A DNA stretch of 35,056 nucleotides from a virus (Duplodnaviria > Heunggongvirae > Uroviricota > Caudoviricetes). Below, piece by piece: positions 1-35,056 of this stretch. How positions within the stretch are numbered: the first letter of the stretch is position 1; each line of letters starts with the position of its first letter. The stretch is from the IMG/VR virus record IMGVR_UViG_2734482782_000004. One strand, given 5' to 3'. The position numbers were made by a program, and so were the translations under genes. Below the pieces are notes generated by a model. The model had not been told where the DNA came from and made no database searches. It was given only the letters and a program-made list of their open reading frames with translations.

Positions 1-1362
1 ATGTTTAAACCGGAACTCCTTTCCCCGGCGGGAACGCTGAAAAATATGCGTTACGCTTTCGCTTATGGCGCAGATGCTGTTTATGCGGGCCAGCCGCGTT
101 ATTCCCTGCGTGTGCGCAACAACGAATTCAACCACGAAAATCTTCAGCTCGGCATCAATGAAGCCCACGCGCTGGGGAAAAAGTTTTATGTCGTGGTCAA
201 CATTGCACCGCACAACGCCAAGCTGAAAACCTTTATCCGTGACCTGAAACCGGTGGTGGAAATGGGGCCGGATGCGCTGATTATGTCCGATCCAGGGCTG
301 ATTATGCTGGTGCGTGAGCACTTCCCTGAAATGCCGATCCACCTTTCGGTGCAGGCTAACGCCGTGAACTGGGCGACGGTGAAATTCTGGCAGCAAATGG
401 GCCTGACCCGCGTGATCCTCTCTCGCGAGCTGTCGCTGGAAGAGATTGAAGAGATCCGCAATCAGGTGCCGGATATGGAGATCGAGATCTTCGTTCACGG
501 CGCGCTGTGCATGGCCTACTCCGGTCGCTGCCTGCTCTCTGGCTATATCAACAAGCGCGACCCGAACCAGGGCACCTGCACCAACGCCTGCCGCTGGGAG
601 TACAACGTCCAGGAAGGGAAAGAAGATGATGTTGGCAACATCGTACACAAGTACGAGCCGATTCCGGTGCAAAATGTTGAGCCGACGCTGGGTATCGGCG
701 CACCAACCGACAAAGTGTTTATGATCGAAGAGGCCCAGCGTCCGGGCGAGTATATGACCGCGTTTGAAGATGAGCACGGCACTTACATCATGAACTCGAA
801 AGATCTGCGCGCCATCGCCCATGTAGAACGCCTGACCAAAATGGGCGTGCATTCGCTGAAAATCGAAGGTCGTACCAAATCTTTCTACTATTGTGCACGC
901 ACCGCACAGGTTTACCGCAAAGCTATCGATGACGCCGCTGCGGGAAAACCGTTCGATACCAGCCTGCTGGAAACTCTGGAAGGTCTGGCGCATCGTGGCT
1001 ATACCGAAGGTTTCCTGCGTCGTCATACTCACGACGATTATCAGAACTACGAATACGGTTATTCAGTTTCTGACCGCCAGCAGTTTGTTGGTGAGTTTAC
1101 CGGTGAGCGCAAGGGGGACCTCGCGGCGGTAGCGGTGAAAAATAAATTCTCCGTTGGCGACAGCCTTGAGCTGATGACGCCGCAAGGCAACATTAATTTT
1201 ACCCTTGAGCACATGGAAAACGCCAAAGGCGAAGCTATGCCGATAGCACCAGGCGATGGTTATACTGTGTGGCTCCCGGTCCCGCAGGATCTTGAGCTCA
1301 ATTACGCGCTGCTGATGCGTAATTTCTCCGGGGAAACCACGCGTAATCCCCACGGTAAGTGA
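1..1362 (+). CDS. yegQ: U32-family peptidase-like protein YegQ (host gene, left flank)
   Basis: 453-aa ORF starting at window base 1; sequence recognisable as E. coli YegQ (Cys-rich CTNACRWEY region); normal-GC host DNA; lies upstream of cyaR as in E. coli K-12. Confidence 0.88.
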   Translation: MFKPELLSPAGTLKNMRYAFAYGADAVYAGQPRYSLRVRNNEFNHENLQLGINEAHALGKKFYVVVNIAPHNAKLKTFIRDLKPVVEMGPDALIMSDPGLIMLVREHFPEMPIHLSVQANAVNWATVKFWQQMGLTRVILSRELSLEEIEEIRNQVPDMEIEIFVHGALCMAYSGRCLLSGYINKRDPNQGTCTNACRWEYNVQEGKEDDVGNIVHKYEPIPVQNVEPTLGIGAPTDKVFMIEEAQRPGEYMTAFEDEHGTYIMNSKDLRAIAHVERLTKMGVHSLKIEGRTKSFYYCARTAQVYRKAIDDAAAGKPFDTSLLETLEGLAHRGYTEGFLRRHTHDDYQNYEYGYSVSDRQQFVGEFTGERKGDLAAVAVKNKFSVGDSLELMTPQGNINFTLEHMENAKGEAMPIAPGDGYTVWLPVPQDLELNYALLMRNFSGETTRNPHGK

Positions 1363-1446
1363 TTAATTTCGATTATTTTTCCCGGATGGAAAATTCTTAG
1401 AAACCGATCACATACAGCTGCATTTATTAAGGTTATCATCCGTTTC

Positions 1447-1533
1447 GCTGAAAAACATAACCCATAAAATGCTAGCTGTACCAGGAACCACCTCCTTAGC
1501 CTGTGTAATCTCCCTTACACGGGCTTATTTTTT
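1447..1533 (+). ncRNA. cyaR: CyaR (RyeE) small regulatory RNA; its 3' terminator overlaps the prophage attL core
   Basis: 87-nt stretch gctgaaaaacataacccataaaatgctagctgtaccaggaaccacctccttagcctgtgtaatctcccttacacgggcttatttttt matches CyaR as I recall it; ends in hairpin plus U-tract; positioned between yegQ and the ogr end as in K-12. Confidence 0.75.
1507..1533. repeat. attL core (27 bp), identical to attR core
   Basis: aatctcccttacacgggcttatttttt is present at 1507..1533 and again at 34554..34580; it is the reverse complement of the P2 core AAAAAATAAGCCCGTGTAAGGGAGATT as I recall it. Confidence 0.85.
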
Positions 1534-1597
1534 ACGTACAACAAATTGAAATAAAAGGATTTATTTCTGGTCACGTCCACACATTGACCACATCGAC

Positions 1598-1621
1598 AAA
1601 AAAGCCCCTCGACTGAGGGGC
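1598..1621 (-). terminator. Rho-independent terminator downstream of ogr
   Basis: Minus-strand hairpin gcccctc-agtc-gaggggc (plus-strand 1604..1621) followed on the minus strand by TTTTTT (plus-strand A-run 1598..1603). Confidence 0.6.
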
Positions 1622-1634
1622 TTCCTGTTTGTAA

Positions 1635-1853
1635 TTACATCCACATAATTTGCTGCCCTGACGGCAACGGGTGCGGCCTTACGGCATGGACTTCTCCCGG
1701 CTTCACGATGTATCGCTGTACCGACTCATAAGTGATGAACGTGGCACTGCAATTCACGTTCTGGCACTGATGATAACGCTCTTTTGTCGTGTCAGTGATA
1801 TAGCGGCTTGTACGCGCATGTGCGGCATGCTGGCATAAAGGACAATGAAACAT
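1635..1853 (-). CDS. ogr: Ogr late-gene transcriptional activator (C4 zinc finger)
   Basis: 72-aa product MFHCPLCQHAAHARTSRYITDTTKERYHQCQNVNCSATF...; CxxC...CxxxxC zinc-finger spacing; internal ATG of the 93-aa track ORF gives the P2 length; first gene inside attL as in P2 prophages. Confidence 0.85.
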   Translation of the reverse strand: MFHCPLCQHAAHARTSRYITDTTKERYHQCQNVNCSATFITYESVQRYIVKPGEVHAVRPHPLPSGQQIMWM

Positions 1854-1934
1854 CGCGAGCACCTCTTCCGGTTTTGTTGATGGTGCCATTTTAGTTAATT
1901 TATCCTTATAAAACAAACAGATAAAATAAAAACA

Positions 1935-3098
1935 TCACTCATTATCTTCTGTTTCGTACTCCACATCAGAAAGCCTGACCTCAAGCTCCAAGGACGTCGT
2001 GAAGCCGCTATTATTCAGAAAATGTGTCACCTTAGTGATTGTCCAGTCCTGCTCGTCTATGACGCGCTTAAAGCCTGACACTTTAACCGGTGTTTCCGTG
2101 TAAATATCTGCCCGACCGGTAGCCAAGCTGATGGAGAACTCCGCAACGCCCCGTTGCAGTTTATCCCACTTCGCCTGAGCGGCGCGCATGGCCTGCGCTT
2201 TCGTGGCATATACCGTGGTCAGGGCAAAAACGTTATCAGCCTCACCGGCCATGTATTCACCTTCGCGCGCTTCCGGTACTTTAGGAGCTTTCTTCTGCGT
2301 GACTGGTTTCGCTTTCGGGTGCTCCAGTGCGCGCAGGTGTTTCTCTTTCTTTTTGCGTTTCAGTTTTACCTTCTGCTTTTGCGGCTTCGGGTCTTTGGTG
2401 TGTAACCACTTTGCCGTTACGCCGGTGTAAGCTCCACGGTCAGCAATCGCAAAATGATGACGGTCGCCGTCGCTGCGGGTGATGGTAATCTGCGGGATTT
2501 TTTTACCACTGGCCGTCACCCCCTGCCCCGCTTTGAGAAACAGCAGTTTTCCCATTTTTACCGACACCTCACCGCCGTTGCGTTCTGCAAGACGGGTCAG
2601 AAATTTCGCATCAGACTCCTGCGACTGGTCGATGTGCGGGATTTTAATTCCGGCCAGTGACGGAGCGACACTGGCTTCCAGCCTGTTACGGGAGGCTATC
2701 GCCTCAACAATCGCACCGAGCGTGGTGTCATGCCATGAGCCTTCACGGCGGGAATTGAGCGTCCCGCGAAAATCTGCACTCCGGGCGCGGATGGTGACCA
2801 CATCCGGTGCGCCCCGGTGTTCAACCTCATCAACGGTAAATTTCCCTTTGCATACCAGGGCAAAACCTTTCCAGCCGATATACACCGTCAGGACAGCGCC
2901 ACGAACCGGCAGCCCGACCTGCCCGTCGGCATCGTTCAGTTCAATATCAAGCTGGTCAGCCTCAAAGCCCCGGTTATCCGTCAGGGTCATGCTCATCAGA
3001 CGGTCGCTGATATTGCCGGTAATATCCCTGCTGTCGAGCATCAGCATGTAATCCGGCGTCAGCGTACTGCCTGCATCAAATGTCAGCGTATCCAGCAT
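1935..3098 (-). CDS. D: Tail protein gpD
   Basis: 387-aa ORF, same length and position as P2 D; tightly packed with U. Confidence 0.8.
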   Translation of the reverse strand: MLDTLTFDAGSTLTPDYMLMLDSRDITGNISDRLMSMTLTDNRGFEADQLDIELNDADGQVGLPVRGAVLTVYIGWKGFALVCKGKFTVDEVEHRGAPDVVTIRARSADFRGTLNSRREGSWHDTTLGAIVEAIASRNRLEASVAPSLAGIKIPHIDQSQESDAKFLTRLAERNGGEVSVKMGKLLFLKAGQGVTASGKKIPQITITRSDGDRHHFAIADRGAYTGVTAKWLHTKDPKPQKQKVKLKRKKKEKHLRALEHPKAKPVTQKKAPKVPEAREGEYMAGEADNVFALTTVYATKAQAMRAAQAKWDKLQRGVAEFSISLATGRADIYTETPVKVSGFKRVIDEQDWTITKVTHFLNNSGFTTSLELEVRLSDVEYETEDNE

Positions 3099-3577
3099 TA
3101 TCCCGCCCCCGTAATACCCGTGAATTTAGTCGCCACACTGCCAGCCTTACCGATGAGCGATTCCGCCTGTTTACCAATATCGCCATAAAGCGCGGCCAGT
3201 GATTCATCCACGCGGGTGAGCGACAGCGTAAAATCAATTTTCCGGGGTGTGCCGTCTGCAAAGAAAATACTCCCTGTTTCACTCACCCTGCTGATGACAT
3301 ACATGCCGTAAATCATGCCGGTGCCATCCAGCAACGGCCACGCCCGGCCTTCCTCTGCCATCAGCCTGAGCGTGGTCATCGTCAGCTTGCCGCCGGTCAG
3401 TTCGGGATAAAGCACACCGGCAAGCGTCATGTTTTCCTCGCCAACACCGAGAAACTGGTAGGCATCCCGTTTACCGATACGGGAATTTGACGGCCAGCGA
3501 TAATCTGATTCACGCTGCATGGTCTGGTGTGGCAGCGTCTGGCGCATAAAAACAAACATACCTAACGCGAGCATCAT
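3098..3577 (-). CDS. U: Tail protein gpU
   Basis: 159-aa ORF, P2 U length and position; start overlaps the D stop. Confidence 0.8.
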   Translation of the reverse strand: MMLALGMFVFMRQTLPHQTMQRESDYRWPSNSRIGKRDAYQFLGVGEENMTLAGVLYPELTGGKLTMTTLRLMAEEGRAWPLLDGTGMIYGMYVISRVSETGSIFFADGTPRKIDFTLSLTRVDESLAALYGDIGKQAESLIGKAGSVATKFTGITGAG

Positions 3578-3591
3578 TTTTAGTCACCTCC

Positions 3592-6039
3592 TTAACCGTC
3601 ATGCATCATGCTGGCACGGGCGCGCGCACGTTTATCCCGCTCGTATTTTTCGAGCGCATCCTGTAACTGGCGGTCGAGCTGTGTCCCCGGCGCAGTACCA
3701 CCCGTCAGGCTGATGTGATATTCGTTTTTACTCTGGTCTACATAAGAGCGGCCAGCAGGTGCCGTGACCGGCTGATAAGCCTGATAACCTGCATAAGAGC
3801 TGGTCGCCGGAATATAACCACCGCTGCCATACGTGGCGGCTTGAGTTCTGGCGGCGGTCTGGTCAAGTGTGTCTGACTCTTTGTTGATAACACCGAGTTT
3901 TTCCAGTACCCAGTCAATACCACTGCGCAGTTTGTTGAACGCATTAAGCGGCAGTATCAGCGCGTCAGCCAGTGCCTGCCCGAACATGACGCCCGTGTCA
4001 CGGCAACGGTTCAGGGTGTCCTGGGTGGCTTTGACCGGGGCAATCAGGTTTTTAAACCACTGCCACGCGGCCTGTAACTTTTCGCCCAGCCAGTCAAACA
4101 CCGGCTTCAGTGGCGTGAACAGTTCCCCCACCGGCGCAAATGCCGCTTTCAGCCCTTCAACCACACCGCCAAAGAATGCGCTGACAGGCTCCCAGTATTT
4201 ACGGATAAGCAACGCCCCGGCGACAATGGCGGCCACCACGGCCACAACCGGCCAGCTAATCGCCCCGATGGCCGTCATAACAGCACTGCTAACCGTCGTG
4301 AAGATTGCCCCCATTGCGCCTGCTGCCGCGATAATGGCATTGATGCCGGTGATAACCGGCCAGGCTACAAGACCAATGGCACCGATGATGCCAGTCAGCG
4401 CCAGCGCGCCACCGACAATGAGGCCGATGGTTGACGCCAGTGATTTGTTTTTCTGGATCCAGCCGTCGAGTTTTAACACATACTTTGTGGCCGTCTGTGT
4501 GAGCTTACGCAGTGCGCCTTCCTGCTGGTCAAACAGGTCAGTCCCCACCGCCTCATAAGCGGACTGAAACTCCTTAAAGTCACCGCCGAGGTTGTCCTGC
4601 ATGATATTTACCAGCTCTGCGGTCTTCCCGTCTGAGGCTTTAAACGCAGCGGTCAGTTTGTCCAGCTTTCCGGTTGAGGCGGCAGTCATCAGCACGGCGG
4701 CGGCTGAGCTGGCCTCCTCCCCGAAAATAGTTTTCATGTATTCAGCCTGCTGGGCAGTACCGAGCCGGTTTTTCTCAAAACTGGCCTGCATTTCTTTCAG
4801 AATGGTAAATACTGGTCGGGTGTTTCCCTTGCTGTCTGAGGTTTTCACTCCAAGCTCTTTGAGTGCATCCCATGCTTTTCCCGTCGGTGCCTGCAGGCGG
4901 CTTAACACGGCACGGCTTCCCGTCCCCGCCATTGAGCCTGTGATTTTTGCATCATGCAGCGCCCCGACCATTGCGGCGGTTTCTTCAATGCTGACACCGG
5001 CATTTTTTGCCACAGGTGCGGCATAGGTCAGCGCATCGCTCATGCCGTCAAAATCGGCGGCGGTTTTGTTCATCGTCATGGAGAGAACATCCCCTATATG
5101 AGCGACCTTATCGTTTGAAAGCTGAAAGGCGGATTTCATCCCCATCAGCAGGGCGGCGTTTTCTTCCATCGTGCGGCGGTTCGCCAGCGCCATATTCAGC
5201 GTGACCGGCGTTGCCGCCTGAATGGCATCAACATCCCCACCCGCTTTCGCGATGATAATCTGTGCACCGGCTGCATCATCTGCCGAGGCTGCGGTATTGT
5301 CGCCGAGCTGGCGCGCCTGCTTGCGGAGTGCGGTCATTTCGGCGGAGTCTTTTGCCACTCCTAGCACGGCCTGCAATTCTGAGTTTTTCTGCGCAAACTC
5401 ATAACCGGGCATCAGCAGCTTAACTCCGGCCATCGTTCCCGCCGCCGCAATCCCCACACCGGCAGCGCCCACCGAGGCCATATTTCCGGCCAGTTCCTTT
5501 CCGGCCTGATAACGCTGTTTTACTGCGTTAAGTTTTGCCTGTTGTGCACTGACACGCGCCAGCGCGTCGCGCTGTCGGTTAAGCTGTGCGGTGGTTTCAC
5601 TGATACGGTTTTTCAGTCCCTGCTCATCATGTGCAAGATTGCGGGTATTAATTCCCACAGCGGCCAGTTCCCGCTGCTGGCGTTTAACGGAATCCGTCAG
5701 GCGGTTATATTTCGCCTGTAAGTCCTCCGCCGCACGCTTTGCGGATTCCAGCACTTTCGCCTGAGCACGGGTCGGACGTTCGGTGTTTTTAAACTGTGTG
5801 GCAAGGGCTTCGGCCTCCTGCCGTGCCTTTTCAAGTGCATGACCAGTCACAGCGAGCTGTGCACTGGTCTTGCGGAATCCCTCAATACGGGATGCGTGAC
5901 CGTTCAGCTCGCGCAGTGATTTTTGTGTTTCCCGGATATCCCCCGACAGCGACTTACTCGCTGTGCGGATGGATTTAAACGGGCGGGATGCCTGGTCAAC
6001 AGCCCTGAGCAATACCTGTAATTTTACATTGTTACTCAT
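3592..6039 (-). CDS. T: Tail tape measure protein gpT
   Basis: 815-aa ORF (P2 T length); coiled-coil-rich N-terminal half, Ala/Gly-rich hydrophobic central segment; start ATG overlaps the E' stop. Confidence 0.85.
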   Translation of the reverse strand: MSNNVKLQVLLRAVDQASRPFKSIRTASKSLSGDIRETQKSLRELNGHASRIEGFRKTSAQLAVTGHALEKARQEAEALATQFKNTERPTRAQAKVLESAKRAAEDLQAKYNRLTDSVKRQQRELAAVGINTRNLAHDEQGLKNRISETTAQLNRQRDALARVSAQQAKLNAVKQRYQAGKELAGNMASVGAAGVGIAAAGTMAGVKLLMPGYEFAQKNSELQAVLGVAKDSAEMTALRKQARQLGDNTAASADDAAGAQIIIAKAGGDVDAIQAATPVTLNMALANRRTMEENAALLMGMKSAFQLSNDKVAHIGDVLSMTMNKTAADFDGMSDALTYAAPVAKNAGVSIEETAAMVGALHDAKITGSMAGTGSRAVLSRLQAPTGKAWDALKELGVKTSDSKGNTRPVFTILKEMQASFEKNRLGTAQQAEYMKTIFGEEASSAAAVLMTAASTGKLDKLTAAFKASDGKTAELVNIMQDNLGGDFKEFQSAYEAVGTDLFDQQEGALRKLTQTATKYVLKLDGWIQKNKSLASTIGLIVGGALALTGIIGAIGLVAWPVITGINAIIAAAGAMGAIFTTVSSAVMTAIGAISWPVVAVVAAIVAGALLIRKYWEPVSAFFGGVVEGLKAAFAPVGELFTPLKPVFDWLGEKLQAAWQWFKNLIAPVKATQDTLNRCRDTGVMFGQALADALILPLNAFNKLRSGIDWVLEKLGVINKESDTLDQTAARTQAATYGSGGYIPATSSYAGYQAYQPVTAPAGRSYVDQSKNEYHISLTGGTAPGTQLDRQLQDALEKYERDKRARARASMMHDG

Positions 6040-6459
6040 TCGTGTTTCCGCTTCGCCGGAGCGCCTTTTCGCGCCATGTGATGAGTTCGGTCAGGCTCAT
6101 GGGATACAGTTCTGATGGCGGCCAGTGAAATATCACTGCCACATCCGCCATCAGGTCATCGACCGAGAGATTTTTCGGAAACGTCACTGCACCGAGTTCG
6201 GCGACAAAAAACCGACCACCTTACCGGCCAGCGCCACAAGGTCAGGCAGTTCCAGTGCGGCGACTTCCTGCTCGGTCAGCATCGGTGCCGTCATGCGCGG
6301 CAGCACCTTAATCAGTGCATCGACTTCGGAGTTTGCGACCGCAGCCAGACTGACACCGCGCAGCGTCCCCGCACTGGGTTTCATCAGCGTGACCTGTTCG
6401 ATAACCTGCTCACCACGTTTGACCGGATTGTCCAGGGTAATCACATTTTCTTTGTTCAT
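6032..6459 (-). CDS. E+E': gpE+E' tail assembly chaperone made by programmed -1 frameshift
   Basis: Hand translation: after -1 slippage on T-TTT-TTG (plus-strand caaaaaa at 6205..6211) the reading frame continues 51 codons (VAELGAVTFPKNLSVDD...RRSGNTNE) to a TAA at 6032..6034 that overlaps the T start codon; 142 aa in total. Confidence 0.75.
6184..6459 (-). CDS. E: Tail assembly chaperone gpE (zero-frame product)
   Basis: 91-aa ORF between FII and T; contains the slippery heptamer near its 3' end. Confidence 0.8.
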   Translation of the reverse strand: MNKENVITLDNPVKRGEQVIEQVTLMKPSAGTLRGVSLAAVANSEVDALIKVLPRMTAPMLTEQEVAALELPDLVALAGKVVGFLSPNSVQ

Positions 6460-6515
6460 GGTTTTCTCACTTCTGAATCAGGGTTAACCGGTCAGCCAGG
6501 CTGACCGGATGAAAA

Positions 6516-7034
6516 TCATAGGCCGATATTTCGGCGGTGTTGCTCCAGCCGGTCGACGCCGTTCACCTTCTCAATCATGTTGATGGTGTCGATTTCGACC
6601 AGCTCCTTACCGTCCATCGTCAGCCGGAAATAGGTGCAGACCACGGAGATTTTCGACTCGGTGTCTTCTCCTTGTTTACCCTCGCCGGTGTCGATTTCTT
6701 TCTGACGTCCACGCATGACCACTTCGACGGCCACCGTTTCGCCGGTATCGTCGCGCTGGTAAGAGCCTGCAAAACGAATCGGCACGGCATCCACACCGGT
6801 TGCGGCGTAAAGCTCCCAGATAACCGAATCCGGGAAGCCCCCGAGCGACCACTCCATTGACAGCGCATCGTCATCAAGGCCGAGGTCTACCGGTGCGCTG
6901 CCGTTCATCCCCGCACCGCGATAGTTTTCGAGTTTACGGGTCAGTTTTGGCAGCGTGACGGACTTTGCAACGCCCTGATAGCTGTAGCCGTTCAGAAAGA
7001 CGTTCATTAACTTGAGTTTGCGCGGCATTGCCAT
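6516..7034 (-). CDS. FII: Tail tube protein gpFII
   Basis: 172-aa ORF, P2 FII length and position. Confidence 0.85.
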   Translation of the reverse strand: MAMPRKLKLMNVFLNGYSYQGVAKSVTLPKLTRKLENYRGAGMNGSAPVDLGLDDDALSMEWSLGGFPDSVIWELYAATGVDAVPIRFAGSYQRDDTGETVAVEVVMRGRQKEIDTGEGKQGEDTESKISVVCTYFRLTMDGKELVEIDTINMIEKVNGVDRLEQHRRNIGL

Positions 7035-7046
7035 CGGTCAGGCTCC

Positions 7047-8237
7047 TTAATTGCTGTTAACCGAGGTGACCAGATTTGCCAGGTATTTATCGGTAATACG
7101 CTGGCGCAGGGTCAGGTTTTCAAGAGGAGGAACCGGGGTATAGTCGTAGTCGATATACAGTTTTCCGGCCTTAAGGGTTTCCGCATCGTTGGATTCTTCG
7201 CTGAACCAGCAGGTCGCATCCACGATATAGCCGTTTGTTTTCAGCTCACGAAATTTGGCATTGATGCCGTCAACGATGTCGCGAATCAGCGTTGCGGTGA
7301 TGGGCTTGTCCACCGCCCACATGTGCGCCTCAGCCATCGTGTCGGCCAGCACCTGCGCGGTGCGGGTGTAGTTTTCAAAGAGGAACAGCGGGTCATCGGA
7401 GCAGGTACGGTTACCCCAGAAGCGGAAACCGTCGCGGCGAATCAGCGTAGTGACGCCTGACTCGTTAAGCAGGTCAGCATCGGTGCCGGACTCCTGCAAA
7501 TCCCAGAATACAGAGGCACTGATGCCGGTAACACCGTTTACCCCGACATTGGACAGCGTTTTATGCCAGCCCTGCTCCTGGTCGATTTTAGCGCGCAGAC
7601 CCAGCGCACGGGCGGTGGCATACGCGGTGGCGGTGGTACTGGTGACCGTATCCCATGCGAGGAAATCAGGCCAGATGACCATCAGCTCACGCTGGCTGAA
7701 ATTCTGGCGGTAGGCTTTCACCTCGGAAATGGTCTTACAGCCCCATGCGCTGATATATCCGAAAGCGCGCAGCTTCTGACAGACTGATGCCAGTGCAACA
7801 GCCACCTCTTTGGTGTCCAGTCCCGGCACGCCGAGAATACGCGGTTTAACACCGGTTACCGACTCCGCCGCCAGCAGGGCTTTCAGTCCGGTGTACTGGC
7901 CGTTTTCGTCGGTGGTGCCGATGATATTGGAAACGGTCTGCGCAAGTTTCGTTTCTTCGTCTTCGCCGGTGCCGTCTTCCACACGTACAACAACGGTGAC
8001 TGGTTTTGACTGGTCAGCGATGGCCTGCAACGACGCCGCCAGCGTGCCTTTTTTACCGGCCTTTGCAATTGCGCTCTGCACATTGGTAATCAGCACAGGT
8101 TTATTGAGGGGAAAGGTTTCCGCATCCGCATCGCTGGCCGTGCAGACCATGCCGACAATGGCAGTGGATACGGTGGAAATGACGCGGGTGCCGTCGTTAA
8201 TCTCCAGCACCTGCACGCCGTGATGATAGTCACTCAT
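7047..8237 (-). CDS. FI: Contractile tail sheath protein gpFI
   Basis: 396-aa ORF, P2 FI length and position; GGAG ribosome-binding site upstream of the ATG. Confidence 0.85.
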   Translation of the reverse strand: MSDYHHGVQVLEINDGTRVISTVSTAIVGMVCTASDADAETFPLNKPVLITNVQSAIAKAGKKGTLAASLQAIADQSKPVTVVVRVEDGTGEDEETKLAQTVSNIIGTTDENGQYTGLKALLAAESVTGVKPRILGVPGLDTKEVAVALASVCQKLRAFGYISAWGCKTISEVKAYRQNFSQRELMVIWPDFLAWDTVTSTTATAYATARALGLRAKIDQEQGWHKTLSNVGVNGVTGISASVFWDLQESGTDADLLNESGVTTLIRRDGFRFWGNRTCSDDPLFLFENYTRTAQVLADTMAEAHMWAVDKPITATLIRDIVDGINAKFRELKTNGYIVDATCWFSEESNDAETLKAGKLYIDYDYTPVPPLENLTLRQRITDKYLANLVTSVNSN

Positions 8238-8333
8238 CCGTTTAACTCCGTGGTTAATGGGTGCAACTATTTTCTGTTGTGCAGAGCATGAGACGCTATT
8301 TGACCTGGCTGGTCAGGGGATGAAACAACAGAT

Positions 8334-8359
8334 AAAGAAAATGCGGGCAATTCGCCCGC
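8334..8359 (-). terminator. Rho-independent terminator separating the cargo locus from the FI late promoter region
   Basis: Hairpin gcgggc-aatt-gcccgc (8343..8359) followed on the minus strand by attttcttt. Confidence 0.45.
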
Positions 8360-8517
8360 CTGTCCTGATTTGTACTCACTCATTTTCCGCCTGACAATTT
8401 ACATAGCCCAAATGCTATCAAATCTGACAGTCTGCTTTGAGCGAGGAGCGGACATTGAGCTTGGTCTCAAGTATGCTGATTTTTTTTAGCTAATATCTTG
8501 GTTTTTTGATCAATAGG

Positions 8518-8547
8518 TTGCTGGTCAGCCCTAGGATCAGATATAAA
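8518..8547 (+). promoter_or_regulatory. Candidate sigma70 promoter for the HNH-like cargo gene
   Basis: TTGCTG (8518..8523), 18-bp spacer, TATAAA (8542..8547), about 55 bp upstream of the ATG at 8603; read by eye only. Confidence 0.3.
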
Positions 8548-8602
8548 AAGTATGATTTTATTCTCCCCACATAGATGAAAAAAACAAAGAAGCATAACTT
8601 TT

Positions 8603-9355
8603 ATGACCAAGACAAATAGGCACAACTTTCCTCCAAGCGTTGTAGGTAAGGTAGCAGAGCGCGCTGCATATATTTGTAGCAATCCCTCTTGTCATAGGGT
8701 AACAATCGGCCCGGATCAATTGGCGGAAAATCTTTCTATCAAGACGGGTGAGGCGGCGCATATCTGCGCGGCGAGCCCTGGCGGACCGCGCTATGACATG
8801 TCTCAGTCAGAAACAGAGCGGAAGAGCATAAAAAATGCTATATGGTTGTGCGGAGCTTGTGCTGATTTAGTTGATAAGAATGGCGGTATGGGCTACCCCG
8901 CCGAGTATTTGCGAAAATGGAAACGTGACCACGAATCACTAATGAAGGAGTGCTTGGAGGGAGGAAAGAGGCTAATTTTTCAATTTCTATCGCATCGCCC
9001 AGACGAGAAAATTGCTCTGCGGGTGATCCATTTATTGGAAGACAAGAGTTCTCTTTATCTGCCATATGCTCAAGAGGATCCAGCACGAGTCTCGGATTCT
9101 TTGAAGGAGCTCCGACTCTCTCTTACGGCGATTCGCTCCGAGATTGCACCTGAGTCTCCGCTATCGTTGATCGTCGAGTCAATTGTCCGTGCGTGCCGAC
9201 ACTATATGAATTCAACGCCAGATCGGCCGGGCATTGATGAGCTTAACTTCTCCCTCGGCGCAGTTCGTAAGGTAGTAGGAATTAACATCGGAGAACTATT
9301 GAAACACTATGAAATCCAGGTGAGTCACGAATTGCATTCTATTATTCCTAAATGA
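8603..9355 (+). CDS. Cargo protein with N-terminal HNH-like nuclease motif and a C-terminal domain of unknown function (candidate defence effector)
   Basis: 250-aa ORF in AT-rich DNA at the Z/fun position; residues 25-93 read C-x4-C-H ... GEAAHICAASPGG ... N-x4-LCGAC ... DKN, resembling the HNH beta-beta-alpha-Me fold with a Cys4 zinc knuckle; own terminator at 9378..9412. Confidence 0.6.
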   Translation: MTKTNRHNFPPSVVGKVAERAAYICSNPSCHRVTIGPDQLAENLSIKTGEAAHICAASPGGPRYDMSQSETERKSIKNAIWLCGACADLVDKNGGMGYPAEYLRKWKRDHESLMKECLEGGKRLIFQFLSHRPDEKIALRVIHLLEDKSSLYLPYAQEDPARVSDSLKELRLSLTAIRSEIAPESPLSLIVESIVRACRHYMNSTPDRPGIDELNFSLGAVRKVVGINIGELLKHYEIQVSHELHSIIPK

Positions 9356-9377
9356 ATTTTAACCAATAACTCAAGTT

Positions 9378-9412
9378 GGCGAAGCCTGAAAAAGATGAGC
9401 TTCGCCATTTTT
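9378..9412 (+). terminator. Rho-independent terminator after the HNH-like gene
   Basis: Hairpin ggcgaagc-(13 nt)-gcttcgcc followed by attttt. Confidence 0.6.
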
Positions 9413-9516
9413 CTCGGACCTTGAGTAATTAGTGCAGACACAATAAGCATATTGTTTTCGAGTGCACGACGAACGTAGTTTTCGATACTTTGAGTATTAT
9501 AGCTTCAACTTTTTAC

Positions 9517-10302
9517 TTACATCAAAAATAACTTACAATATTTGTAAGTTGCTTTGTGTACGAAAATGCTTGCGTCAACTCTTGACATCGGATTTTTTAA
9601 TATCCCTCCGGAACTTCCCTTTCCATGTCTCGCAAGATACCCTAACAGTTCAAAGCTATTAGCAGTGCCCGTGAATCTGCTGATTTCCTTTTCATCAATA
9701 TTAAAAGCCATGCTAATTACTTTATCTCTCTGATATTTCTTGCCTTTATAAGTGTCGGGAAAATTTAGTATACCTTTCACATATTTATCATATACATATT
9801 CTCTAATTGTTTCCCACAAACGATAAAGATTAACCCAATCATCACCTAAGGCACACATACCTAAAACAACACGTAAGGATTCATGTTTAGATGATAAATT
9901 AATTAATCGTGAAAAATTATCAGCGCGAGGGTGTGGTTGCTGTATGTCATGGAAATTAAAGGGGTTTACCTGAGTTACATCCATTGATTTAAAGCCGCAT
10001 ATTTCCGAGTAATTAATGCCTTCACTTCCAGAAATAGAAAGAGGACCAAAAGATTGATATCTTTCAAAACCATAAAGAACGCTAAGTGCGCCGTTCATGA
10101 GCATCAACAAACCTTTTAACTTGGAAGCCAATTCATTTGGGTCGGATATGATATTCAAATGAGGAGATGAAAGTAAATGAATATCTGTTTGCCCTAAATC
10201 AGAGTCAGAATCATCATTTATAGAGAAATCATTCGACCAAACTCCACATAATCTTTTAACAAATCCTGTAGATGGAGTAAGTAAAAAACTATAATCGTAC
10301 AT
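9517..10302 (-). CDS. Hypothetical cargo protein, 261 aa, no recognisable motif
   Basis: Long ORF in strongly AT-rich DNA, where chance ORFs of this length are unlikely; ATG at 10300..10302 preceded by GAGGGA about 8 nt upstream; convergent with the HNH-like gene. Confidence 0.55.
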   Translation of the reverse strand: MYDYSFLLTPSTGFVKRLCGVWSNDFSINDDSDSDLGQTDIHLLSSPHLNIISDPNELASKLKGLLMLMNGALSVLYGFERYQSFGPLSISGSEGINYSEICGFKSMDVTQVNPFNFHDIQQPHPRADNFSRLINLSSKHESLRVVLGMCALGDDWVNLYRLWETIREYVYDKYVKGILNFPDTYKGKKYQRDKVISMAFNIDEKEISRFTGTANSFELLGYLARHGKGSSGGILKNPMSRVDASIFVHKATYKYCKLFLM

Positions 10303-10456
10303 AACTCAAATCCCTCTTTTTTATATCCTAAATGGAATACAAAAATTATTGTTTATTTGTTATGTTCAATATACTCACATAACCGAAAACTTTAACACGC
10401 TCATTCTAAGTGAACTAAATCTAAAGATATACCTTTGAAAACTGAAAACTCAATGC

Positions 10457-10487
10457 TGGCAACGTCCGCTCCTGGCACAAAGCGAAC
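10457..10487. repeat. 31-bp imperfect direct repeat, copy A (27/31 identical to copy B)
   Basis: tggcaacgtccgctcctggcacaaagcgaac here versus tggcaatgtctgctcctggcacagagcggac at 11820..11850. Confidence 0.7.
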
Positions 10488-10551
10488 ATTCCTTGACGTC
10501 CTGTCAGGGAAACCCACCTGGACGTTCAGGTGATTCTGTCGATTATAGTCA

Positions 10552-10577
10552 TAAAAAAGCCGCCCCGGAGGGACGGC
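10552..10577 (-). terminator. Strong rho-independent terminator of the 227-aa membrane-protein gene
   Basis: Minus-strand GC-rich hairpin gccgtccc-tcc-ggggcggc followed by TTTTTTAT, about 80 nt downstream of the stop at 10657. Confidence 0.7.
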
Positions 10578-10656
10578 TATAAACTCGCCAGTTAACAAGC
10601 TGATTTTACCGCTTACGCGGTTCTGTCGTTGCGGTGTTCGCTGACCCACTGCGCCT

Positions 10657-11340
10657 TTACAGTTTATCGCTTATGAATCCATGAGCCTTAAATGTCCTGA
10701 CAAAATCCTCATAGCGCGCAATCATCCCCCCCGATGTTTCACGCACATTTTGCTGATGAAAGCGGAAGTTTGCCTCCGATTCAACACTCTTACTCTTCCA
10801 GTCATGGGGAAGGCTTAGCATCACTGGCTTTCTGTTCGGGTAATCAACACTCATAAATGGTAGCGTACTATCTACGTATGCGGTCATAGCGTCCAAAAAA
10901 GCGTCTTTCGCACCATTCACTTCAGTATTGAATAACCGATACTTTTCACCGCTAAATTTTTCAGCTTTTTCAATGTTTAAGCAAACATCTTGCCGTATAC
11001 CGCTCAGGTAGCTCTGCTCAACCCATTGAGTAGTATCCTCATAAGGCAGCAATTCAAGGATCTGGTCGATTATCTTCAGATCATGTTCATCTTGCTTTTT
11101 TTTTACAGGGTCCTCAGTAGATTCATTGGATGTGTGGTAAACGTTGGTGGTCTGATTAATATCCCGCCCGGCCTGGTTCACATCACCCTCGGTTTTCTTT
11201 GCCTTCTGTTTTATGTTGTTTTGCTGTCTGATTCTATATGTAACACCGCCCCCAATACCAAACAGTGCCAGTACGCCGACTAATAAGCTAAGATAGGTAG
11301 CTGCGTCTGCACCAAAATGTGCATTAAGCCATTCAGTCAT
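10657..11340 (-). CDS. Cargo membrane-anchored protein, 227 aa (N-terminal TM helix, then soluble domain); candidate single-gene defence or abortive-infection effector
   Basis: ORF with hydrophobic segment AATYLSLLVGVLALFGIGGGV at residues about 12-33; own extended -10 promoter and own terminator; AAGGA ribosome-binding site. Confidence 0.6.
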   Translation of the reverse strand: MTEWLNAHFGADAATYLSLLVGVLALFGIGGGVTYRIRQQNNIKQKAKKTEGDVNQAGRDINQTTNVYHTSNESTEDPVKKKQDEHDLKIIDQILELLPYEDTTQWVEQSYLSGIRQDVCLNIEKAEKFSGEKYRLFNTEVNGAKDAFLDAMTAYVDSTLPFMSVDYPNRKPVMLSLPHDWKSKSVESEANFRFHQQNVRETSGGMIARYEDFVRTFKAHGFISDKL

Positions 11341-11370
11341 TTGAACTATGTCCTTACAGTGTGAGTAAAG

Positions 11371-11400
11371 ATTATAATAACAGAGCTAACTTGCGCAGAA
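11371..11400 (-). promoter_or_regulatory. Candidate extended -10 sigma70 promoter of the 227-aa gene
   Basis: Minus-strand reads ttctgcgcaagttagctctgTtattataat: TGnTATTAT / TATAAT element with a weak -35; lies immediately downstream of the terminator at 11403..11433. Confidence 0.45.
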
Positions 11401-11402
11401 AC

Positions 11403-11433
11403 GAAAAAAGGCAGGGGAGGTAACCCCCCTGCC
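11403..11433 (-). terminator. Rho-independent terminator, probable end of the tail-fibre late transcript
   Basis: Minus-strand hairpin ggcagggg-(loop)-cccctgcc (11410..11433) followed by TTTTTTCGTTT. Confidence 0.65.
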
Positions 11434-11819
11434 TTTAATCAAGTTCCTCCATCCCTTACGGGCGTCCGGTCAGTTGCTTGATGGCAACCAGACCAGCTAG
11501 CATTATTTGCATCACCAGTAAGACTGTTGTTAGCGTTATCACTTCGACGTCTCCTCTTCCAGGAGAGCGCCACACGTAGTAAGTGCTTTTGGTTCTACCC
11601 GCCCCCCTCACTCCGCATCCATTAGTTAGCAGGTACAAGCAGCACTCTTTCGTGTGGTAAGCCAACAGGACAGCACTGGACTGACGCCTTGAGCTTTAAT
11701 ATTTCCTTCCGATCCATACAACTAGGTCTGTTAAAAGCCCCTAGGACGAATTCTACAGAGATGGCTATGGTGCAGGTTTCGGCTATAGGGCTCTTTGATG
11801 TAATCGAGGGTCATAACGT

Positions 11820-11850
11820 TGGCAATGTCTGCTCCTGGCACAGAGCGGAC
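11820..11850. repeat. 31-bp imperfect direct repeat, copy B, just 3' of gene G
   Basis: See copy A; copy B overlaps the left arm of a 10-bp-stem hairpin (11836..11877, tggcacagag / ctctgtgcca) lying 22 nt downstream of the G stop. Confidence 0.7.
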
Positions 11851-11899
11851 TGTCAGATTAGGCTTTACTCTGTGCCATAGATATGTAAGCTAATACAAC

Positions 11900-12427
11900 T
11901 TATTGCGGCATTTCCGGCCATTCAGGATTTGCAGGATCCACACGACTGATCAGAACGCTGTAGCGTTCCCATGATTCCAGTCGGCTACGCTCCTCATCTG
12001 TTGCCATGTTCAGTCTGACCGCGCGCTCCAGCGGCAAAATCACGGATTCAGCATCTGCAAGAAGTCTGGCTTTCCGAATTTCTGCCTGCTGCTGTAATTC
12101 CTCTGCCGTATAAATGCGTTTAATCACTTTGCCGTCCTTAAACATCCAGTTCCCTGAAATGTCCGCCCGTCGGTTAGCAGTAATATCCGCCACTTCAACA
12201 ACACTTAATCCATCCGGTCTGATAGCTGTCACATCCTTTTCCACATAGTGGATGATATTATCTTTGTCGTACGCTATTTTTATCGTGTCATCAGCAAAAT
12301 ACTTTTGTTCTTCGTACCAGTTCTTACCATCTTCTGAAAAAAACCAGACAACATCAAAGTCCTTTGTCAATTGATATTGTTCAACCGTTTTTGGATTACC
12401 CGCCGTAATATTTTTTAAATGCTGCAT
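11900..12427 (-). CDS. G: Tail fibre assembly chaperone gpG
   Basis: 175-aa ORF immediately downstream of H, P2 G length. Confidence 0.8.
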
Positions 12428-12430
12428 AAA

Positions 12431-14680
12431 TTATACCTGCGCCACGTTATACCATGTCCCGTTAATGTATTTCTGCACCGGTCTGTAATATACGCCACCA
12501 ATGTTATCGGCAGAGTTTGAGCCGGTATCCTGAACAATAATGCCGGTATATACGCAACCTGACGGAGCCTGATGCGTCCATGTAGTACCATTATTTGCTG
12601 GTTTATATGTAGATGCACCGCCCAGCCGCATGTCTCTCACATAACGTGAATCTGACTCAGTTTTGGTGTATGCACCAACATCTCCCGCTGAGGGTTTATG
12701 AGCAGTTGTATATAGTTGCGCCCATCCAGACCAGTTAGCATCTGTGGTATCTCTTCGGGAACGAATATATGCCGGAGCATGAGCACCGCTGGTTCCACTC
12801 CAGCCAATAAGTAACTCACCCTCTCCTACTGCGGTTACGCCAGTGAGATGAAGCACATTACCATAGGCTGTTGGGTAGCCATTGTTGTATGCCTCATACA
12901 TCTGAATACCTGGTGTCCCCTTTACGCTCCCACCTAATGCATTAACACGGTTTCTGGATACCAGTGTATTAATATTTATATCGGCAGAGCCATCAAATCT
13001 GACACCATTAATATTTCTTGCGTTCGCTAACTTCGTTGCTGTTGCAGCATTTCCTGAAAGGCTGGAAATAAATGGATGTGAACAGTAATAACCACGTCCA
13101 TTTTTAAAATCCAGAATAGCCTGTGCGTTCGTGCTTTCTGTAGCGGGATTAGTTGCCCCCCACTTATATGTCGTTTGACCGACGACATAATCCTCTGTCG
13201 GAACAATAACCGTTAGCCCTTCCTCTGCAAGAATTTGTACAGGGAAAGCTCTGGCTTCAACATAAAAAACACTACATACATCATCATCTTTCAGGCTTGT
13301 AACAATGGAATGGATTGAACGCTCATTAGTCTGATACGTCCAGAAATAACCTGCCGCATATGAACCACGATCAGTCCAGCCTCCGGGCATAACCATGCCA
13401 TTAAACTCGCAGTTATTCATTACATAATCGCCGTTATAACAACCAGTGGAAATAACAACGCGGGATGCCATTTCTCCTGAAAGGCTGGCAGCACGGCGAA
13501 AGATAACGGGGTACCACTTCCCGGCAACGACATTTGCAGGGGCTGCAAACGAATACTTTCGCATTCCCTTTTTCTTATCCACTTCACCTTTGCTGTAAAC
13601 ATTAATGTTACTCAGGAAGCGTTCTTTATCAGGGATATCCGCACCGTTTTGATCTTTCTGAAGACGTTTTTCAGCATTGTCATAGGCAGACTTCACCGCC
13701 TTTGGCGTTGCAGCCTGCGTTTCAGAATCACTGTTGGTGGCGCTACTGAGCTGGACAAGACCTTTTCGCGCCGTGGTGGCATCCTGTGCAGTGTATTTCC
13801 CGTTAGCAAGGTCATATGCTGTCTTAACCGCCTTTGGCGTTGCCGCAAGCGTTTCAGAATCGCTGTTGGTGGCGCTACTGAGCTGAACAAGGCCTTTTCG
13901 CGCTGTTGTGGCATCCTGTGCAGTGTATTTCCCGTTAGCAAGGTCATATGCTGCCTTTACCGCTTTCGGCGTTGCGGCGAGCGTTTCAGACGTGCTGTTA
14001 GTCGCACTACTGAGCTGAACAAGGCCTTTTCGCGCGGTGGTAGCGTCCTGTGCGGTATATTTCCCGTTAGCAAGGTCATATGCGGCCTTAACCGCTTTCG
14101 GAGTTGCAGCCAGTGTTTCAGACGTGCTGTTGGTCGCACTGCTTAACTGAGTAAAACCTTTTGCGGTCAGCGAGGCGTCAGGGTGACGTCGTGACTGTTC
14201 ATGTTCTGCAATTTTGTCATCAACGTAATCCTGCGTTGCCATCACCGTTGTGGTGTCAATGGTCAGCTCCACTGAGGCCACACTGCTGACGATGATGACC
14301 ATGCGGCAGGTCTGCGAACGCCCTGAGCCTTCGGCAAGGGCTGGCTTATAACTTTCGGCCATGTTCGCCACGGCAATTAGCGTTCCCGCATCATCGTACA
14401 GGCCAAGTTCACGCATCCAGAAACCACCCACCTCCGGCGGAATAACCAGCTCTGCGATAATATAATTACTGTTTCGTTTGTCCTGGCTGATTTTGTTCAG
14501 CGCATGTCGCCAGACTTCATGGATAAGCCCGGTCTGTCCGGCATCCGGGACAGGCAATTTACCACCGCCATCCCCGACGGCCATCGTGGTAATGTTGACC
14601 TTCCGCCCTCCCGGTGCGGTTGCCGCTGCCAGCTTTGCTGCACCGGCAGTGGTGATAACGGTTTTGAATTTTGTGCTCAT
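12431..14680 (-). CDS. H: Tail fibre protein gpH, with an expanded internal tandem repeat
   Basis: 749-aa ORF; N-terminus MSTKFKTVITTAGAAKLAAATAPGG is P2 H-like; contains about 3.8 tandem copies of a 44-aa unit (LSSATNSTSETLAATPKAVKAAYDLANGKYTAQDATTARKG); longer than P2 H (669 aa by memory). Confidence 0.85.
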   Translation of the reverse strand: MSTKFKTVITTAGAAKLAAATAPGGRKVNITTMAVGDGGGKLPVPDAGQTGLIHEVWRHALNKISQDKRNSNYIIAELVIPPEVGGFWMRELGLYDDAGTLIAVANMAESYKPALAEGSGRSQTCRMVIIVSSVASVELTIDTTTVMATQDYVDDKIAEHEQSRRHPDASLTAKGFTQLSSATNSTSETLAATPKAVKAAYDLANGKYTAQDATTARKGLVQLSSATNSTSETLAATPKAVKAAYDLANGKYTAQDATTARKGLVQLSSATNSDSETLAATPKAVKTAYDLANGKYTAQDATTARKGLVQLSSATNSDSETQAATPKAVKSAYDNAEKRLQKDQNGADIPDKERFLSNINVYSKGEVDKKKGMRKYSFAAPANVVAGKWYPVIFRRAASLSGEMASRVVISTGCYNGDYVMNNCEFNGMVMPGGWTDRGSYAAGYFWTYQTNERSIHSIVTSLKDDDVCSVFYVEARAFPVQILAEEGLTVIVPTEDYVVGQTTYKWGATNPATESTNAQAILDFKNGRGYYCSHPFISSLSGNAATATKLANARNINGVRFDGSADININTLVSRNRVNALGGSVKGTPGIQMYEAYNNGYPTAYGNVLHLTGVTAVGEGELLIGWSGTSGAHAPAYIRSRRDTTDANWSGWAQLYTTAHKPSAGDVGAYTKTESDSRYVRDMRLGGASTYKPANNGTTWTHQAPSGCVYTGIIVQDTGSNSADNIGGVYYRPVQKYINGTWYNVAQV
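13664..14161. repeat. Tandem 132-bp repeats (about 3.8 copies) inside the tail fibre gene
   Basis: Direct inspection: the block gcgctactgagctg(g/a)acaag(a/g)ccttttcgcgc... recurs with a 132-bp period; it also creates an artefactual Cys/Arg-rich antisense ORF. Confidence 0.8.
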
Positions 14681-14690
14681 TATTCCTCAC

Positions 14691-15221
14691 TTATCCGGGG
14701 TAAACCGTAATTACATCGCCGTCGTAAGCCACACCACCGGCGAACAGGTAGCCGGGAATATCCCGGGTAATGTTCAGGCCAATAAGATGACGGCTTGCAG
14801 GTTTAGCATCAGCAATAAGCCGTTCCATTTCCTGATACATTGCCTCTGTGATGCCGCTTTCCAGTACGCCAATATCAAGCCGGAAGGTGCCTGGCGGGTC
14901 ACTGGTTTCCCACCACTCCGTCACGTTGATGAGATAGCCCAGCGGCTCCACCACACGCCGGATTGCACCTATAGTGCCTTTATGACAGTGGATGAAATAG
15001 GCATCGCGAATAACGGCGCGTTTGGTCGCTTCCGGCCACTTTTCATCCCACCTGTCGACCGAAAACGCCCACGCCAGCCACGGCAGCAGATTTGCCGGAC
15101 AGGTATCCGGGTTCCACAGCTCACGAATACTGACCGGCGTTTTTTCAATTTCCGCACAGGCTTTTGCGGCAGCAATTTCAAGCGGTGATGAGCCGGTCGG
15201 CAGCAGGCGCGAATCACTCAT
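14691..15221 (-). CDS. I: Baseplate protein gpI
   Basis: 176-aa ORF, P2 I length and position. Confidence 0.8.
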   Translation of the reverse strand: MSDSRLLPTGSSPLEIAAAKACAEIEKTPVSIRELWNPDTCPANLLPWLAWAFSVDRWDEKWPEATKRAVIRDAYFIHCHKGTIGAIRRVVEPLGYLINVTEWWETSDPPGTFRLDIGVLESGITEAMYQEMERLIADAKPASRHLIGLNITRDIPGYLFAGGVAYDGDVITVYPG

Positions 15222-16122
15222 CCGAGCCTCCGGTCACGACGCGGTATTCGGTACAGAAAGACGCCTGCGTGCTGTTAAGCACGATATCGGCCAGCGGTGC
15301 AGCCAGTTCGACACGCTGCACGCCTTCCACATGCAAAGCGGCATAAATGGCAGACAGACGGATGTCGCGCCCCAGCCGGTGCTGTGCCGTGATGTACGCT
15401 TCCAGTTTTTTCACGGCGGCAGCGCGGATGGGTTCGCTTTCGGGACCAGGGTAAAGGTAAAGCGTGGCGTTTATCTGGTATTCAACGATGGCGGCAGACT
15501 GCACGGTCACGCGGTCGGCCACCGGCCTGACGTCCTCGCCATTAAGGGCGTTACGCACCACCGCCAGCAGGTCTTCGGATGCGACACCGTTATTTTCACG
15601 TGACAGCACAGAGATGGTGACGCAGGCCGGAGAAGGACTGGTGACAGAGATATCTGCGACACGCCCGTCGGCACTTCGACCATGATACTGATAGGCCCCC
15701 ACCGACCCGGCGACGCTTAAACCTTCAAACGCCTGCTGAATACGCAGACGATAATCGGTGTCAGATTCCATCACGGCCGGTGTCGGCGGGAGGGTCGAAT
15801 CATCTGCCGGGGTGATAATCAGGCGCGTGGTGTTGTAATTGGCACCAATCACATCAAGGTCATTACCGGCAGCACAGGCCAGCATCACCGCCCGTGCGGC
15901 CTCATTCACACGCTGACGCCAGATAAGCTCACGATAAGCATTTTCCTCCAGCAGTTTGACGAGAGGTTCGGATTCCAGCGTCAGGGTACGGGCGACCGCC
16001 TCCTGCTGGTCTTCCGGGTAAAGGGAAATCAGTGTCGCCTTGCGTTCGGCAAGAATGGTTTCAAAGTCCAGCTCCTCGACCACATCCGGTGCAGGTAGCT
16101 GGTTCAGGTCGATAATCGGCAT
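15214..16122 (-). CDS. J: Baseplate protein gpJ
   Basis: 302-aa ORF, P2 J length and position. Confidence 0.8.
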   Translation of the reverse strand: MPIIDLNQLPAPDVVEELDFETILAERKATLISLYPEDQQEAVARTLTLESEPLVKLLEENAYRELIWRQRVNEAARAVMLACAAGNDLDVIGANYNTTRLIITPADDSTLPPTPAVMESDTDYRLRIQQAFEGLSVAGSVGAYQYHGRSADGRVADISVTSPSPACVTISVLSRENNGVASEDLLAVVRNALNGEDVRPVADRVTVQSAAIVEYQINATLYLYPGPESEPIRAAAVKKLEAYITAQHRLGRDIRLSAIYAALHVEGVQRVELAAPLADIVLNSTQASFCTEYRVVTGGSDE

Positions 16123-16126
16123 GGTT

Positions 16127-16474
16127 TCAACTCACAGGGATGGTTAACGAAAGTGGCTGGCCGGTGTCGTTGTGCTGGCCGGTTAACGTGACCGTCATTC
16201 GCCCGTCAAAACTGCGCTCAGTGGTGACGGATGACAGGGTGACGCGGGGTTCCCATTTCAGTACCGCCATGTAACAGGCGACCTTAATCTGCAACTCAAG
16301 CGCCGGGGTCTGCGGCTGGTCAATCATTGACGCCAGCAACGAGCCGTAATCACGACGCATCACCCGTGAGCCGACCGGTGTGCGCAGGATATCGCCGATA
16401 CTCTGGCTGATATGCTCAAGGTCAGTGACCGTCAGGCCATCACTGCGATTCATTCCGAGATAACGCGCTGTCAT
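16127..16474 (-). CDS. W: Baseplate protein gpW
   Basis: 115-aa ORF, P2 W length and position. Confidence 0.8.
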   Translation of the reverse strand: MTARYLGMNRSDGLTVTDLEHISQSIGDILRTPVGSRVMRRDYGSLLASMIDQPQTPALELQIKVACYMAVLKWEPRVTLSSVTTERSFDGRMTVTLTGQHNDTGQPLSLTIPVS

Positions 16475-17100
16475 AGAGGACTCCCGGTTTTGCCGCCGCT
16501 GTCGCCGGGGTGTTTATGGGTATGCAGTACCTTCCCGTTTGATGAAAGTTCACCGCCGGTGTGTTCAATGTTGCCGCGCATCGTCCCGCCCTTCTGCACT
16601 TCCAGCGTGCCGGTAATCAGCTTGTTGGTGCAGACCACCTCCGGTGTGTCCAGGGTGACGCGGGTTGATGCTTTCACCATGACCACCGGCACCGTGGCAG
16701 TAACAGAATCAGAAGCCGTCACGCTGGCCGTTTTAATTCCGCTTACCGTGAGTGCACTGGTTTCAGGTTCATACTCAATCACCGCCCCGTCAGGGAAACG
16801 GATATGCAGGGCATCCGCCGACGCCGACGGCGCGGGGTTATCGCCGGAATAAATCCCCGGCAGAACAAACGCCGTGTCAAGTTCACCGCCCACGGCCAGA
16901 ATCAGCACCTGTTCCCCCACGGAAGGTGCCCACCATGTGCGCGAACGACCGGCGCGATGGGTCAGCCACTGAAGCCAGTCGGTGCACATGCCGCCGGTCT
17001 GCACACGGCAGCGACCGGCATTAAGGTCGGTTTCGACGATAATGCCAGTGCGAATCATATTGCGTATAAAGCGAAGAATTTCATTGTATTGTGCATTCAT
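16471..17100 (-). CDS. V: Baseplate spike protein gpV
   Basis: 209-aa product from the internal ATG (MNAQYNEILRFIRNMIRTGIIVETDLNAGR...); the longer track ORF begins at an upstream alternative start inside cargo DNA. Confidence 0.8.
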   Translation of the reverse strand: MNAQYNEILRFIRNMIRTGIIVETDLNAGRCRVQTGGMCTDWLQWLTHRAGRSRTWWAPSVGEQVLILAVGGELDTAFVLPGIYSGDNPAPSASADALHIRFPDGAVIEYEPETSALTVSGIKTASVTASDSVTATVPVVMVKASTRVTLDTPEVVCTNKLITGTLEVQKGGTMRGNIEHTGGELSSNGKVLHTHKHPGDSGGKTGSPL

Positions 17101-17186
17101 TCGATAATAATGATTCTGTACAATCTCGAAGTAAATCACACCACGATTTCTGGTGCACAGAACAACAAGGGACAACAAAATCCATT

Positions 17187-18260
17187 ATGAGTACTTACTT
17201 TTTCTCGTCAGAAACAATGAAAGAATTGTTCAAAGATTATCTGGTCTTTTTGAACACGCTGACTCCCAGCACAAACTTTGAATCAAACAGAAACAAAATA
17301 ATTGCTCAAGCAATAAACTTCATTTCCGAAAACCCTGAAGATTGGGACAAAAAATCCCAGTACAACATTGCTATGATTGGCGACACCTTTAAAAGTTTCT
17401 TAAGAGAAAAGGGAGAAGATAACAACAGCATCAACCTTATATTCACTTGCTTTTTTAGATTTATCATTGAACCAAGCATTCTCTCTCCGGAAATAGAGTC
17501 TCACTTTTCACCACTAAGAACCATCAAGGATTTTGCTCTGTATAACTATAATGAATTCGATGAGCGGAGCAGAGCACAGATAGACTTTTCTCTTAGAGAA
17601 CTGCCATTAGCAATGGTTAAAGAAGTTTTAAGCTCCAGCAATGTTGACACATATAAAAAATACATTGATAGTTTAAACGAAGGGCGTCAATTTTTCGAAA
17701 AGTGCGACTCCTTCTTAAAGGAGCAACATGCCAAAATAGAGTCAATTAAAGAGTCATTAAAAGGGTATGAGGTCGCATTTAATTTTGTTGGACTGTTTGA
17801 AGGCTTTAATTCACTTGGCAAAAAGAAAGAAAGTGAAATCATGCTATCAAGAATAATTCTTATCATCTTGGCTATAATCATTCCCTCCCCGCTGATATAC
17901 TATGGAATGCATAAATTACCAGCTCTCGAAACGACAAATGCTGCCACATATTTTATGTCAGCACTACCTTTTGCATCAGTTACATTGATTTTCATGTATT
18001 ACTTTAGAGTTGTACTGCTAAATCATATATCGTTACGAACTCAGATTATGCAAATAGAACTCAGAAAGAGCCTTTGTCAGTTCATTCAGAGTTATAGCGA
18101 CTATTCCTCAGAGATAAGGAAAAACAATCCGGAAGCGCTTTCAAAATTCGAAGACGTAGTATTTTCAAACATCATGCTATCCGATGATAAGATACCATCT
18201 ACATTTGATGGCATTGAGCAAATAGCATCGTTAATCAATTCATTAAAAAATGGAAAGTAA
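17187..18260 (+). CDS. Cargo membrane protein, 357 aa (soluble N-domain of about 215 aa, two TM helices, C-terminal tail of about 80 aa), at the S-V junction (P2 orf30 position)
   Basis: AT-rich ORF opposite in strand to the tail genes; ATG at 17187 with AAGGGA 14 nt upstream (the next ATG is at 17217); hydrophobic segments IMLSRIILIILAIIIPSPLIYYG and AATYFMSALPFASVTLIFMYYFRVVLL; followed by a bidirectional terminator. Confidence 0.6.
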   Translation: MSTYFFSSETMKELFKDYLVFLNTLTPSTNFESNRNKIIAQAINFISENPEDWDKKSQYNIAMIGDTFKSFLREKGEDNNSINLIFTCFFRFIIEPSILSPEIESHFSPLRTIKDFALYNYNEFDERSRAQIDFSLRELPLAMVKEVLSSSNVDTYKKYIDSLNEGRQFFEKCDSFLKEQHAKIESIKESLKGYEVAFNFVGLFEGFNSLGKKKESEIMLSRIILIILAIIIPSPLIYYGMHKLPALETTNAATYFMSALPFASVTLIFMYYFRVVLLNHISLRTQIMQIELRKSLCQFIQSYSDYSSEIRKNNPEALSKFEDVVFSNIMLSDDKIPSTFDGIEQIASLINSLKNGK

Positions 18261-18264
18261 TGAT

Positions 18265-18290
18265 AAAAGGCCAATAACTGGCCTTTTATT
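18265..18290. terminator. Bidirectional rho-independent terminator between the cargo gene and gpS
   Basis: Hairpin aaaaggcca-ataac-tggcctttt with T-tract on the plus strand and A-tract upstream (T-tract on the minus strand). Confidence 0.65.
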
Positions 18291-18362
18291 TATTAACATG
18301 AAAATTCAAAATAAATTATGCTAATCAATTGATTTCTATCTTATATTCTCAGATGATTAAAG

Positions 18363-18815
18363 CTAACGATTCAGGTGAGCCAGGATAATCTCTTCAATCA
18401 TCTGCACATCCTCACCGGTAAAGCCGAGCAGAGGACGCGCCGGATAATCAATTTTCTTACCGTCTTTCCGGGTTTCTTCCGACAGACCGAACTGATGCAC
18501 ACTGGCGATTTTCGGTGACTTCCCGCCGTAAAACTCCATTGCTGCCTGTTCAGGGCTGGCGCGGATATGCAAAAAACGACTGGTGATAAGTTTCGCAAAC
18601 ATTTTTCGCTTAACGCGACCGGTCTTTTTTCTGGCGCTCTGCTGCTGGCGTGGTGCGTAGGGTGTGCCGTCCGGGGCTTTCTGTGCCATCACCCGGCGCT
18701 GCTGACTCTGCCGCAGACGTTTCGCCAGTTCGGCGCTCAGTCGCCGACGCCCTGACGGTGACAGCGATTCAATAAGTCCGGTCAGCCGGTCTTCAAAACG
18801 CTTAAACTCATTCAT
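18363..18815 (-). CDS. S: Tail completion protein gpS
   Basis: 150-aa ORF, P2 S length and position. Confidence 0.8.
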   Translation of the reverse strand: MNEFKRFEDRLTGLIESLSPSGRRRLSAELAKRLRQSQQRRVMAQKAPDGTPYAPRQQQSARKKTGRVKRKMFAKLITSRFLHIRASPEQAAMEFYGGKSPKIASVHQFGLSEETRKDGKKIDYPARPLLGFTGEDVQMIEEIILAHLNR

Positions 18816-19275
18816 CCCACTTGCTCACCAGTTCGCCATTGATATAAAGCTCCACCGGGCGGGTGACCGGCTCCGGCGGCGGAGGTTCCGGGATATTCTT
18901 CACATGCAGTGCGCCGTCCACCTCACTGACCAGCGTGCGCTCGGTCAGCATCAGGCTGATGCTGATATCAAAGCTGCTGTCATTGTTGATGTCTGCATAA
19001 AACGTGAAGCCCTTTTTCTGACCTTCGTCGGTGGTCATGATGTCGGGCTGATTTTCCCGCAGCCACGCCAGCACCGGCACGATGAGCAGGTCAAAATCAC
19101 CGGTAAAGTCGGTCACAATGACATTGAGCGTGTAACGCTTTTCGAATGACAACGACGCCGCCAGTGTGGAGGCAATACTCCCGTTATCCACGAATATCCG
19201 CAGCATATCGGGGTTAGTTTTCAGTACCGTGACGGCATCAGTCAGCGCCCTGCGCAGGCTGTCGGGTTTGAGCAT
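18808..19275 (-). CDS. R: Tail completion protein gpR
   Basis: 155-aa ORF, P2 R length and position. Confidence 0.8.
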   Translation of the reverse strand: MLKPDSLRRALTDAVTVLKTNPDMLRIFVDNGSIASTLAASLSFEKRYTLNVIVTDFTGDFDLLIVPVLAWLRENQPDIMTTDEGQKKGFTFYADINNDSSFDISISLMLTERTLVSEVDGALHVKNIPEPPPPEPVTRPVELYINGELVSKWDE

Positions 19276-19528
19276 CGTTTTCGTCCTGACAGTGTTTAAT
19301 CATTTTTACCTGGCTGGCACAGCGCGCCAGCGCGTTCTCAAGCTGCCGGATATCGGCACTTAAATCGCCGTTCGTCTGCGGGTCACTGCCCGGCATCGGG
19401 CAAAGGCTCACTTTCGGGCAGGCGTTGTGGACAATCACTGGCGTCGGTGCAGGCGGGGCGCTGGTGCAACCGGCGCACAGCATCAGGCAGGTCAGCGCCG
19501 TACCAGCGGCGAAAATCTTCGTTTTCAT
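19238..19528 (-). CDS. lysC: LysC, Rz1-like outer-membrane lipoprotein spanin
   Basis: 96-aa product from the internal ATG (MKTKIFAAGTALTCLMLCAGC...) with lipoprotein signal and lipobox LCAGC, Pro-rich; out-of-frame overlap with the 3' part of lysB. Confidence 0.7.
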   Translation of the reverse strand: MKTKIFAAGTALTCLMLCAGCTSAPPAPTPVIVHNACPKVSLCPMPGSDPQTNGDLSADIRQLENALARCASQVKMIKHCQDENDAQTRQPAQGAD

Positions 19529-19808
19529 TGAGTAACCTCGTGATGGTTTTCTCGCGCTGTGCTTCACGCTTCGCGGCGTTCTCCAGTTCCTGACGCAGTG
19601 CCACCTGCGCCAGCTCGTTTTTGTCTGCCCTGGTGAGCGCAACATGAAGCTGATTTTTCAGCATGGTGATGGTCGCCTGCTGCTCGCTGGCTACGTTGTT
19701 TGCCCTGTCCAGTGAGGTGCGCAGGCTGGCGTTTTTATGCTTCGCCAGAAACAGACCCGCCACCGCCAGCGATAACAACACAACCATCACAATCATCAGC
19801 TTTGACAT
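19383..19808 (-). CDS. lysB: LysB, Rz-like inner-membrane spanin
   Basis: 141-aa ORF with N-terminal TM helix and coiled-coil body; P2 LysB length. Confidence 0.75.
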   Translation of the reverse strand: MSKLMIVMVVLLSLAVAGLFLAKHKNASLRTSLDRANNVASEQQATITMLKNQLHVALTRADKNELAQVALRQELENAAKREAQREKTITRLLNENEDFRRWYGADLPDAVRRLHQRPACTDASDCPQRLPESEPLPDAGQ

Positions 19809-20221
19809 GGTTCCCGCCCCTCAAAACGCTGACGGCAGGCCGTACGTATCAGCCGGAAGAACACCGATACCACGAGATAAATCAGCGCGGTAAAAATCCA
19901 CCCGGCAGCGACCAGCGAGATAAACGTCGCCACCATCACTACCAGAGCCACCGCCCGTCTGCGCCACGGCACCGGCTGCAAAAACAGCGACGTGACAATC
20001 TTCACGGCCAGCGATTCCGGCGGAAGCTCCCGCCCGTAGCGTTCCAGCACATACTCAGTGGCATACACGCCGGCACCACCGGCAACCACACAGATAACCA
20101 TCGCCAGAATCGCCCAGGTGGCGACAAAACTGACGGCCACGCTCTGCGGGTAAATCAGGGACAGTGCCAGCATCAGCGCCAGCGACACGTTCAGCATCAG
20201 TGAAAGGGATAATTTCTTCAT
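19796..20221 (-). CDS. lysA: LysA lysis-timing membrane protein
   Basis: 141-aa multi-TM ORF, P2 LysA length and position. Confidence 0.75.
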   Translation of the reverse strand: MKKLSLSLMLNVSLALMLALSLIYPQSVAVSFVATWAILAMVICVVAGGAGVYATEYVLERYGRELPPESLAVKIVTSLFLQPVPWRRRAVALVVMVATFISLVAAGWIFTALIYLVVSVFFRLIRTACRQRFEGREPCQS

Positions 20222-20235
20222 GGTGTTTACTCCGT

Positions 20236-20733
20236 TTAAGCCGGTACGCCGCCAGCGGTACGCCAGACGGTGACCAGTTTTTCCAGTGAATGCTCACGCT
20301 GACCGTAACCGGCACCCGGCAGGGACGCCCAGATATTGCGACAGCGTGAAATGGCGCGCTCAATGCGTCCCGCCCGGATGTCATCCAGTGCACCGCGTTC
20401 GCGGATCAACTGAATGGCAAGTCTGTCCTGTGACAACGGACTGAAATCCGGCAGGGCAAGCTGTTTGCGGTAATGCGGCCAGAACAGGTAAAGCTGCTGA
20501 TAGCGACCGGAGGCCGTGGATTTTTCACCGCGACGGTTAAACACCTTCGCCGGTCGGCCATGCGCGAACGGGTGGTCACTGTAGTCGGTGAAAATTTCCG
20601 GCTTCCCGTCCAGTCCGGTGACTATCACGTCATAGCCCCGGTTTTTCGTCAGCGGATGGTTTGCCGTCCCTTCGGACACGGCCAGCATGTCGAGAAAGGC
20701 CGCGATATTCTGATGCGTGTTAATTACCGGCAT
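20236..20733 (-). CDS. K: Endolysin gpK (lysozyme-like)
   Basis: 165-aa ORF, P2 K length, between holin and lysA. Confidence 0.8.
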   Translation of the reverse strand: MPVINTHQNIAAFLDMLAVSEGTANHPLTKNRGYDVIVTGLDGKPEIFTDYSDHPFAHGRPAKVFNRRGEKSTASGRYQQLYLFWPHYRKQLALPDFSPLSQDRLAIQLIRERGALDDIRAGRIERAISRCRNIWASLPGAGYGQREHSLEKLVTVWRTAGGVPA

Positions 20734-21014
20734 TACGGTTTCCCCCTGCCCTTAAAACGGCGCTGAATGGCAATCTCAATCACCTGATAACCGGCGATAC
20801 CCAGCATGGAGCCGATGCCGCACACCGCAGGCAGTGACAGGTCAGGAAACTGCACCAGAACAACACCGGCAACCATCGAGACAAAACCACCGAGCAACAT
20901 GCGCCCGATAAACAGACGCGGGGTGATGGGTTCACCACCGGCAAGCACCTTGCCGACAACAATCAGCACCCCAATCATGAAAAGCGACAGGACGCTTTTT
21001 TCTTCTGCTGTCAT
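20733..21014 (-). CDS. Y: Holin gpY
   Basis: 93-aa ORF with hydrophobic helices and charged C-terminus; P2 Y length and position. Confidence 0.8.
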   Translation of the reverse strand: MTAEEKSVLSLFMIGVLIVVGKVLAGGEPITPRLFIGRMLLGGFVSMVAGVVLVQFPDLSLPAVCGIGSMLGIAGYQVIEIAIQRRFKGRGKP

Positions 21015-21017
21015 GCG

Positions 21018-21221
21018 TTACTCCCACAGATTGACAGTTTCAGCCACGGGCGCGGTCTGAACGTCGGGCAGTTCGACGGCGGTGCCGTGCGGCAGCACCG
21101 CGCCCAGTTCAGCCAGTCCCGGATTTGCGGCGAGCACGGTCTCAACCACGCCCTCAGTGCGCCCGTAATACCGGACACAAATGGCGTCGAGCGTGTCGCC
21201 CTGTAGCGCAAAGGTCTTCAT
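21018..21221 (-). CDS. X: Tail protein gpX
   Basis: 67-aa product from the internal ATG (MKTFALQGDTLDAICVRYYG...), P2 X length. Confidence 0.75.
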   Translation of the reverse strand: MKTFALQGDTLDAICVRYYGRTEGVVETVLAANPGLAELGAVLPHGTAVELPDVQTAPVAETVNLWE

Positions 21222-21730
21222 CAGATTTGACTCACGATGCAGCGCGGCTTGTCCTGGATACGCGCCACCGCCCAGCGCATATCCCGCCACAGCTCATCAA
21301 TGGTGCTGTCAATGCTGTCAGCCTTCTTGTCGCCTTTCGCACTGGCATCCACGCCGCGATAACGCTCATAAAGCGACGCGGACGCCATCGCACACACGGC
21401 GCGCTCGTAGTAAAAAACTTTGATGCTTTCACCGTCGATATCGTCCGCCGGGACGTCCGCCAGACGCGTAAAACCGGCGGCAATTTTCTGTTCGCGGTAC
21501 TCGTACAGCTCCGCATTCGTCTCCGCCATGCCTGACTTGATGGCCTCACGCAGACGGGCGGGGGCGACGGTCTGCTCAAGGCGCATACGTTCCCGGACGC
21601 GCTTCGGGTCGATATCGGGAAAAAAGAACGTGTTTTTAATCACCGGCTCGTCGCCTGCCGGTTGCGGGATGACCACCGTACCCTCACCGGACACGGGAGT
21701 CTCCTTTCGCGGAATAATCAGCGTCATCAT
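21221..21730 (-). CDS. L: Head completion protein gpL
   Basis: 169-aa product from the internal ATG (MMTLIIPRKETPV...), P2 L length. Confidence 0.75.
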   Translation of the reverse strand: MMTLIIPRKETPVSGEGTVVIPQPAGDEPVIKNTFFFPDIDPKRVRERMRLEQTVAPARLREAIKSGMAETNAELYEYREQKIAAGFTRLADVPADDIDGESIKVFYYERAVCAMASASLYERYRGVDASAKGDKKADSIDSTIDELWRDMRWAVARIQDKPRCIVSQI

Positions 21731-21829
21731 GACTACCTCTGAAAAGTCGGGCGGTGGACGCCGGTACAGCGTCAGGTGATTCACCCTCACTGACCGGCGT
21801 GCCGCCCTGGCGCGGGGCGCATTCGGTTG

Positions 21830-22573
21830 TTAACTGGCTTTCTTTTTCGGGCGTCCACGTTTTGCCGGTGTCACGCTCCGGGTCTTACGCGGGGTACGGG
21901 TGGCCGCTTTGGGCTGCGGCTCCGGCTTCGGTTTCAGCTCCCGCTCCAGTCGTTCAATCTCTTTTTTGACGCCTGCCTGACAGTCGAGCTGTGTCGCACG
22001 TTGCAGGTGAGCCAGCGCACCGGCGGCATCACCACCGTCACGCAGAAACAGACCGGTGATTTTGTGCAGCTTTGCGCGCACTTCATCAGGCATGTCAGCC
22101 GTGGCGGTCAGTTCAAGGGTCTCCGTCAGCAGGCGGGTATCCACGGATTCACCGGCAGCGTGAGCGCGCATGGCCGCAAGCGCCACCTCCTCGGTGAACA
22201 TGTACGGCGGGGTACGGCGGTGTTTACCCGGCATGGTCAGACCGTACTTCAGGGCATAACGGGCAATCTCCAGCGCACCGGCAATATCGCCGGTATCCAG
22301 ACGCCACAGCATGACCGTCATCAGAATGTCATCCTGTGCGCCTTTGCCCTGCTCCAGCACGCCGTTCACCCACGGCAACCAGAACGGCAGCAGTTCGCGC
22401 TTTTTCGCGGCCTTCAGCTCTTTTGAATAAATCGCTTTCAGTGTGCGCTGGTCTGCGGCGAGCTTAACCAGCATCTGCTCATAGACAGTTGCATGTCGCA
22501 GCGGGGCGGCTTCCCGCTGCGCGGTCATCGCTGCCGAGACCCGCATCATGTGGCGCTGTGCGGGACTCGTCAT
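21830..22573 (-). CDS. M: Terminase small (endonuclease) subunit gpM
   Basis: 247-aa ORF with basic C-terminal tail; P2 M length and position. Confidence 0.8.
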   Translation of the reverse strand: MTSPAQRHMMRVSAAMTAQREAAPLRHATVYEQMLVKLAADQRTLKAIYSKELKAAKKRELLPFWLPWVNGVLEQGKGAQDDILMTVMLWRLDTGDIAGALEIARYALKYGLTMPGKHRRTPPYMFTEEVALAAMRAHAAGESVDTRLLTETLELTATADMPDEVRAKLHKITGLFLRDGGDAAGALAHLQRATQLDCQAGVKKEIERLERELKPKPEPQPKAATRTPRKTRSVTPAKRGRPKKKAS

Positions 22574-22576
22574 CGG

Positions 22577-23650
22577 TTACGCTCCCGGCTCTGCGGTCGC
22601 TTTAGCCGGTGTGGAGAAATCACCGACCTTAATTTTTTCCACCAGACAACCGGCGGCGTAGTCCTCCACCACGTAATCAATGTTCATTGACTCGTAGTTC
22701 TCCACGCGGTCGAGTTTCGGGTTTTCCTCAATCACGCGGCGATGGCTGTCATCCATGTAGTAGATGGACAGGTTTTCCAGCTTCGTGATGAGCATCGCAT
22801 CCGCCGGGAAGTACGGGACGCGTACCGCTGGCAGGTTGCCGATGCGTTTCTGGCTGATGATGACGTCAGCGGCCAGCATTTCGCTGTTGTCCTGCTCCTT
22901 GTTGACGATGGGAAAATACTTGTCCGCCAGTAGCTGACGTCCCACAATCACCACAAGGTCAGGGTCTTCCTGATACCACGGCTCAATCAGGTTGTTGGTC
23001 GCATCCATCACCAGTGCATCAAGGCTGGCATAATCACCGCCCTTACCCACGCGGATGACCTCAGAGGTGGTGTGCCCTTCCTCGTCAGTGACCTTGCTCA
23101 TCACGCGCGCCGGGGCTTCATTGCGGTATTTCTGCAGCCAGCCGACCGCCACATCCTGCAGCATCGGATTGCTGCTGCGGTCAGAGGTTTCGGCACGCTT
23201 CACGCCGTTAAAACCGGCCATGATGAAATCAAGGGACTGGCGTTTAATAATGGCGTTACGGATACGGAGCTGGAAATCCTGATAACGCGCCCACAGGTCC
23301 AGCGTTTTGTAGCGGATATAAAAATCGAAGTTAATCTGGTCGCATTCGTACTTGTTTGACGCCAGCTTCGAGAAGTCCTTCGGCTGACGCTCGGTGCCAC
23401 CGGCGGTGTCGGTGGTGCTGGCGATGGAGCCGGTGACACCAATACCAATTTTTTCCCCTTTCATTTCGCTGACCGGCACAATGTTGATGCGGGTCAGAAA
23501 GTCAGAGGACTCCTGCATGGTGTTCATCAGGGTCTGGGTGACCGACGGTTCAACGGTGAATTTTTTCGATACATCACCGGCGTCGATGCCGTTCAGCTCG
23601 GCAACACGGGACAGGTAGGCATTAAATTTAAAGCGGGTTTCCTGGCGCAT
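22577..23650 (-). CDS. N: Major capsid protein gpN
   Basis: 357-aa ORF, P2 N length and position. Confidence 0.85.
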   Translation of the reverse strand: MRQETRFKFNAYLSRVAELNGIDAGDVSKKFTVEPSVTQTLMNTMQESSDFLTRINIVPVSEMKGEKIGIGVTGSIASTTDTAGGTERQPKDFSKLASNKYECDQINFDFYIRYKTLDLWARYQDFQLRIRNAIIKRQSLDFIMAGFNGVKRAETSDRSSNPMLQDVAVGWLQKYRNEAPARVMSKVTDEEGHTTSEVIRVGKGGDYASLDALVMDATNNLIEPWYQEDPDLVVIVGRQLLADKYFPIVNKEQDNSEMLAADVIISQKRIGNLPAVRVPYFPADAMLITKLENLSIYYMDDSHRRVIEENPKLDRVENYESMNIDYVVEDYAAGCLVEKIKVGDFSTPAKATAEPGA

Positions 23651-23708
23651 AGTTTTTCCTGAAATTAAGGGTTAATCGTGAAGGTTTTCCCGGACTGACT
23701 GACGCCGG

Positions 23709-24563
23709 TCAGCAGTTCGTCATCAGGGCGTCACCGCCACCGCCGGTGGCCTTGCTGCGGCGCTGCTGGGTCAGACTTTCGGTGTTGTCGAGACTGTTTT
23801 TCAGGCGGGTGAATGCCTGGCTGGTTTCATCCGCCCTGTCTGTCACCTCCTGCTTAAGTGCGGAAAAGGCAGTTTCCATCTCAGCGAGGCGCTGCTCAGT
23901 GGCGCTCAGTTTTTCCTGCACATGTTCAGCAACAGCGGTCACCGCTTCATGCACGTCATTCAGACGGGCGTCATCGCTGGCCTGTTTGCGGCCAAAAATG
24001 GATTTCACCTTTTCGGTCAGGGCGGTGAACACGGTTTCAGGCAGGTCTTCAAATTCCAGCTCAACGGGCGTTGCCACTGAAATCAGATTTTCAGGGCTTA
24101 ATTTGAAGCGGTTCAGGGGGTTGTGTTTTGCCGTGCGGCAGAATTCCAGGTATTCCGTGCCGAGGCTTGCCGGGTCATCGGTGACAGCCAGCCCCACCAG
24201 ATAACATTTGCCGGTATTGGCAAAGTTCGGCTGAATTTCCATTGAGGTGTAGACCTTCTGCGCGGCCTTGTTCATCGCGATAAGGTCATCGGTCGGGGTG
24301 ATTTTCGCAAACAGCGCCCATTTGCCTTTCAGCGCCGAATCGTCGTCAATCTTTTCGGCCTTCAGTTCGACCACATCGCCATAACGCTTAAAAATACCGT
24401 CAGGCAGGATGCCACGCAGATGTTCCAGGTTAATGCGGCAACCATAGACACGCGGGTCAAAGGTTTCGGCCATTTCCTGAATATCCTGCGCACTGATGAC
24501 ACGCCCGTCACAGGTGTCACCCTCAACGCCGATACGAAAGAATTTTGAGACTTTTTTTGCCAT
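23709..24563 (-). CDS. O: Capsid scaffolding protein gpO
   Basis: 284-aa product from the internal ATG (MAKKVSKFFRIGVEG...), P2 O length; divergent from P. Confidence 0.8.
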   Translation of the reverse strand: MAKKVSKFFRIGVEGDTCDGRVISAQDIQEMAETFDPRVYGCRINLEHLRGILPDGIFKRYGDVVELKAEKIDDDSALKGKWALFAKITPTDDLIAMNKAAQKVYTSMEIQPNFANTGKCYLVGLAVTDDPASLGTEYLEFCRTAKHNPLNRFKLSPENLISVATPVELEFEDLPETVFTALTEKVKSIFGRKQASDDARLNDVHEAVTAVAEHVQEKLSATEQRLAEMETAFSALKQEVTDRADETSQAFTRLKNSLDNTESLTQQRRSKATGGGGDALMTNC

Positions 24564-24736
24564 TGTCAGGAGTCCTGAATAGTGATTAGAGGAGTCACAT
24601 GTCGGCATCAGTTTCCCGACGATGCGCATCCTCCGCCATCAGTCCCGGATGGCTTATCACTGACACAACAGCACCTTAGCGAATCGCGGGGCGCGACTCA
24701 GTAGCCTTGCCGTGTATTCATCACGGCGAGGTATTC

Positions 24737-26509
24737 ATGACCATCACCACAGACACCACTCTTTTACACGACCCGCGTCGTCAGGCGGCGCTGCTGTACT
24801 GGCAGGGGTTTTCCGTGCCGCAGATTGCCGCCATGTTGCAGATGAAACGCCCGACGGTGCAGAGCTGGAAACAGCGCGACGGCTGGGACAGTGTTGCCCC
24901 CATCAGCCGTGTCGAAATGAGTCTGGAAGCGCGGCTGACCCAGCTCATCATCAAACCGCAGAAAACCGGCGGTGACTTCAAGGAAATTGACCTGCTCGGA
25001 CGCCAGATTGAACGACTGGCACGGGTCAACCGTTACAGTCAGACCGGCAACGAGGCAGACCTTAATCCGAACGTCGCTAACCGCAACAAAGGCGGGCGTC
25101 GCAAACCGAAAAAGAATTTTTTCAGCGACGAAGCCATCGAAAAGCTGGAGCAGATTTTCTTTGAGCAGTCTTTCGACTATCAGTTGCACTGGTATCGCGC
25201 CGGGCTTGAGCACCGCATCCGTGATATCCTGAAATCCCGCCAGATTGGCGCGACGTTTTATTTTTCCCGCGAGGCGCTGCTGCGTGCCCTGAAAACCGGT
25301 CATAACCAGATTTTTCTGTCGGCCAGTAAAACGCAGGCGTATGTGTTCCGCGAATACATCATCGCCTTTGCCCGGCTGGTTGACGTTGACCTGACCGGTG
25401 ACCCGATTGTCCTGGGCAATAACGGCGCAAAACTGATTTTTCTCGGCACCAACTCCAACACCGCGCAGAGCCATAACGGCGACCTGTACGTCGACGAGAT
25501 TTTCTGGATCCCGAATTTTCAGGTACTGCGTAAGGTGGCATCAGGTATGGCCTCACAGAGTCACCTGCGCTCGACCTATTTCTCCACCCCGTCCACGCTG
25601 GCGCACGACGCCTACCCGTTCTGGTCGGGTGAACTGTTCAACCGGGGACGCGCCAGCGCCGCCGAACGCGTGGAAATCGACGTCAGCCATAACGCCCTTG
25701 CCGGTGGTCTTCTCTGTGCGGACGGCCAGTGGCGGCAGATTGTCACCATTGAGGACGCACTGAAAGGCGGCTGCACGCTGTTCGACATTGAGCAGCTCAA
25801 ACGCGAAAACAGCGCCGACGATTTTAAAAACCTGTTCATGTGTGAATTTGTTGACGACAAGGCGTCGGTGTTCCCGTTCGAGGAGCTGCAACGCTGCATG
25901 GTCGACACGCTGGAAGAATGGGAAGACTATGCGCCGTTTGTCGCAAATCCGTTCGGCTCCCGCCCGGTCTGGATTGGTTACGACCCGTCACACCGTGGCG
26001 ACAGCGCCGGATGCGTGGTGCTGGCACCGCCGGTGGTGGCCGGTGGCAAATTCAGAATACTTGAGCGTCACCAGTGGAAAGGCATGGACTTTGCCACCCA
26101 GGCGGAATCCATCCGCAAACTCACCGAAAAATACAACGTCGAATACATCGGAATTGATGCCACCGGCCTCGGTGTCGGCGTGTTCCAGCTCGTGCGCTCG
26201 TTCTATCCCGCCGCGCGCGACATCCGCTACACGCCGGAAATGAAAACCGCAATGGTGCTCAAGGCAAAAGACGTCATCCGCCGTGGCTGTCTGGAATATG
26301 ACGTCAGCGCCACCGACATCACCAGCTCGTTTATGGCTATCCGCAAGACCATGACCAGCAGCGGACGCAGCGCCACGTATGAGGCCAGCCGCAGCGAGGA
26401 AGCCAGCCACGCCGACCTCGCCTGGGCGACCATGCACGCCCTGTTAAATGAGCCACTCACCGCCGGTATCAGCACCCCGCTGACATCCACCATTCTGGAG
26501 TTTTACTGA
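24737..26509 (+). CDS. P: Terminase large (ATPase) subunit gpP
   Basis: 590-aa product from the ATG at 24737 (MTITTDTTLLHDPRRQAALLYWQGF...), preceded by GCGAGG; the track ORF begins at an upstream TTG. Confidence 0.85.
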   Translation: MTITTDTTLLHDPRRQAALLYWQGFSVPQIAAMLQMKRPTVQSWKQRDGWDSVAPISRVEMSLEARLTQLIIKPQKTGGDFKEIDLLGRQIERLARVNRYSQTGNEADLNPNVANRNKGGRRKPKKNFFSDEAIEKLEQIFFEQSFDYQLHWYRAGLEHRIRDILKSRQIGATFYFSREALLRALKTGHNQIFLSASKTQAYVFREYIIAFARLVDVDLTGDPIVLGNNGAKLIFLGTNSNTAQSHNGDLYVDEIFWIPNFQVLRKVASGMASQSHLRSTYFSTPSTLAHDAYPFWSGELFNRGRASAAERVEIDVSHNALAGGLLCADGQWRQIVTIEDALKGGCTLFDIEQLKRENSADDFKNLFMCEFVDDKASVFPFEELQRCMVDTLEEWEDYAPFVANPFGSRPVWIGYDPSHRGDSAGCVVLAPPVVAGGKFRILERHQWKGMDFATQAESIRKLTEKYNVEYIGIDATGLGVGVFQLVRSFYPAARDIRYTPEMKTAMVLKAKDVIRRGCLEYDVSATDITSSFMAIRKTMTSSGRSATYEASRSEEASHADLAWATMHALLNEPLTAGISTPLTSTILEFY

Positions 26510-27543
26510 TGAACAAGAAAAAAGGGAAAACACCGCAACCTGCGGCAAAAAAAATGACCGCCAGCGCCCCGAAAATGGAGGCATTCACCTTTGGTGAGCC
26601 GGTGCCGGTACTCGACCGCCGTGACATTCTGGATTACGTCGAGTGTATCAGTAACGGCAGATGGTATGAGCCACCGGTCAGCTTTACCGGTCTGGCAAAA
26701 AGCCTGCGTGCTGCCGTGCATCACAGCTCACCGATTTACGTTAAACGCAATATTCTGGCCTCGACATTTATCCCGCATCCGTGGCTTTCCCAGCAGGATT
26801 TCAGCCGCTTTGTGCTGGATTTTCTGGTGTTCGGCAATGCGTTTCTGGAAAAGCGTTACAGCACCACCGGTAAGGTCATCAGACTGGAAACCTCACCGGC
26901 AAAATATACCCGCCGTGGCGTGGAGGAGGATGTTTACTGGTGGGTGCCGTCCTTCAACGAGCCGACAGCCTTCGCGCCCGGTTCCGTGTTTCACCTGCTG
27001 GAGCCGGATATTAATCAGGAGCTGTACGGCCTGCCGGAATATCTCAGCGCCCTTAACTCTGCCTGGCTGAATGAGTCGGCCACGCTGTTCCGCCGCAAGT
27101 ATTACGAAAATGGCGCTCATGCCGGATACATCATGTACGTTACCGATGCCGTGCAGGATCGCAACGATATCGAAATGCTTCGCGAAAACATGGTGAAGTC
27201 GAAAGGCCGCAACAACTTTAAAAACCTGTTTCTCTATGCCCCGCAGGGGAAAGCCGACGGCATTAAAATTATCCCGCTCAGTGAAGTGGCGACGAAGGAC
27301 GATTTTTTTAATATCAAAAAAGCCAGCGCCGCTGACCTGCTGGACGCACACCGCATCCCCTTTCAGTTGATGGGGGGCAAGCCGGAGAATGTCGGGTCGC
27401 TGGGTGATATTGAGAAAGTGGCAAAGGTCTTTGTCCGCAATGAGCTTATCCCGTTACAGGACAGGATCCGCGAGATAAACGGCTGGCTCGGTCAGGAGGT
27501 CATCCGCTTTAAAAACTACTCACTGGACACTGACAACGGCTGA
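26509..27543 (+). CDS. Q: Portal protein gpQ
   Basis: 344-aa ORF, P2 Q length; ATGA overlap with the P stop. Confidence 0.85.
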   Translation: MNKKKGKTPQPAAKKMTASAPKMEAFTFGEPVPVLDRRDILDYVECISNGRWYEPPVSFTGLAKSLRAAVHHSSPIYVKRNILASTFIPHPWLSQQDFSRFVLDFLVFGNAFLEKRYSTTGKVIRLETSPAKYTRRGVEEDVYWWVPSFNEPTAFAPGSVFHLLEPDINQELYGLPEYLSALNSAWLNESATLFRRKYYENGAHAGYIMYVTDAVQDRNDIEMLRENMVKSKGRNNFKNLFLYAPQGKADGIKIIPLSEVATKDDFFNIKKASAADLLDAHRIPFQLMGGKPENVGSLGDIEKVAKVFVRNELIPLQDRIREINGWLGQEVIRFKNYSLDTDNG

Positions 27544-27548
27544 ACATC

Positions 27549-27570
27549 GCCGCCTGCGGGCGGCTTTTTT
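27549..27570 (+). terminator. Rho-independent terminator after Q
   Basis: Hairpin gccgcc-tgcg-ggcggc followed by TTTTTT. Confidence 0.7.
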
Positions 27571-27712
27571 ACAACCCGCCATCACGCCCTCACACGCTCA
27601 CCACCGCACAAAACAGCCCGCAGACACACCAACGCCCCGGCGAACAATCTAAACGCCATCACGACGCGCTCAGACGCTGAAAAAATAAAATCAGCACCAC
27701 CGCCAGCGCGCA

Positions 27713-27731
27713 GTGCTTTCCCCGCCTCGCC
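27713..27731. other. cos cohesive-end site (19 nt)
   Basis: gtgctttccccgcctcgcc is the reverse complement of the P2 cohesive end GGCGAGGCGGGGAAAGCAC as I recall it; it sits between Q and the replication genes, as expected for a prophage. Confidence 0.75.
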
Positions 27732-28015
27732 CGCCCGCTTCACAGGGCGGTTTTAATGCAGTTGCATAGATACTATGGATCCGCACCAGTCCTGACCGCA
27801 CGCAGCCTGAACGGACATCCCCAACGCATGCAAAAACATTCACTTGTTGCATGCATAGCTTTTTAAGTACGCCATACCGCAACTGTACATTTTTAAGCAA
27901 TTGGCAACTTTAAAAAATTTACATTGCTTTCAAGACCTTATCATCCGTAGTCTCTGTTTTTTACTTTGAGCTACATCAATAAAATCTCAAACATGTTTAA
28001 TGCAAAGCCCTTGTT

Positions 28016-28069
28016 ACACAACATAGAATGTATGTCTAGAAACAACGACATACTATATGTTGTGTTTTT
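28016..28069 (+). terminator. Long imperfect hairpin (10-bp outer plus 7-bp inner stem) followed by a T-tract; candidate terminator, attenuator or structured RNA
   Basis: acacaacata (28016..28025) pairs with tatgttgtgt (28056..28065); inner gtatgtc / gacatac; followed by TTTT. Confidence 0.4.
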
Positions 28070-28209
28070 CCGGCTCTCTGTTCGGTGATATGCCAAATCA
28101 CTTTGCGTTTAAACAGAGCATTATTTCAGGGCAAGACTTCGCTCAAAAGTCATTCCACCTAAGAAGCGCATATACCGGTGGAAGTTGCCCTCTACTTACA
28201 GGAGGCAAT

Positions 28210-28323
28210 ATGAAGAAATGCTATTACTGCATTCTCGTTCTGGCCCTCTTTGGCTATCCAAACGGTAGTCCGAGTGGTTTGTCAGTAAACGTCAGTAATA
28301 TCAATGTCAGCATTATGCTTTAA
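28210..28323 (+). CDS. Candidate small hydrophobic peptide (37 aa) in the tin/old-position cargo region
   Basis: ATG at 28210 preceded by consensus AGGAGG (28200..28205); product MKKCYYCILVLALFGYPNGSPSGLSVNVSNINVSIML; followed by a bidirectional terminator; flanked by 15-bp direct repeats. Confidence 0.35.
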   Translation: MKKCYYCILVLALFGYPNGSPSGLSVNVSNINVSIML

Positions 28324-28340
28324 TATGCTTCAAACAAAAA

Positions 28341-28365
28341 AACCACCTGCCAGGGTGGTTTTTTT
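28341..28365. terminator. Bidirectional rho-independent terminator
   Basis: Hairpin aaccacc-tgccag-ggtggtt with T-tract downstream and A-tract upstream. Confidence 0.65.
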
Positions 28366-28625
28366 GCGCCCATCATCAATACGATGAAAGACTGACAAGA
28401 CTTCGCTCAAGACGAATTATGCGTCGACATAAGGTTACCCGCAATGATTTTATTAGACTAAATGGATGGCCTTTTATGACCCGGATCAAACGGCTGTCCT
28501 TACCGACATGCTAGTCACTCAATAGCATTTAGCCTTCTAATTCAGCATGCTATTGACCTTCTGCTGCCCCATAACTGCTCCGCATAAGCCATTCAATGCC
28601 ATATCAAATTACGTTGTGTTTTTAC

Positions 28626-30944
28626 TCAAATGGGTAACGAGAACCCCGGCCACTCATCAGCGACCGGATATCTGAATTTTTTCCCGTCATAATTTACGGT
28701 TGCCCCACGCGCCAGCGCCTCAATCTCCCATCGCTGCGGCCTGATACCGTTCTGAGCAAGGTCAACGCGGATACGGGTAATTTGCGTTCGTTCCGACCGG
28801 GTCAGTCTGGCCGATGGCGCTATTTCATGTGGTTTTAACAGGCTTCCGTTTCTCTGCTGACGATTTGGTGTTCTCAGTCCGTGTTTTAATGCACCTCTGA
28901 GCGCCCTCACGACCTCTGGCTCATTCCATTCGATAACACCGTCATCAACCAGATTAAGCACGGCTGCGGCATGTTCAGAAGGTGTGGGAGCCGGTAACGA
29001 AGTATCACCACCGGTGAGCTTTCCACAGTTATTGACAGGACTCCGAGGCGCGGCGATGCCGCTTTTTAAAGTCAAAGGCTCAACGACCGGAACTTTCGGC
29101 ACAATGCGCCAGTCCGTCGTTCTGGTGATATGAATATGACGCGCGCCGAGATGCGGCGCGTAAATGCCGACCACCCTCTCGACCTCTTCCTCGTACTCGT
29201 TAACGTCATCCGACGGGCTACGGGCGACCCTGACAGTCTGACAATCGCGCGGGACATTTGCCCCACCCTGCGCGCTGATATACAACGCAAAATCACCACT
29301 GTCTGCGGCGGCGCGTGCAGCCTCGACGCGCTCGTCAAACTCATCAGCAATGCTGACGCCGCGCGGCAATTTGCGTAGTTCACGGTAAGCCCCCATTGTC
29401 GGCAGACCAACCGTTTTAAATTGCGGGATGCGCCACGTTGACGCCCATGCGGTAACAGCCGCAGCAGTGTCTTTCAGCGGCCTGCCGGTATCGTTATCGA
29501 GCTGACCATCCAGTGCATAGCCGTCGATGTTTTTTGAGATGTATTTCGCGATATACCCCGCAGCACCGCCCCGGTTAAGGTGTTTTGCCTGAAAACGGTT
29601 TCGCGCGGCTCCTCTTTCGTCGCCATCCTCTTTGAGCGCATAGCGACGCATGATTTCGATAATCTGGTTACGCTGGCGCGGATTACAAAAAAGCATCATA
29701 TGCCAGTGCGGCGTTCCGTCGTGGTGTGGCTCGACGACACGCAAACCGTAGACCTGTAAATCATTATCCTTGAATGCCGTGCGCATCAGGCTCCAGATAC
29801 GGCAGAGATAACGCTGCGCATCCTTTGGATTAAATGCCTCATCGTTCCAGCCGTGATTTAGCTGGACGGTTTTACTTTCGCCTTTTCTGACCTGACGTGT
29901 CGGGTGATACTTTGACGGCGCGGTCAGCGTGATAAACATCCCCACATCACCCTCTGCTGCGGCGTAACGCTCAATACCGGCAATGGTGTTCATCATCTCC
30001 ATCCGGCGAATTTCAGGATTAGAAATACTGCCCATCACCTTACTGATAAGGTCGATGCGCTCGCCGGTTTCCCTGTTTTCAAGGTCACACGATTTAAGAA
30101 ATTCCAGATTTGCCTGGCGGCGCGCACGCACATCACGAATGGCGTGTTTACTGGCATAAGGAGAACGGTCTTTATTGACCTCCCCGACAGCTATCAGTAA
30201 CGCTTCATGCCAGCGCATACGCTGGCCTTTAAGCTGATGAGTCCACCACTCATCGTTAAACAGACGGGCAATGGCAGAATATGCCTGCCTCGTGGTCATC
30301 TGTCCTTTACGGTATTTTTTCCAGTAGAGAGGGGAAATATTGAAAGCTCGTGCAGCGCCAGCAACATGACCATACAGGTGAGCCTGAGCCTCATCCATAA
30401 ACAGTGATTCTTTTTCGCCATGCGCATCCACCCAGGCATCGCTGAGTTCCTCATACATCATGAAAAGCTGTGATGAGATACGGGCGGCAAACTTTTTCAG
30501 CTCCTTGTCATTCATTCCAGGCAAACGCGCATAATGGTCACGCTCTGCCAGAAACAGCAACGACGCGTCGGTGTTCATTTCATGGCGCTGATTCACACGC
30601 TCAATGCGCGGCCATAAACGACGCTGAAAAGTGGATGTGAGGAAATAAAACCCGTGCACCGGGCTTTTATTGCGCCGGATGTAGTCATAGCGTGAAGTAA
30701 ACAGCGAGCGCAAAAAATAAGGCAGGCGGTTAATCGTGGATAAAACACCTTGCACCTGACGCATCTCGTCACGTGTAAGAGGTCTTTCGCGCCCGACAGC
30801 CTCGCGTGGCGCGTTCCATGCATAAGCACCGGTAAACGTCTTACCGGTGCCTGCGGTAAATGCTGACGGAGGGACAAAACGCCCGGAGGCTTTAACGGCC
30901 ATATGAGCCAAAAGCCTCTGAACAACGCTTGCTGAGTTGCTCAA
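28626..30944 (-). CDS. A: Replication initiation protein gpA (rolling-circle nickase)
   Basis: 772-aa ORF, P2 A size class (761 aa by memory) and position; exact start uncertain. Confidence 0.8.
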   Translation of the reverse strand: MSNSASVVQRLLAHMAVKASGRFVPPSAFTAGTGKTFTGAYAWNAPREAVGRERPLTRDEMRQVQGVLSTINRLPYFLRSLFTSRYDYIRRNKSPVHGFYFLTSTFQRRLWPRIERVNQRHEMNTDASLLFLAERDHYARLPGMNDKELKKFAARISSQLFMMYEELSDAWVDAHGEKESLFMDEAQAHLYGHVAGAARAFNISPLYWKKYRKGQMTTRQAYSAIARLFNDEWWTHQLKGQRMRWHEALLIAVGEVNKDRSPYASKHAIRDVRARRQANLEFLKSCDLENRETGERIDLISKVMGSISNPEIRRMEMMNTIAGIERYAAAEGDVGMFITLTAPSKYHPTRQVRKGESKTVQLNHGWNDEAFNPKDAQRYLCRIWSLMRTAFKDNDLQVYGLRVVEPHHDGTPHWHMMLFCNPRQRNQIIEIMRRYALKEDGDERGAARNRFQAKHLNRGGAAGYIAKYISKNIDGYALDGQLDNDTGRPLKDTAAAVTAWASTWRIPQFKTVGLPTMGAYRELRKLPRGVSIADEFDERVEAARAAADSGDFALYISAQGGANVPRDCQTVRVARSPSDDVNEYEEEVERVVGIYAPHLGARHIHITRTTDWRIVPKVPVVEPLTLKSGIAAPRSPVNNCGKLTGGDTSLPAPTPSEHAAAVLNLVDDGVIEWNEPEVVRALRGALKHGLRTPNRQQRNGSLLKPHEIAPSARLTRSERTQITRIRVDLAQNGIRPQRWEIEALARGATVNYDGKKFRYPVADEWPGFSLPI

Positions 30945-31167
30945 CCTGCGCGTTTAAATCAGCAAAAGACTTTGCGCTTCCGGTCAGAATATCGTGATGC
31001 ATCAGGCCGGAAACGAGCTGGCTTAATTTCGGGTAATAACCAACCACCGCCAGCCATTCCTGACCGGCGTTTTTACCGCTTTCCGCTCTCTTTTTCTCGT
31101 GGAGAATAAACTGAAAGCTGTCACTGGTAACGACATAACGTTCGCCAATTTCAATACGAATACTCAT
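30892..31167 (-). CDS. Hypothetical protein (P2 orf83 position)
   Basis: 91-aa ORF, translationally coupled in the B-to-A early operon. Confidence 0.5.
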   Translation of the reverse strand: MSIRIEIGERYVVTSDSFQFILHEKKRAESGKNAGQEWLAVVGYYPKLSQLVSGLMHHDILTGSAKSFADLNAQVEQLSKRCSEAFGSYGR

Positions 31168-31388
31168 GCCGTTCTCCGGTAATGTTTGTTTTTTGCTTCA
31201 AAGACTGACTGACAGGAAACACAACGCGTGGCTGACGGGTAAGCCGCACGACGGGCAGCAGGTATTGGCGCGTCACACTCTTCGCAAACCAGCGCAGAAG
31301 CACCGCAATGTTTTACCCTTGCCGCGTTAATCTGGCGCTCCAGTAATTCAGCCTGTTGTTCCTGAATAAAATCTACGTTGTCCGGCAT
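31164..31388 (-). CDS. DksA/TraR-family C4 zinc-finger protein (P2 orf82 position)
   Basis: 74-aa ORF with C-x2-C ... C-x2-C (CEECDAPIPAARRAAYPSATRCVSCQ). Confidence 0.6.
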   Translation of the reverse strand: MPDNVDFIQEQQAELLERQINAARVKHCGASALVCEECDAPIPAARRAAYPSATRCVSCQSVFEAKNKHYRRTA

Positions 31389-31390
31389 TA

Positions 31391-31693
31391 TCAGCTCCTT
31401 TTATCGTTAAGTTTCCTGGATACATCAGCGCAATAACTGGCAAGTTCTGTCGTTAATTTTGTCAGTTCATCCACTGAGGAAATTTGCTTGTGGAATACAG
31501 CGCGTTTAACAAGTAAATTGACCACATCAGACAGAAGGTTTAATTCATTCTGATAAATCGCGATAACAGATTCAGTTATGTCGCGTTTTTCTTTATCAAG
31601 GCAAAGTTGAATAAGAGACAAATCGCCATTTTTCATAACGGCGATTTTTAAGGCGTTATTCAGTAATACAACTGAATGAGAACAGGACATCAA
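31391..31693 (-). CDS. Hypothetical protein (P2 orf81 position)
   Basis: 100-aa ORF in the early operon, AT-rich. Confidence 0.5.
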
Positions 31694-31914
31694 AACACCT
31701 CCCCGCGAGACAATCCGATATTGTGAAATTTTTCCGACTCCTGACTGAGCAGCTCGACTATCTCCACGCGGGATAACTCCGCCTTTGTGATATGGCGAAT
31801 CATGGCGTCAAGATGAGAAGAAAAGCGTGTCGCTGCGTCGGCCTGTGCTTCGGCTCTGGCCCGTTGCAGCAGTAATGCGTATTTACCGCACTTGTTTTCA
31901 GAAACTGTATGCAT
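31690..31914 (-). CDS. Hypothetical protein (P2 orf80 position)
   Basis: 74-aa ORF, overlaps the next gene by 4 nt. Confidence 0.5.
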
Positions 31915-31977
31915 GACTTTCTCCAGACAAAAAGAAGCCCCGCACGATTAAGTACGTTAAAAACTCTGGTTAATTAT

Positions 31978-32478
31978 TTAATGCAGATATTGCTCTGGTT
32001 TTACCGACGTCAGAATTGTCGGTGCATACTCAAACAGGCTGAATAATTCACGTAATGCACGGAATAAAGCATCACGCCAGTAACATGATTCTTCATTAAT
32101 TCGCCAGTATGGCTGGTTGAATTCTTTTTCAGTCAATCCGGCATGCATAAATAAAGTACGACGCTGACTGACTGTTAAAAAACTAATATATGCATACTCA
32201 CTTGCGCCAACCTGACGGCGTTTTGAGAATGCCCCACGCAGTTCATCAATTGCACAAACCAACCGTTCACGTTCGACGTCGTTCATTTCTTCAAAACGCA
32301 TCGTTGCGTGACGTTGTTTTAACTGCGCATGAAAGCAAACCGTTAACCGTTCACGCTCCATCATCTGATTATAATAATCACATGTATCCTGCCAGCGAGG
32401 AACGGCAAGATGCTTACCAATTATCCGGCGCATAGCTGCTGGCTGTTTTTCAACGAGATTGAGCGTCATCACTGTCAT
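31978..32478 (-). CDS. B: Replication protein gpB
   Basis: 166-aa ORF, P2 B length and position. Confidence 0.8.
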   Translation of the reverse strand: MTVMTLNLVEKQPAAMRRIIGKHLAVPRWQDTCDYYNQMMERERLTVCFHAQLKQRHATMRFEEMNDVERERLVCAIDELRGAFSKRRQVGASEYAYISFLTVSQRRTLFMHAGLTEKEFNQPYWRINEESCYWRDALFRALRELFSLFEYAPTILTSVKPEQYLH

Positions 32479-32669
32479 TTCCAGCCCCTCCGGCTTTTCA
32501 GAAAGGTCAGAGCCTTCTTTAACGGACTCTGTTTTTTGGTGCGGATAATGATTCCCTTGCGTCCCTTCCCGTGGGTGATGGTGAAGTCAATCGCCCTGGG
32601 GCTTTCGTTACGCAGTAACTGAGCAATACAACGAGGCTCATTCATACGGTTCTCCTTAACGTGGTTCAC
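32475..32669 (-). CDS. Hypothetical protein (P2 orf78 position)
   Basis: 64-aa ORF between cox and B. Confidence 0.45.
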   Translation of the reverse strand: MNHVKENRMNEPRCIAQLLRNESPRAIDFTITHGKGRKGIIIRTKKQSPLKKALTFLKSRRGWK

Positions 32670-32931
32670 CGAGACCTAACCACATCAACCAGCCGTCACG
32701 AATCTCTTTAGGGCGGCTTTCATAAGCCAGTTTTAGTCCGTTATTCCATGCCGGAAGGTATACCCAATATTCACCTGCACGACCTGAAGCTGATTGTGGA
32801 TCGGTCATATCAATTACAGGCAGCTTTCCTTTATCGATCATCCGACGAACCGCTCCTGTCGATTTTCCTATTAGTTTTGCGAACTCCTGATAAGGAATCG
32901 CATCAGTCATGAGTGTTACTTGCTTGCTCAT
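32656..32931 (-). CDS. cox: Cox excisionase / repressor of the lysogenic promoter
   Basis: 91-aa ORF, P2 Cox length; first gene of the early operon, divergent from C; GGAGG upstream. Confidence 0.8.
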   Translation of the reverse strand: MSKQVTLMTDAIPYQEFAKLIGKSTGAVRRMIDKGKLPVIDMTDPQSASGRAGEYWVYLPAWNNGLKLAYESRPKEIRDGWLMWLGLGEPR

Positions 32932-33045
32932 GTCGTCCTCCAGCCCTCATGAATTGCGTTTAATGCCTTATAATGCCTTTTAGTGCCCACATCCAAGCAC
33001 TAAACAATCTACATCTAAACTAAATACTATTGAGATCTAAACACC
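32932..33045. promoter_or_regulatory. Immunity switch region between cox and C (candidate Pe/Pc promoters and repressor operators)
   Basis: Tandem direct repeat taatgcctt at 32961..32969 and 32971..32979 overlapping TATAAT-like hexamers on both strands; direct repeats atctaaac at 33013..33020 and 33035..33042 (22-bp spacing), with a third cactaaac at 32998..33005. Confidence 0.5.
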
Positions 33046-33345
33046 ATGTCAAACACGATAAGCGAGAAGATAGTCTTAATGCGAAAATCAGAGTATTTGA
33101 GCAGACAACAACTTGCTGATTTAACAGGGGTTCCGTATGGCACGCTGAGTTACTATGAAAGTGGTCGTTCAACACCTCCAACAGATGTCATGATGAACAT
33201 CCTGCAGACCCCACAATTCACCAAATACACTTTATGGTTCATGACCAATCAGATCGCTCCTGAGTCCGGGCAAATTGCGCCCGCTCTCGCACACTTTGGG
33301 CAAAACGAAACAACGTCGCCCCACTCCGGTCAAAAGACTGGTTAA
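33046..33345 (+). CDS. C: Immunity repressor C
   Basis: 99-aa ORF, P2 C length, between cox and int. Confidence 0.8.
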   Translation: MSNTISEKIVLMRKSEYLSRQQLADLTGVPYGTLSYYESGRSTPPTDVMMNILQTPQFTKYTLWFMTNQIAPESGQIAPALAHFGQNETTSPHSGQKTG

Positions 33346-33460
33346 CAATTCATCGTGAATATATTCATCACAAGTGCCTACTATTGGTGGCTAAATTTCA
33401 GCCACCACGAAAAAAGCGATTAGTAGTCGCCAAAAAACACACCACTCGGAGGGTTTTCTG

Positions 33461-34474
33461 ATGGCAATCAAAAAACTCGATGATGGTCGATATGAAGTGG
33501 ACATCCGCCCTACTGGACGTAATGGAAAACGCATCCGTAGGAAGTTTGATAAGAAAAGCGAAGCTGTCGCTTTCGAGAAATACACGTTGTACAACCACCA
33601 CAATAAAGAATGGCTATCAAAACCAACAGACAAGCGACGTCTGTCGGAGCTGACACAGATCTGGTGGGATTTAAAGGGTAAACACGAAGAGCATGGGAAA
33701 TCTAATCTTGGAAAAATTGAAATCTTCACAAAAATAACGAATGACCCATGCGCATTTCAAATTACGAAATCGCTTATCAGCCAGTACTGCGCCACCCGAA
33801 GAAGTCAGGGTATTAAACCTTCGAGTATCAATCGTGATTTAACATGTATTAGCGGCATGTTTACAGCCCTGATTGAAGCGGAGTTATTCTTTGGTGAGCA
33901 CCCTATCAGAGGGACAAAAAGGCTTAAGGAGGAAAAACCAGACACAGGCTATCTCACGCAGGAAGAAATTGCCTTACTGCTTGCTGCTCTTGACGGCGAC
34001 AATAAAAAGATTGCGATTCTTTGCCTGAGTACTGGAGCACGTTGGGGAGAAGCAGCTCGTTTGAAAGCAGAAAATATCATCCATAACCGCGTCACGTTTG
34101 TTAAAACGAAAACAAACAAACCACGCACCGTCCCGATCTCAGAGGCTGTTGCCAAAATGATCGCGGATAACAAACGAGGTTTTTTATTCCCTGATGCTGA
34201 TTACCCTCGCTTCAGACGAACAATGAAAGCAATAAAACCGGATTTGCCAATGGGGCAAGCCACACATGCATTAAGGCACAGCTTTGCCACTCATTTCATG
34301 ATTAATGGAGGAAGTATTATCACGCTACAACGGATACTAGGTCACACGCGGATTGAGCAAACTATGGTTTACGCTCATTTTGCGCCAGAGTACCTTCAGG
34401 ACGCCATTTCTCTTAATCCGCTAAGAGGTGGTACTGAGGCCGAGAGTGTCCACACAGTGTCCACAGTAGAGTAA
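33461..34474 (+). CDS. int: Tyrosine integrase
   Basis: 337-aa ORF, P2 Int length; C-terminal R...HxxR...Y catalytic pattern (ALRHSFATH ... MVYAHF); 80 bp upstream of attR. Confidence 0.88.
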   Translation: MAIKKLDDGRYEVDIRPTGRNGKRIRRKFDKKSEAVAFEKYTLYNHHNKEWLSKPTDKRRLSELTQIWWDLKGKHEEHGKSNLGKIEIFTKITNDPCAFQITKSLISQYCATRRSQGIKPSSINRDLTCISGMFTALIEAELFFGEHPIRGTKRLKEEKPDTGYLTQEEIALLLAALDGDNKKIAILCLSTGARWGEAARLKAENIIHNRVTFVKTKTNKPRTVPISEAVAKMIADNKRGFLFPDADYPRFRRTMKAIKPDLPMGQATHALRHSFATHFMINGGSIITLQRILGHTRIEQTMVYAHFAPEYLQDAISLNPLRGGTEAESVHTVSTVE

Positions 34475-34553
34475 CGTTTAAGGGCTTTCAGTGGTAATTT
34501 ATGCCGCTCAAACCCGCATTGTACCGTTGAAAGCCCCTACTGGTGCCCCCCTA

Positions 34554-34580
34554 AATCTCCCTTACACGGGCTTATTTTTT
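34554..34580. repeat. attR core (27 bp)
   Basis: Exact copy of the attL core, 80 bp downstream of the int stop. Confidence 0.85.
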
Positions 34581-34738
34581 ATGCATAAGCCCTATCCCTG
34601 GTCACCGTCTTCCATTGACCACATCGATAGAATCTCCCTTCATAGCACGATGCCTTTCACGTAACGGCATCGTGCTCGCACAGGTTCCGGCTAAGCACAA
34701 CCAGAACGCGCATGTTTGACGCTTACCAAAAAATATTC

Positions 34739-35056
34739 TCACTCTCCACATTTGAATGTCAGACGAGCGACGCCATGTAATCCTGCACCTTCTGTCTTCA
34801 GGTCAACTATCTGCATTTTTTTGCCCTGAGTAACACAGAAATGGGCTGCATCATTTTTTACTATATTTTCTGCACCAGATATTCTGCCCCTGGCTAAAGA
34901 AGCTTCGGCTTCGGTGTAGTATTGGTTATCGAGTTTACGCTGAATATTACTTTTATATGCAAGACCAAATTTACCGATACTTGTCTCATCATTATGCACA
35001 GCACAACCAGACATAATAAAAATACTAATTAATGATATAGCAGCTATCTTTTTCAT
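34739..35056 (-). CDS. yegR: Putative lipoprotein YegR (host gene, right flank)
   Basis: 105-aa ORF with signal peptide and lipobox (IFIMSGC); recognisable as E. coli YegR; start codon at the window edge. Confidence 0.75.
   Translation of the reverse strand: MKKIAAISLISIFIMSGCAVHNDETSIGKFGLAYKSNIQRKLDNQYYTEAEASLARGRISGAENIVKNDAAHFCVTQGKKMQIVDLKTEGAGLHGVARLTFKCGE

Follow-up and report, generated by a model that had tools for sequence, protein, structure and literature searches.

A P2-type prophage at the 3' end of the small RNA gene cyaR in Escherichia coli

We are highly confident that the window, the whole stretch of 35,056 nucleotides analysed here, is the yegQ-cyaR-yegR locus of an Escherichia coli chromosome with a full-length P2-type prophage at the last 27-28 bp of the small RNA gene cyaR, placed there by Int-mediated recombination between attP and attB. 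Nothing in the sequence contradicts integration of P2 at cyaR, which we take to be both the locI site of P2 and its classical preferred site in E. coli C. A remnant at the P2 site of K-12 was reportedly described by Barreiro and Haggard-Ljungquist in 1992. A passage in Bobay et al. (PMC3603311) refers to ryeE as an already known phage target in E. coli, citing Wassarman et al. 2001, and according to a table in the paper on the E. coli W genome, the insertion site "cyaR RNA" harbours Wphi2 (P2) in W, ogr-D' in K-12 and P2*B in B (PMC3032704). Given these reports, and given that the int-core-yegR junction of the window is found in 812 of 5426 complete E. coli genomes (15%), a P2-type prophage at cyaR is a long-known and common arrangement, which the original prediction made for this DNA identified correctly. 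It is a textbook case and adds nothing to the biology of P2 or CyaR. It illustrates that the terminator of a conserved regulatory RNA can serve a temperate phage as its landing pad with the gene left undamaged, and it makes exact prophage boundaries available for annotating the genome.

The cyaR gene and the repeated core

The features of the host locus and of the core repeat are as follows.

1-1362 (+): yegQ/trhP, host gene upstream of cyaR, 453 aa, Peptidase U32 (open reading frame; Pfam PF01136 and PF16325; annotation in matching E. coli genomes)
1447-1533 (+): cyaR (ryeE) small RNA gene, complete, 87 nt (Rfam; identity to empty-site and K-12 sequences; fold)
1498-1525 (+): intrinsic terminator hairpin of cyaR, 11-bp stem and 6-nt loop (terminator scan; RNA fold)
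1507-1534 (+): core copy at the cyaR junction, POB' in P2 terms, of which 1507-1533 is the annotated 27-nt P2 attP core (exact repeat; NC_001895 attP core)
34554-34581 (+): core copy at the int junction, BOP' in P2 terms, 3' half of the cyaR terminator (exact repeat; alignment)
34739-35056 (-): yegR, host gene on the far side, 105 aa (open reading frame; annotation in matching genomes)

The Rfam family CyaR_RyeE (RF00112) matches the plus strand at 1445-1530 over model positions 1-85 of 85, with 100.7 bits against a gathering score of 47 (E = 3.4e-19). This bears out the proposal of a cyaR-like sequence at 1447-1533. The 87-nt RNA begins with GCTGAAAAAC and closes with a T-run at 1528-1533. 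It folds with two 3' hairpins at -19.8 kcal/mol (z = -3.0 relative to shuffles). The Rho-independent terminator hairpin and U-tract of CyaR/RyeE, which form its Hfq-binding 3' module, are present at 1498-1533; the sequence 3' of the stem is TTATTTTTT, with the U-tract at 1528-1533. We also compared at least 120 cyaR loci, one per Enterobacteriaceae species genome, in which the genus Escherichia is represented by E. coli, E. albertii and Escherichia sp. E1V33 only. The gene yegQ adjoins cyaR in 116 of the 120 loci listed and occupies the same position here.

The sequence AATCTCCCTTACACGGGCTTATTTTTTA (28 nt) occurs exactly at 1507-1534 and 34554-34581, and the window contains no other copy when up to three mismatches are allowed. 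The 27-nt repeat originally noticed at 1507-1533 and 34554-34580, next to int, is thus exact, and the identity extends one base further (A1534 and A34581). Its description as the terminator hairpin and U-tract of cyaR holds for the U-tract but not for the whole hairpin, which starts at 1498, whereas the core starts at 1507. The core comprises the last two nucleotides of the 5' stem arm, the loop, the entire 3' arm and the U-tract.

Nine of the 11 bases of the 5' stem arm are missing from the copy at the int junction. The terminator scan called no terminator at this copy. It also forms no hairpin, because the core holds only two nucleotides of the 5' stem arm: its fold is no better than that of shuffled sequences (z = +0.8) and contains only a 6-bp long-range stem. 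The absence of a terminator call and the poor fold led us to reject this copy as a working terminator, for instance for the int transcript. Judged by its sequence, it is a duplicate and not a second terminator. The second partial copy of the cyaR terminator that had been placed at the far junction is therefore real as a partial copy, namely the 3' half, but it neither forms a hairpin nor is called a terminator.

The attachment site and the unoccupied locus

We mapped the annotation of the P2 reference genome NC_001895 (27-nt attP core, arm sites P and P', IHF site and Cox-binding region) onto the window. The repeat equals the annotated attP core at 27 of 27 positions, both at 1507-1533 and at 34554-34580. 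The other elements and the genes next to them were located as follows.

1532-1565 (no strand): P2 IHF-binding site of attP (P2 annotation, 32/34)
1569-1596 (no strand): P2 Int arm-type binding site, P arm (P2 annotation, 28/28)
1601-1623 (-): P2 ogr / F-operon Rho-independent terminator (P2 annotation, 23/24; terminator scan)
1635-1853 (-): ogr, late-gene activator, first prophage gene (maps to P2 ogr, local alignment score 211 over 219 nt)
33461-34474 (+): int, tyrosine integrase (Pfam Int_N and Phage_integrase; 336 of 337 aa as in P2 Int)
34440-34466 (no strand): P2 Int arm-type binding site, P' arm (P2 annotation, 27/27)
34464-34537 (no strand): P2 Cox-binding region of attP (P2 annotation, 74/74)

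The arms of attP are split between the two junctions. To the right of the core at cyaR lie the IHF site, the P arm, the ogr terminator and ogr; the P' arm and the Cox sites are found to the left of the other core, with the end of int 79 nt upstream of it. A five-way alignment accordingly resolves the cyaR junction into the left host flank and the P side of the phage, and the int junction into the P' side of the phage and the right host flank. The proposal that a P2-type core of 27 bp serves as the integrase target is in keeping with these results: the repeat is the P2 attP core, and the arm elements are partitioned as integration predicts. The name attL that had been given to the cyaR junction needs to be changed, since phage convention places attL at the int/P'-arm junction and makes the cyaR junction attR (POB'); the substance of the proposal is unaffected. 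Two substitutions relative to P2 are found at 34543-34549, just left of the int-side core (GGTGCCCCCC in the window, GGTGACACCC in P2). They are the sole differences in the stretch from the P' arm through the Cox sites to the core, which is otherwise identical to P2.

A virtual empty site was constructed by joining 1035-1534 to 34582-35056, leaving one core copy, and was searched for in 5,426 complete E. coli genomes. The resulting 975-nt sequence is present at 100% identity and in a single piece in E. coli E2865 and VTB97585v (NZ_AP018808.1 and NZ_CP178711.1), between yegQ and yegR, and the site is contiguous in 4565 of the 5426 genomes. The empty site has exactly one core copy. Because the joined flanks with a single core are identical to unoccupied genomes, the repeats lie exactly at the junctions and the sequence of cyaR is unchanged. 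The alignment to an unoccupied yegQ-cyaR-yegR locus that had been suggested as a check thus gave a perfect match over all 975 nt, with no sign of repeats displaced from the junctions or of a cyaR gene ending elsewhere.

A direct repeat flanking an insertion could in principle be a chance match, or a target-site duplication of the kind produced by transposition, instead of an Int/att core. The bare existence of the repeat is all that fits such an origin, and the probability that we assign to it is practically nil. No match arose in any of 100 dinucleotide-preserving shuffles, so that no such repeat is to be expected by chance, and 28 bp is much longer than the target duplications of transposons. 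Moreover, the repeat does not differ from the attP core of P2, whose annotation is experimental, the arm, IHF and Cox sites are divided as integrative recombination predicts, and the empty site has a single core copy. We consider a chance repeat or target-site duplication to be refuted by the shuffles, the empty site, the P2 attP annotation and the partition of the arms.

We reconstruct the integration as follows. Int, a tyrosine recombinase, recombined phage attP with bacterial attB, the last 27-28 bp of cyaR, by strand exchange inside the core. As phage and host have the same core sequence, this exchange left two core copies. The copy at 1507-1534, joined to the host 5' part of cyaR, restores a sequence-identical 87-nt cyaR with its terminator, and next to it come the phage IHF site, the P arm, the ogr terminator and ogr. 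The copy at 34554-34581, which is preceded by int, the P' arm and the Cox sites, is an inert half-terminator without the 5' stem arm.

The prophage and the state of cyaR in the lysogen

The two core copies are separated by 33 kb of a P2-type Peduovirus.

1535-34553 (no strand): body of the P2-type (Peduovirus) prophage (open reading frames; megablast to P2 and relatives)

Its genes are arranged in the order ogr-D-U-T-E-FII-FI, variable cargo (8.3-11.9 kb), G-H-I-J-W-V, an AT-rich open reading frame, S-R-lysis-X-L-M-N-O, followed by P-Q-cos region-A-B-cox and by C-int. By megablast, 1535-25000 shares ~96% identity with P2 and many other Peduovirus genomes over ~74% of its length, and 89% of 25001-34553 aligns to a P2-type phage record at ~97% identity. 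The gene content, the DNA identity of ~96-97% and an Int protein with 336 of 337 residues as in P2 confirm the proposed integrated prophage of P2 type. The element has in common with phage P2 (NC_001895) the core, P arm, P' arm and Cox sites, all identical, as well as the IHF site (32/34), Int, the C-int-att region (~99% identical at the DNA level) and the host locus. It differs only in the cargo of the variable regions (8.3-11.9 kb, and an AT-rich open reading frame at 17.2-18.3 kb) and in scattered substitutions (~3-4%) in the structural genes.

Could the element be a defective, fixed remnant that is no longer an excisable phage? We consider this unlikely, although remnants are common at this site (ogr-D' in K-12, and a relic of the P arm in every "empty" E. 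coli site) and about one quarter of the element is non-P2 cargo. Against a remnant, the open reading frames from ogr to int are long and uninterrupted and follow the gene order of P2 in full; identity to P2 is 97-100% in int, C, cox and all att elements; and the cargo lies in the known variable spots of P2, outside the essential genes. The prophage can probably still excise, given that the sequences of int, cox and all att elements are intact. P2 is not known to be SOS-inducible.

The first variable region, at 8300-11890 between FI and G, has a low GC content (42.5%) and contains three open reading frames absent from P2; its position is that of the Z/fun cargo of P2. The open reading frame at 8603-9355 (+) has an N-terminal HNH-endonuclease-like region with matches to PDC-M68A, a candidate defence family of PADLOC (E = 3.8e-24), and to CBASS-type endonuclease effectors. 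Those at 9517-10302 (-) and 10657-11340 (-) gave no match in Pfam or PADLOC. The region is likely to be an anti-phage cargo module. The second cargo region consists of an open reading frame of ~357 aa at 17187-18260 (+), which lies between the tail genes V and S on the opposite strand, has a GC content of 35% and encodes hydrophobic segments; it sits where P2 has the non-essential orf30. It has no Pfam or PADLOC match, so that among the four cargo open reading frames none is matched in Pfam and only the first is matched in PADLOC. The interval between Q and A (27544-28625), which is the location of cos and of the old/tin defence genes in P2, spans only ~1.1 kb and holds no open reading frame longer than 88 aa; cargo of the old/tin type appears to be absent from this spot. 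Within the tail-fibre gene H, a 132-nt (44-aa) unit is tandemly repeated 3.5 times with 88% identity at 13679-14134 (-).

In cyaR itself, the 87 nucleotides at 1447-1533 show no differences from the empty-site and K-12 sequences, so the gene is left intact in sequence in the lysogen, as had been proposed. Transcription of CyaR/RyeE is characteristically CRP-cAMP-dependent and its target regulation Hfq-dependent; the upstream DNA is likewise unchanged here, with 1035-1534 being 100% identical to unoccupied E. coli. Wphi2 of E. coli W, P2*B of E. coli B and the K-12 ogr-D' have the same insertion site, orientation and cyaR/P-arm/ogr junction as the window. In K-12, the order is cyaR, P2 P arm, ogr terminator, ogrK and a D' fragment; in the K-12 remnant (ogrK, yegZ) nothing is left but ogr and the 3' end of D, whereas the element in the window is full length. 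The endpoint of the K-12 deletion is within the second core copy, at TACACGGGC. In the K-12 lineage locus (L002, 2100-2130), D' is fused inside the second core copy at TACACGGGCTTATTTTTTT, and the old K-12 deletion therefore took all DNA between the middle of D and the middle of the core on the int side.

CyaR was characterised experimentally in K-12 with respect to its size, Hfq binding and targets, and the rebuilt cyaR of that strain is expressed and active. Because K-12 has the same cyaR/P-arm/ogr junction, cyaR is probably also expressed normally in the present lysogen. We weighed this against the possibility that cyaR, while rebuilt in sequence, is altered in function by its new downstream context, through termination or through read-through antisense into ogr, in which case "intact and functional" would be an overstatement. 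The bases just 3' of the U-tract do change, beginning after A1534, and read ACGTAC in the occupied site versus ATGCAT in the empty site. In addition, the CyaR terminator is reported to be leaky, with ~41% read-through in a reporter assay (PMC9765468). For these two reasons, the efficiency of termination and the read-through into the end of the prophage could differ slightly from the empty site. Transcripts reading through from cyaR would enter the prophage end antisense to ogr and meet the hairpin of the ogr terminator (1601-1623), which on the plus strand, 70 nt downstream of cyaR, is a second, weaker hairpin with a weak T-run. On the other side, the 87-nt RNA, the promoter region, the hairpin and the U-tract are all identical to the empty site, the strain in which the size, Hfq binding and targets of CyaR were established has the same type of junction, and the junction is carried by 15% of complete E. 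coli genomes. We judge an altered function of cyaR to be improbable and retain normal expression as our reading.

The arrangement resembles that of other phages that integrate at the 3' ends of RNA genes. Phage 186 integrates in a tRNA-Ile gene. Fels-2 and SopE-phi integrate in ssrA (PMC3448106), and Salmonella phages integrate at ryeB/sdsR (PMC3603311, PMC3333887). In all of these, attB lies across the structured 3' end of a conserved RNA gene, and the gene survives because the phage core carries a duplicate of this end as its replacement. The present case differs in that the target is the terminator of an Hfq-dependent small RNA and not a tRNA-like acceptor arm, and in that the shared core is short (27-28 nt) and comprises only half of the hairpin.

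A possible older scar at the E. coli site, and cyaR in other genera

The only part of the analysis with some novelty concerns the "unoccupied" E. coli site, which may have arisen as a scar left by an ancient integration of P2 type. We put the probability of this slightly short of even. The starting point is a feature on the host side of the int junction.

34593-34641 (no strand): host-side relic of the P2 P arm, also present in unoccupied E. coli sites (repeat family D4; alignment)

The relic aligns to the P arm with a local alignment score of 38, compared with 14.4 +/- 2.3 for shuffled sequences, and none of 2000 shuffles reached 38. Of the 120 loci listed, 95 include yegS, and in most of these 95, that of Escherichia sp. 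E1V33 among them, no more than ~100 nt separate the cyaR terminator from the start of yegS. The E. coli locus has a specific insertion of ~810 bp, whose left end coincides exactly with the right edge of the P2 core (34582-34641 in the window; 1998-2808 in locus L001). This insertion opens with the decayed P-arm relic, contains a hairpin, yegR and AT-rich DNA, and has a degenerate core-like end just before the conserved region upstream of yegS. Among the 120 loci listed, yegR is found in E. coli only. Given that the E. coli insertion starts at the edge of the core and contains the P-arm relic and yegR, the present prophage may have landed in the surviving core of an older scar. A tblastn search with yegR as possible phage cargo against 50,697 phage records returned only a prophage-derived record with host flank and a 2.4-kb fragment, and so gave no independent support.

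The cyaR terminator also differs within the genus. The 3' arm reads ACACGGGC in E. coli and ACGCAGGC in E. albertii and Escherichia sp. E1V33 (window 1498-1525 versus L032 and L071). The two differing bases are both inside the core, at its positions 13 and 15, and the 5' arm outside the core is identical in E. coli, E. albertii and E1V33; a G.U wobble is therefore found at a different position of the stem. A phage core that overwrote part of the terminator stem in E. coli could account for these differences. If the ancient scar is real, a phage would have brought in the DNA of the CyaR terminator of E. coli, or at least of its distal part, the 3'-arm differences may have been written by the phage core and not by point mutation, and yegR would be leftover cargo of a phage or island. 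Repeated phage traffic that scars the cyaR locus in all E. coli, with possible rewriting of the terminator, would bear on how the 3' ends of small RNAs evolve.

Finally, we looked for traces of P2-like phages at cyaR in other genera. In 11 of the 120 loci listed (Citrobacter, Buttiauxella, Enterobacter, E. albertii and others), a P2-like arm directly follows the locus's own version of the cyaR terminator. Four of these 11 (L058, L069, L073 and L082) have homologues of ogr and D within reach, and the arm alone is present in L018, L031, L046, L052, L071, L094 and L121. These loci identify cyaR, on sequence grounds, as an attachment site of the P2 family across genera. The core tracks the local terminator sequence and matches each host's own terminator variant at the arm-bearing loci. 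At the Buttiauxella junction (L046), the terminator stem contains a C.A mismatch.

What the first reader, a model, noticed from the sequence alone, without database searches (positions are those of the whole stretch)
8238..11899. Z/fun-position cargo island: three unrecognised genes, each with its own promoter and terminator signals
Seen in sequence: about 3.7 kb between the late tail operons (FI and G), much of it visibly AT-rich compared with the backbone. It holds a 250-aa HNH-like protein (+), a 261-aa protein (-) and a 227-aa membrane-anchored protein (-), separated by intrinsic terminators at 9378..9412, 10552..10577 and 11403..11433. Established knowledge: the FI-G interval (Z/fun) is a hypervariable moron locus in P2-like phages where anti-phage defence genes are exchanged. 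Inference: these genes are candidate defence or abortive-infection modules; I cannot assign any of them to a named family, so they may be undescribed.
Basis: partly seen in the sequence, partly recalled or inferred. Interest (0 to 1): 0.8.

Follow-up and report, generated by a model that had tools for sequence, protein, structure and literature searches.

The report
Defence-type gene cassettes in P2 hotspot
The gap between two tail operons of a P2-like prophage holds three independent accessory genes, most likely anti-phage genes though none has been tested, packaged as two mobile cassettes that are bounded by a conserved palindromic DNA site also found at cassette borders in plasmids and genomic islands.

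Summary
Window 8238-11899 lies between tail sheath FI and tail-fibre assembly G. It is AT-rich (GC 0.43 against 0.56) and holds the three stated ORFs and three terminator hairpins.

- **Gene 1 (250 aa)** can be assigned. It has a Cap5-type HNH nuclease domain, 39% identical to the HNH of the validated single-gene defence DS-7. [quoted passage not shown] Its relatives are almost always solo genes with no TIR partner.
- **Gene 2 (261 aa)** belongs to a large unnamed superfamily (1167 cluster representatives, no Pfam, NCBIfam or PADLOC model). It has an invariant RHG motif and only a weak HEPN-like fold signal.
- **Gene 3 (227 aa)** is a membrane-anchored helical-bundle protein. Its exact sequence is listed by DefensePredictor as a predicted, untested defence gene.

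The cargo is two cassettes, 8430-10483 and 10464-11861. They are bounded by a dyad site, GTCCGCT-N10-AGCGGAC, that comes in two spacer types. The same sites flank Z/fun cargo in 66 of 120 P2-like viral contigs. They also border these same genes in Klebsiella, Pantoea and CP4-like island contexts.

A defence role is plausible but untested. This is a new variant of a known kind.

The parts
8238..8429 (.). Conserved P2 backbone upstream of FI, including hairpin 8343-8359 (- strand)
   Evidence: Near-identical in P2, Wphi and E. coli cM2a (alignment A1). Hairpin found.
8430..8453 (+). Boundary site A: dyad GTCTGCT-TTGAGCGAGG-AGCGGAC ('A-type' spacer). The extended arm is 8414-8459. This is the left end of cassette 1.
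   Evidence: Homology with the Klebsiella loci starts at 8427/8430.
8603..9355 (+). Gene 1, 250 aa: Cap5-type HNH nuclease (aa 1-120) plus a DUF6650 domain (about aa 128-250)
9378..9412 (+). Intrinsic terminator of gene 1: hairpin 9378-9406 followed by a T-run
   Evidence: and the sequence.
9517..10302 (-). Gene 2, 261 aa: member of a large unnamed superfamily with motifs SxHLN, WVNLYR and FTxTAN-x9-RHG. The Shine-Dalgarno sequence AAGAGGGA lies 8 nt upstream of the ATG.
10464..10487 (-). Boundary site B: dyad GTTCGCT-TTGTGCCAGG-AGCGGAC ('C-type' spacer). It is shared by the right end of cassette 1 and the left end of cassette 2.
10552..10578 (-). Intrinsic terminator downstream of gene 3
10657..11340 (-). 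Gene 3, 227 aa: N-terminal transmembrane helix (aa 15-33), a disordered QAGRDIN-type linker, and a C-terminal helical bundle (aa 78-220)
11401..11436 (-). Strong intrinsic terminator upstream of gene 3. It would stop read-through from the G operon, or from the small ORF at 11456-11542. It is part of cassette 2 in every context examined.
11827..11850 (-). Boundary site C: dyad GTCCGCT-CTGTGCCAGG-AGCAGAC ('C-type' spacer). The extended arm is 11814-11867. This is the right end of cassette 2 and the G-side arm of the hotspot.
8430..10483 (.). Cassette 1 (genes 1 and 2, convergent): 94% identical as a block in a Klebsiella plasmid-type locus and in an smpB island
10464..11861 (.). Cassette 2 (gene 3 with both its terminators): 99.8% identical in CP4-like islands of E. 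coli

Best explanation
The FI-G interval is a two-cassette array carrying three autonomous single-gene accessory modules. These are most likely anti-phage genes expressed from the prophage, and they were acquired by recombination at conserved dyad sites that mark the Z/fun hotspot.

**Gene 1.** It is a self-contained nuclease effector. The N-terminus is a Cap5-type HNH DNase, with a CCCC zinc site and catalytic H53/N78/H110. The C-terminus is a DUF6650 domain. In the Thoeris effector ThsG this domain is modelled as a hexameric ring and responds to 2'cADPR. The inferred mechanism is that the DUF6650 domain holds the nuclease inactive until a ligand or an infection cue triggers it. DNA is then degraded and infection aborts.

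**Gene 2.** It is a soluble, mainly helical enzyme-like protein of an uncharacterised superfamily with an invariant R-H-G. It may be a HEPN-like nuclease toxin, but this is weakly supported.

**Gene 3.** It is anchored in the inner membrane, N-terminus out and C-terminus in, with a cytoplasmic helical bundle. It is inferred to act at the membrane, by superinfection exclusion or abortive infection.

**What is shown and what is inferred.** Shown: gene structure, domain homologies, mobility and the boundary sites. Inferred: the defence role and all three mechanisms.
For: **Location.** This is a published defence hotspot (PMC9519451).

**Gene 1.**
- The PDB profile search matches HNH endonuclease 9om4 (5e-14) and Cap5 SAVED-HNH effectors 8ysq, 7rwk, 7rwm and 8fm1.
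- PADLOC matches CBASS HNH effectors and PDC-M68A.
- The N-terminal 121 aa are 39% identical (E 1e-22) to validated DS-7 (PMC13092281 supplement).
- HNH and zinc residues are invariant in 29 homologues.
- PF20355 is recorded for all 120 listed homologues, and RefSeq uses the DUF6650 name. The hit lies at aa 128-204 in the 54% homologue.
- DUF6650 is the ThsG domain (10.64898/2025.12.03.692087).
- The gene is solo in 7 of 8 contexts, including a Q-holin moron slot of lambdoid prophages.

**Gene 3.** The identical WP_000141343.1 has a DefensePredictor log-odds of 5.34, above the strict cut-off of 4. Homologues are a Vibrio integron cassette and a siphophage moron.

**Cassette structure.**
Against: - None of the three genes or their close homologues has been tested.
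- Genes 2 and 3 match no PADLOC, Pfam or NCBIfam model.
- DefensePredictor hits validated at only 45%.
- The local Pfam copy (PF20355.3) gives no hit for the window protein itself.
- hhalign found no similarity to the DUF6650 region of DS-27.
- No TIR gene is present, so the ligand logic taken from Thoeris may not apply.
- Promoters were not detected above chance.
Confidence: 0.55

Rival explanations
1. Genes 1 and 2 form one two-component system, with the 261-aa protein acting as sensor, signal generator or immunity partner of the HNH-DUF6650 nuclease. Gene 3 is separate.
For: The two genes travel as one block flanked by inverted repeats, with the same 160-bp spacer. This is seen in three unrelated contexts: the P2 slot, a Klebsiella plasmid-type leading region and a Klebsiella smpB island. 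All 15 E. coli genomes that have gene 1 also have gene 2. No boundary site lies between the two genes.
Against: - Gene 2 occurs alone with its own A-type and C-type sites on a Pantoea megaplasmid at 92% identity. It is also alone in a Pantoea ICE and in a prophage.
- A 44% homologue pairs with DUF2971 instead.
- HNH-DUF6650 homologues are solo in 7 other contexts.
- The genes are convergent, and GC differs strongly (0.479 against 0.346).
- The family sizes are very different: 454 or more clusters against 32.
Confidence: 0.15
2. Gene 1 is an orphan type VI Thoeris effector. It responds in trans to 2'cADPR made by a TIR protein encoded elsewhere in the host or in a co-resident element.
For: DUF6650 is the domain of ThsG, which responds specifically to 2'cADPR. 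Cap5-type HNH domains are classic signal-activated effectors. In one Klebsiella island a TIR gene lies two genes away (L007).
Against: - There is no TIR gene in the island, and none in 7 of 8 contexts.
- Described ThsG proteins have no recognised effector domain or carry transmembrane helices, not HNH.
- The single-gene, DUF6650-annotated DS-27 protects in K-12 without a TIR partner.
Confidence: 0.15
3. The cargo is not immunity. The genes are selfish addiction or toxin modules, or lysogenic-conversion functions, that simply ride a recombination hotspot.
For: Genes 2 and 3 have no homology to validated defence proteins. The P2 hotspots also carry non-defence cargo (PMC9122126; iLund4u). The cassettes sit beside toxin-antitoxin genes in a Vibrio integron.
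Against: Gene 1 shares its nuclease domain with validated DS-7. Gene 3 passes the strict DefensePredictor threshold. The neighbours in other contexts are defence-type: TIR, SIR2, HEPN_AbiV, DUF4062, DpnII and SLATT.
Confidence: 0.15

Closest known systems
DS-7 ('SVIR', WP_225403053.1), a validated single-gene defence from DefensePredictor (PMC13092281)
   Same: The N-terminal Cap5-type HNH domain is shared: 39% identity over 121 aa, E 1e-22. Both are single-protein designs with an HNH effector followed by a C-terminal accessory domain.
   Different: The C-terminal domain of DS-7 is DUF2634 (gp25-like sheath initiator), not DUF6650. Gene 1 itself is untested.
ThsG, the effector of type VI Thoeris (TIR + DUF6650; bioRxiv 10.64898/2025.12.03.692087)
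   Same: Both carry a DUF6650 (PF20355) domain.
   Different: There is no adjacent TIR gene. Gene 1 carries an HNH nuclease, which was not reported for ThsG. A response to 2'cADPR is untested.
Cap5 (SAVED-HNH) CBASS effectors, PDB 7rwk, 7rwm, 8fm1, 8ysq
   Same: The HNH subtype is the same (E 3e-9 to 3e-4; PADLOC effector models).
   Different: There is no SAVED domain and no CD-NTase gene.
PADLOC candidate PDC-M68A
   Same: This is the best PADLOC hit: 3.8e-24 over profile positions 5-113.
   Different: Only the N-terminal 45% of the 253-position profile matches. The system is a multi-gene candidate whose partner genes were not seen here.
P2 fun(Z) and the Z/fun hotspot (Vassallo 2022; Nilsson 2004; iLund4u)
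   Same: The genomic slot is the same and the flanking inverted repeat is the same.
   Different: The cargo is unrelated. No phage record holds it: 0 of 50,697, with only the flanks matching.
HEPN-domain toxins and Abi proteins (for gene 2)
   Different: There is no Rx4-6H motif. No sequence or profile similarity was found. The N-terminal half is unassigned.
Integron gene cassettes and engineered cassette exchange with heterospecific sites
   Same: Single-gene, promoter-to-terminator units are bounded by short structured sites. Arrays occur. The same cassettes appear in different replicons. One gene 3 homologue is a Vibrio superintegron cassette.
   Different: The site is a 7-10-7 dyad, not an attC. 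No integron integrase is nearby. The sites are inverted and of two types. The recombinase is unknown.

Membership tests
HNH / His-Me finger nucleases (gene 1) | Catalytic His, Asn and His, with a CCCC zinc site | tested here: met
   C25, C30, H53, N78, C83, C86 and H110 are invariant in 29 homologues. The profile matches solved HNH nucleases.
Type VI Thoeris | Effector with a DUF6650 (PF20355) domain | tested here: inconclusive
   PF20355.5 is recorded for all 120 listed homologues, and for the Klebsiella homologue of gene 1 as an unmarked hit, which by the tool's convention means E-value at most 1e-5. RefSeq uses the DUF6650 name. With the local PF20355.3, however, the window protein gives no hit, and its 54% homologue scores 20 bits, below the cut-off of 27.
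Type VI Thoeris | Adjacent TIR-domain gene that makes the signal | tested here: not met
   There is no TIR in the island. It is absent in 7 of 8 contexts of homologues.
Type VI Thoeris | Activation by 2'cADPR | not testable with these tools
   This needs biochemistry or feeding experiments.
CBASS Cap5 effectors | SAVED sensor domain and a CD-NTase operon | tested here: not met
   Only the HNH part aligns, aa 9-120. No cyclase gene lies in the interval.
PADLOC PDC-M68 | Full-length match to PDC-M68A | tested here: not met
   The match covers profile positions 5-113 of 253 only.
DS-7 (SVIR) family | HNH N-terminus plus a DUF2634/gp25-like C-terminus | tested here: not met
   The HNH domain matches (39% identity). 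The C-terminus does not align.
HEPN superfamily (gene 2) | Four-helix HEPN fold | tested here: inconclusive
   [not shown]
HEPN superfamily (gene 2) | Conserved Rx4-6H catalytic motif | tested here: not met
   The invariant residues are the adjacent R225-H226-G227. No conserved Rx4-6H is present.
P2 Z/fun hotspot cargo | Lies between G and FI, inside the conserved inverted repeat | tested here: met
Published defence predictions (DefensePredictor) | Exact protein listed above a log-odds of 4 | tested here: met
   Gene 3 (WP_000141343.1) scores 5.34. Genes 1 and 2 were not found in the held tables, some of which were cut when stored.

The most novel reading that the evidence does not exclude
The two heterotypic 7-10-7 dyad sites are the substrates of a dedicated cassette-exchange system whose recombinase is still unidentified. 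The sites are A-type GTCCGCT-yTGAGCGAGg-AGCGGAC and C-type GTCCGCT-yTGTGCCAGg-AGCGGAC. The system would shuttle single-gene defence modules among P2-like phages, CP4-type islands, plasmids, ICE-like elements and siphophages. It would be integron-like, but would work as a natural equivalent of recombinase-mediated cassette exchange. Part of this may already have been described by Nilsson et al. 2004, which I could not read.
Probability: 0.25. Interest if true: 0.75.

Novelty: new variant of a known kind. Interest (0 to 1): 0.5.

Why it matters
- **Gene 1** joins two currently active threads: Cap5-type nucleases and the newly described DUF6650/ThsG domain. It does so in a solo protein. Testing it could show whether DUF6650 is a general ligand-gated switch that works without a TIR partner, and how ThsG-type effectors kill.
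- **Gene 2** is an entry point to a superfamily of more than a thousand clusters that has no name and no model in Pfam, NCBIfam or PADLOC.
- **The boundary sites** give a concrete, testable handle on how the Z/fun hotspot exchanges cargo with plasmids and islands. They could also serve as a search key for finding further cassettes.

Tried and rejected
- **Rfam** scan of 8000-12200 at E<=1: only two chance-level hits, none at the repeats.
- **Promoter scan:** fewer sites than in shuffled sequence.
- **Family libraries.** Pfam, NCBIfam, PHROGs and PADLOC gave nothing for genes 2 and 3 themselves or for the minor ORFs. Pfam on the 23 close homologues of gene 2 gave nothing. Pfam on ten remote members of the gene 2 superfamily gave nothing. 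PADLOC and NCBIfam on the 31-member superfamily alignment gave nothing. PADLOC on the gene 3 family gave only three weak hits in 1-2 members.
- **Profile and PDB searches.** The PDB sequence search with the gene 2 superfamily found nothing. hhalign of the gene 2 superfamily against a HEPN_AbiV protein was negative. hhalign of the gene 1 family against DS-27 was negative.
- **Gene 1 against the SMEK protein** of phage 12474III: no similarity.
- **Similarity of the repeat to known sites.** I considered hix/gix invertase sites, dif, Tn3 ends, REP and attC from memory. None looked similar, and none was tested formally.
- **Nilsson 2004** (doi 10.1093/molbev/msg223) is not in the library, so priority for the repeats could not be checked.
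- **Genome-contig scan** with the gene 2 profile: only 5 loci. Their neighbourhoods were uninformative.


Full report
**1. Observation**

The window is a P2-like prophage. The interval 8238-11899 lies between tail sheath FI (7047-8237, -) with tube FII, and tail-fibre assembly G (11900-12427, -) with fibre H.

RefSeq annotates the same three genes in a 99.8% identical E. coli locus.

GC is 0.425 in the interval against 0.563 in FI/FII. Gene 2 is lowest at 0.346.

The three terminator hairpins are real: 9378-9406 (+), 10578-10558 (-) and 11436-11407 (-), with z-scores of -2.2, -3.4 and -5.2.

Promoters were not detected above chance (4 found, 9.1 expected). 'Own promoter' is therefore an inference from orientation and from the terminators between the genes.

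**2. Rarity and mobility**

- The complete island occurs in 15 of 5426 complete E. coli genomes.
- It occurs in none of 50,697 phage records, where only the flanks match.
- Two IMG/VR contigs carry it (L053, L148).
- The gene 3 block occurs in 34 genomes. About half of these are in a different setting: CP4-type islands next to a GTPase gene and Ag43.

**3. Boundary sites**

A 37-nt inverted repeat flanks the cargo (8421-8457 and 11823-11859, 86% complementary). A third copy lies at 10452-10487. None is expected by chance.

The core of the repeat is a dyad, GTCCGCT-N10-AGCGGAC. It has two spacer types:
- A-type (TGAGCGAG), on the FI side.
- C-type (TGTGCCAG), at the internal site and on the G side.

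P2, Wphi and phage 12474III carry the same arms around unrelated cargo.

In 120 P2-like IMG/VR loci recovered with the arm sequence, 66 show the outer inverted pair. The cargo enclosed is 0.66-5.8 kb, with a median of 1.48 kb. 'A+ ... C-' is the dominant complete arrangement, and some loci hold arrays.

The sites are not only P2 backbone:
- Homology between the window and two Klebsiella contexts, a plasmid-type leading region and an smpB island, runs from inside site A to inside site B (8427/8430 to 10479/10483, 94% identity).
- Homology with CP4-like islands runs from site B to just past site C (10464-11861, 99.8%).
- On a Pantoea megaplasmid, gene 2 alone (92% identity) sits between its own A-type and C-type sites.
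- In E. coli SE11, a DUF2971 cassette and the gene 3 cassette are separated by the same sites.

The island is therefore two cassettes, 8430-10483 and 10464-11861, that overlap at site B.

This pattern fits site-specific recombination or short-homology exchange at these sites. The enzyme is unknown. The title of Nilsson et al. 2004 suggests that the repeats may already have been noticed, but I could not read the paper.

**4. Gene 1**

The N-terminal 120 residues are a Cap5-type HNH nuclease:
- PADLOC matches CBASS HNH effectors and PDC-M68A, N-terminal part only.
- The PDB profile search matches 9om4 and the Cap5 structures.
- The zinc and catalytic residues are invariant.
- The domain is 39% identical (E 1e-22) to the HNH domain of DS-7, a validated single-gene E. 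coli defence whose C-terminus is a gp25-like baseplate domain.

The C-terminal half is assigned to DUF6650 (PF20355). The evidence is the precomputed hits on all 120 listed homologues, the RefSeq name, and a sub-threshold hit at aa 128-204 in a 54% homologue. The local Pfam version does not hit the window protein itself.

DUF6650 is the domain of ThsG, the effector of type VI Thoeris. ThsG responds to 2'cADPR and is modelled as a hexameric ring. The domain is also annotated in the validated single-gene system DS-27. I could not show direct similarity to DS-27.

Homologues are widespread: at least 454 clusters across several phyla. They are solo genes in 7 of 8 contexts examined, including a moron slot between Q and the holin in lambdoid prophages. 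A TIR gene is nearby in only one context.

Gene 1 is therefore not a canonical Thoeris or CBASS component. It is a new domain combination of the 'Cap5-type HNH plus variable C-terminal module' design.

**5. Gene 2**

Close relatives are few: 32 clusters, all Enterobacterales. A profile search nevertheless finds 1167 cluster representatives of similar length. No Pfam, NCBIfam or PADLOC model covers them.

- Invariant across the superfamily: G71, R225, H226 and G227.
- Nearly invariant: S46, H48, Y160, F210, T213, N215 and G221.

Relatives sit in an ICE, a prophage, plasmids and islands, sometimes beside DUF2971.

**6. Gene 3**

- One transmembrane helix spans aa 15-33. The Lys/Arg-rich stretch after it implies an N-out, C-in topology.
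- A disordered linker with QAGRDIN-type repeats follows.
- The C-terminus is a confidently modelled helical bundle (aa 78-220). Its fold matches are only generic.

The family is small, at 16 clusters. It includes a Vibrio superintegron cassette and a siphophage moron downstream of tail-fibre genes.

The identical protein WP_000141343.1 is listed by DefensePredictor as a predicted novel defence gene. Its log-odds is 5.34, the strict cut-off is 4, and the overall validation rate was 45%. It was not among the tested units.

A marginal profile hit to Vibrio phage XM1 baseplate protein gp11 (E 8.6e-5) is not backed by the fold search.

**7. Are genes 1 and 2 a pair?**

They co-travel as one block. 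Against a functional pair:
- Gene 2 exists as a complete cassette on its own.
- Both families are mostly solo.
- The genes are convergent.
- Their base composition differs strongly.

I rate a functional pair at about 0.15.

**8. Verdict**

The most interesting additions are:
- the HNH-DUF6650 architecture;
- the size of the unnamed gene 2 superfamily;
- the two-type dyad sites that delimit the cassettes across replicons.

All functional claims remain untested.

Noticed in passing
window 11456-11542 (-): A possible 28-codon gene, VITLTTVLLVMQIMLAGLVAIKQLTGRP. It has a strong Shine-Dalgarno sequence (GGAAGAGGAG) 8 nt before a GTG start. It ends 20 nt before the strong terminator at 11436-11407. 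The shape is that of a small hydrophobic membrane peptide, or a type I toxin. It lies inside cassette 2 and is carried in every copy of that cassette.
   Followed up: partly
L005/L006/L008 4785-5756 (Klebsiella): An IS110-family transposase gene lies directly beside the C-type boundary site (5821-5852) of cassette 1. IS110-type elements often target conserved repeats, so this one may have inserted at the site.
   Followed up: no
L009-L012 5141-5896; L021 3562-4290; L151 3388-4116: DUF2971 proteins turn up repeatedly next to homologues of gene 2 (Klebsiella aerogenes) and gene 3 (Vibrio integron; E. coli SE11 island, within a cassette bounded by the same sites).
   Followed up: no
window 27544-28625: The other P2 hotspot (old/tin position, between portal Q and replication gene A) is almost empty here. 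Its only ORF is 88 aa (28057-28323), with no Pfam match.
   Followed up: partly
L053 (IMG/VR) about 8295-9597 and 11637-12792: The same island occurs at 99.6% identity, interrupted by two extra segments of about 1.2-1.3 kb. They lie near window positions 8533 and 10568 and may be insertion sequences.
   Followed up: no
L001 6662-8132 (E. coli cM2a): In the best-matching genome the prophage is truncated just after gene G. The tail-fibre gene is reduced to a fragment next to yegR. The island therefore survives in a decayed prophage.
   Followed up: no
window 12431-14680 (-), tail fibre H: The tail-fibre protein contains four tandem copies of a roughly 46-aa unit (...TARKGLVQLSSATNS[TD]SETLAATPKAVKAAYDLANGKYTAQDAT...).
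   Followed up: no
L024 1119-2201 (phage vB_EcoM-12474III): A SMEK_N-domain protein occupies the same Z/fun slot between the same arms. A different SMEK protein (DS-27) is a validated defence annotated with DUF6650.
   Followed up: partly
[not shown]
   Followed up: partly

Follow-up and report, generated by a model that had tools for sequence, protein, structure and literature searches.

The DNA analysed here, called the window, is the whole 35,056-nucleotide stretch of IMG/VR virus record IMGVR_UViG_2734482782_000004, which belongs to a P2-like E. coli prophage. In a variable slot among its tail genes lies a cargo block whose GC content is about 0.40, while that of the flanks is about 0.55, and the features relevant to this study are the following:

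8238..11899, no strand: cargo block of low GC content that fills the variable slot between the P2 tail-sheath gene FI and the tail-fibre assembly gene G (GC content, phage comparison)
8603..9355, plus strand: gene A, encoding an HNH-DUF6650 protein of 250 aa (ORF and translation, ATG start)
8627..8959, plus strand: HNH nuclease module of gene A, residues ~9-119, assigned to the Cap5/SPARHA immune-effector subtype; C25/C30/C83/C86 form its Cys4 zinc knuckle (PADLOC and PDB profile matches)
8963..9352, plus strand: DUF6650 (ThsG-type) helical domain of gene A, residues ~121-250, the proposed sensor/oligomerisation module (profile searches, hhalign)
9378..9412, plus strand: terminator-like hairpin immediately downstream of gene A, GGCGAAGC...GCTTCGCC, then ATTTTT (intergenic sequence, predicted fold)
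9517..10302, minus strand: gene B, 261 aa, tail-to-tail neighbour of gene A, corresponding to DefensePredictor 'HEP3' / DS-29 (Table S6 of PMC13092281)
10657..11340, minus strand: gene C, 227 aa, a bystander and predicted defence gene whose hydrophobic N-terminal segment is interpreted as a TM helix (DefensePredictor)

Known P2-like phages match only the edges of the cargo block, and in other P2 phages the slot holds other genes. Among 5426 E. coli genomes, 15 carry the entire block, and a YeeP/Ag43 chromosomal island has it as well; gene A moves within a 3.4-kb multi-gene block that enters non-phage islands too. P2 hotspots are known reservoirs of defence systems (PMC9122126, PMC13586616). 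In the G-FI slot of this prophage, a site other than the hotspot studied by Rousset et al. 2022, gene B is a validated defence gene, A is a strong candidate and C is predicted to be one. Gene B is listed in Table S6 of PMC13092281 (cds 2077-2862, WP_061089765.1, defensive TRUE) as the validated single-gene defence system DS-29. Concerning gene A, DefensePredictor scores it as a predicted novel defence gene with a mean log-odds of 5.5, a moderate and variable value (sd 3.5, minimum -1.4), while the mean for gene C is 5.3. Gene C, for which 16 homologues were found, accompanies A and B in E. coli and is absent from the Klebsiella loci that carry A and B. Two other roles were considered for these neighbours and discarded: gene C as a ThsG protein of the TM-DUF6650 type (E 0.07 against the DUF6650 profile), and gene B as an unrecognised TIR or signal synthase, since it has no Pfam or PADLOC match and no PDB fold match and defends alone as DS-29. 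As for regulation, the terminator-like stem after gene A is conserved in the Klebsiella copy, its loop being too long for the consensus terminator scanner. The promoter scan returned no consensus sigma-70 promoter upstream of gene A, and it is uninformative because it gave fewer sites overall than expected by chance.

The sequence-only reading of this locus had described a 250-aa ORF on the plus strand at 8603-9355, with the layout of an HNH nuclease bearing a zinc knuckle. Its coordinates are exact in the ORF list and in the translation, and its residue numbers are all right: C25-x4-C30-H31, G49-E-A-A-H53-I-C-A-A-S-P-G-G61, N78, L82-C83-G-A-C86 and A87-D-L-V-D91-K-N93. The layout itself was borne out by profile matches to solved HNH nucleases and by an alignment of 28 homologues, 47-85% identical, from Proteobacteria, Bacteroidota and Verrucomicrobiota, in which C25, C30, H53, N78, C83, C86, D91, K92 and N93 are invariant. 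In a profile search of solved structures the N-terminal ~110 residues matched the SPARHA HNH effector 9om4 (E 6.9e-14) and the Cap5 structures 8ysq, 7rwk, 7rwm and 8fm1 (E 4e-9 to 5e-4); among PADLOC models, the module matched those of CBASS HNH effectors (E 4e-20), PDC-M68A (3.8e-24) and SduA (3e-9). All the SAVED-HNH matches, of models and structures alike, end at residue ~120. Judged by these profiles, the N-terminal half is an HNH domain of the Cap5/SPARHA immune-effector subtype, to which some Shedu proteins also belong. The AF2 model built from the 28-sequence alignment did not fold this half confidently (pLDDT <50 for residues 1-98), so the predicted beta-beta-alpha-Me fold rests on the profile matches to solved structures.

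The profile alignment allowed us to map gene A on PsCap5 (PMC12141522), with H53 corresponding to His56, N78 to Asn82, C83/C86 to Cys87/Cys90, A87 to His91 and D91 to Asp95. The general-base His that closes the first beta-strand and the structural HNH Asn are therefore present, as the invariant H53 and N78, and C25/C30 align with the C-x4-C of 9om4 and 8ysq; in this subtype Zn is coordinated by Cys/His (PMC12738770). Of the two metal ligands that PsCap5 carries on the helix only one is kept, D91 for Asp95, and the final His that had already been reported missing from the sequence is indeed replaced: A87 takes the place of His91, a Mg2+ ligand (PMC12141522). This position is Ala or Ser in 120 of 120 close relatives, and Ala, Ser or Gly is common there throughout the HNH clade, in Cap5-sized proteins too. 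Of the HNH sequences that do not have the His, 98% carry Asn or Asp at position 93, and N93 is a possible replacement metal ligand. Because one of the two Cap5 Mg2+ ligands is absent, gene A counts as a putative nuclease. In AcaSPARHA the double substitution N71A/H80A of predicted catalytic HNH residues, in the numbering of that protein, abolished activity (PMC12738770). Gene A is a natural Cap5-type HNH protein that does not have the canonical Mg-binding His, and as such it may inform on the catalytic plasticity of His-Me nucleases.

The C-terminal half had been described as helical, which stands (AF2 pLDDT 84-95 over residues ~130-250), and as an unknown domain, which does not, since by profile comparison it is a DUF6650 domain. 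A profile of residues ~121-250 retrieved 826 clusters, mostly of stand-alone proteins of ~160 aa that score 57-71 bits on Pfam PF20355 (cutoff 27). The reciprocal profile, made from Pfam-positive stand-alone DUF6650 proteins, matched residues 130-250 of gene A (E 7e-32), and hhalign of the two domains gave a probability of 100% and an E of 7e-42. Direct hmmscan with the current PF20355 is weak, detecting 4 of 28 family members with a best E of 7e-4, although a precomputed PF20355 annotation stands on every gene A homologue listed. Gene A and genuine DUF6650 proteins have a signature in common (E158 S166 R171 T175 A197 C198 R199 L218 R222 G226 P249), of which E158/S166/R171/C198/R199/R222 form the polar subset.

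Pfam and NCBIfam scans of gene A itself gave nothing usable, and the DUF6650 link surfaced only via the RefSeq name of a 99%-identical copy ('DUF6650 family protein'), the precomputed annotations and our own profile searches. As a positive control for a neighbouring TIR gene we also sampled four stand-alone DUF6650 genes: none adjoins a TIR, and one is placed inside a 2-oxoacid dehydrogenase operon, so that DUF6650 contexts are not always immune.

The domain is attached to HNH in 31 of the 150 top representatives, to TM helices in a few and also to SMEK, and because of these different partners it behaves as a portable module. Gene A joins known defence parts in a new domain arrangement, and no description of an HNH-DUF6650 fusion was found in the literature searched. 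Such proteins are common, since beside those 31 representatives there are about 450 close family members; our search for gene A homologues gave 454, nearly all of ~250 aa and spread across many phyla.

We then compared gene A with known systems. Cap5, the HNH-SAVED effector of CBASS (PDB 7rwk, 7rwm, 8fm1, 8ysq, 9dif), has the same HNH subtype and the same layout: an N-terminal helix, a G-x-A-H general-base strand, a GPR loop, the Asn, C-x-x-C, I-D and a W/K-x-DHE helix. The two architectures are alike, with the HNH effector first and the sensor C-terminal, and the activation logic is presumed to be alike. However, gene A has DUF6650 instead of SAVED, 250 aa instead of ~385, Ala for His91 and no CD-NTase nearby, as its neighbours are the P2 tail genes and B and C, which do not match PADLOC or Pfam. 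The best solved-structure match to the HNH module is the HNH-APAZ protein of SPARHA (9om4; PMC12738770), which has the N-terminal C-x4-C zinc ligands as well and whose HNH is switched on by higher-order assembly; the sensing in SPARHA, however, is done by a nucleic-acid-guided complex of a short Argonaute and APAZ, while gene A has DUF6650 and no Argonaute. Among PADLOC models the best match is the candidate PDC-M68A, of similar length (253-position profile). Only positions 5-113 of that profile align, over the HNH, so the C-terminal halves either differ or are too divergent, and our literature search found no published function for PDC-M68.

On the side of the C-terminal domain, the comparison is with ThsG (DUF6650), the effector through which type VI Thoeris responds to 2'cADPR; it has been modelled as a tube of six protomers carrying basic pockets (bioRxiv 10.64898/2025.12.03.692087). 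The same preprint describes type VI effectors as 'DUF6650' or 'DUF6650 and TM', with HNH not described, states that ThsG resembles no known domain and leaves unclear the source of toxicity of TM-less ThsG. Gene A carries DUF6650 with the conserved polar residues of the family and, like type VI Thoeris, occurs in anti-phage settings both in E. coli and across many phyla; it differs in having an HNH nuclease and no adjacent TIR/ThsB. The conservation of R171, R199 and R222 is compatible with basic pockets between protomers as modelled for ThsG. It should be noted that a profile-profile comparison of the gene A domain with the TIR-linked, TM-type ThsG-like effectors that we retrieved gave no similarity, and therefore the link to characterised ThsG holds at the level of the Pfam family only. 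Those effectors, from Listeria, Priestia and Lactiplantibacillus, are peripheral DUF6650 members that do not match gene A. Searching for ThsG through its TIR partners led to a degraded E. coli plasmid locus and, in a second TIR cluster, mostly to caspase-type (type IV) Thoeris loci.

A third comparison is offered by DS-27 'SMEK' (WP_087896215.1), a validated single-gene E. coli defence protein from DefensePredictor, in which DUF6650 (residues 169-292) is C-terminal as in gene A; the N-terminal domain is SMEK_N in DS-27 and HNH in gene A, and gene A is predicted by DefensePredictor only. A SMEK-domain protein fills the same G-FI slot in other P2-like phages. The one from phage vB_EcoM-12474III was considered as a bridge between gene A and DS-27 and rejected, having no similarity to A and, by Pfam, SMEK_N only.

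We compared 21 loci of the gene A family, and gene A is the sole gene common to all of them. In Enterobacterales gene B accompanies A, and in at least three Klebsiella contexts the pair has the same spacing of ~160 bp; at 19 distant loci, from 19 other species, neither tblastn nor profile searches found a homologue of B or C. Other enterobacterial relatives stand as a lone opposite-strand moron between Q and the holin gene of lambdoid prophages. Neighbours of the relatives include Lamassu, PARIS AriA, MADS, AbiL, Avs3, Shedu, R-M, BREX and integrases. No TIR gene was found by Pfam and PADLOC among the accessory ORFs of the window, nor in 10 adjacent ORFs of relatives scanned individually, and overall no TIR or other signal synthase was found linked to gene A.

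From these observations we consider it probable that gene A is a stand-alone, trigger-activated nuclease gene of abortive infection or superinfection exclusion, carried as prophage cargo. The HNH module would be a DNA-degrading effector, silent until the sensor part drives oligomerisation, which would bring HNH domains together into composite active sites as in Cap5 and SPARHA, whose characterised HNH domains are switched on by sensor-driven oligomerisation or tetramerisation (PMC12141522, PMC12738770). DUF6650 would take the role of SAVED or APAZ as the sensing and oligomerising module and, by homology with ThsG, would probably bind a small nucleotide-type signal or another infection cue, in an arginine-lined pocket between the protomers of a ring. 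After triggering, the assembled HNH domains would cut DNA non-specifically and phage replication would stop. The sequence data directly show what the two domains are, that catalytic and pocket residues are conserved, that the loci have no constant partner and that defence genes or mobile elements surround them; the nuclease activity, the activation by oligomerisation and the nature of the trigger we infer. A nuclease effector with a sensing or regulating C-terminal domain, like single-gene abortive-infection proteins, had also been proposed from the letters of the ORF, and it finds support in the HNH subtype, in DUF6650, in the partnerless loci and in the defence context.

A broader suggestion, which we advance tentatively, is that DUF6650 is a portable receptor and that this HNH-DUF6650 protein is a partnerless receptor-nuclease, which either listens in on TIR-derived signals, cADPR isomers that unlinked enzymes of the host or of a phage produce in trans, or senses an infection cue directly and needs no synthase. 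If true, receptor domains of the Thoeris type would be uncoupled from TIR signalling. The fusion of DUF6650 to HNH, TM helices and SMEK argues that sensing and assembly belong to this domain and killing to the module attached to it, which, if true, suggests how TM-less ThsG works: DUF6650 would sense and assemble while a separate module kills. Being encoded by a single gene with no TIR, HNH-DUF6650 offers a simple system for finding the DUF6650 ligand and for testing a synthase-free receptor of the Thoeris type.

The narrower form of this suggestion, in which gene A is an orphan receptor for 2'cADPR, or for a similar TIR product, with the TIR protein encoded elsewhere in the host or on a different mobile element, so that the prophage eavesdrops on host immunity, appears doubtful to us. 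The DUF6650 effectors of type VI Thoeris do respond specifically to 2'cADPR, such systems are present in E. coli strains S1 and ACN001, and gene A keeps the conserved Arg/Glu/Ser/Cys set of the family; moreover, a TIR gene is found two genes away in one Klebsiella A-B locus (L076). However, this TIR is absent from an otherwise identical locus (L078), the TIR searches among the accessory ORFs of the window and in the scanned ORFs beside relatives were negative, and the gene A domain has no detectable similarity to the TIR-linked, TM-type effectors. An effector needing an unlinked synthase would also be useless in most hosts that a phage enters.

It is unlikely, in our opinion, that A and B form a two-gene system in which B (DS-29/HEP3) acts as the nuclease's sensor, regulator or immunity factor. 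The two genes, A being 96.8% and B 89% identical, do keep their tail-to-tail order and spacer in the unrelated Klebsiella contexts mentioned above, and the same arrangement recurs in every E. coli context, C being dispensable. But B alone was defensive in the DefensePredictor assay, it has no homologue beside the A relatives of other species or of lambdoid prophages even by profile search, and its own distant homologues are paired with DUF2971, with no DUF6650 protein nearby. The two genes converge and a terminator of its own follows A, so they are not co-transcribed.

A catalytically impaired HNH seems improbable; gene A would then only bind DNA, or would serve the phage against defence as a sponge or decoy for the signal. 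A87 in place of the Mg2+-ligand His would speak for it, and phages are known to encode sponges of TIR signals (Tad1, Tad2), gene A being itself phage-borne. Invariance of H53, N78, D91 and the Cys4 knuckle across phyla is hard to explain for a dead site, however, and the frequent Ala, Ser or Gly at position 87 together with Asn or Asp at position 93 is consistent with a replacement ligand. His-Me sites with a single metal ligand are active, as in Serratia nuclease and I-PpoI. Also against this reading, the family is common in chromosomal defence islands.

Finally, the homing endonuclease that had been kept as an alternative, a selfish HNH gene spreading by cutting cognate sites that do not have it, is very improbable: gene A is indeed an HNH ORF carried by a phage and oriented opposite to the genes around it, with a marginal match to the phage HNH family phrog_740 (E 0.0045), but its HNH subtype is that of immune effectors and not of homing enzymes, its C-terminal domain is DUF6650, no NUMOD, IENR or AP2-type DNA-binding domains were found, and it occupies variable cargo slots and not a position within or next to a conserved target gene, travelling as part of the 3.4-kb block into non-phage islands, in a family widespread in bacterial defence islands.

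An intact P2-like (Peduovirus) prophage of Escherichia coli makes up the window; a host U32-peptidase gene flanks it on the left, and its gene order is ogr, D, U, T, E, FII, FI, cargo, G, H, I, J, W, V, lysis and head genes, A, cox, C, int (A and C being here the P2 genes). Accessory genes are located in the G-FI slot and at 17091-18260. The block between FI and G is 3.7 kb long, has a GC content of about 0.40 versus about 0.55 outside, is matched by known P2-like phages only at its edges, and holds the gene studied here, called A in what follows, with its neighbours B and C:

6516-7034, FII
7047-8237, FI, tail sheath
8603-9355, plus strand, A, 250 aa
9517-10302, minus strand, B, 261 aa
10657-11340, minus strand, C, 227 aa
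11900-12427, G, tail-fibre assembly

Some P2-like phages carry other cargo in this slot, such as a SMEK-domain protein, and in P2 the slot is the site of Z/fun. This slot is distinct from the A-Q (old/tin) hotspot of Rousset et al. 2022 (PMC9122126); in this prophage that gpQ-gpA interval (27544-28626) is almost empty, its ORFs being all of 88 aa or less.

The open reading frame of A and all its motifs agree with the sequence-only reading. The family is large (454 matches), and nearly all its members are about 250 aa long; A is therefore a real, conserved gene. In an alignment of 28 homologues from several phyla (47-85% identity), C25, C30, H53, N78, C83, C86, D91, K92 and N93 are invariant. 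A terminator-like hairpin at 9378-9412 belongs to A and is kept in Klebsiella. Promoter-like sites in the region are fewer than in shuffled controls; the best, TTGATG-18-TATAAT (10/12, 9496-9525, minus strand), sits at B's 3' end, pointing antisense into A, and is a consensus match only.

Residues ~9-119 are an HNH module of the immune-effector type, and all PADLOC matches to A are confined to them: CBASS HNH effectors (E 4e-20), SAVED-HNH (5e-19), the candidate family PDC-M68A (4e-24) and a Shedu SduA variant (3e-9). Among solved structures the family profile matched 9om4 (6.9e-14), the SPARHA HNH effector (identified via PMC12738770), and the Cap5 structures 8ysq, 7rwk, 7rwm and 8fm1. We aligned A to PsCap5 and read it against the published active site (PMC12141522): H53 corresponds to His56, the general base, N78 to Asn82, C83/C86 to Cys87/Cys90, and D91 to the Mg2+ ligand Asp95, while the other Mg2+ ligand, His91, is replaced by A87. 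The C-x4-C shared by 9om4 and 8ysq has its counterpart in C25-x4-C30, so that the Cys4 zinc site is complete; some relatives have CCCH instead. This confirms both earlier claims, that of a Cys4 knuckle and that of a missing final His.

This His is absent from the close relatives, where position 87 is Ala in 63, Ser in 57 and His in none of the 120 listed; among 23 more distant representatives of HNH-DUF6650, 8 have it. Among 50 proteins with the same HNH and other C-terminal domains, most of them Cap5-sized (370-440 aa), the position is A/G/S in 42 and His in 7. Asn or Asp occupies position 93 in 98% of His-less sequences versus 72% of His-containing ones, a correlation that is no independent statistic because many sequences are related; the pattern is compatible with N93 as a replacement metal ligand. 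AF2 gave a pLDDT below 50 on the HNH half. Since single-ligand His-Me sites are known, the predicted nuclease competence of A is plausible by analogy.

The C-terminal half, described before as an unknown domain, is identified as DUF6650 by reciprocal profiles and hhalign. The RefSeq name of a 99%-identical protein is 'DUF6650 family' and a precomputed PF20355 match exists for all listed homologues, but hmmscan with the current PF20355.3 gave weak matches in only 4 of 28 family members (best E 7e-4), which is why the relationship was put to a direct test. From 1.84 billion representatives, a profile of residues 121-250 retrieved 826 clusters, 210 of them at E<=1e-10, mostly proteins of ~155-175 aa with little besides DUF6650; of the top 150 matches, 31 carry HNH and a few TM helices. 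Seven stand-alone matches score 57-71 bits with PF20355 (cutoff 27). In the reverse direction, a profile built from 79 stand-alone DUF6650 proteins matched residues 130-250 of A (E 7e-32) and matched neither B nor C, and hhalign of the two domains gave a probability of 100% (E 7e-42, 120 columns). A keeps the conserved DUF6650 residues E158, S166, R171, T175, A197-C198-R199, L218, R222, G226 and P249. Evidently the Pfam seed under-represents the HNH-fused branch.

DUF6650 is already known from defence. Type VI Thoeris was defined as TIR + DUF6650 (ThsG) in a December 2025 preprint (10.64898/2025.12.03.692087), according to which the TIR makes 2'cADPR upon infection, added 2'cADPR arrests cells carrying the system, and the AF3 model of ThsG is a hexameric tube with basic pockets between protomers. 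The same source reports TM helices in some ThsG, calls the toxicity of TM-less ThsG 'unclear', and annotates the effectors of five defending systems as 'DUF6650' or 'DUF6650 and TM', with no mention of HNH. In SMEK/DS-27, a single-gene system validated by DefensePredictor (Science 2026, PMC13092281), DUF6650 occupies the C-terminal residues 169-292. We retrieved TIR-linked TM effectors of Listeria, Priestia and Lactiplantibacillus, which are related to the ACN001 system of E. coli; they match the DUF6650 profile only peripherally (E 3e-7 to 0.02) and do not resemble the A domain, so A is linked to characterised ThsG only at family level. A stand-alone DUF6650 gene does not reliably go with Thoeris: of four sampled, Pfam-positive ones (loci L083:4001-4486, on a metagenome contig, L090, L092 and L093), none has a TIR beside it. 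One of the four lies within a 2-oxoacid dehydrogenase operon (E1, E1-beta, E2, DUF6650, E3), one among PemK and MNT/HepT toxin-antitoxin genes, and one after a pentapeptide-repeat protein.

A itself has no constant partner. No TIR was found among the accessory ORFs of the window, and among 21 loci, drawn from six or more phyla and each with a full-length relative, the sole common gene was A; neither tblastn nor profiles detected B or C homologues there, nor was a TIR present in ten ORFs directly adjoining A relatives. These neighbourhoods abound in integrases, transposases and further defence genes (Lamassu, PARIS AriA, MADS, AbiL, Avs3, Shedu, R-M, BREX, STAND NTPase). Enterobacterial relatives (54-56% identity) are lone morons on the opposite strand between the antiterminator Q and holin genes of lambdoid prophages. 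The A-B-C block occurs in 15 of 5426 complete E. coli genomes, and copies of at least 99.4% identity are also found in a YeeP-GTPase/Ag43 island, beside hsdM or integrase/IS1. Besides the window, cM2a (NZ_CM176588.1, 1664941-1674602) is the one E. coli genome that has the block in P2 context. Its prophage is apparently truncated, G being followed by a pseudogene fragment and host yegR/yegS; it appears to be a domesticated remnant that retained its defence cargo.

A (96.8%) and B (89%) are tail-to-tail also in Klebsiella, without C, in at least three unrelated contexts, an arrangement that could speak for a functional link between them, which we consider a minor possibility. Distant B homologues (44%) adjoin a DUF2971 protein and a 165-aa ORF, not DUF6650. 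The DefensePredictor tables (PMC13092281) include the block on contig NZ_RRWI01000012.1: B alone, as 'HEP3', was cloned, proved defensive and was named DS-29, while A (WP_059356353.1, mean log-odds 5.5) and C (5.3) are in the 'predicted novel defense genes' list and absent from the tested table. We therefore read A and B as separate single-gene systems that travel together as a mini-island, and C as a bystander. B has the invariant motifs DWVNLYR and FTGTxNSFE..G...RHG, and its AF2 model, a confident one (pLDDT 85), had no Foldseek match among solved structures. C, which has 16 homologues as far as Vibrio and Pseudoalteromonas (36-39% identity) and no family match, begins with a hydrophobic stretch that looks, by eye, like a TM helix. 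The 82-aa ORF 10401-10649 is probably no gene, because a strong terminator-like hairpin (10578-10558) lies inside it.

In Cap5 (PMC12141522) and SPARHA (PMC12738770) an HNH of the same subtype is silent until the sensor drives tetramer or filament formation and composite active sites arise. By analogy we propose for A that DUF6650 would be both sensor and oligomerisation platform, which on binding its cue would assemble or rearrange, joining the HNH domains for non-specific DNA cleavage and thus abortive infection. The trigger may be 2'cADPR, or a similar compound, produced in trans, A acting as an orphan receptor for a TIR product, or a cue sensed directly. In one Klebsiella locus, whose gene order is TIR, SRAP, B, A, a 260-aa TIR_2/ThsB-like protein (L076:4117-4899) is encoded two genes away from A-B, and this gene is missing from the otherwise identical locus L078; it may be a coincidence or an occasional signalling partner. 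The homing endonuclease proposed earlier as the alternative is very unlikely.

Like Cap5, A joins an HNH effector to a C-terminal domain with a proposed sensor role, but it has neither a SAVED domain nor a CD-NTase neighbour and is therefore not a Cap5; it shares DUF6650 with type VI Thoeris, but it has no TIR and so falls outside that type. The HNH-DUF6650 combination is not described in the literature found on DUF6650 or in the P2/P4 hotspot papers, and A had been noticed only by machine learning, as a generic predicted defence gene (PMC13092281). We regard A as a new, partner-less combination of two known defence modules, which is no surprise in kind, but bears directly on what DUF6650 does and offers a simple single-gene system for asking it.

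The other accessory gene of the prophage is a 389-aa ORF (17091-18260, plus strand), on the strand opposite to the flanking tail genes V (16471-17178) and S (18363-18815). Its sole match is phrog_9373 (unknown function), with none in Pfam, and its islet, with a GC content of 36.5%, looks like a second cargo slot.

Follow-up and report, generated by a model that had tools for sequence, protein, structure and literature searches.

The closest described relative of the gene considered here is DS-29 (working name HEP3), a single-protein anti-phage system described by DeWeirdt, Mahoney and Laub (Science 2026, PMC13092281; preprint 8 January 2025, bioRxiv 10.1101/2025.01.08.631726). In their Table S6, HEP3 is a single coding sequence at NZ_RRWI01000012.1:2077-2862 that is marked as defensive (TRUE) and named DS-29; it has a DefensePredictor log-odds of 9.79 and no HHblits homology to known defence proteins (PMC13092281). 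On E. coli MG1655 carrying the one-gene unit, T4, Bas60, Candy and RB69 plated 10^1.3- to 10^6.3-fold less efficiently (−log10 efficiency of plating in Table S7: Bas60 6.34, T4 5.0, Candy 3.70 and RB69 1.26), and the result is marked as replicated in Table S8, where the sequence is also printed (PMC13092281). The construct was reportedly functional with its native upstream region, and homologues were found to reach as far as Halobacteria (PMC13092281). Using HHpred, the same authors obtained a match of residues 157-252 to PF18867 (HEPN-like_int), with a probability of 0.59 (PMC13092281). Other work bears on the setting of the gene. A survey of P2-like prophages has reported that their tail genes house a secondary hotspot for defence genes, and that near-identical defence genes are shared with cryptic chromosomal islands (bioRxiv 10.64898/2026.02.27.708500); the Z-region entry of P2-EC58 (AJ512683) has a foreign ORF at this same locus, with an inverted repeat annotated to its left and to its right. 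DUF6650, the family label carried by the neighbouring gene, corresponds to ThsG, the domain that serves type VI Thoeris as its ligand-responsive effector (bioRxiv 10.64898/2025.12.03.692087).

The window, by which we mean the whole stretch of 35,056 nucleotides that was analysed, is a P2-like prophage. On its minus strand, positions 9517..10302 encode a protein of 261 aa, with the ATG start codon as the complement of 10300-10302. The sequence-only reading had found no function that could be recognised in this protein, and profile searches agree: Pfam, PADLOC, PHROGs and NCBIfam returned nothing below an E-value of 0.1, no PADLOC or Pfam model (TIR and PDC-M68 partner models included) matched at E-values up to 1, and the RefSeq label is ‘hypothetical’. 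It was a literature search on DUF6650, the annotation of the neighbour, that led to the supplementary tables of DeWeirdt, Mahoney and Laub. When compared by BLASTP with the sequence printed in Table S8 (WP_061089765.1, the protein of the E. coli EC_J_9 locus), the window protein was found to have the same length and to match at 257 of 261 residues without gaps (98.5%); the four substitutions (R17G, D154Y, T184A and I245N) are all at sites that are variable in the family. E. coli CFSAN061762 encodes a protein 100% identical to that of the window. Given 98.5% identity to published DS-29, the window gene is an allele of a single-gene defence system that has already been validated, and we put at about 0.87 the probability of the full reading, namely that 9517..10302 (-) is an allele of DS-29/HEP3, a stand-alone single-protein anti-phage system, carried as a moron cassette in the tail hotspot of a P2-like prophage. 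The ‘hypothetical protein’ of this prophage island can thus be annotated as the experimentally validated single-gene system DS-29, and with that annotation the P2-like prophage probably protects its host against T-even-type phages. At the level of function, the gene is already known as DS-29.

That the ORF is a real protein-coding gene had been argued from its length in very AT-rich DNA, and this argument holds when put into numbers. The bin at 9501-10500 has a GC content of 0.344, the lowest of the whole 35-kb window, in keeping with the AT-rich setting that had been noted. In 5000 shuffles of 9300-10500 the longest stop-free run had a mean of 75 codons and a maximum of 181, against 262 observed; 0/5000 shuffles reached the observed open run of the 261-codon ORF, and the analytic probability of 261 open codons at the local composition is about 1.6e-9. 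A chance origin of the ORF is excluded. The good ribosome-binding site that had been reported is also present, as a Shine-Dalgarno sequence AGAGGGA (10311..10317, minus strand) 8 nt upstream of the ATG. It had been stated beforehand that the gene would fall if its frame were not maintained in related islands; the reading frame proved to be preserved in homologues whose identity ranges from 90% to 44%. Against the window gene, pairwise dN/dS is 0.33 for Klebsiella, 0.23 for Citrobacter, 0.35 for Pantoea, 0.14 for a prophage copy and 0.15 for K. aerogenes, and the family is, as judged from these ratios (0.14-0.35), under purifying selection. Even a real gene could be carried as an inactive or silenced passenger, a decaying moron without current function in the prophage. 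The very AT-rich DNA around the gene fits such a state, as do the failure of a consensus scan to find a sigma-70-like promoter upstream and the existence of a frameshifted relative in Enterobacter mori; but the frame of the window copy is intact behind its good Shine-Dalgarno sequence, its protein is identical to that of E. coli CFSAN061762, the DNA of the 15 E. coli copies is at least 99.4% identical, and purifying selection acts on the family. Furthermore, the four differences from the validated allele are confined to variable positions, and the native upstream region was reportedly enough for the published construct to work (PMC13092281). We consider an inactive passenger to be very improbable.

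The island that holds the gene is embedded in tail genes. To its left lie genes for the tape-measure protein, gpE/E', the tail tube and the tail sheath (7047-8237), and to its right the gene for a tail-fibre assembly protein (11900-12427), followed by that for the tail fibre. P2-type phage genomes match just the outer ~6% of the 8300-11900 segment, which corresponds to its flanks, and from these matches to the flanks and from the tail-gene surroundings it follows that the island occupies a variable tail locus, namely the Z/fun position of P2 (between genes G and FI). In the manner of a Z/fun moron of P2, it is found between G and the sheath gene FI, is absent from reference P2 genomes and has inverted repeats at its ends; the earlier proposal of a horizontally acquired island is therefore upheld, the island being an accessory-gene hotspot of a P2-like prophage. 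A tblastn search with the 261-aa protein against 50,697 phage genomes gave no match, from which it follows that the gene is absent from sequenced P2-type phage isolates. Two other features of the tail region were observed. The tail-fibre protein (12431-14680, minus strand) contains four tandem copies of a unit of ~43 aa (…KGLVQLSSATNS.SETLAATPKAVKAAYDLANGKYTAQDATTAR…), and among the tail/baseplate genes there is a second insert of AT-rich DNA (17.0-18.5 kb, GC about 0.36), in which an ORF of 389 aa (17091-18260, plus strand) runs on the opposite strand and has no Pfam or PADLOC match. This ORF may be another accessory or defence cargo gene.

Three copies of a hairpin-forming element of ~37 nt, with the core CAAYGTCYGCTCCTSGCWCARAGC, bound the island and split it into two cassettes. 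Copy A (8421..8457), which is inverted relative to B and C, forms the left boundary of the island and of a two-gene cassette; copy B (10452..10487) separates this cassette from that of a 227-aa gene, and copy C (11815..11859) is the right boundary of the island. Cassette A-B thus holds the HNH-like gene and the 261-aa gene, and cassette B-C the 227-aa gene. An Rfam search of the island gave nothing meaningful, and so the boundary repeats match no known RNA family. The region matched ~1000 E. coli genomes, and the end-points of matches in E. coli genomes fall within these repeats. Strain 144 has cassette B-C only, in an island beside a YeeP-like GTPase and Ag43; in strain CFSAN061762 this same site is occupied by both cassettes, and strain cM2a has both in the P2 hotspot, as in the window. 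This distribution suggests a site-specific or repeat-mediated exchange of cassettes between the P2 tail hotspot and CP4-like islands. Movement of the 261-aa gene in short repeat-bounded cassettes between the P2 hotspot, chromosomal islands and other mobile-element contexts goes beyond what was published for DS-29, and provides a concrete example of the shuttling of defence genes between P2 prophages and cryptic islands described in the prophage survey (bioRxiv 10.64898/2026.02.27.708500). The 227-aa protein of the second cassette (WP_000141343.1; 10657..11340, minus strand) has a hydrophobic N-terminal segment and no family match, and its DefensePredictor log-odds of 5.3 predicts it to be defensive (PMC13092281). 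Its gene is followed by a terminator-like hairpin (10558-10578), and is found without the pair in other E. coli chromosomal islands. A GTG-start ORF of 82 aa (10401-10649, minus strand) was considered as a gene and dismissed: it runs across repeat B and the 227-aa gene's terminator, PGAP/RefSeq leaves it unannotated, and since similarity in loci without the pair stops at the repeat, it is almost certainly no gene.

The partner of the 261-aa gene in cassette A-B lies at 8603..9355 on the plus strand, so that the two are convergent, as had been described, across a spacer of 161 bp. It encodes a protein of 250 aa, the N-terminal ~110 aa of which match, by PADLOC, the HNH domains of CBASS endonuclease effectors (E-values of 4e-24 to 1e-19) and of PDC-M68A; the PDC-M68A match is confined to this HNH part, and the 261-aa protein is left unmatched. 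The DUF6650 label comes from PGAP and precomputed Pfam hits. Our own Pfam-A scan of the neighbour did not return DUF6650 at E-values up to 1, and BLASTP showed no similarity between the neighbour and the DUF6650 protein of DS-27/SMEK. With a DefensePredictor log-odds of 5.5 the neighbour is itself predicted to be defensive (PMC13092281), and the most likely reading is that it is another candidate defence gene, independent of the 261-aa gene but carried with it in one repeat-bounded cassette.

The sequence-only reading had left it open whether the 261-aa protein acts alone or together with the HNH-like protein. The first part of this claim has stood, as a single-CDS allele with 98.5% identity defends; a required partnership has not, as homologues of each gene occur without the other. 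On the published contig NZ_RRWI01000012.1 the HNH-like gene occupies 3024-3776 of the opposite strand, outside the DS-29 coding sequence (2077-2862), and as the published construct consists of this coding sequence only, the gene is sufficient on its own. In the window the 261-aa gene likewise forms a transcription unit of one gene, being convergent with the HNH-like gene and separated from it by a hairpin in the spacer (9378..9414; an 8-bp GC-rich stem with extra pairs, −15.5 and −16.5 kcal/mol, z −3.1 and −2.6). A run of Ts follows this hairpin on the plus strand only, and the hairpin accordingly looks like the terminator of the HNH-like gene, with a possible role as a barrier for both transcripts. 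On the upstream side, the 227-aa gene ends in its own hairpin, beyond which lies repeat B.

A two-gene system, in which the 261-aa protein would for example detect infection, or produce or pass on a signal, and the response would be executed by the HNH nuclease with its DUF6650 domain, has to be weighed against this. The linkage of the pair is real: all 15 of the complete E. coli genomes with the 261-aa gene (15/15, from 5,426 genomes) also have the neighbour, the convergent pair recurs in at least three unrelated Klebsiella contexts, in the P2 hotspot and on chromosomal islands of E. coli, both genes come and go together between repeat copies A and B, and DUF6650 is the effector of a TIR-DUF6650 system, type VI Thoeris (bioRxiv 10.64898/2025.12.03.692087). 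Yet DS-29 alone protects up to 10^6-fold (PMC13092281), the DUF6650 protein DS-27 also defends as a single gene, and genes that are convergent are not co-transcribed. Natural loci separate the two genes in both directions. An intact 85%-identical gene in Citrobacter adjoins just the last 30 codons of the HNH gene, a 90%-identical copy on a Pantoea megaplasmid has no trace of it, and the copies with 66%, 61% and 44% identity (in a lambdoid-type prophage, an integrative conjugative element and a K. aerogenes island, with differing neighbours) have no HNH/DUF6650 neighbour; neither do the distant homologues, which adjoin an integrase gene, BREX/ApeA/HicAB genes or housekeeping genes. Consistent adjacency to the partner was not found, as the neighbour is missing at the Citrobacter, Pantoea, Klebsiella aerogenes and P. 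ananatis loci, in one prophage and at all distant homologue loci. Conversely, full-length HNH relatives occur on plasmids with no relative of the 261-aa protein nearby: an HMM search of six-frame ORFs found none within 4 kb of those in Klebsiella, Ketogulonicigenium and Moellerella. A DUF6650 paralogue of lambdoid prophages, which stands alone between Q and the holin gene, also has no 261-aa relative nearby. A two-gene system is for these reasons unlikely. Comparative evidence indicates, rather, that the 261-aa gene acts alone, and that it does not need the HNH/DUF6650 neighbour, to which it is linked in E. coli and Klebsiella; that the gene is not mechanistically tied to this neighbour goes beyond the publication.

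The two genes also differ in their divergence from the Klebsiella locus L011. Between the window and this locus, dS is 0.15 for the 261-aa gene and 0.045 for the HNH-like neighbour (protein identities of 89% and 97%, respectively), which means that the two have different histories; a threefold gap in dS between adjacent genes indicates recombination within the cassette. Two other loci are of interest for their surroundings. In the Citrobacter loci L017-L020 the last 30 codons of the HNH gene remain at about 5951-6040, a natural deletion or replacement, and a KAP NTPase cluster lies beyond. In the Klebsiella locus L013 a gene for a TIR-domain protein (3117-3899) is found 2 kb upstream of the pair with an SRAP gene between; a link between this TIR gene and the pair was rejected because L015 has the same SRAP gene and pair without the TIR gene.

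At the level of the family, the 261-aa protein has 32 close relatives in Enterobacterales. An exhaustive search gave 76 cluster representatives, nearly all of 230-280 aa, and a profile search gave 90 matches, among them sequences from Cyanobacteria, Acidobacteria, Actinobacteria and Firmicutes; none of the relatives recovered in these searches carries a name or a Pfam domain. The DS-29 family is a widespread single-gene module of prophages, integrative elements, plasmids and defence islands. In a scan of species-representative genomes the single 261-aa protein as query confirmed nothing and alignment A1 recovered 5 loci only; alignment A2 was too divergent to serve as a seed. In Enterobacter mori (locus L021, 7887-8712) a relative of the gene lies in two frames and is apparently a frameshifted pseudogene.

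Conserved residues were defined with two family alignments of 67 sequences each, A2 and A3. In A2 the invariant residues are G71, R225 and H226; in A3 they are W156, L159, R225, H226 and M239, with Y160, F210, T213, G221, P238 and A244 nearly invariant. The conserved motifs of the family are DWVNLYR and RFTxTANS...G..ARHG......PKNPMS..EA, and they lie in the helical C-terminal region (codons 157-252; 9547..9834, minus strand), the region of the published PF18867 match. The R225-H226 codons (9625..9630, minus strand, checked in the sequence) encode a pair that is invariant in both alignments and is a candidate catalytic pair. The Lys/Gly-rich C-terminal string that had been picked out from the sequence is indeed present, as ARHGKGSSGGILK (residues 224-236), and proves to be other than low-complexity filler, as it holds this invariant Arg-His pair and forms the loop that follows it. 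AlphaFold2 gave models from a shallow alignment (pLDDT 86.6) and from a deep one (pLDDT 90.3, pTM 0.89). Both have a small α/β N-terminal part and a helical C-terminal half that ends in a long helix (241-260). The pair R225-H226 is placed just before this last helix, roughly at the position of the catalytic residues of HEPN proteins. A Foldseek search of the model against the PDB gave no match better than an E-value of 1.6, and the family profile matched no PDB sequence at E-values up to 1.

How the protein acts can be approached from the HEPN label. Pfam scans of the 67 family members at E-values up to 0.01 and up to 10 returned scattered chance matches and no HEPN family, and no HEPN profile is present among the Pfam-A matches listed for the 261-aa protein and 67 relatives. 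Alignment by hhalign of the family profile with the canonical HEPN protein of DS-28 gave a probability of 0.5%. The Rx4-6H motif was also sought: no R-x(4-6)-H is conserved across the DS-29 family, and the sole invariant Arg and His are adjacent. The evidence for the HEPN label of DS-29 is thin, and the protein is not filed here as a member of a HEPN family. A tentative reading, possible rather than probable, is that the DS-29 family is a divergent HEPN-like nuclease that uses R225/H226. The C-terminal helical half (residues ~157-252) would then be a divergent HEPN-like domain, in which R225-H226, N215/T213 and the PKNPMS loop would form the centre of a nuclease, probably an RNase; infection by T-even-type phages would activate this centre, which would then arrest the growth of the phage, perhaps with the loss of the infected cell, with the N-terminal α/β part (residues 1-125) as a putative regulatory or sensing part. 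Somewhat short of an even chance is given to the reading in which DS-29 is a stand-alone defence protein and not a HEPN-type RNase, the likeness to a helical bundle being generic and the R-H pair and PKNPMS loop having another role. They might, for example, bind or process a nucleotide or phosphate ester, or else a protein of the phage or the host, within a fold and mechanism that have no characterised relative. A more radical proposal is that the family is a new catalytic variant or enzyme type on a HEPN-like scaffold, with the adjacent Arg-His pair and the PKNPMS loop in place of Rx4-6H, and that in enterobacteria it may also have been drawn into a repeat-bounded cassette to cooperate with the HNH/DUF6650 protein there, for example by giving it an activating signal as TIR does in type VI Thoeris; this we think unlikely. 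Whichever applies, the invariant residues W156, L159, R225, H226 and M239 are direct targets for mutagenesis, a step beyond the publication of DeWeirdt et al.

Set beside known systems, the locus and its protein show several partial likenesses and one close one. With the Z/fun (TO-region) cassettes of P2, for example that of P2-EC58 ORF1 (AJ512683), the island shares the G/FI insertion point and the inverted-repeat flanks, but it carries other cargo genes. The resemblance to type VI Thoeris (TIR with DUF6650/ThsG) and to DS-27/SMEK (a single-gene DUF6650 system) is confined to the DUF6650 annotation of the neighbour; the 261-aa protein does not belong to the TIR proteins, no relation to these systems could be detected for it, and the island has no TIR gene. 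PF18867 HEPN-like_int is the sole Pfam family that has been suggested for the 261-aa protein, by the HHpred analysis of its discoverers (PMC13092281), and the location of the gene in a small repeat-bounded cassette recalls the cassettes of integrons; against this likeness, that probability was just 0.59 and HMMER found no match to the family in Pfam-A for the 67 family members, even at an E-value limit of 10. In comparison with HEPN toxins and effectors (HI0074/MNT-HEPN, HepT, Cas13, Csm6 and the C-terminal domain of AbiA), the protein lacks Rx4-6H and has the adjacent R-H pair and PKNPMS loop instead, possesses an extra N-terminal α/β region and gives no sequence-profile match. The close likeness is to DS-29/HEP3 itself, which on its source contig likewise stands between the 227-aa gene and the 250-aa HNH-like gene, the latter again convergent with it; besides the four substitutions, the difference is one of location, as the window copy resides in the tail-gene hotspot of a P2-like prophage, whereas the inspected E. 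coli copies other than that of cM2a reside in chromosomal islands, beside a YeeP-like GTPase and Ag43.

What the first reader, a model, noticed from the sequence alone, without database searches (positions are those of the whole stretch)
10457..11850. 31-bp imperfect direct repeat brackets the 227-aa gene cassette
Seen in sequence: tggcaacgtccgctcctggcacaaagcgaac (10457..10487) and tggcaatgtctgctcctggcacagagcggac (11820..11850) are 27/31 identical. Copy B lies just 3' of G and forms the left arm of a 10-bp-stem hairpin (11836..11877); copy A lacks the right arm. Inference: a recombination scar indicating the island was built by successive cassette insertions next to the conserved G 3' flank, which defines module boundaries: about 10488..11819 for the 227-aa cassette and 8360..10456 for the other two genes.
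Basis: partly seen in the sequence, partly recalled or inferred. Interest (0 to 1): 0.5.

Follow-up and report, generated by a model that had tools for sequence, protein, structure and literature searches.

The report
Palindromic cassette junctions in P2 prophage
The 31-bp repeat is real: it is one of three copies of a 24-bp palindromic junction sequence that bounds the swappable cargo genes between the tail genes FI and G of a P2-like prophage, and the middle copy marks the seam between two cargo cassettes, one of which also occurs, with the same ends, in unrelated genomic islands.

Summary
Copies A (10457-10487) and B (11820-11850) match 27/31 (30/36 when extended), and no shuffle matched. 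Each copy is a 24-bp palindrome: 8-nt arm, 8-nt core, 8-nt arm (GTCCGCTY-CTGGCACA-GAGCGGAC). The two outer copies are the inner ends of the 'left' and 'right inverted repeats' already annotated around the P2 Z/fun variable locus (GenBank AJ512676-85; Nilsson et al. 2004).

Copy A is a true cassette seam. The 227-aa module, with both copies, recurs at 98.6-99.8% identity in two kinds of CP4-like islands. There, homology starts and stops inside the palindromes. GC jumps from 0.29 to 0.51 across copy A. A second P2-like island (L084) shows the same single-cassette to two-cassette relationship.

The unit is not phage-specific. R-linker-L doublets separate ordinary accessory genes in Pantoea, Erwinia, Enterobacter and Klebsiella chromosomes and plasmids, with no linked recombinase.

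Best reading: these are recombination junctions, with exchange inside the core. The enzyme is unknown, and homology- or hairpin-driven recombination is not excluded. This is a new instance of a known feature, of moderate interest.

The parts
7047..8237 (-). FI tail sheath gene (conserved backbone on one side of the island)
   Evidence: Pfam Phage_sheath_1, Phage_sheath_1C and Gp18_domIII_N
8343..8359 (-). Intrinsic-terminator-like hairpin of the conserved backbone, between the island and the FI upstream region
   Evidence: Terminator scan: 7-bp stem followed by a T tract. Conserved in the P2-EC records.
8363..8453 (.). Counterpart of the 'right inverted repeat' annotated in the P2-EC Z-region GenBank records
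   Evidence: Annotation of AJ512682/83/85, mapped onto the window through alignment A1
8430..8453 (-). L unit: third, inverted copy of the 24-bp palindrome. On the + strand it reads GTCTGCTT-TGAGCGAG-GAGCGGAC. It is the true FI-side boundary of the cargo.
   Evidence: (I1, I2). Homology among phages breaks inside it.
8603..9355 (+). Cargo gene 1 of the left module: 250 aa with an N-terminal HNH-endonuclease-like region
   Evidence: PADLOC PDC-M68A 3.8e-24 and SAVED/HNH effector models. No Pfam or NCBIfam hit.
9517..10302 (-). Cargo gene 2 of the left module: 261 aa, about 29-37% GC. One of the two left-module genes is named 'DUF6650 family protein' in some RefSeq records; which gene carries the name was not checked.
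   Evidence: ORF list, RefSeq names under the matches, GC profile
10452..10487 (+). Copy A. The R' unit at 10464-10487 reads GTCCGCTC-CTGGCACA-AAGCGAAC. It is the internal seam between the left and right modules.
   Evidence: The three-context alignment shows homology starting at 10464. GC steps from 0.29 to 0.51 here.
10558..10578 (-). Intrinsic-terminator-like hairpin downstream of the 227-aa gene
   Evidence: Terminator scan: 9-bp stem followed by TTTTTT
10657..11340 (-). 227-aa cargo gene of the right module, with a hydrophobic N-terminus and no family match
   Evidence: The module is present in 34 E. coli genomes in at least 3 contexts.
11407..11436 (-). Strong intrinsic-terminator-like hairpin (13-bp stem) ending a separate unit of about 400 nt inside the right module
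11456..11542 (-). 28-codon GTG-start hydrophobic ORF (VITLTTVLLVMQIMLAGLVAIKQLTGRP), with GAGGAG 8 nt upstream. It resembles a type I toxin; this is inference only.
   Evidence: Sequence and ORF list. No Rfam or Pfam support.
11815..11850 (+). Copy B. The R unit at 11827-11850 reads GTCTGCTC-CTGGCACA-GAGCGGAC. It is the G-side boundary of the cargo.
   Evidence: Homology among phages and islands breaks inside it.
11827..11927 (.). Counterpart of the 'left inverted repeat' annotated in the P2-EC Z-region records. It begins exactly at base 1 of the R unit and runs into the 3' end of G. The window lacks 12 nt that those records have.
   Evidence: and alignment A2
11835..11877 (.). P2-specific 10-bp-stem hairpin that uses the R core and backbone arm as its 5' arm
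   Evidence: The 3' arm is conserved in P2-like loci but absent from CP4-like islands.
11900..12427 (-). G tail-fibre assembly gene (conserved backbone on the other side)
   Evidence: Pfam Caudo_TAP 1.8e-33

Best explanation
Copies A and B are two of three copies of a 24-bp palindromic junction unit: an 8-nt arm, an 8-nt core and an 8-nt arm. The R type reads GTCCGCTY-CTGGCACA-GAGCGGAC. The L type is its inverted relative, with core TGAGCGAR.

One L unit (8430-8453) and one R unit (11827-11850) bound the hypervariable Z/fun cargo locus between FI and G. In each, one arm belongs to the phage backbone and the other to the cargo.

Cargo is exchanged by recombination whose crossover falls inside the unit, most likely in the central 7-nt core, so each arm stays with its own flank. 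A DNA segment carrying one R unit (a circle, or a segment of another array) that recombines with the resident G-proximal R unit yields L-cassette1-R'-cassette2-R. That is the arrangement seen here: copy A is R' and copy B is R.

Shown: the units, their positions at junctions, and the independent travel of the 227-aa cassette with its two units.

Inferred: that the exchange is conservative and site-directed, the nature of the enzyme (unknown, and not encoded next to the sites), and the order of insertion.
For: - Three copies in the window, none expected by chance.
- The outer copies coincide to the base with the inner ends of the inverted repeats annotated in the P2-EC Z-region records.
- 64 complete P2-like islands with 34 unrelated cargos all have the form L...R, with degenerate cargo-side arms and a constant backbone side. 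Extra internal units occur only in islands of at least 2.4 kb.
- The 227-aa module with both units is found in a P2-like prophage, in CP4-like island type A and in the SE11 CP4-like island. The breaks fall inside the units.
- L084 equals the L026 cassette, then an R-linker-L doublet, then a second cassette on the G side.
- Linkage across 352 distinct sites shows that the arms segregate with their own flanks, which brackets the exchange to unit positions 10-16.
- Cores are as conserved as arms, and compensatory changes are rare. This fits sequence-specific recognition better than simple hairpin formation.
- GC steps sharply at copy A.
Against: - No recombinase or transposase is linked to the sites. 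Among 285 ORFs inside and beside arrays, no such family appeared among the 25 commonest Pfam families of either set; rarer families were not listed. No recurrent candidate cluster was seen either.
- No empty site, excised form or left-module-only island was found.
- The large 'shared backbone flank' set is biased, because those loci were retrieved with a pattern that fixes the core and the backbone arm. The unbiased set has only 9 pairs plus the three-context case.
- Outside E. coli the units sit between ordinary accessory genes, as REP elements do. Junction status could therefore be a by-product of short shared homology.
Confidence: 0.6

Rival explanations
1. The units are REP/REPIN-like extragenic palindromes with no dedicated cassette machinery. 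They become mosaic junctions because 24-40 bp of shared sequence supports short-homology recombination (RecA, or phage single-strand-annealing recombinases). Their hairpin or cruciform potential may also provoke breaks or fork stalling. Copy A is then simply the palindrome that came along with the 227-aa gene block.
For: - R-linker-L doublets lie every 0.6-3 kb between LysR, GNAT, SDR, AraC and MFS genes in Pantoea, Erwinia and Enterobacter, and on 625 plasmids.
- No linked recombinase was found.
- A doublet can form an imperfect stem of about 27 bp (sequence).
- Related palindromes cluster in alphaproteobacterial MAGs.
- Breakpoint resolution is limited by how conserved the site is.
Against: - E. 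coli carries only 1-2 copies per genome, always in mobile elements.
- Loops are as conserved as stems across genera.
- Arms segregate cleanly with their flanks (small unbiased sample).
- Cargo-side arms persist next to otherwise unrelated cargos. Homologous exchange through the long FI and G flanks would not require that.
Confidence: 0.3
2. The units are mainly RNA or transcription elements that each cassette needs at its ends, such as 3' stabilising hairpins, processing sites or insulators between the late tail operons and the cargo. Under this reading their position at junctions reflects function rather than recombination.
For: - Each unit can form an 8-bp stem, or a 10-bp stem at copy B.
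- REP elements are reported to lie mostly downstream of coding regions and to act as RNA elements (PMC3733652).
- Copy B lies directly 3' of G.
Against: - No T tract follows any copy, and the terminator scan places the terminators elsewhere.
- Fold z-scores are weak, from -2.4 to 0.
- Cargo genes lie in either orientation relative to the units.
- The conserved loop sequence and the lack of compensatory changes argue against a purely structural role.
- This reading does not explain why homology between unrelated backbones stops inside the unit.
Confidence: 0.12
3. L and R are the terminal inverted repeats of a non-autonomous transposon (a cargo-carrying MITE) mobilised in trans by a transposase.
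For: - Inverted 24-37-nt ends flank the cargo.
- About 10% of R sites carry a longer conserved extension on the cargo side.
- IS110-family transposase genes lie 2-3 kb from doublets in two Klebsiella plasmids.
Against: - There is no target-site duplication. The outer flanks are themselves inverted (AATCTGACA / TGTCAGATT), not direct.
- The internal seam here has a single R unit rather than paired ends.
- The backbone-side arm stays with the backbone.
- No transposase recurs near the sites.
Confidence: 0.04

Closest known systems
[quoted passage not shown]
   Same: It is the same locus (between G and FI) and the same sequences. The annotated repeats end exactly at the cargo-side ends of the L and R units in this window. 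The link to islands of other enterobacteria is also reproduced here.
   Different: Those records each hold one cargo block between the two repeats. This window has an extra internal R unit, which gives a direct repeat and a two-cassette island. The paper itself is not in the library, so its content beyond the title and the GenBank annotation comes from my memory only.
pdif modules of Acinetobacter plasmids (gene modules bounded by inverted XerC/XerD sites; from my own knowledge, not checked here)
   Same: It works alike: discrete gene modules are bounded by short palindromic sites in inverted orientation, the same module appears in different replicons, and no recombinase gene travels with the module.
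   Different: The site here is 8-8-8 with GC-rich arms, not the 11-6-11 dif-like sequence. The hosts are Enterobacterales phages, islands and plasmids. Arrays here use R-linker-L doublets or a lone R, not alternating shared sites. There is no evidence for Xer involvement.
Integron gene cassettes and attC sites
   Same: Cassettes are separated by imperfect palindromes. A circle carrying one site and inserting at a resident site would produce the direct repeat seen here. The newest cassette lies next to the fixed docking site.
   Different: No integron integrase is nearby. The R''/R' core consensus is not met. Sites occur in both orientations. Cassettes carry their own promoters and terminators.
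REP / BIME / REPIN extragenic palindromes, including the GTAG and CGTC super-families (Di Nocera et al. 2013, PMC3733652)
   Same: These are also short extragenic palindromes, often arranged as inverted doublets that could fold into larger hairpins, and they lie between ordinary genes. CGTC REPs likewise lack a dedicated transposase.
   Different: - The loop here is 8 nt (CGTC families have 4-5 nt).
- The stem is GC-rich and does not begin with AT.
- There is no unpaired GTAG or CGTC tag.
- Copy number in E. coli is very low.
- No RAYT association was seen.

Membership tests
P2-like Z/fun-locus flanking inverted repeats (Nilsson et al. 2004) | Located between tail genes G and FI of a P2-like phage | tested here: met
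   Pfam identifies G (Caudo_TAP) and FI (sheath) on either side. 70 phage records match both flanks.
P2-like Z/fun-locus flanking inverted repeats (Nilsson et al. 2004) | Sequence homologous to the annotated left and right inverted repeats | tested here: met
   Alignments A1 and A2 against AJ512676/82/83/85. The annotated ends map to window 8453 and 11827.
P2-like Z/fun-locus flanking inverted repeats (Nilsson et al. 2004) | Unrelated cargo lies between the repeats in different phages | tested here: met
   34 distinct cargos among 64 islands
Integron attC / gene cassette array | Adjacent integron integrase (intI) and attI | tested here: not met
   No recombinase family appears among the 25 commonest Pfam families in 285 ORFs in and around arrays. 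In the window the island lies between tail genes.
Integron attC / gene cassette array | R'' RYYYAAC and R' GTTRRRY core sites at the ends of the palindrome | tested here: not met
   The site logo shows caA.|GTCCGCT...AGCGGAC with no such cores. The attC consensus is from my own knowledge.
Integron attC / gene cassette array | All sites in one orientation, with mostly promoterless single-ORF cassettes | tested here: not met
   L and R units are inverted relative to each other. The cassettes carry their own terminators.
REP / REPIN (RAYT-associated) | Short (20-40 nt) extragenic imperfect palindrome | tested here: met
   The unit is 24 nt and always intergenic.
REP / REPIN (RAYT-associated) | High copy number within a genome | tested here: inconclusive
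   1-2 copies per E. coli genome. Up to 10 per Pantoea plasmid and up to 10 per 8-kb locus. Whole-genome counts outside E. coli were not obtainable.
REP / REPIN (RAYT-associated) | Inverted doublets able to form a larger hairpin | tested here: met
   R-(10-18 nt)-L doublets occur in many Enterobacterales loci and plasmids. There is no doublet in this window.
REP / REPIN (RAYT-associated) | Conserved GTAG (or CGTC) unpaired tag, and a RAYT gene flanked by the repeats | tested here: not met
   The logo shows no tag. Stem and loop dimensions differ from the published CGTC families. No recurrent transposase-like ORF cluster lies near the sites.
Xer/dif-type module sites (pdif) | 11-6-11 site resembling the XerC/XerD arms of dif | tested here: not met
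   The unit is 8-8-8 with arms GTCCGCTY / RAGCGGAC. The comparison with the dif consensus is from my own knowledge.
Transposon / MITE terminal inverted repeats | Direct target-site duplication outside the inverted ends | tested here: not met
   The outer flanks AATCTGACA and TGTCAGATT are inverted, not direct.
Intrinsic (Rho-independent) terminator | GC-rich hairpin followed by a T tract | tested here: not met
   The terminator scan lists 10 candidate sites in 8200-12000, and none is at a unit.

The most novel reading that the evidence does not exclude
L and R may be heterospecific docking sites of a trans-acting cassette-exchange system that has not been described. The enzyme would not be encoded next to the sites. 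It could be a tyrosine recombinase, or a serine recombinase acting on a 12-2-12 site: the R and L cores differ only at two positions symmetric about a central GC. Such a system would move gene cassettes among P2-like phages, CP4-like islands, plasmids and chromosomes of Enterobacterales, working like an integron or pdif network without a linked integrase. It would explain cargo turnover at a phage locus whose cargo includes anti-phage genes.
Probability: 0.2. Interest if true: 0.8.

Novelty: new member of a known kind. Interest (0 to 1): 0.45.

Why it matters
How cargo genes turn over at fixed phage and island hotspots is an open question. Rousset et al. 2022 state that the molecular mechanisms of exchange at P2/P4 hotspots remain to be established, and they discuss only the cos-adjacent locus.

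This window gives a base-resolved, testable substrate: a 24-bp palindrome whose core brackets the exchange point, and a natural two-cassette array. One of its cassettes is shared at 98.6-99.8% identity with unrelated islands.

The same unit on hundreds of Klebsiella, Enterobacter and Pantoea plasmids suggests a wider route of gene flow, if the exchange proves to be site-directed. If it is only a REP-like homology patch, the result is ordinary but still useful for delimiting cassettes when annotating P2-like prophages.

Tried and rejected
- **Rfam:** at gathering and at E<=1, over the window and three array loci, there was no family at the units. Only CyaR and a fluoride riboswitch appeared elsewhere.
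- **Literature string search:** six core strings returned only unrelated primer hits. Nilsson 2004 and Odegrip 2006 are not in the library, and the citing papers give no detail on the repeats.
- **Decayed L unit after copy A:** the local alignment score was reached by 178 of 2000 shuffles, so it is not significant and was dropped.
- **Inverted cargo:** no pair of islands shares cargo in opposite orientation.
- **Empty sites in IMG/VR:** neither a hybrid backbone-backbone palindrome nor adjacent L-R units were found.
- **Left module alone:** it is never found without the right module in E. coli. The 261-aa protein has no tblastn hit in the phage collection.
- **Strand bias of G·T versus A·C pairs and compensatory changes:** uninformative, because the stems are conserved rather than covarying.
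- **Linked recombinase:** none was found by ORF clustering or Pfam scans of 285 ORFs.
- **CGTC-REP membership:** considered because the arm reads (A)CGTCCGCT, but rejected on loop length, stem composition and the lack of an unpaired tag.
- **Serine-recombinase-like reading of the site:** this rests on a resemblance recalled from memory to resolvase and invertase sites. It is kept only as a lead.
Full report
**Observation.** The ungapped match extends to 36 nt (10452-10487 and 11815-11850, 83%). A degenerate pattern covering both copies finds exactly these two sites and none in 100 dinucleotide-preserving shuffles. The 10-bp hairpin at copy B (TGGCACAGAG at 11835-11844 with CTCTGTGCCA at 11868-11877) is the predicted minimum-energy fold on both strands. 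It is only modestly better than shuffles (z -2.4 and -1.9), and copy A has no such partner.

The repeat finder also reports a third copy in inverted orientation. The segment 8421-8457 is 86% complementary to 11823-11859 over 37 nt, and 88% complementary to copy A over 24 nt. A 24-nt degenerate pattern finds three sites and no more: 8430-8453 (-), 10464-10487 (+) and 11827-11850 (+). Each is itself a palindrome of 8-nt arm, 8-nt core and 8-nt arm, for example GTCTGCTC-CTGGCACA-GAGCGGAC at copy B. I call the G-side type R (core CTGGCACA) and the FI-side type L (core TGAGCGAG as read on the + strand).

**Context.** On the minus strand the window carries P2-type tail genes. FI (sheath) is at 7047-8237 and G (tail-fibre assembly) is at 11900-12427. 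Between them lie:
- a 250-aa protein with an HNH-like N-terminus, matching a PADLOC candidate family;
- a 261-aa protein with no family hit;
- a 227-aa protein with no family hit.

Minus-strand terminator-like hairpins lie at 8343-8359, 10558-10578 and 11407-11436, and none is at a repeat copy. GC content rises from 0.29 to 0.51 across copy A.

**Already described.** Seventy phage records match only the two ends of the FI-G interval. Four of them (AJ512676, -82, -83, -85; 'proviral Z-region' of P2-EC30/53/58/67) annotate a 'left inverted repeat' next to G and a 'right inverted repeat' next to FI around an unrelated ORF (in AJ512676 the FI-side repeat is annotated without that label). Through alignments A1 and A2 these repeats map to window 8363-8453 and 11827-about 11927. 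Their cargo-side ends therefore coincide to the base with the ends of the L and R units. These records belong to Nilsson, Karlsson and Haggard-Ljungquist 2004 (Mol Biol Evol 21:1). The library holds only citations of it, so I use only its title and the GenBank features.

**The motif at other cargo boundaries.**
- A scan of IMG/VR for the R core plus backbone flank returned 85 P2-like contigs.
- 64 of them have a complete island, with 34 unrelated cargos of about 0.7-5.9 kb between the flanking sites.
- Every island has an L unit on the FI side and an R unit on the G side. The cargo-side arm is degenerate but recognisable, and the rest of the cargo is unrelated.
- Additional internal units (at most 5 mismatches in 24) occur only in islands of at least 2.4 kb.
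- One of these, L084, equals the single-cassette island L026 (85% identity up to its R unit), followed by an R-linker-L doublet and a second cassette on the G side.
- No cargo is shared in opposite orientation.

**Copy A is a real seam.** In 5,426 complete E. coli genomes, the left module (8465-10445) occurs 15 times and always with the right module. The right module (10495-11810) occurs in 34 genomes. Outside P2-like prophages it lies in CP4-like islands, immediately upstream of the GTPase-family gene. This holds in a type with an integrase fragment and Ag43 (L005, L092, L095) and in the different SE11 island (L093).
- In all three backbones it is bounded by the same two units.
- Alignment A4 shows that sequence to the left of the first base of R' is unrelated, while everything to the right is identical.
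- Alignment A5 shows identity up to CTGGCAC of R. After that SE11 diverges inside the core, and the P2 and CP4-like A backbones diverge after TGTCAGATTAG.

The direct repeat is therefore not a local duplication. It is a property of a unit that moves between elements.

**The unit is not phage-specific.**
- A scan of one genome per species found 94 loci. Most are Enterobacterales (Pantoea, Erwinia, Enterobacter, Serratia, Yersinia and others), often with several loci per genome.
- In many of them the R unit is followed, 10-18 nt later, by an L unit. These doublets recur every 0.6-3 kb, with one to three ORFs in either orientation between them.
- Those ORFs are ordinary accessory genes (LysR, GNAT, SDR, AraC, MFS, TetR). 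Neither they nor the flanking ORFs include a recurrent recombinase or transposase.
- A 76-nt doublet probe hits 625 plasmids, chiefly Klebsiella, Enterobacter and Pantoea, with up to 10 places per record.
- E. coli has only 1-2 close copies per genome, all chromosomal.
- Related palindromes cluster in alphaproteobacterial MAGs.
- No Rfam family matches.

**Anatomy and where exchange happens.** A logo built from 214 distinct R sites and 119 distinct L sites gives caA.|gTCCGCTt|cTGGCACA|gAGCGGAC and, for L read in reverse, gTCCGCTt|.TCGCTCA|.AGCgGAC.
- Cores are as conserved as arms, and compensatory changes are rare.
- R and reversed-L cores differ at positions 11 and 14, symmetric about a central GC.
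- Among 352 distinct sites, pairs that share only the cargo flank are identical at positions 1-7 and 9-14 and differ from position 15 on, most strongly at 17. Pairs that share only the backbone flank differ at positions 1-9 and are identical from 10 on.
- Each arm thus travels with its own flank, which brackets the exchange to the 7-nt core.
- Caveat: the second set is biased, because its loci were retrieved with a pattern that fixes the core and the backbone arm. The unbiased support is the 9 pairs, the four GenBank records and the three-context module.

**Mechanism.** The best reading is that L and R are recombination junctions and that copy A is the hybrid site left when an R-bearing segment joined the G-proximal R unit. 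The result is L-cassette1-R'-cassette2-R.
- Cargo-side arms persist next to unrelated cargos, the cores are type-specific, and the arms segregate cleanly. All three fit a conservative, site-directed exchange, similar in logic to att, lox or pdif sites.
- No enzyme is linked to the sites, and no excised or empty form was found.
- The main rival is that these are REP-like palindromes acting as short homology patches or fragile hairpins. It fits their genomic setting outside E. coli.
- A purely RNA or terminator role is weakly supported.
- Transposon ends are unlikely because there are no target duplications.

**Verdict.**
- there is a third, inverted copy;
- the repeat is a palindromic site, not a scar;
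- the left boundary of the island is 8430-8453;
- the flanking repeats are prior knowledge.

This is a new instance, a two-cassette array with a direct repeat, of a known feature. It is of moderate interest because it offers a precise substrate for testing how cargo at phage and island hotspots is exchanged.

Noticed in passing
window 11407-11815 (- strand): Between copy B and the 227-aa gene lies a separate unit of about 400 nt that ends in a strong terminator (13-bp stem, 11436->11407). It contains a 28-codon GTG-start hydrophobic ORF (11542->11456, VITLTTVLLVMQIMLAGLVAIKQLTGRP) with GAGGAG 8 nt upstream. This is the layout of a type I toxin mRNA with a long leader. There is no Rfam or Pfam support. 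E24377A keeps only the last 137 nt of this unit, next to an IS66.
   Followed up: partly
window 1445-1530 (+): A full-length CyaR/RyeE sRNA gene (Rfam RF00112, 100.7 bits) lies near one end of the prophage-bearing window.
   Followed up: no
L048, L091, L101, L115, L123, L126, L175 and others; weakly at window 11770-11826: About 20 of 207 distinct R sites (and a few L sites) carry a conserved 45-50-nt extension on the cargo side. Read away from the site it is GTTGCTAACA-N8-10-TGTTAATCAA-NN-GGGAGCAGGTCA. No ORF starts right after it, and its role is unknown.
   Followed up: partly
L190 716-769 and 2915-2968; L191: Two Klebsiella plasmid contexts of the doublet have an IS110-family transposase gene 2-3 kb away. 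In L190 the same 30-nt hairpin-containing sequence (aggtaacgctcactgcRataagtgagcgca) abuts an L unit at two places, one just downstream of the IS110 gene. This may be an IS that targets the unit.
   Followed up: partly
L116, L153, L156, L167, L174 (alphaproteobacterial MAGs): Clusters of closely related palindromes (ATGTCCGCTTnTGGCACAnAGCGGACAT, alternating with a GGGGGTAA-loop variant) lie between small ORFs. In L116 six are in one orientation, about 0.1-1.6 kb apart. This is an unexpectedly wide taxonomic reach for the same arms and core.
   Followed up: no
window 8603-10302: The left module is compositionally split. The HNH-like gene has 46-50% GC and the convergent 261-aa gene has 29-37% GC, with no unit between them.
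   Followed up: no
L035 (IMG/VR), island positions about 110-1263 and 3305-4605: This is the same two-cassette island as the window, but with two insertions of about 1.15 and 1.3 kb. One shows a 9-nt overlap at its junction, which suggests IS elements.
   Followed up: no
L005 3815-3838 (also L092 and L095, 2784-2807): A half unit (cargo arm plus core, GTCCGCTTCTGGCACAG) abuts the 3' end of a truncated integrase gene in the CP4-like island. It separates a dynamin-family gene block from the rest of the island.
   Followed up: no

What the first reader, a model, noticed from the sequence alone, without database searches (positions are those of the whole stretch)
10552..11433. Self-contained transcription unit for a 227-aa membrane-anchored protein
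Seen in sequence: minus-strand extended -10 promoter (TGtTATTATAAT near 11371..11382) placed immediately after a strong terminator (11403..11433); AAGGA ribosome-binding site; ORF with one N-terminal TM helix and a charged soluble domain; strong GC-rich terminator at 10552..10577. Inference: the insulated, constitutive-looking arrangement is typical of lysogen-expressed moron genes such as superinfection exclusion or abortive-infection membrane effectors.
Basis: partly seen in the sequence, partly recalled or inferred. Interest (0 to 1): 0.65.

Follow-up and report, generated by a model that had tools for sequence, protein, structure and literature searches.

The report
Mobile membrane-protein moron in P2 prophage
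This is a real, self-contained one-gene unit in the known variable slot between the tail-fibre and tail-sheath genes of a P2-like prophage; it encodes an unstudied inner-membrane-anchored protein that is probably an anti-phage gene, but its function has never been tested.

Summary
A 227-aa ORF (11340..10657, minus strand) has an AAGGA ribosome-binding site and an extended -10 (TGtTATTATAAT, 11382..11371). Strong terminators lie upstream (11436..11407) and downstream (10578..10558).

The protein has one N-terminal membrane helix. Charge distribution predicts N-out/C-in topology. The cytoplasmic part is a confidently predicted five-helix bundle.

The gene sits in the P2 "Z/fun" slot between genes G and FI, a low-GC cargo region. 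It belongs to a 1.4-kb cassette (10464..11850) bounded by a 24-nt palindrome. That cassette recurs at 99.8% identity in CP4-44-type islands. Diverged homologues are single-gene integron cassettes in Vibrio, or lie in a lambdoid prophage, an ICE, plasmids and a defence island.

No Pfam, PADLOC, PHROG or NCBIfam family matches, and no informative fold match was found. Both halves are shuffled modules:
- The C-terminal bundle also occurs fused to TIR or two-helix membrane N-termini.
- The N-terminal module also occurs fused to, or encoded beside, Vpar_1526 or TPR proteins.

DefensePredictor (Science 2026) lists this exact protein as a "predicted novel defense gene"; it is absent from the list of cloned units.

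Verdict: a genuine mobile moron and a plausible single-gene membrane defence protein. The mechanism is inferred only. The flanking inverted repeats were already annotated in the 2004-era P2 Z-region GenBank records.

The parts
11407..11436 (-). Upstream intrinsic terminator: 13-bp stem, 4-nt loop, T-run continuing to about 11397. It insulates the gene from read-through coming from the tail-fibre side.
   Evidence: Terminator scan; sequence.
11371..11382 (-). Promoter -10 region TGtTATTATAAT: extended -10 TGnTATTAT overlapping a perfect TATAAT at 11376..11371. There is no good -35.
   Evidence: Sequence. Not called by the consensus scan because it lacks a -35. TGnTAnnnT is conserved 39-42 nt before the ATG in diverged homologues L005, L006, L011 and L013.
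11351..11355 (-). Ribosome-binding site AAGGA, 10 nt upstream of the ATG.
   Evidence: Sequence. The 5' leader GTAAGGACAyAGTTCAAATG is conserved in L011 and L013.
10657..11340 (-). ORF of 227 aa, identical to WP_000141343.1 as annotated in L002, L004 and L001, product 'hypothetical protein'.
   Evidence: Full-length homologues at 36-63% identity with 40 invariant residues.
11158..11340 (-). N-terminal module, residues 1-61: conserved tail M-x-x-W-L-N-x-x-x-G-x-D-x-A-T-Y, membrane helix (residues 14-34 = nt 11239..11301), basic stretch, GDVNQAGRDIN motif.
   Evidence: Alignment. Hydropathy and charge: 0 K/R before the helix, 6 K/R in the 20 residues after it. The module recurs alone as 58-75-aa proteins and fused to Vpar_1526/LPO_1073 domains.
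10684..11109 (-). C-terminal five-helix bundle, residues 78-219, predicted cytoplasmic.
   Evidence: AlphaFold2 model, 10-residue block mean pLDDT above 90 over most of the domain with a dip to 52-73 at residues 161-190. Only generic helical-bundle fold matches. The domain recurs behind TIR or two-helix membrane N-termini.
10558..10578 (-). Downstream intrinsic terminator: 9-bp GC-rich stem followed by TTTTTT.
10464..11850 (.). The mobile cassette. Its ends are two direct copies of the 24-nt palindrome GTCCGCTC-CTGGCACA-GAGCGGAC, at 10464..10487 and 11827..11850.
   Evidence: 99.8% identical over 10464..11861 to CP4-44-type islands, with the break points at the palindromes. Empty site with a single palindrome copy in E. 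coli Nissle.
8421..8457 (.). Left arm of the 37-nt inverted repeat that bounds the whole P2 cargo region. The right arm is 11823..11859. It contains the third palindrome copy at 8430..8453.
   Evidence: Repeat search. P2 backbone homology stops at these arms. The same element is annotated 'left inverted repeat' in GenBank AJ512679.
11456..11542 (-). Possible 28-codon hydrophobic small ORF (GTG start, GAGGAG 8 nt upstream) that ends just before the upstream terminator. It lies inside the same cassette and its status is uncertain.
   Evidence: This upstream stretch is found only together with the cassette, in 32 genomes. No promoter was called for it.

Best explanation
The unit is an autonomous, horizontally mobile 'moron' carried in the Z/fun cargo slot of a P2-like prophage. 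It has its own -35-independent promoter and is insulated by a terminator on each side.

It makes a single-pass inner-membrane protein: a short conserved tail outside, and a flexible linker plus a five-helix bundle in the cytoplasm.

The most likely role is a one-gene anti-phage or anti-mobile-element protein. In this model the cytoplasmic bundle is the specificity or sensing part. The conserved N-terminal membrane module is the executing part, acting at the membrane by oligomerisation and loss of membrane integrity or energisation, in the manner of abortive infection.

Shown here: the anatomy, the mobility, the single-gene autonomy and the modular shuffling. Inferred: the defence role, the sensor/effector assignment and the membrane mechanism.
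For: Anatomy.

Moron criteria:
- Position between P2 genes G and FI.
- Low GC.
- Different cargo at the same slot in related phages.

Mobility:
- An identical 1.4-kb cassette occurs in CP4-44-type islands and on a plasmid; in all it is present in 33 of 5426 complete E. coli genomes.
- A second clade moves as an ~840-nt unit between an ICE, a lambdoid prophage and a viral contig.

Single-gene autonomy:
- The Vibrio homologue is a one-ORF integron cassette bounded by attC-like repeats.
- The Pseudoalteromonas copy has similar attC-like flanks.

The promoter travels with the gene.

Defence-type neighbourhoods:
- KAP NTPase and Abi_2.
- HEPN genes immediately downstream on Yersinia and Salmonella plasmids.
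- Toxin-antitoxin-rich integron array.
- SXT-like ICE.
- An HNH/DUF6650 gene next door in the window.

Two-way modularity:
- The C-terminal domain is also found behind a TIR_2 domain (P0057, Pfam E=1.2e-7, encoded next to AbiEi/AbiEii) or behind two-helix membrane N-termini.
- The N-terminal module is also found fused to LPO_1073/Vpar_1526 domains, or as a separate 64-70-aa gene abutting Vpar_1526 or TPR genes.

The C-terminal domain has no conserved catalytic-looking set of residues.

Independent prediction: DefensePredictor Table S5 lists WP_000141343.1 as 'Predicted novel defense gene' with mean log-odds 5.34, above that paper's strict cut-off of 4 (PMC13092281).
Against: - No phenotype of any kind exists. 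The protein is absent from the list of cloned units in that study.
- No hit in PADLOC, Pfam, PHROGs or NCBIfam.
- The fold is a generic helical bundle, which says nothing about function.
- Guilt by association is weak for a family of only about 16 clusters at 90% identity.
- Cargo slots of mobile elements also hold non-defence genes.
- The sensor/effector assignment could be reversed, or the membrane module could be only a tether.
- Topology rests on the positive-inside rule alone.
- The promoter is a sequence motif only.
Confidence: 0.5

Rival explanations
1. Non-abortive superinfection exclusion. The membrane-anchored protein blocks genome entry of incoming phages at the inner membrane without killing the cell, as small prophage membrane proteins encoded near tail genes do in other phages.
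For: - A prophage-borne, promoter-equipped small membrane protein next to tail genes.
- A homologue sits just after the tail-fibre genes of a lambdoid prophage.
- The short periplasmic tail is unusually conserved: W4, N6, G10 and D12 are invariant. That would suit contact with an incoming injection apparatus or a membrane partner.
- From my own knowledge, the canonical gene at this slot, P2 Z/fun, is reported to block phage T5.
Against: - The folded domain is predicted to be cytoplasmic.
- Relatives carry a TIR domain in place of the membrane module, which is hard to reconcile with a pure entry block.
- No similarity to any phage protein family.
- The family also lives in integrons, plasmids and islands.
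Confidence: 0.2
2. An accessory membrane protein unrelated to phage defence, for example a maintenance, addiction, stress or host-fitness function of mobile elements. It would simply hitch-hike in cargo slots.
For: - No defence-family match.
- Cargo slots also carry non-defence genes; Rousset et al. 2022 note partition systems and toxins in P2 hotspots (PMC9122126).
- Toxin-antitoxin neighbours in the integron array.
- A possible small hydrophobic ORF lies in the same cassette.
Against: - TIR-fused relatives next to AbiE.
- HEPN partners.
- Abi_2 and KAP NTPase neighbours.
- The DefensePredictor score.
Confidence: 0.22
3. One component of a multi-gene system with the neighbouring 261-aa and 250-aa (HNH/DUF6650) genes of the same P2 island.
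For: The three genes travel together in 15 E. coli genomes.
Against: - A strong terminator and a palindrome junction separate the 227-aa gene from the other two.
- The 227-aa cassette occurs without them in CP4-44-type islands, in SE11 and on a plasmid.
- The downstream genes of different homologues are unrelated to one another.
- The Vibrio homologue is a one-gene integron cassette.
Confidence: 0.05
4. A virion or lysis protein of the prophage. This is the outcome the first reader named as refuting.
For: A profile search against sequences of solved structures gave one hit, the baseplate protein gp11 of Vibrio phage XM1, at E=8.6e-5 over residues 66-180.
Against: - gp11 is described as a beta-sandwich tube-like protein with a loop insertion (PMC10457771). 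The aligned part of this protein is confidently all-helical.
- No PHROG or viral-structure match, and no match in 50,697 phage records.
- The gene occurs in integrons, islands and plasmids.
Confidence: 0.02

Closest known systems
Cargo inserts of the P2 'Z region' (Z/fun slot between genes G and FI). GenBank records such as AJ512679 annotate them as 'putative lysogenic conversion protein' flanked by an inverted repeat. They are linked to Nilsson, Karlsson & Haggard-Ljungquist, Mol Biol Evol 2004 (doi 10.1093/molbev/msg223; the paper is not held, so its content is recalled from memory).
   Same: - Same slot.
- Same low-GC cargo.
- Each ORF has its own promoter.
- Same flanking inverted repeat, whose inner end is the 24-nt palindrome.
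   Different: - This particular gene is in none of the 50,697 phage records searched.
- Here the cargo consists of two cassettes separated by a third, internal palindrome copy.
Morons of temperate phages: promoter-gene-terminator units inserted between late genes. The definition is taken from established phage literature, from my own knowledge.
   Same: Own promoter, terminators on both sides, deviant GC, variable presence.
   Different: The same unit also circulates outside phages, in genomic islands, plasmids and, for homologues, integrons.
Single-gene membrane-anchored abortive-infection or exclusion proteins, for example lactococcal AbiP, HK97 gp15 and T4 Imm. This is a resemblance recalled from memory, not tested by sequence.
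   Same: A small protein with an N-terminal membrane helix, encoded by a mobile element and working alone.
   Different: No detectable sequence or fold relation to any known family. The phenotype is unknown.
Defence proteins built as interchangeable effector plus sensor modules, in which TIR and transmembrane effectors alternate, as in CBASS, Pycsar, Thoeris and retron effectors (established knowledge).
   Same: The C-terminal bundle is found behind a one-helix module, two-helix modules or a TIR_2 domain. The TIR of P0057 resembles SpbK, TIR-TM and ThsB models.
   Different: No signalling enzyme or nucleotide-binding domain is associated. The trigger is unknown.
LPO_1073/Vpar_1526 family proteins with the same N-terminal membrane module (NCBIfam NF045477, Pfam PF28206).
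   Same: They share the conserved W-L-N...G-x-D-x-A-T-Y helix module, either fused or as a separate upstream small gene.
   Different: The cytoplasmic domain is unrelated. That family is itself uncharacterised.
Integron gene cassettes.
   Same: The Vibrio alginolyticus homologue is a one-ORF cassette between attC-like repeats, and the Pseudoalteromonas copy has similar attC-like flanks. The E. coli version is likewise a discrete unit bounded by short palindromic sites, with an empty-site allele.
   Different: The E. coli sites are a 24-nt palindrome unrelated to attC. No integrase is linked to them.

Membership tests
Phage moron | Own promoter upstream of the gene | tested here: met
   Extended -10 at 11382..11371. 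The motif is conserved 39-42 nt before the ATG in diverged homologues. This is sequence-level evidence only; activity was not measured.
Phage moron | Terminator after the gene | tested here: met
   9-bp GC-rich stem plus T-run at 10578..10558. An additional insulating terminator lies upstream at 11436..11407.
Phage moron | Inserted between conserved phage genes, variably present, deviant base composition | tested here: met
   Lies between G and FI. GC 0.43-0.47 against 0.53-0.58 for the flanking tail genes. Other P2 phages carry other cargo here.
Phage moron | Expressed from the repressed prophage | not testable with these tools
   Needs RNA-seq or 5' RACE in a lysogen.
P2 Z-region insert | Cargo bounded by the G-side and FI-side inverted repeats | tested here: met
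   37-nt arms at 8421..8457 and 11823..11859. Backbone homology to other P2 phages stops there. The depositors of AJ512679 annotated the same repeat.
Known anti-phage defence families (PADLOC-DB v2) | Significant match to a family model | tested here: not met
   0 families at E<=0.1.
Known phage protein families (PHROGs, viral structure library, phage records) | Sequence or fold match to a virion, lysis or exclusion protein | tested here: not met
   No PHROG match. No tblastn hit in phage records. No viral-structure match at E<=0.001. The weak hit to XM1 gp11 is fold-incompatible.
HEPN nucleases | R-x(4-6)-H motif at the start of the last helix of a four-helix bundle | tested here: not met
   The invariant residues near the last helix are E189, R193 and Q196, and H195 is not conserved. 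There is no Pfam HEPN hit. The HEPN proteins are separate downstream genes in some homologues.
Abortive-infection membrane effector | Membrane-inserted segment | tested here: met
   One hydrophobic helix, residues 14-34. It is conserved across the family.
Abortive-infection membrane effector | Infection-triggered membrane damage and cell death that protects the population | not testable with these tools
   Needs infection assays at high and low multiplicity, together with membrane dyes.
Periplasm-facing superinfection-exclusion proteins | Functional domain on the periplasmic side | tested here: inconclusive
   The positive-inside rule predicts a cytoplasmic C-terminal domain: 0 against 6 K/R residues on the two sides of the helix. 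Only 13 residues are predicted outside. This is a prediction, not a measurement.
Integron gene cassette | Single ORF bounded by attC sites | tested here: not met
   Met for the Vibrio homologue in L007. The window copy is bounded by a different 24-nt palindrome.

The most novel reading that the evidence does not exclude
The protein is the founding example of an unrecognised class of one-gene immune proteins built from two freely recombining parts.

- One part is a small conserved membrane module (W-L-N...G-x-D-x-A-T-Y, helix, G-G-D motif). This module also serves Vpar_1526 and TPR partners.
- The other part is a new cytoplasmic helical sensor domain, which elsewhere drives TIR or two-helix effectors.

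The gene would be moved between P2 prophages, genomic islands and plasmids. The vehicle would be a still-unidentified site-specific recombination system acting on a 24-nt palindrome that occurs across many Enterobacterales genera.
Probability: 0.3. Interest if true: 0.65.

Novelty: new member of a known kind. Interest (0 to 1): 0.42.

Why it matters
If the gene protects against phages, it would add a family with no known domains to the list of prophage-borne immune genes. It would also give a handle on two uncharacterised modules that recur with TIR, Vpar_1526 and TPR partners.

The cassette has clean boundaries and an empty-site allele. That makes it a convenient test case for how defence cargo is swapped between P2 phages and other mobile elements. 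A 2026 preprint on P2 and P4 hotspots states that this recombination process is still unexplained (10.64898/2026.02.27.708500).

Tried and rejected

2. HEPN nuclease. No R-x4-6-H motif and no Pfam hit.

3. Operon partner. The downstream genes of different homologues are unrelated to one another.

4. Non-coding RNA. Nothing relevant in Rfam at gathering or E<=1 thresholds.

6. New recombination site. I first took the 24-nt palindrome for an undescribed recombination site. GenBank AJ512679 shows that the inverted repeat at the P2 Z region was annotated by the authors of the 2004 study. The paper itself is not in the library.

7. Literature. A search for the accession in main texts found nothing. 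The only mention is in a supplementary table of DefensePredictor.

8. Small N-module proteins. They match no Pfam family above threshold. In PHROGs the only match of note is an unknown-function family (phrog_27656, E=1.9e-5), and the rest are weak.

Full report
**What is in the sequence**

On the minus strand there is an ATG-initiated ORF of 227 codons at 11340..10657. AAGGA lies at 11355..11351, 10 nt before the start. The string TGtTATTATAAT occupies 11382..11371. It reads either as an extended -10 (TGnTATTAT) or as a perfect TATAAT three bases further on. No -35 hexamer reaches 4 of 6, so the consensus scan did not list it.

A 13-bp stem with a T-run lies immediately upstream at 11436..11407. 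A 9-bp GC-rich stem with TTTTTT lies downstream at 10578..10558. The scan found 7 terminator-like sites in this 3-kb region, against 2.1 +/- 1.5 in shuffles.

The promoter is more than a chance motif. TGnTAnnnT sits 39-42 nt before the start codon in homologues on a Yersinia plasmid, a Salmonella plasmid, a defence island and an ICE. Those proteins are about 45-59% identical to this one. In two of them the leader GTAAGGACAyAGTTCAAATG is also kept.

**Where it sits**

The window is a complete P2-like prophage next to yegQ and the CyaR sRNA. Recognisable genes include:
- tail-fibre assembly gene G at 12427..11900;
- tail sheath FI at 8237..7047;
- terminase, replication gene A and integrase.

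The 3.6 kb between G and FI has GC of 0.32-0.47, against 0.53-0.58 in the tail genes. It holds three ORFs:
- the 227-aa gene;
- a 261-aa gene (10302..9517);
- a convergent 250-aa gene (8603..9355), whose N-terminus matches HNH models of PADLOC candidate PDC-M68A and of CBASS effectors. RefSeq names it a DUF6650 family protein.

From established knowledge of P2, this is the Z/fun slot, a site for lysogenic-conversion genes. Related P2 phages carry other cargo there.

**It is a discrete mobile cassette**

The stretch 10464..11861 is 99.8% identical to a segment of CP4-44-type genomic islands in other E. coli. There it lies between a HEPN-like gene and a YeeP-like GTPase gene. A 98.5% copy is in strain SE11, and a copy truncated by IS100 is on a plasmid. 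In all, 33 of 5426 complete E. coli genomes have the cassette. Fifteen of them have it in the three-gene P2 arrangement.

The break points coincide with a 24-nt palindrome, GTCCGCTC-CTGGCACA-GAGCGGAC. It is present at 10464..10487 and 11827..11850 in direct orientation, and at 8430..8453 in inverted orientation.

E. coli Nissle has the same island flanks with one palindrome copy and no gene, which is an empty site. The variant bases fit a crossover inside the palindrome:
- empty site: GTCC...GGAC;
- left end of the filled site: GTCC...GAAC;
- right end of the filled site: GTCT...GGAC.

The palindrome occurs in 43 stretches of species-representative genomes, nearly all Enterobacterales, with unrelated flanks. 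In the Nissle island all five copies lie in one ~10-kb stretch containing accessory genes, against 0.08 expected by chance.

This is not new in outline. Homology to other P2 phages stops exactly at the outer palindromes. GenBank AJ512679 ("P2-EC45 proviral Z-region") annotates a "left inverted repeat" whose inner end is this palindrome. It calls the enclosed ORFs "putative lysogenic conversion proteins". [quoted passage not shown] From memory, that study proposed site-specific insertion. The recombinase is, to my knowledge, unknown. A 2026 preprint on P2 and P4 hotspots still calls the recombination process unresolved and does not mention palindromes.

**The protein**

Hydropathy shows one membrane helix, residues about 14-34. 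The 13-residue N-tail has no Lys or Arg, and the 20 residues after the helix have six. The positive-inside rule therefore predicts N-out/C-in topology.

After a Q/N/G/D-rich linker carrying a GDVNQAGRDIN motif comes the folded domain. The motif is expanded to several repeats in one homologue. Residues 78-219 fold as a five-helix bundle with pLDDT mostly above 90.

**The family and its contexts**

A search of 5.8 billion proteins found 16 clusters, at 36-100% identity. They share 40 invariant positions, and the short external tail is strikingly conserved. The contexts are:
- conjugative plasmids of Yersinia and Salmonella, where a HEPN gene follows within 11-16 nt with no terminator;
- a Vibrio alginolyticus chromosomal integron, where the gene is a one-ORF cassette between attC-like repeats among toxin-antitoxin cassettes;
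- a similar cassette in Pseudoalteromonas;
- a site directly after the tail-fibre genes of a lambdoid prophage;
- a site between a KAP NTPase pair and an Abi_2 gene;
- an SXT-like ICE.

A second clade moves as an ~840-nt unit among the ICE, the lambdoid prophage and a viral contig. The gene therefore works alone and travels with its promoter.

**Modularity**

A profile search of 1.8 billion representatives found 61 relatives.

The C-terminal bundle recurs behind other N-termini. These are several two-helix membrane segments and, in P0057, a TIR_2 domain (Pfam E=1.2e-7, above threshold). That TIR resembles SpbK, TIR-TM and ThsB models, and P0057 is encoded next to AbiEi/AbiEii.

The N-terminal module recurs in two forms. 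It is fused to LPO_1073/Vpar_1526 domains. It also exists as stand-alone 58-75-aa proteins, whose genes overlap or abut a Vpar_1526 or a TPR gene.

Both halves are thus independent, recombining parts. This is a pattern typical of conflict systems (established knowledge). The C-terminal domain pairs alternately with membrane segments and TIR, which are both classical effectors, and it lacks a catalytic-looking conserved set. I therefore infer that it is the sensing part and that the membrane module is the executing part.

**Independent prediction**

DefensePredictor (Science 2026, PMC13092281) lists WP_000141343.1 in Table S5 as "Predicted novel defense gene", with mean log-odds 5.34. That paper's strict cut-off is 4.

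The accession is absent from the untruncated Table S6, which lists the cloned units with their protein accessions. So it appears not to have been tested. The same paper reports DUF6650, the domain named for the neighbouring 250-aa gene, as newly validated in defence, in a different protein, DS-27.

**Verdict**

The transcription unit is real. It is a moron by every sequence criterion, and it is part of a mobile, palindrome-bounded cassette in a known P2 cargo slot. A defence role is the best-supported reading, at roughly even odds. The abortive, membrane-acting mechanism is inference. Exclusion at entry, or a non-defence accessory role, remain open. A virion or lysis role is effectively excluded.

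The finding is a good candidate for a plaque-assay test rather than a surprise. The slot, the flanking repeats and the "predicted defence gene" label all exist already.

Noticed in passing
window 8430-8453, 10464-10487, 11827-11850; also L016:5001-5024, L002:5001-5024 and 6364-6387, L003, L006:6796-6819, L013:1616-1639, L018-L060: A 24-nt palindrome, GTCCGCTC-CTsGCwCA-GAGCGGAC, marks every cassette junction in the P2 Z region and in the variable parts of CP4-44-type islands. It occurs across many Enterobacterales genera with unrelated flanks. An empty-site allele and the half-site variants fit a crossover inside the palindrome. The P2 inverted repeat was already annotated in GenBank AJ512679. 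No recombinase was identified here.
   Followed up: yes
window 11456-11542 (minus strand): A 28-codon hydrophobic ORF (VITLTTVLLVMQIMLAGLVAIKQLTGRP) with a GTG start and GAGGAG 8 nt upstream. It ends just before the upstream terminator, inside the same mobile cassette. It resembles small membrane toxins in size and composition, but no promoter, antisense partner or homologue was found. The surrounding 300 nt occur only together with the cassette (32 genomes).
   Followed up: partly
window 8458-10463 (ORFs 8603-9355 plus strand, 9517-10302 minus strand): A second cassette in the same slot holds a 250-aa protein convergent with a 261-aa protein. The 250-aa protein has an N-terminal HNH domain (PADLOC PDC-M68A, E=3.8e-24; CBASS-type HNH effector models) and is named DUF6650 family in RefSeq. 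The 261-aa protein matches no family. DUF6650 was reported as a newly validated defence domain in a different protein (DS-27) by DefensePredictor.
   Followed up: partly
L074 and L075 (P2-type viral contigs); E. coli RS571 (hit H16); position equivalent to window about 10564-10572: Some copies carry a ~1.3-kb insertion with a 9-bp duplication exactly in the downstream GC-rich terminator of the 227-aa gene. In RS571 an IS4-like IS421 transposase is annotated there. Insertion sequences appear to target this hairpin.
   Followed up: partly
window 17091-18260 (plus strand): A 389-codon ORF with a GTG start on the opposite strand, between baseplate gene V and gene S. It has no Pfam match. In a related prophage (L017) the equivalent position holds an adenylate/guanylate-cyclase-domain gene, so this may be a further cargo slot.
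   Followed up: no
window 1-1530: The prophage abuts yegQ (Peptidase_U32) and the CyaR sRNA (1445-1530; Rfam 100.7 bits).
   Followed up: no
L007:5814-6844 and L010:5900-6850: The Vibrio and Pseudoalteromonas homologues are integron-type cassettes. Each carries a promoter-like CTGTATTAAAAT about 40 nt before the start codon, resembling the E. coli CTGTTATTATAAT.
   Followed up: partly
L064-L070 (metagenome and genome contigs): Small 64-70-aa membrane proteins made only of the conserved N-terminal module are encoded overlapping or abutting genes for Vpar_1526 (PF28206) or TPR proteins. This is an uncharacterised two-gene arrangement whose fused form also exists (P0039, P0044, P0063).
   Followed up: partly

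Follow-up and report, generated by a model that had tools for sequence, protein, structure and literature searches.

The junction between the tail genes S and V of phage P2 carries orf30 (AAD03281), an AT-rich gene annotated as 'nonessential', which is encoded on the strand opposite to the tail genes, followed by a terminator hairpin and predicted to specify a 261-aa membrane protein with three hydrophobic segments. A comparable arrangement is found for sieA of prophage P22, which codes for a 164-aa inner-membrane protein with a demonstrated block of DNA injection and, as a single gene on the other strand, borders the virion genes. Lambda RexAB and SLATT-type effectors, in turn, couple a cytoplasmic sensor to a transmembrane (TM) module that collapses membrane integrity. 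SieA sequence types less than 30% identical to each other are found at one site (PMC10883804). The old/tin and Z/fun hotspots of P2-like phages are an established source of many defence systems (PMC9122126, PMC13586616), and published hotspot surveys centre on these two sites, with hotspots 'within the tail genes' mentioned in passing (PMC13586616; bioRxiv 10.1101/2024.10.15.618418). The S/V (orf30) junction has not yet been mined in the hotspot literature found and represents an under-explored P2 hotspot.

The window (the whole stretch of 35,056 nucleotides that was analysed) contains a P2-like prophage adjoining yegQ, the host gene directly beside it. Positions 17101-18362 correspond exactly to the interval between gpV and gpS (1,262 bp) and contain one long ORF, designated here as the cargo gene (Table 1). 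The GC content is 0.29-0.36 over positions 17100-18400 and 0.55-0.65 on either side, with a value of 0.35 for the cargo gene itself as against 0.55-0.60 in its flanks. The initial annotation had described an AT-rich insert that splits the tail block between V and S and encodes a 357-aa protein on the opposite strand, and both statements are borne out by the exact interval, the drop in GC content and the position of the + strand ORF between two - strand genes. The chance of a 357-codon open frame at the local base composition is P ~2e-12. Of two RefSeq annotations from different genomes, one begins at M11 (347 aa) and the other at M1 (357 aa); since Phe6 is invariant in the family, the 357-aa start (17187) was adopted.

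Table 1. Coordinates of the features at the S/V junction (positions in the window; residue numbers refer to the 357-aa cargo protein).
Feature	Position	Strand	Remarks
gpV, baseplate spike gene, 209 aa	16471-17100	-	Left flank
Divergent intergenic region, 86 bp	17101-17186	.	5' leader of the cargo gene and presumed PV region
Cargo gene, PHROG 9373 member, 357 aa, ATG start	17187-18260	+	Stop codon included
N-terminal helical bundle, seven helices, residues 1-152	17187-17642	+	Predicted cytoplasmic; variable part of the family
Long helix/stalk (153-193), low-confidence hinge (194-198), conserved amphipathic FNFVGLxxGF segment (195-217)	17643-17837	+	
TM helix 1, residues 218-240	17838-17906	+	KKK just before
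TM helix 2, residues 253-277	17943-18017	+	P261, Y271 and F273 invariant, R274 near-invariant
Conserved C-terminal module	18018-18257	+	Predicted cytoplasmic; column entropy at its minimum for the family (0.6-0.8 bits)
GC-cored hairpin	18263-18289	.	Stable on both strands
gpS, tail-completion gene	18363-18815	-	Right flank; homologous to P2 and D8 from its stop codon onwards

The exchanged segment is slightly larger than the interval between the two tail genes. Alignment with phages D8 and P2 showed that homology on the left side returns only ~13 codons into gpV, and the AT-rich tract begins within this gene, at ~17056. The first 45 nt of gpV have a GC content of 0.31 in the window, compared with 0.56 in P2 and D8, and the N-terminus, which starts with MNAQYNEILRFIRNM in the window and with MNTLANIQELARALRNM in P2 and D8, is two residues shorter and replaced by an AT-rich version. 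Among E. coli genomes, segment 17056-17186 and the cargo gene are found in an identical set of 60 genomes (61 places). Because the divergent 5' end of gpV and the cargo gene invariably occur together in these genomes, the mobile unit includes gpV codons 1-13. The S-V junction has thus been replaced by a cassette of ~1.3 kb (~17056-18362), comprising gpV codons 1-13, the PV promoter region, the opposite-strand gene and the hairpin. Given this linkage, gpV acquires a new 5' end and a new late promoter with each exchange of the cassette. The gene whose start is replaced in this manner, gpV, is an essential baseplate-spike gene.

The 86-bp divergent region must hold the late PV promoter. Comparison by eye with the annotated Ogr/activator site of P2 identified an Ogr-site-like sequence (TGTTGTC...GTTCT) on the - strand at ~17152-17177, just upstream of the cargo ATG, and the motif AAGGGA is located 14 nt 5' of this start codon. 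A promoter scan for the sigma-70 consensus returned no + strand match upstream of the ORF, so that expression of the cargo gene in the lysogen is assumed. At the other end of the gene, the hairpin has folding energies of -16.2 and -14.3 kcal/mol on the two strands (z -5.2 and -4.3), with a U-run 3' of it on the + strand; on the - strand, it occupies the position at which the terminator of the O operon is annotated in P2. This hairpin could terminate transcription in both directions, and the bidirectional terminator proposed from the first reading is consistent with its stability on either strand. A search of the insert against Rfam detected no non-coding RNA.

The proposal that the insert sits where P2 carries its 'nonessential' orf30 agrees with the P2 annotation, with respect to both site and orientation. 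The alignment to P2 orf30 suggested as a check then separated the two proteins: the best BLASTP match had an E value of 1.6 (all E>1) and hhalign with the family profile gave a probability of 0.17% (rounded, 0.2%), which rules out that the cargo protein is Orf30. The two genes share the S/V site, the opposite-strand orientation, a high AT content, a hairpin downstream and a non-essential status, and both encode predicted membrane proteins, but they differ in product length (261 vs 357 aa) and topology and show no sequence relationship. The cargo gene is a moron, compositionally foreign and non-essential. This part of the initial annotation is upheld by its foreign GC content, by its presence at 61 of ~1800 gpS loci in E. 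coli and by the empty junctions of phages D8, 12W and P24E6b, in which S and V are separated by 66 bp.

The cargo protein was expected to consist of a soluble N-terminal part, two TM helices and an 80-aa tail, and hydropathy analysis and structure prediction agree on this layout. Kyte-Doolittle peaks are located at residues 218-240 and ~253-277, separated by a 12-aa loop. The AlphaFold model of the protein is all-helical (mean pLDDT 79); residues 1-152 modelled alone with AF2 reached a pLDDT of 92.8 and a pTM of 0.88. A helix of ~65 residues is predicted to run from the N-terminal bundle to the membrane, and TM helix 2 extends as a further long helix. The C-terminal module comprises, in this order, the post-TM helix QIELRKSLCQFIQSY, the motif KFEDVVFSNIM, the invariant PSTFDG motif, flanked in the model by two short helices, and a terminal amphipathic helix. 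The mean number of K+R residues across the family is 3.0 before TM helix 1 and 0.7 in the loop, on which basis both termini are predicted to be cytoplasmic. The protein is therefore predicted to be an N-in/C-in inner-membrane protein with two TM helices, nearly all of which would face the cytoplasm.

Conservation is unevenly distributed along the protein, with a mean pairwise identity of 28% for residues 1-194 and of 53% for residues 195-357. The most variable segment is the predicted periplasmic loop, and the least variable parts are the helix following TM helix 2 and the PSTFDG region. A comparison of two E. coli alleles yielded a dN/dS of 0.13, with similar values in both halves of the protein; in this single pair, dN/dS gave no sign of positive selection in the N-terminal domain. 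The cargo gene is thus a real gene under purifying selection.

Searches with the cargo protein identified a full-length HMM match to PHROG 9373 (E 8.6e-134; residues 13-356 on profile positions 7-387 of 388), a family listed as 'unknown function'. One database gave 348 hits; in another, clustered at 50% identity, ~925 representatives were retrieved, including 667 with E<1e-30. Nearly all relatives are ~355 aa long (350-390 aa) and of a single architecture, and every named relative is labelled 'hypothetical'. PHROG 9373 is a large orphan family with one architecture, and the match names the cargo protein without explaining its function. A known domain or defence family was considered and rejected, as Pfam, NCBIfam and PADLOC gave nothing consistent for the cargo protein or for 35 family members. 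The best Pfam match of the cargo protein was DUF3810 (14.3 bits, compared with a gathering cut-off of 28), and no Pfam family was common to more than three of the 35 members. PADLOC-DB v2.0.0 returned 0 families for the cargo protein and scattered single matches, all with E>=0.003, for the 35 members, and NCBIfam gave nothing significant for the cargo protein. There was likewise no significant or consistent match in the PDB, and structure and fold searches retrieved generic helical hairpins and bundles only. PHROG 9373, the UniProt accession and the RefSeq accessions appear in no paper. Swapping of the N-terminal domain was also discarded: distant members, including the protein of the Klebsiella phage-plasmids, retain layout and length and contain no recognisable alternative domains.

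Most viral relatives occupy the same site. In 71 of the 80 IMG/VR viral contigs that carry one, it lies on the opposite strand at the S/V junction (65 contigs with both gpV and gpS as flanking genes and 6 with one of them at the contig end), and the geometry at this junction is always alike while gpV identity spans 53-100%. Two Yersinia enterocolitica peduoviruses contain relatives with 37-38% identity, again at the S/V junction and on the opposite strand, and the same arrangement is shared by prophages of Erwinia, Pectobacterium and Enterobacter. The other nine contigs belong to other phage types, among them 110-kb Klebsiella phage-plasmids. In Klebsiella phage pJN2-26 (L048, 4572-5738) and ~220 Klebsiella plasmid records, representing ~110-kb phage-plasmids, a 388-aa homologue with 26-30% identity over the C-terminal two-thirds is encoded by a lone opposite-strand gene beside primase, helicase and ligase genes. 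Two IMG/VR contigs with E. coli-type alleles (L067 and L069) carry 97%-identical copies whose tblastn match ends at about residue 215, which suggests that they are frameshifted or truncated pseudogenes.

Most copies in GTDB species representatives stand by themselves on the chromosomes of very diverse bacteria (e.g. Vibrio, Geotalea, Pedobacter, Nitrospirales). All-against-all clustering of the flanking ORFs detected no conserved partner gene outside the P2 backbone, and the idea of such a partner was dropped. A defence-island signal was absent from the 29 non-P2 loci, whose 100 nearest-neighbour ORFs (two on each side) are mostly housekeeping genes, with few defence matches (one type I MTase, JukA, AbiP and LmuA); a few recombinases were found among the neighbours outside phages. 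In a proteobacterial MAG (L045, 8145-9077), a mobile element with a recombinase gene harbours a family member, which lies 3' of a DUF6338 gene and two genes away from putAbiC (PF16872). In a Buttiauxella MAG (L043/L044, 6001-7077), a 40%-identical member is the sole gene between yegQ and yegS, in a neighbourhood devoid of phage genes; this copy may be what is left of a P2-like prophage that decayed at the attachment region seen in the window.

The occupancy of the junction was then determined in complete E. coli genomes, in which gpS is present at 1,803 places in 1,576 of 5426 genomes; P2-like prophages thus reside in ~29% of these genomes. The cargo cassette was found at 61 places, and orf30 matched 482 places. 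Across non-clonal pairs, the Spearman rho was 0.24 for cargo vs V, compared with 0.43 for V vs S, and eight pairs had V and S genes that were >90% identical but cargo alleles with only 38-54% identity. This combination of a weak correlation and divergent cargo between near-identical V and S genes indicates that divergent family members have been exchanged at a fixed site. Judged from these alignments, such allele swapping is the pattern that would be expected of specificity or immunity genes. The S/V junction is a true multi-allelic hotspot.

In other P2-like phages, the family member and gpS are separated by a further cargo gene at this junction (L099/L110, 5041-5871; L093/L103/L105/L116/L009, ~4100-4730; L080/L118, 4192-4860; L094/L095, 4500-5270). 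Examples of this second cargo are a HigB-HigA pair, the 'octameric membrane protein' 8xMP (PF24838), an ORF6N-domain protein of ~210-220 aa (six IMG/VR contigs and Pectobacterium L009) and a further unannotated membrane protein of 256 aa, which is bordered by duplicated fragments of S and V. Since HigB/HigA, ORF6N and 8xMP genes are also carried there, the junction is a general accessory hotspot. Across Enterobacterales, the junction is, Orf30 aside, most commonly occupied by a single orphan family of membrane proteins, whose alleles are swapped in the manner of conflict genes.

Taken together, the behaviour of the locus and the architecture of the protein make a lysogenic-conversion or defence function a reasonable inference, and an uncharacterised family most probably does a known kind of job at the S/V hotspot. 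The cargo gene is presumably expressed in the lysogen, and its product probably mediates phage exclusion of some kind. In support of exclusion, the gene is accessory and foreign in composition, its site and orientation are fixed, its alleles are swapped, other accessory cargo shares the junction, and other temperate elements (the Klebsiella phage-plasmids and the recombinase-bearing element) carry a lone opposite-strand copy; against it counts that Pfam, PADLOC, NCBIfam and hhalign found no homology to a known defence, Abi or Sie protein. The generic fold matches, the mostly housekeeping neighbours outside phages, the lack of a + strand sigma-70 match and, in the one pair compared, of positive selection in the N-terminal domain also speak against it. 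More tentatively, and at somewhat less than an even chance, the cargo protein may be an abortive exclusion protein acting as a membrane effector. This version is favoured because the TM hairpin and the membrane-proximal motifs are conserved and the N-terminal domain is fast-evolving, and because only a short variable loop could contact the periplasm. The prophage would express the protein as a single-polypeptide phage-exclusion factor, whose variable N-terminal domain would recognise a cytoplasmic cue of the infecting phage. Through oligomerisation or rearrangement of the conserved TM hairpin and C-terminal module, the inner membrane would then be compromised and the infection aborted, in a RexA/RexB-like logic fused in one chain. 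Oligomerisation and pore formation are purely speculative elements of this scheme. In the logic proposed, the cargo protein would resemble lambda RexAB and other membrane-acting Abi effectors (two-TM pore-type, e.g. SLATT-domain proteins), which are likewise prophage-encoded and combine a cytoplasmic sensor with a small TM module; it differs from RexAB in being one polypeptide, not two, and none of the 35 family members has a Pfam or PADLOC match to such families.

[quoted passage not shown] We consider it unlikely, albeit the strongest of the alternatives. The logic of the P22 sieA locus matches, in that a prophage gene for an inner-membrane protein stands by itself, on the opposite strand, next to virion/ejection genes, and in both cases highly divergent types share one locus, here with divergent alleles swapped between near-identical backbones. 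Moreover, the overwhelming majority of viral relatives (71/80 contigs) share a single site in a single phage family, and this close association with P2-like phages is explained at least equally well by a P2-specific Sie protein. However, hhalign gave a probability of 0.2% for both SieA and SieB, which rules out homology to either protein, and SieA lacks a large soluble domain, whereas the 215-aa cytoplasmic domain of the cargo protein would have no obvious role in an entry block. The periplasm would see just the variable loop of ~12 aa, with the conserved parts in the cytoplasm, and isolated chromosomal copies exist in distant phyla (Geotalea, Pedobacter, Nitrospirales). Furthermore, the injection block is demonstrated for SieA and hypothetical for the cargo protein. 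A membrane protein for lysogenic conversion or host fitness that is unrelated to exclusion (acting, for instance, in envelope stress tolerance or transport regulation, or as a selfish or toxic element) has a low probability. It would accommodate a single gene without a partner, the mainly housekeeping neighbours outside phages and the lack of defence-model matches, and a universal host factor is a conceivable binding partner of the conserved cytoplasmic motifs; yet allele swapping at a hotspot and a fast-evolving N-terminal domain are more typical of conflict genes, and the gene co-localises with toxin-antitoxin (TA) and other accessory cargo at the S/V junction.

An accessory role in the lytic cycle of the phage itself, such as lysis timing or assembly of the tail or baseplate at the membrane, is improbable, given the phages with an empty site and the opposite orientation of the gene. 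Its location between late operons, beside the PV late promoter, and its retention at the S/V site across deep P2-like divergence would be in line with such a role, but P2-like phages without the cargo gene are viable (D8, 12W and P24E6b with an empty junction; P2 with Orf30), the gene is transcribed opposite to both late operons, a full lysis cassette is already present in the window and the family also occurs in non-phage contexts. A holin was ruled out separately, based on the large size of the protein, its wrong orientation and the holin-endolysin-spanin block of the window. The possibility that the ORF is spurious or decaying, within junk DNA rich in AT, is effectively refuted: the two near-identical E. 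coli copies that look truncated (L067 and L069) speak for it, but the chance probability of the open frame, the dN/dS between E. coli alleles, hundreds of full-length homologues across phyla and the confident AF2 model of the N-terminal domain all contradict it.

If phage exclusion is indeed the function, PHROG 9373 could constitute a new, widespread single-polypeptide anti-phage family with an allele series exchangeable at the S/V junction of P2-like phages, in which a fast-evolving cytoplasmic helical sensor, a coiled-coil stalk and a TM hairpin with the PSTFDG motif would kill the cell or seal the membrane on infection, with a mechanism and fold unlike those of catalogued defence systems; in this full form, the proposal is doubtful. 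A confirmed defence or exclusion factor would provide a new single-gene family together with a natural collection of specificity variants with which the sensed cue could be mapped. Otherwise, the gene would still encode a conserved phage-borne membrane protein present in ~1% of complete E. coli genomes.

The window additionally contains cargo in the Z/fun region. Two ORFs on the - strand, at 9517-10302 (261 aa, GC ~0.34) and 10657-11340 (227 aa), had no match in Pfam or PADLOC; the former equals Orf30 in length, but the two proteins are unrelated. At the Z/fun hotspot itself, between the genes for the tail sheath FI and fibre assembly, lies a + strand ORF of 250 aa (8603-9355). Pfam returned nothing for its product, and the N-terminal 120 residues match the PADLOC endonuclease models PDC-M68A (E 4e-24), CBASS 'Effector endonuclease' and SAVED-HNH, which makes this ORF a likely nuclease-type defence candidate in a classical hotspot.

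Follow-up and report, generated by a model that had tools for sequence, protein, structure and literature searches.

[quoted passage not shown] Sequence comparison provides the conserved parts, their co-variation and the constraint on the coding region; from these we infer the two transcripts, repression of one by the other, toxicity of the encoded peptide and control by FNR. The features concerned, and those that border them, are as follows.

27713-27731, no strand assigned: cos cohesive-end sequence GTGCTTTCCCCGCCTCGCC, read in the window, the left border of the hotspot
27908-27922, plus strand: left edge of the module, placed by alignment at the motif TTAAAAAATTTACAT common to the region upstream of E. 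coli nrdD
27966-27979, plus strand: FNR-box-like site 2, TTGAGctacATCAA, 9/10 matches to TTGAT-N4-ATCAA and identical to a sequence upstream of E. coli nrdD
27997-28010, plus strand: FNR-box-like site 1, TTAATgcaaAGCCC, 6/10 matches in the window
28024-28029, plus strand: predicted -10 element TAGAAT of the mRNA promoter, assigned from the nrdDG homology; relatives and nrdDG itself have TAAAAT
28036-28365, plus strand: predicted peptide mRNA of ~330 nt, its start placed at about 28036 ± 3 from the promoter and terminator
28038-28069, plus strand: predicted 5'-terminal stem-loop of the mRNA, from folding, with a stem-loop at this position in 8/8 lineages
28076-28118, plus strand: predicted leader stem CUCUGUU/AACAGAG enclosing the hairpin GGUGAU/AUCAC (RNAalifold)
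28130-28146, plus strand: predicted small-RNA target in the leader; repeat copy 1 is 28132-28146, and one G·U pair extends the target to 28130
28153-28183, plus strand: predicted leader hairpin UUCCACC...GGUGGAA, its loop AGAAGCGCA conserved (folding and RNAalifold)
28186-28208, plus strand: predicted hairpin sequestering the Shine-Dalgarno (SD) sequence, UUGCCCUCU...AGGAGGCAA (partition-function folding)
28210-28323, plus strand: 37-codon ORF encoding MKKCYYCILVLALFGYPNGSPSGLSVNVSNINVSIML, a conserved frame under purifying selection
28336-28365, no strand assigned: bidirectional intrinsic terminator A7-CCACC-TGCCAG-GGTGG-T7, near-invariant in all lineages and common to both RNAs
28334-28409, minus strand: predicted antisense small RNA of ~76 nt, consisting of a 5' seed, a middle hairpin (~28367-28392) and the terminator
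28396-28410, minus strand: repeat copy 2, the complement of which forms the small-RNA 5' end (seed)
28416-28444, minus strand: predicted small-RNA promoter, with -10 CATAAT at 28421-28416, a 17-nt spacer and -35 TTGCGG at 28444-28439
28456-28625, no strand assigned: P2-lineage-specific spacer, from the module to the gene A stop, missing in plasmid copies

The 19-nt sequence at 27713-27731 is that of the P2 cos site, and linear P2-like phage records (matches H4-H8) end at the base aligned with 27732; in H4, query position 1 matches position 32314 of 32314. Gene A is on the minus strand with its stop at 28626, so that the gap between cos and gene A is 894 bp, in agreement with the original observation of an interval of ~0.9 kb with no large gene. 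RefSeq annotates zero genes in this gap, no tin or old homologues are present in it and the ORF list contains none of that size; comparison with relatives found no conserved ORF in the spacer at 28456-28625. In P2-like phages, a cos-proximal defence hotspot lies between gpQ/cos and gpA (PMC9122126). This is the position of tin and old in P2 and of the module described here, but at this locus tin, old and any annotated gene are all missing. A later survey of P2-like elements found hotspots without genes to be very rare (PMC13586616), and this one appears gene-less because a 37-codon gene and a predicted small RNA are unannotated.

The conserved unit is ~550 bp long and is kept whole across very different contexts. 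It is present in 158 of 5426 E. coli genomes, as two clades at 99% and 86% identity, and in 423 plasmid records (394 from Klebsiella, 351 conjugative) at 71-73% identity across 97% of its length. Copies are also found in one Citrobacter chromosome, Salmonella IncF plasmids, metagenome contigs and viral contigs. Individual carriers include E. coli KO11FL/W (NC_017660.1, 2624458-2625223), an O121 STEC and K. pneumoniae with pKPN-262-type plasmids. The module moves among these unrelated contexts with no regulator gene linked to it. A tblastn search of plasmids with the most divergent peptide added no further lineage, and a scan of the viral collection with a single 14-mer repeat copy returned mostly chance matches.

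The 15-mer CAAGACTTCGCTCAA occurs at 28132-28146 and 28396-28410, an exact match 264 bp apart when the sequence was re-read, as originally noted. No other exact 15-mer is directly repeated within 1 kb anywhere in the window, where ~0.03 such repeats are expected by chance and two chance 14-mers are present. The repeat alone goes beyond chance only modestly and its significance comes from its conservation and co-variation in relatives. The copies recovered come from ~30 viral contigs and 14 metagenome contigs, with plasmid and E. coli copies also examined, and the spacing is 264-270 bp in every one. On a Salmonella plasmid both repeat positions have GGTAAGGCTTTGCTCA, with three matched substitutions relative to GGCAAGACTTCGCTCA, and the small RNA of this plasmid is predicted to pair with its own mRNA at -29.8 kcal/mol versus -13 to -21 kcal/mol with the mRNAs of other lineages. 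Within the core, the two copies differ in four ways in five lineages, and in every case copy 1 has G where copy 2 has A. Such differences would result in G·U pairs in the predicted duplex, whereas the opposite orientation would give C·A. The matched substitutions could in principle reflect gene conversion, but selection for identity would still be implied. The repeats make better sense as an element through which two oppositely transcribed RNAs would be complementary.

The repeats were originally taken to be the ends of a mini-cassette or the scar of recombination that removed a larger cargo. Direct repeats do bracket the ORF and terminator, at a known site of cargo exchange (PMC9122126), but this explanation is already contradicted and is now very improbable: phage, plasmid and chromosomal copies remain homologous for ~225 bp before repeat 1 and ~45 bp past repeat 2, no recovered copy has anything larger between the same 15-mers, extra cargo, where found in relatives, sits on the cos side of the module and never between the repeats, and the repeats co-vary with only G·U-compatible differences. 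Nor do the 15-mers belong to a common intergenic repeat family, as the block occurs at one place per genome (median 1; E. coli genomes). An identical, conserved pair of sites 264 bp apart could instead be operators through which a DNA-binding protein loops the DNA, and a regulator evolving along with them would also be compatible with the matched changes. This seems highly unlikely for a module that travels without a regulator gene and in which copy 2 is positioned exactly at the predicted minus-strand RNA start; moreover, every difference between the copies is G/A, a change that is neutral solely when RNAs pair in one orientation.

On re-reading, AGGAGG is present at 28200-28205 upstream of an ATG at 28210 that opens the 37-residue frame, all as first described. 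The frame is kept in all lineages, with 37 codons in 8/9 and 39 in one and with the SD spacing conserved, and dN/dS values of 0.1-0.4 (NG86) and variable sites distributed 15/12/24 over the three codon positions establish purifying selection. The hydrophobic peptide ORF thus stands as a real gene. At only ~13 residues (C4-Y16), the N-terminal hydrophobic stretch of the peptide, CYYCILVLALFGY, is short compared with membrane-spanning helices; a conserved Pro/Gly/Ser linker comes next, then a tail in which polar and hydrophobic residues alternate. The AlphaFold model of the single sequence is of low confidence (pLDDT 60), with one helix spanning residues 3-14 and a second, weak one. There are no matches to the peptide in Pfam or NCBIfam at E ≤ 10 or among PADLOC models, and the single match in PHROGs is at chance level (E = 0.34). 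Just 3 near-identical protein clusters of 5.8 billion in a large protein database match the peptide, as the ORF is rarely called; one of these matches, P0003, is a deletion remnant of a prophage. An 88-codon in-frame extension from an ATG at 28057 was considered and rejected, as a TAG breaks the frame in the 86% clade. A small membrane toxin is the leading idea for the predicted function of the peptide.

The region preceding the ORF is homologous to the E. coli nrdDG promoter over ~100-150 bp, with 88% identity over 68 nt to the treC-nrdD intergenic region (E = 3e-12), and both FNR boxes, the -10 element and an upstream AAATTTACAT motif are common to the two. In the plasmid and Citrobacter copies, site 1 is TTGATgcaaATCAC, a 9/10 match. 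In all 8 lineages tested, the box centres precede the -10 by 51 nt (site 2) and 20 nt (site 1) and the boxes are 31 bp apart, as in nrdDG, with a distance to the -10 that is also nrdDG-like. Relative to the nrdDG start site, the FNR positions are -64.5 and -33.5. The nrdDG promoter drives nrdD, whereas its counterpart in the module fronts a 37-codon ORF. In E. coli, the nrdDG promoter is activated by FNR and repressed by NrdR (PMC2892513, PMC12176259), and given this homology we considered control by NrdR. Members of the NrdR regulon are recognized by two 16-bp boxes that have a 15-bp linker and are thus ~31-32 bp apart. The Citrobacter, metagenome and Salmonella copies have a good box 1 (for example, TCACTACATATAGAAC), whereas this box is degenerate in the phage lineages, including the window. 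A box-2-like sequence, ACATACTATATGTTGT, lies ~40 bp from box 1, a spacing that is non-canonical in comparison with nrdDG, doubles as the mRNA 5' stem-loop, and is missing in the Klebsiella and Salmonella copies. As the boxes are inconsistently kept, NrdR control is doubtful, and nrdDG-like regulation may be only partly retained.

The mRNA predicted from this promoter would be strongly structured (z = -4.2 versus shuffled sequences). Its 5' stem-loop has compensatory changes among lineages and, on the Salmonella plasmid, an unrelated sequence (AGCCCCUAC..GUAGGGGCU) forms a stem-loop at the same position. The leader stem at 28076-28118 has two-sided compensatory changes in lineages L085 and L038, and also in L201, and in the hairpin at 28153-28183 an A-U pair is replaced by G-C between the two E. 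coli clades. In every lineage, 63-66 nt lie between the end of the small-RNA target and the ATG downstream, with 63 nt in the window. The SD sequence is predicted to be mostly paired, with or without the target blocked (unpaired probability 0.03-0.38 across lineages). A structural switch, in which binding of the small RNA would free UUGCCC to sequester the SD, was also considered but blocking the target did not consistently alter how accessible the SD or AUG was in the 8 lineages. With the predicted SD accessibility unchanged, the mode of repression is not evident from sequence.

A bidirectional terminator had been noted downstream from the ORF and the sequence at 28336-28365 does fold strongly on both strands, although a simple terminator scan did not list this site. 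Beyond it, the minus-strand hexamers TTGCG(G/A/T) and CATAAT are conserved at 17-18 nt spacing while the sequence between them diverges freely, consistent with a promoter; the -35 element has just 3/6 consensus bases. In all lineages, 5-8 nt separate the end of repeat 2 from the -10, and a small RNA transcribed from this promoter would therefore start at the repeat complement. The best site for the seed on the whole mRNA is repeat 1 in every case, at -29 to -37 kcal/mol. In the middle hairpin, 8/10 pairs have changed on both sides, a covariation score reached by 0/500 shuffles, and the hairpin is stabler as minus-strand RNA in 9/9 lineages. A plus-strand promoter at 28392-28420 (CTGACA-17-AATTAT) was rejected: relatives do not conserve its -35, and there is no conserved feature downstream of it. 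No Rfam family matches at its gathering score, the zor-orz, istR, ryfA (timP) and sok families included; the sub-threshold matches, RNAI (25 bits versus 47) and OrzO-P (23.7 versus 60), are terminator-driven, the OrzO-P match covering the terminator only.

Convergent promoters, a common bidirectional terminator and direct repeats read in opposite directions define par/Fst (PMC7472228), and the module has all three, the promoters by prediction, as does the par locus of Enterococcus faecalis plasmid pAD1 (fst RNA I/RNA II; Fst/Ldr). A 5' stem-loop on the toxin mRNA, a sequestered SD and carriage on both plasmids and phages are further likenesses (PMC7472228). There are, however, two repeat pairs (DRa and DRb) in par and one in the module, and the par repeats overlap the toxin translation initiation region whereas the target in the module is 63-66 nt upstream of the ATG. 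Fst/Ldr toxins have a hydrophobic helix, a PXXXG motif and a charged tail; the module peptide has a polar, beta-like tail and no Fst-like sequence. The hosts also differ, those of the module being Enterobacteriaceae. As in tisB/istR-1, zorO/orzO, shoB/ohsC and dinQ/agrB, the module has a small hydrophobic ORF, 15-20 nt of complementarity far upstream of the RBS in a long structured leader and a putative toxin promoter of the type controlled by a stress or global regulator. For the tisB and dinQ toxin promoters this regulator is LexA, and for the module it would be FNR. These four systems are divergently encoded, whereas the module genes converge on one terminator, and there is no sequence relation to them (OrzO-P, as above, is well below its gathering score).

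The 5' end of TimR pairs with 18 nt of the toxin-mRNA leader (PMC7667032). The timP/timR peptide, from the ryfA locus of Salmonella, also has ~38 residues with signal-like hydrophobic residues at its N-terminus (PMC7667032), a likeness in general features. Unlike the module, timP/timR is divergent and chromosomal, and Rfam ryfA (RF00126) has no match in the module at E ≤ 1. The hok/sok systems similarly combine carriage on large conjugative plasmids and prophages with a small membrane peptide and antisense RNA control, the last predicted here, but Sok overlaps the mok/hok leader in cis, the module lacks a mok-like coupling ORF and there is no sequence or Rfam similarity. More generally, the module has a gene for a hydrophobic protein of <60 amino acids (37 codons) and, as a prediction, an adjacent complementary small RNA, supported by its promoter, 15-17 nt seed, co-variation and G·U-only differences. 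The defining profile of type I toxins is small, unannotated, hydrophobic and sRNA-repressed (PMC2887945). [quoted passage not shown]

The same two-RNA layout could serve a benign peptide, a small membrane or envelope 'moron' of lysogenic conversion produced anaerobically, with the small RNA an ordinary regulator. An FNR-type promoter suggests condition-specific expression and not constant tight silencing, a short hydrophobic segment followed by a Pro/Gly/Ser linker and an alternating tail is unlike the classic helical type I toxins, and known toxin families have no match. On balance we consider this unlikely, though worth keeping in view, as the layout, structured leader, sequestered SD, 5' stem-loop and dedicated antisense RNA are all those of toxin-antitoxin modules, as is the presence on conjugative plasmids and prophages, and a small, hydrophobic, unannotated, sRNA-repressed product has the hallmark of a type I toxin (PMC2887945). 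There is only a slight chance that the small RNA is the main product, a trans regulator of host or phage genes for which the peptide mRNA is a sponge or by-product. Its single-stranded 5' seed, hairpin and U-rich terminator do resemble those of trans-acting sRNAs, and phage early-operon read-through from gene A would also bear the seed sequence, but the ORF is under purifying selection with SD and length conserved, and the seed co-varies with the linked leader and with no fixed host target.

As a toxin-antitoxin-like unit, the module would work as follows. A rightward, nrdDG-homologous promoter of the FNR-activated type would direct synthesis of a ~330-nt mRNA with, in order, a 5' stem-loop, a structured 174-nt leader, a hairpin-held SD, the 37-codon hydrophobic ORF and an intrinsic terminator. 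A leftward sigma-70 promoter past the terminator would generate the ~76-nt small RNA, ending at the common terminator, and as the direct repeats in the DNA are read in opposite directions, its first 15-17 nt would be complementary to the leader 63 nt before the ATG. The small RNA most likely holds peptide synthesis off and, by analogy with tisB/IstR-1 and zorO/OrzO, would do so by occlusion of a ribosome standby or entry region, by duplex cleavage, or both. The peptide is most likely membrane-active and harmful in excess, and the unit would then stabilize its carrier, plasmid or prophage, or serve as a conditional stress or defence effector. A more specific proposal, offered tentatively as it is the less probable outcome, is a new enterobacterial type I family, par-like in layout, that has captured an nrdDG-type FNR (perhaps NrdR) toxin promoter and acts as a conditional addiction or abortive-infection module. 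If the nrdDG-type reading is true, the supply of toxin mRNA would depend on anaerobiosis and perhaps on nucleotide status, and the module would act both in the P2 hotspot and on plasmids that confer resistance and virulence on Klebsiella.

Annotation presents this P2 defence hotspot as gene-less, yet it holds a 37-codon gene and a predicted small RNA missed by pipelines, and the same module is unannotated on >400 large plasmid records, mostly conjugative and mostly from clinical Klebsiella. Should it prove to be an addiction module, it would matter for how plasmids with resistance and virulence genes persist. With an FNR-type promoter on a toxin gene, type I systems would gain a new kind of input and, if the reading is true, the par-type architecture, so far typical of Gram-positive Fst, would extend to Enterobacteriaceae with an unrelated peptide.

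The feature lies in a P2-like prophage of E. coli, among the following elements.

24707-26509, rightward: terminase gene P
26509-27543, rightward: portal gene Q
27713-27731: cos sequence
28626-30902 (to 30944 if an upstream TTG is used), leftward: replication gene A

In alignments with linear P2-like phage records, window base 27732 falls on their final base. Together with the gene and cos coordinates, this places the feature in the cos-to-A interval. P2 carries tin and old at this position, which is known as an anti-phage cargo hotspot (PMC9122126). As the original prediction stated, the gap is only ~0.9 kb (894 bp) and contains a consensus AGGAGG (28200-28205) four bases ahead of ATG 28210, a 37-codon ORF (28210-28323; product MKKCYYCILVLALFGYPNGSPSGLSVNVSNINVSIML), a bidirectional terminator (28336-28365; A7-CCACC-TGCCAG-GGTGG-T7) and two copies, 264 bp apart, of the 15-mer CAAGACTTCGCTCAA (copy 1, 28132-28146; copy 2, 28396-28410). 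RNAfold predicts a strong terminator hairpin on both strands; a simple terminator scan did not list it.

The 15-mers had been proposed to be the ends of a mini-cassette, or the scar left when a larger cargo was lost from between them. The pair alone is only mildly improbable, and two exact 14-mer pairs occur within 1 kb elsewhere in the window. Of 5426 complete E. coli genomes, 158 carry a single copy of a 766-bp block (27860-28625); 81 of them fall in a clade at 99% identity or more and 69 in a clade at ~86%. A sensitive DNA search recovered 27915-28456 from 423 plasmid records (394 from Klebsiella; 351 conjugative, of IncFIB/IncFII-type), with 97% of its length aligned at 71-73% identity; no feature is listed at this site in these records, whose gene tables are incomplete. 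Salmonella IncF plasmids carry a still more distant form, a peptide-pattern scan identified a diverged copy in Citrobacter freundii (peptide 62% identical), and metagenome and viral scans added two further lineages, L052 and L201. Over all copies, homology extends from ~27908 (AAATTTACAT) to ~28455 (TTTATTAG), with unrelated flanks. The mobile unit is therefore ~550 bp, passing beyond both 15-mers, which are thus not its ends. Nor do the copies recovered hold a larger cargo inside it: the three extra genes present in part of the 86% clade (L004, L005 and L001) and in two phage records, hypothetical genes of 942 and 600 bp and an ImmA/IrrE metallopeptidase gene, fall between cos and the block, so that cargo is exchanged on the cos side and the A-adjacent block stays. 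Judged from these alignments, the module moves as an independent unit. A 486-bp ORF, of the same size as in the cos-side cargo, is directly upstream of the Citrobacter copy.

Conserved parts of the module, in order

Two FNR-box-like sites, 31 bp apart
-10 hexamer, TAGAAT or TAAAAT
Stem-loop directly after the predicted start
Leader, 161-181 nt
Repeat copy 1
Shine-Dalgarno (SD) sequence, GGAGG
ORF, 37 codons (39 in the Salmonella form)
Terminator, nearly invariant
Repeat copy 2
Minus strand: CATAAT, 17 nt (18 in one lineage), TTGCG(G/A/T)

By its pattern of sequence conservation, the 37-codon ORF is a gene. Its length, SD and frame are kept in all lineages, with pairwise dN/dS values of 0.1-0.4 among the E. 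coli, Citrobacter, metagenome and Klebsiella forms and variable sites distributed 15/12/24 over the codon positions. An in-frame upstream extension was rejected, as a TAG closes that frame in the 86% clade. The peptides (for example, GLSVNVSNINVSIML, GWSVNVSHINVNISL and SWMVYLNHISLTVQF) have a basic N-terminus, then an invariant Cys and (I/L)(L/I/F)(V/L/I)L(A/T)L, a Pro/Gly/Ser-rich linker and a tail in which polar and hydrophobic residues alternate. The peptide has no match among the models of Pfam, NCBIfam or PADLOC, its one match in PHROGs is at chance level (E = 0.34), and only three near-identical entries are present in 5.8 billion protein clusters. AlphaFold modelled the peptide from its sequence alone, with low confidence.

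On the minus strand, both hexamers and their spacing are constant and the spacer is free (CGTCGACATAAGGTTAC in the window, CTTTCTCAGATCGGAAC in Citrobacter, CTTTGTCCATCATAGAC in Klebsiella), as would be expected if this promoter works. In every lineage, repeat copy 2 ends 5-8 nt from this -10, and the predicted minus-strand transcript would therefore begin at the repeat complement. Extending from ~28409 to the terminator, this ~76-nt RNA would consist of a 5' seed, a middle hairpin and the terminator (predicted fold, -29.5 kcal/mol; z = -4.0). In all eight lineages tested, the best site for the seed on the whole mRNA is repeat copy 1 (-29 to -37 kcal/mol). The Salmonella plasmid form has GGTAAGGCTTTGCTCA rather than GGCAAGACTTCGCTCA at both copies, three matched substitutions, and its small RNA pairs at -29.8 kcal/mol with its own leader versus only -13 to -21 with other leaders. 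Within the 16-17-nt core, copies 1 and 2 differ in four ways, always G in copy 1 and A in copy 2 (in the window, in the L004/L006 records, in L052 and, twice, in L201); with copy 1 sense and copy 2 antisense each difference gives a G·U pair, whereas the reverse orientation gives a C·A mismatch. In the middle hairpin, 8 of 10 pairs have changed on both sides, 94% of cells are paired versus 48-63% with the partner slid, and none of 500 shuffles reached the covariation score; in 9 of 9 lineages, the minus-strand version of the hairpin is more stable than the complementary one. For the predicted RNAs, the seed site, matched substitutions, G·U-only differences, hairpin covariation and strand stability together establish that a pairing constraint exists and on which strands it acts.

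The predicted full-length mRNA also folds far better than shuffled sequences (z = -4.2), and pairing is kept through two-sided changes in a leader stem, CUCUGUU/AACAGAG around GGUGAU/AUCAC, and in a leader hairpin, UUCCACC/GGUGGAA. Every lineage has a 5'-terminal stem-loop, formed in the Salmonella form by unrelated sequence, which supports the predicted mRNA start. Pairing of the SD with a CCUC-type stretch just ahead of it is predicted to predominate (unpaired probability, 0.03-0.38), and an A/U-rich single-stranded stretch is directly 5' of the small-RNA target in all lineages. Upstream, 27941-28008 is 88% identical to the E. coli treC-nrdD intergenic region (E = 3e-12), with the alignment reaching from TTAAAAAATTTACAT to past the -10. 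The motif TTAAAAAATTTACAT (window 27908-27922; 2968-2985 in record L008), ~105 nt upstream of the -10, is common to every module copy and the E. coli nrdD upstream region. FNR-like boxes are centred 51 and 20 nt before the -10 in every lineage, positions that fit the nrdDG FNR sites, centred at -64.5 and -33.5. The upstream box matches the consensus at 8-9 of 10 positions. For the proximal box the count is 9 in the plasmid and Citrobacter copies and 8 in the 86% clade, and drops to 6 in the window. The matched treC-nrdD region is the nrdDG promoter, which is activated by FNR and repressed by NrdR, with NrdR box 1 overlapping one FNR site (PMC2892513). Based on reported NrdR box sequences (PMC12176259), box 1 is good in some module lineages and degenerate in the window, and a box-2-like sequence is incorrectly spaced and falls on the 5' stem-loop. 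As the FNR-like boxes are kept in all lineages and the NrdR boxes are not consistently kept, anaerobic, FNR-dependent transcription of the peptide mRNA is plausible and NrdR control doubtful.

A truncated upstream part of the module (AAATTTACAT to the distal FNR box) is present beside parAG on the Citrobacter plasmid pRHBSTW-00935_2 (L094, 1958-2035), followed by a different small ORF, METLTKVIQTLKALIVLLELIRWFF, DinQ/ZorO-like in appearance, and also in record L093, followed by an IS element. Plasmid copies of dinQ with zor-like leaders have been reported (PMC11264685). A prophage remnant (L200, 500-715; Logan ERR1623625) has a deletion from gene A through cox that joins codon 16 of the small ORF to sequence upstream of the C repressor and integrase genes.

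In its predicted mode of working the module resembles a type I toxin-antitoxin pair. As in the par locus of pAD1, the predicted promoters converge on one bidirectional terminator used by both RNAs, and the toxin mRNA and antitoxin RNA would owe their complementarity to direct repeats that are transcribed from opposite strands (PMC7472228); in the module, however, the predicted pairing lies 63 nt ahead of the start codon, whereas in par it is over the codon. Pairing of a small-RNA 5' end inside a long leader is instead as described for tisB/IstR-1, zorO/OrzO and timP/TimR (PMC7667032; PMC3919570). Modelling gave no support to small-RNA binding freeing UUGCCC to close an SD hairpin. By analogy with these systems, the small RNA would most likely act by occluding ribosome standby or entry, by duplex cleavage, or both. 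The module is very probably an antisense-regulated small-protein module. Toxicity of the peptide, suggested by the architecture and by carriage on plasmids and prophages, is somewhat favoured, and the full explanation, toxicity included, is our leading hypothesis and a likely one. No description of the module was found in the literature on type I toxin-antitoxin systems with FNR, P2 prophages or Klebsiella plasmids.

Elsewhere in the window, the CyaR/RyeE small RNA is encoded at 1445-1530 (+; Rfam RF00112, 100.7 bits), and the prophage adjoins cyaR, a known integration area of P2-family elements. Between tail genes at 8603-11340, where P2 has its second hotspot (the Z/fun position), are three ORFs (250, 261 and 227 aa) with no Pfam match. 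PADLOC models for endonuclease effectors and for the candidate system PDC-M68A match the first of them (8603-9355, +) at its N-terminus (E = 4e-24); this is probably the actual defence cargo of the prophage. Many 'complete' RefSeq E. coli chromosomes, including NZ_CP062865.1 (L004), NZ_CP168035.1 and NZ_LR883965.1, open at base 1 with P2 gene A and have the module at 2278-3043; it seems that the start of these assemblies was set by rotation to the phage replication gene rather than to dnaA. RefSeq has no annotation across 27860-28625 in the E. coli genomes that carry the block. Gene-less P2/P4 hotspots are extremely rare according to a recent survey (PMC13586616), and the cos-to-A locus would rank as gene-less only through contents that fall below annotation thresholds.
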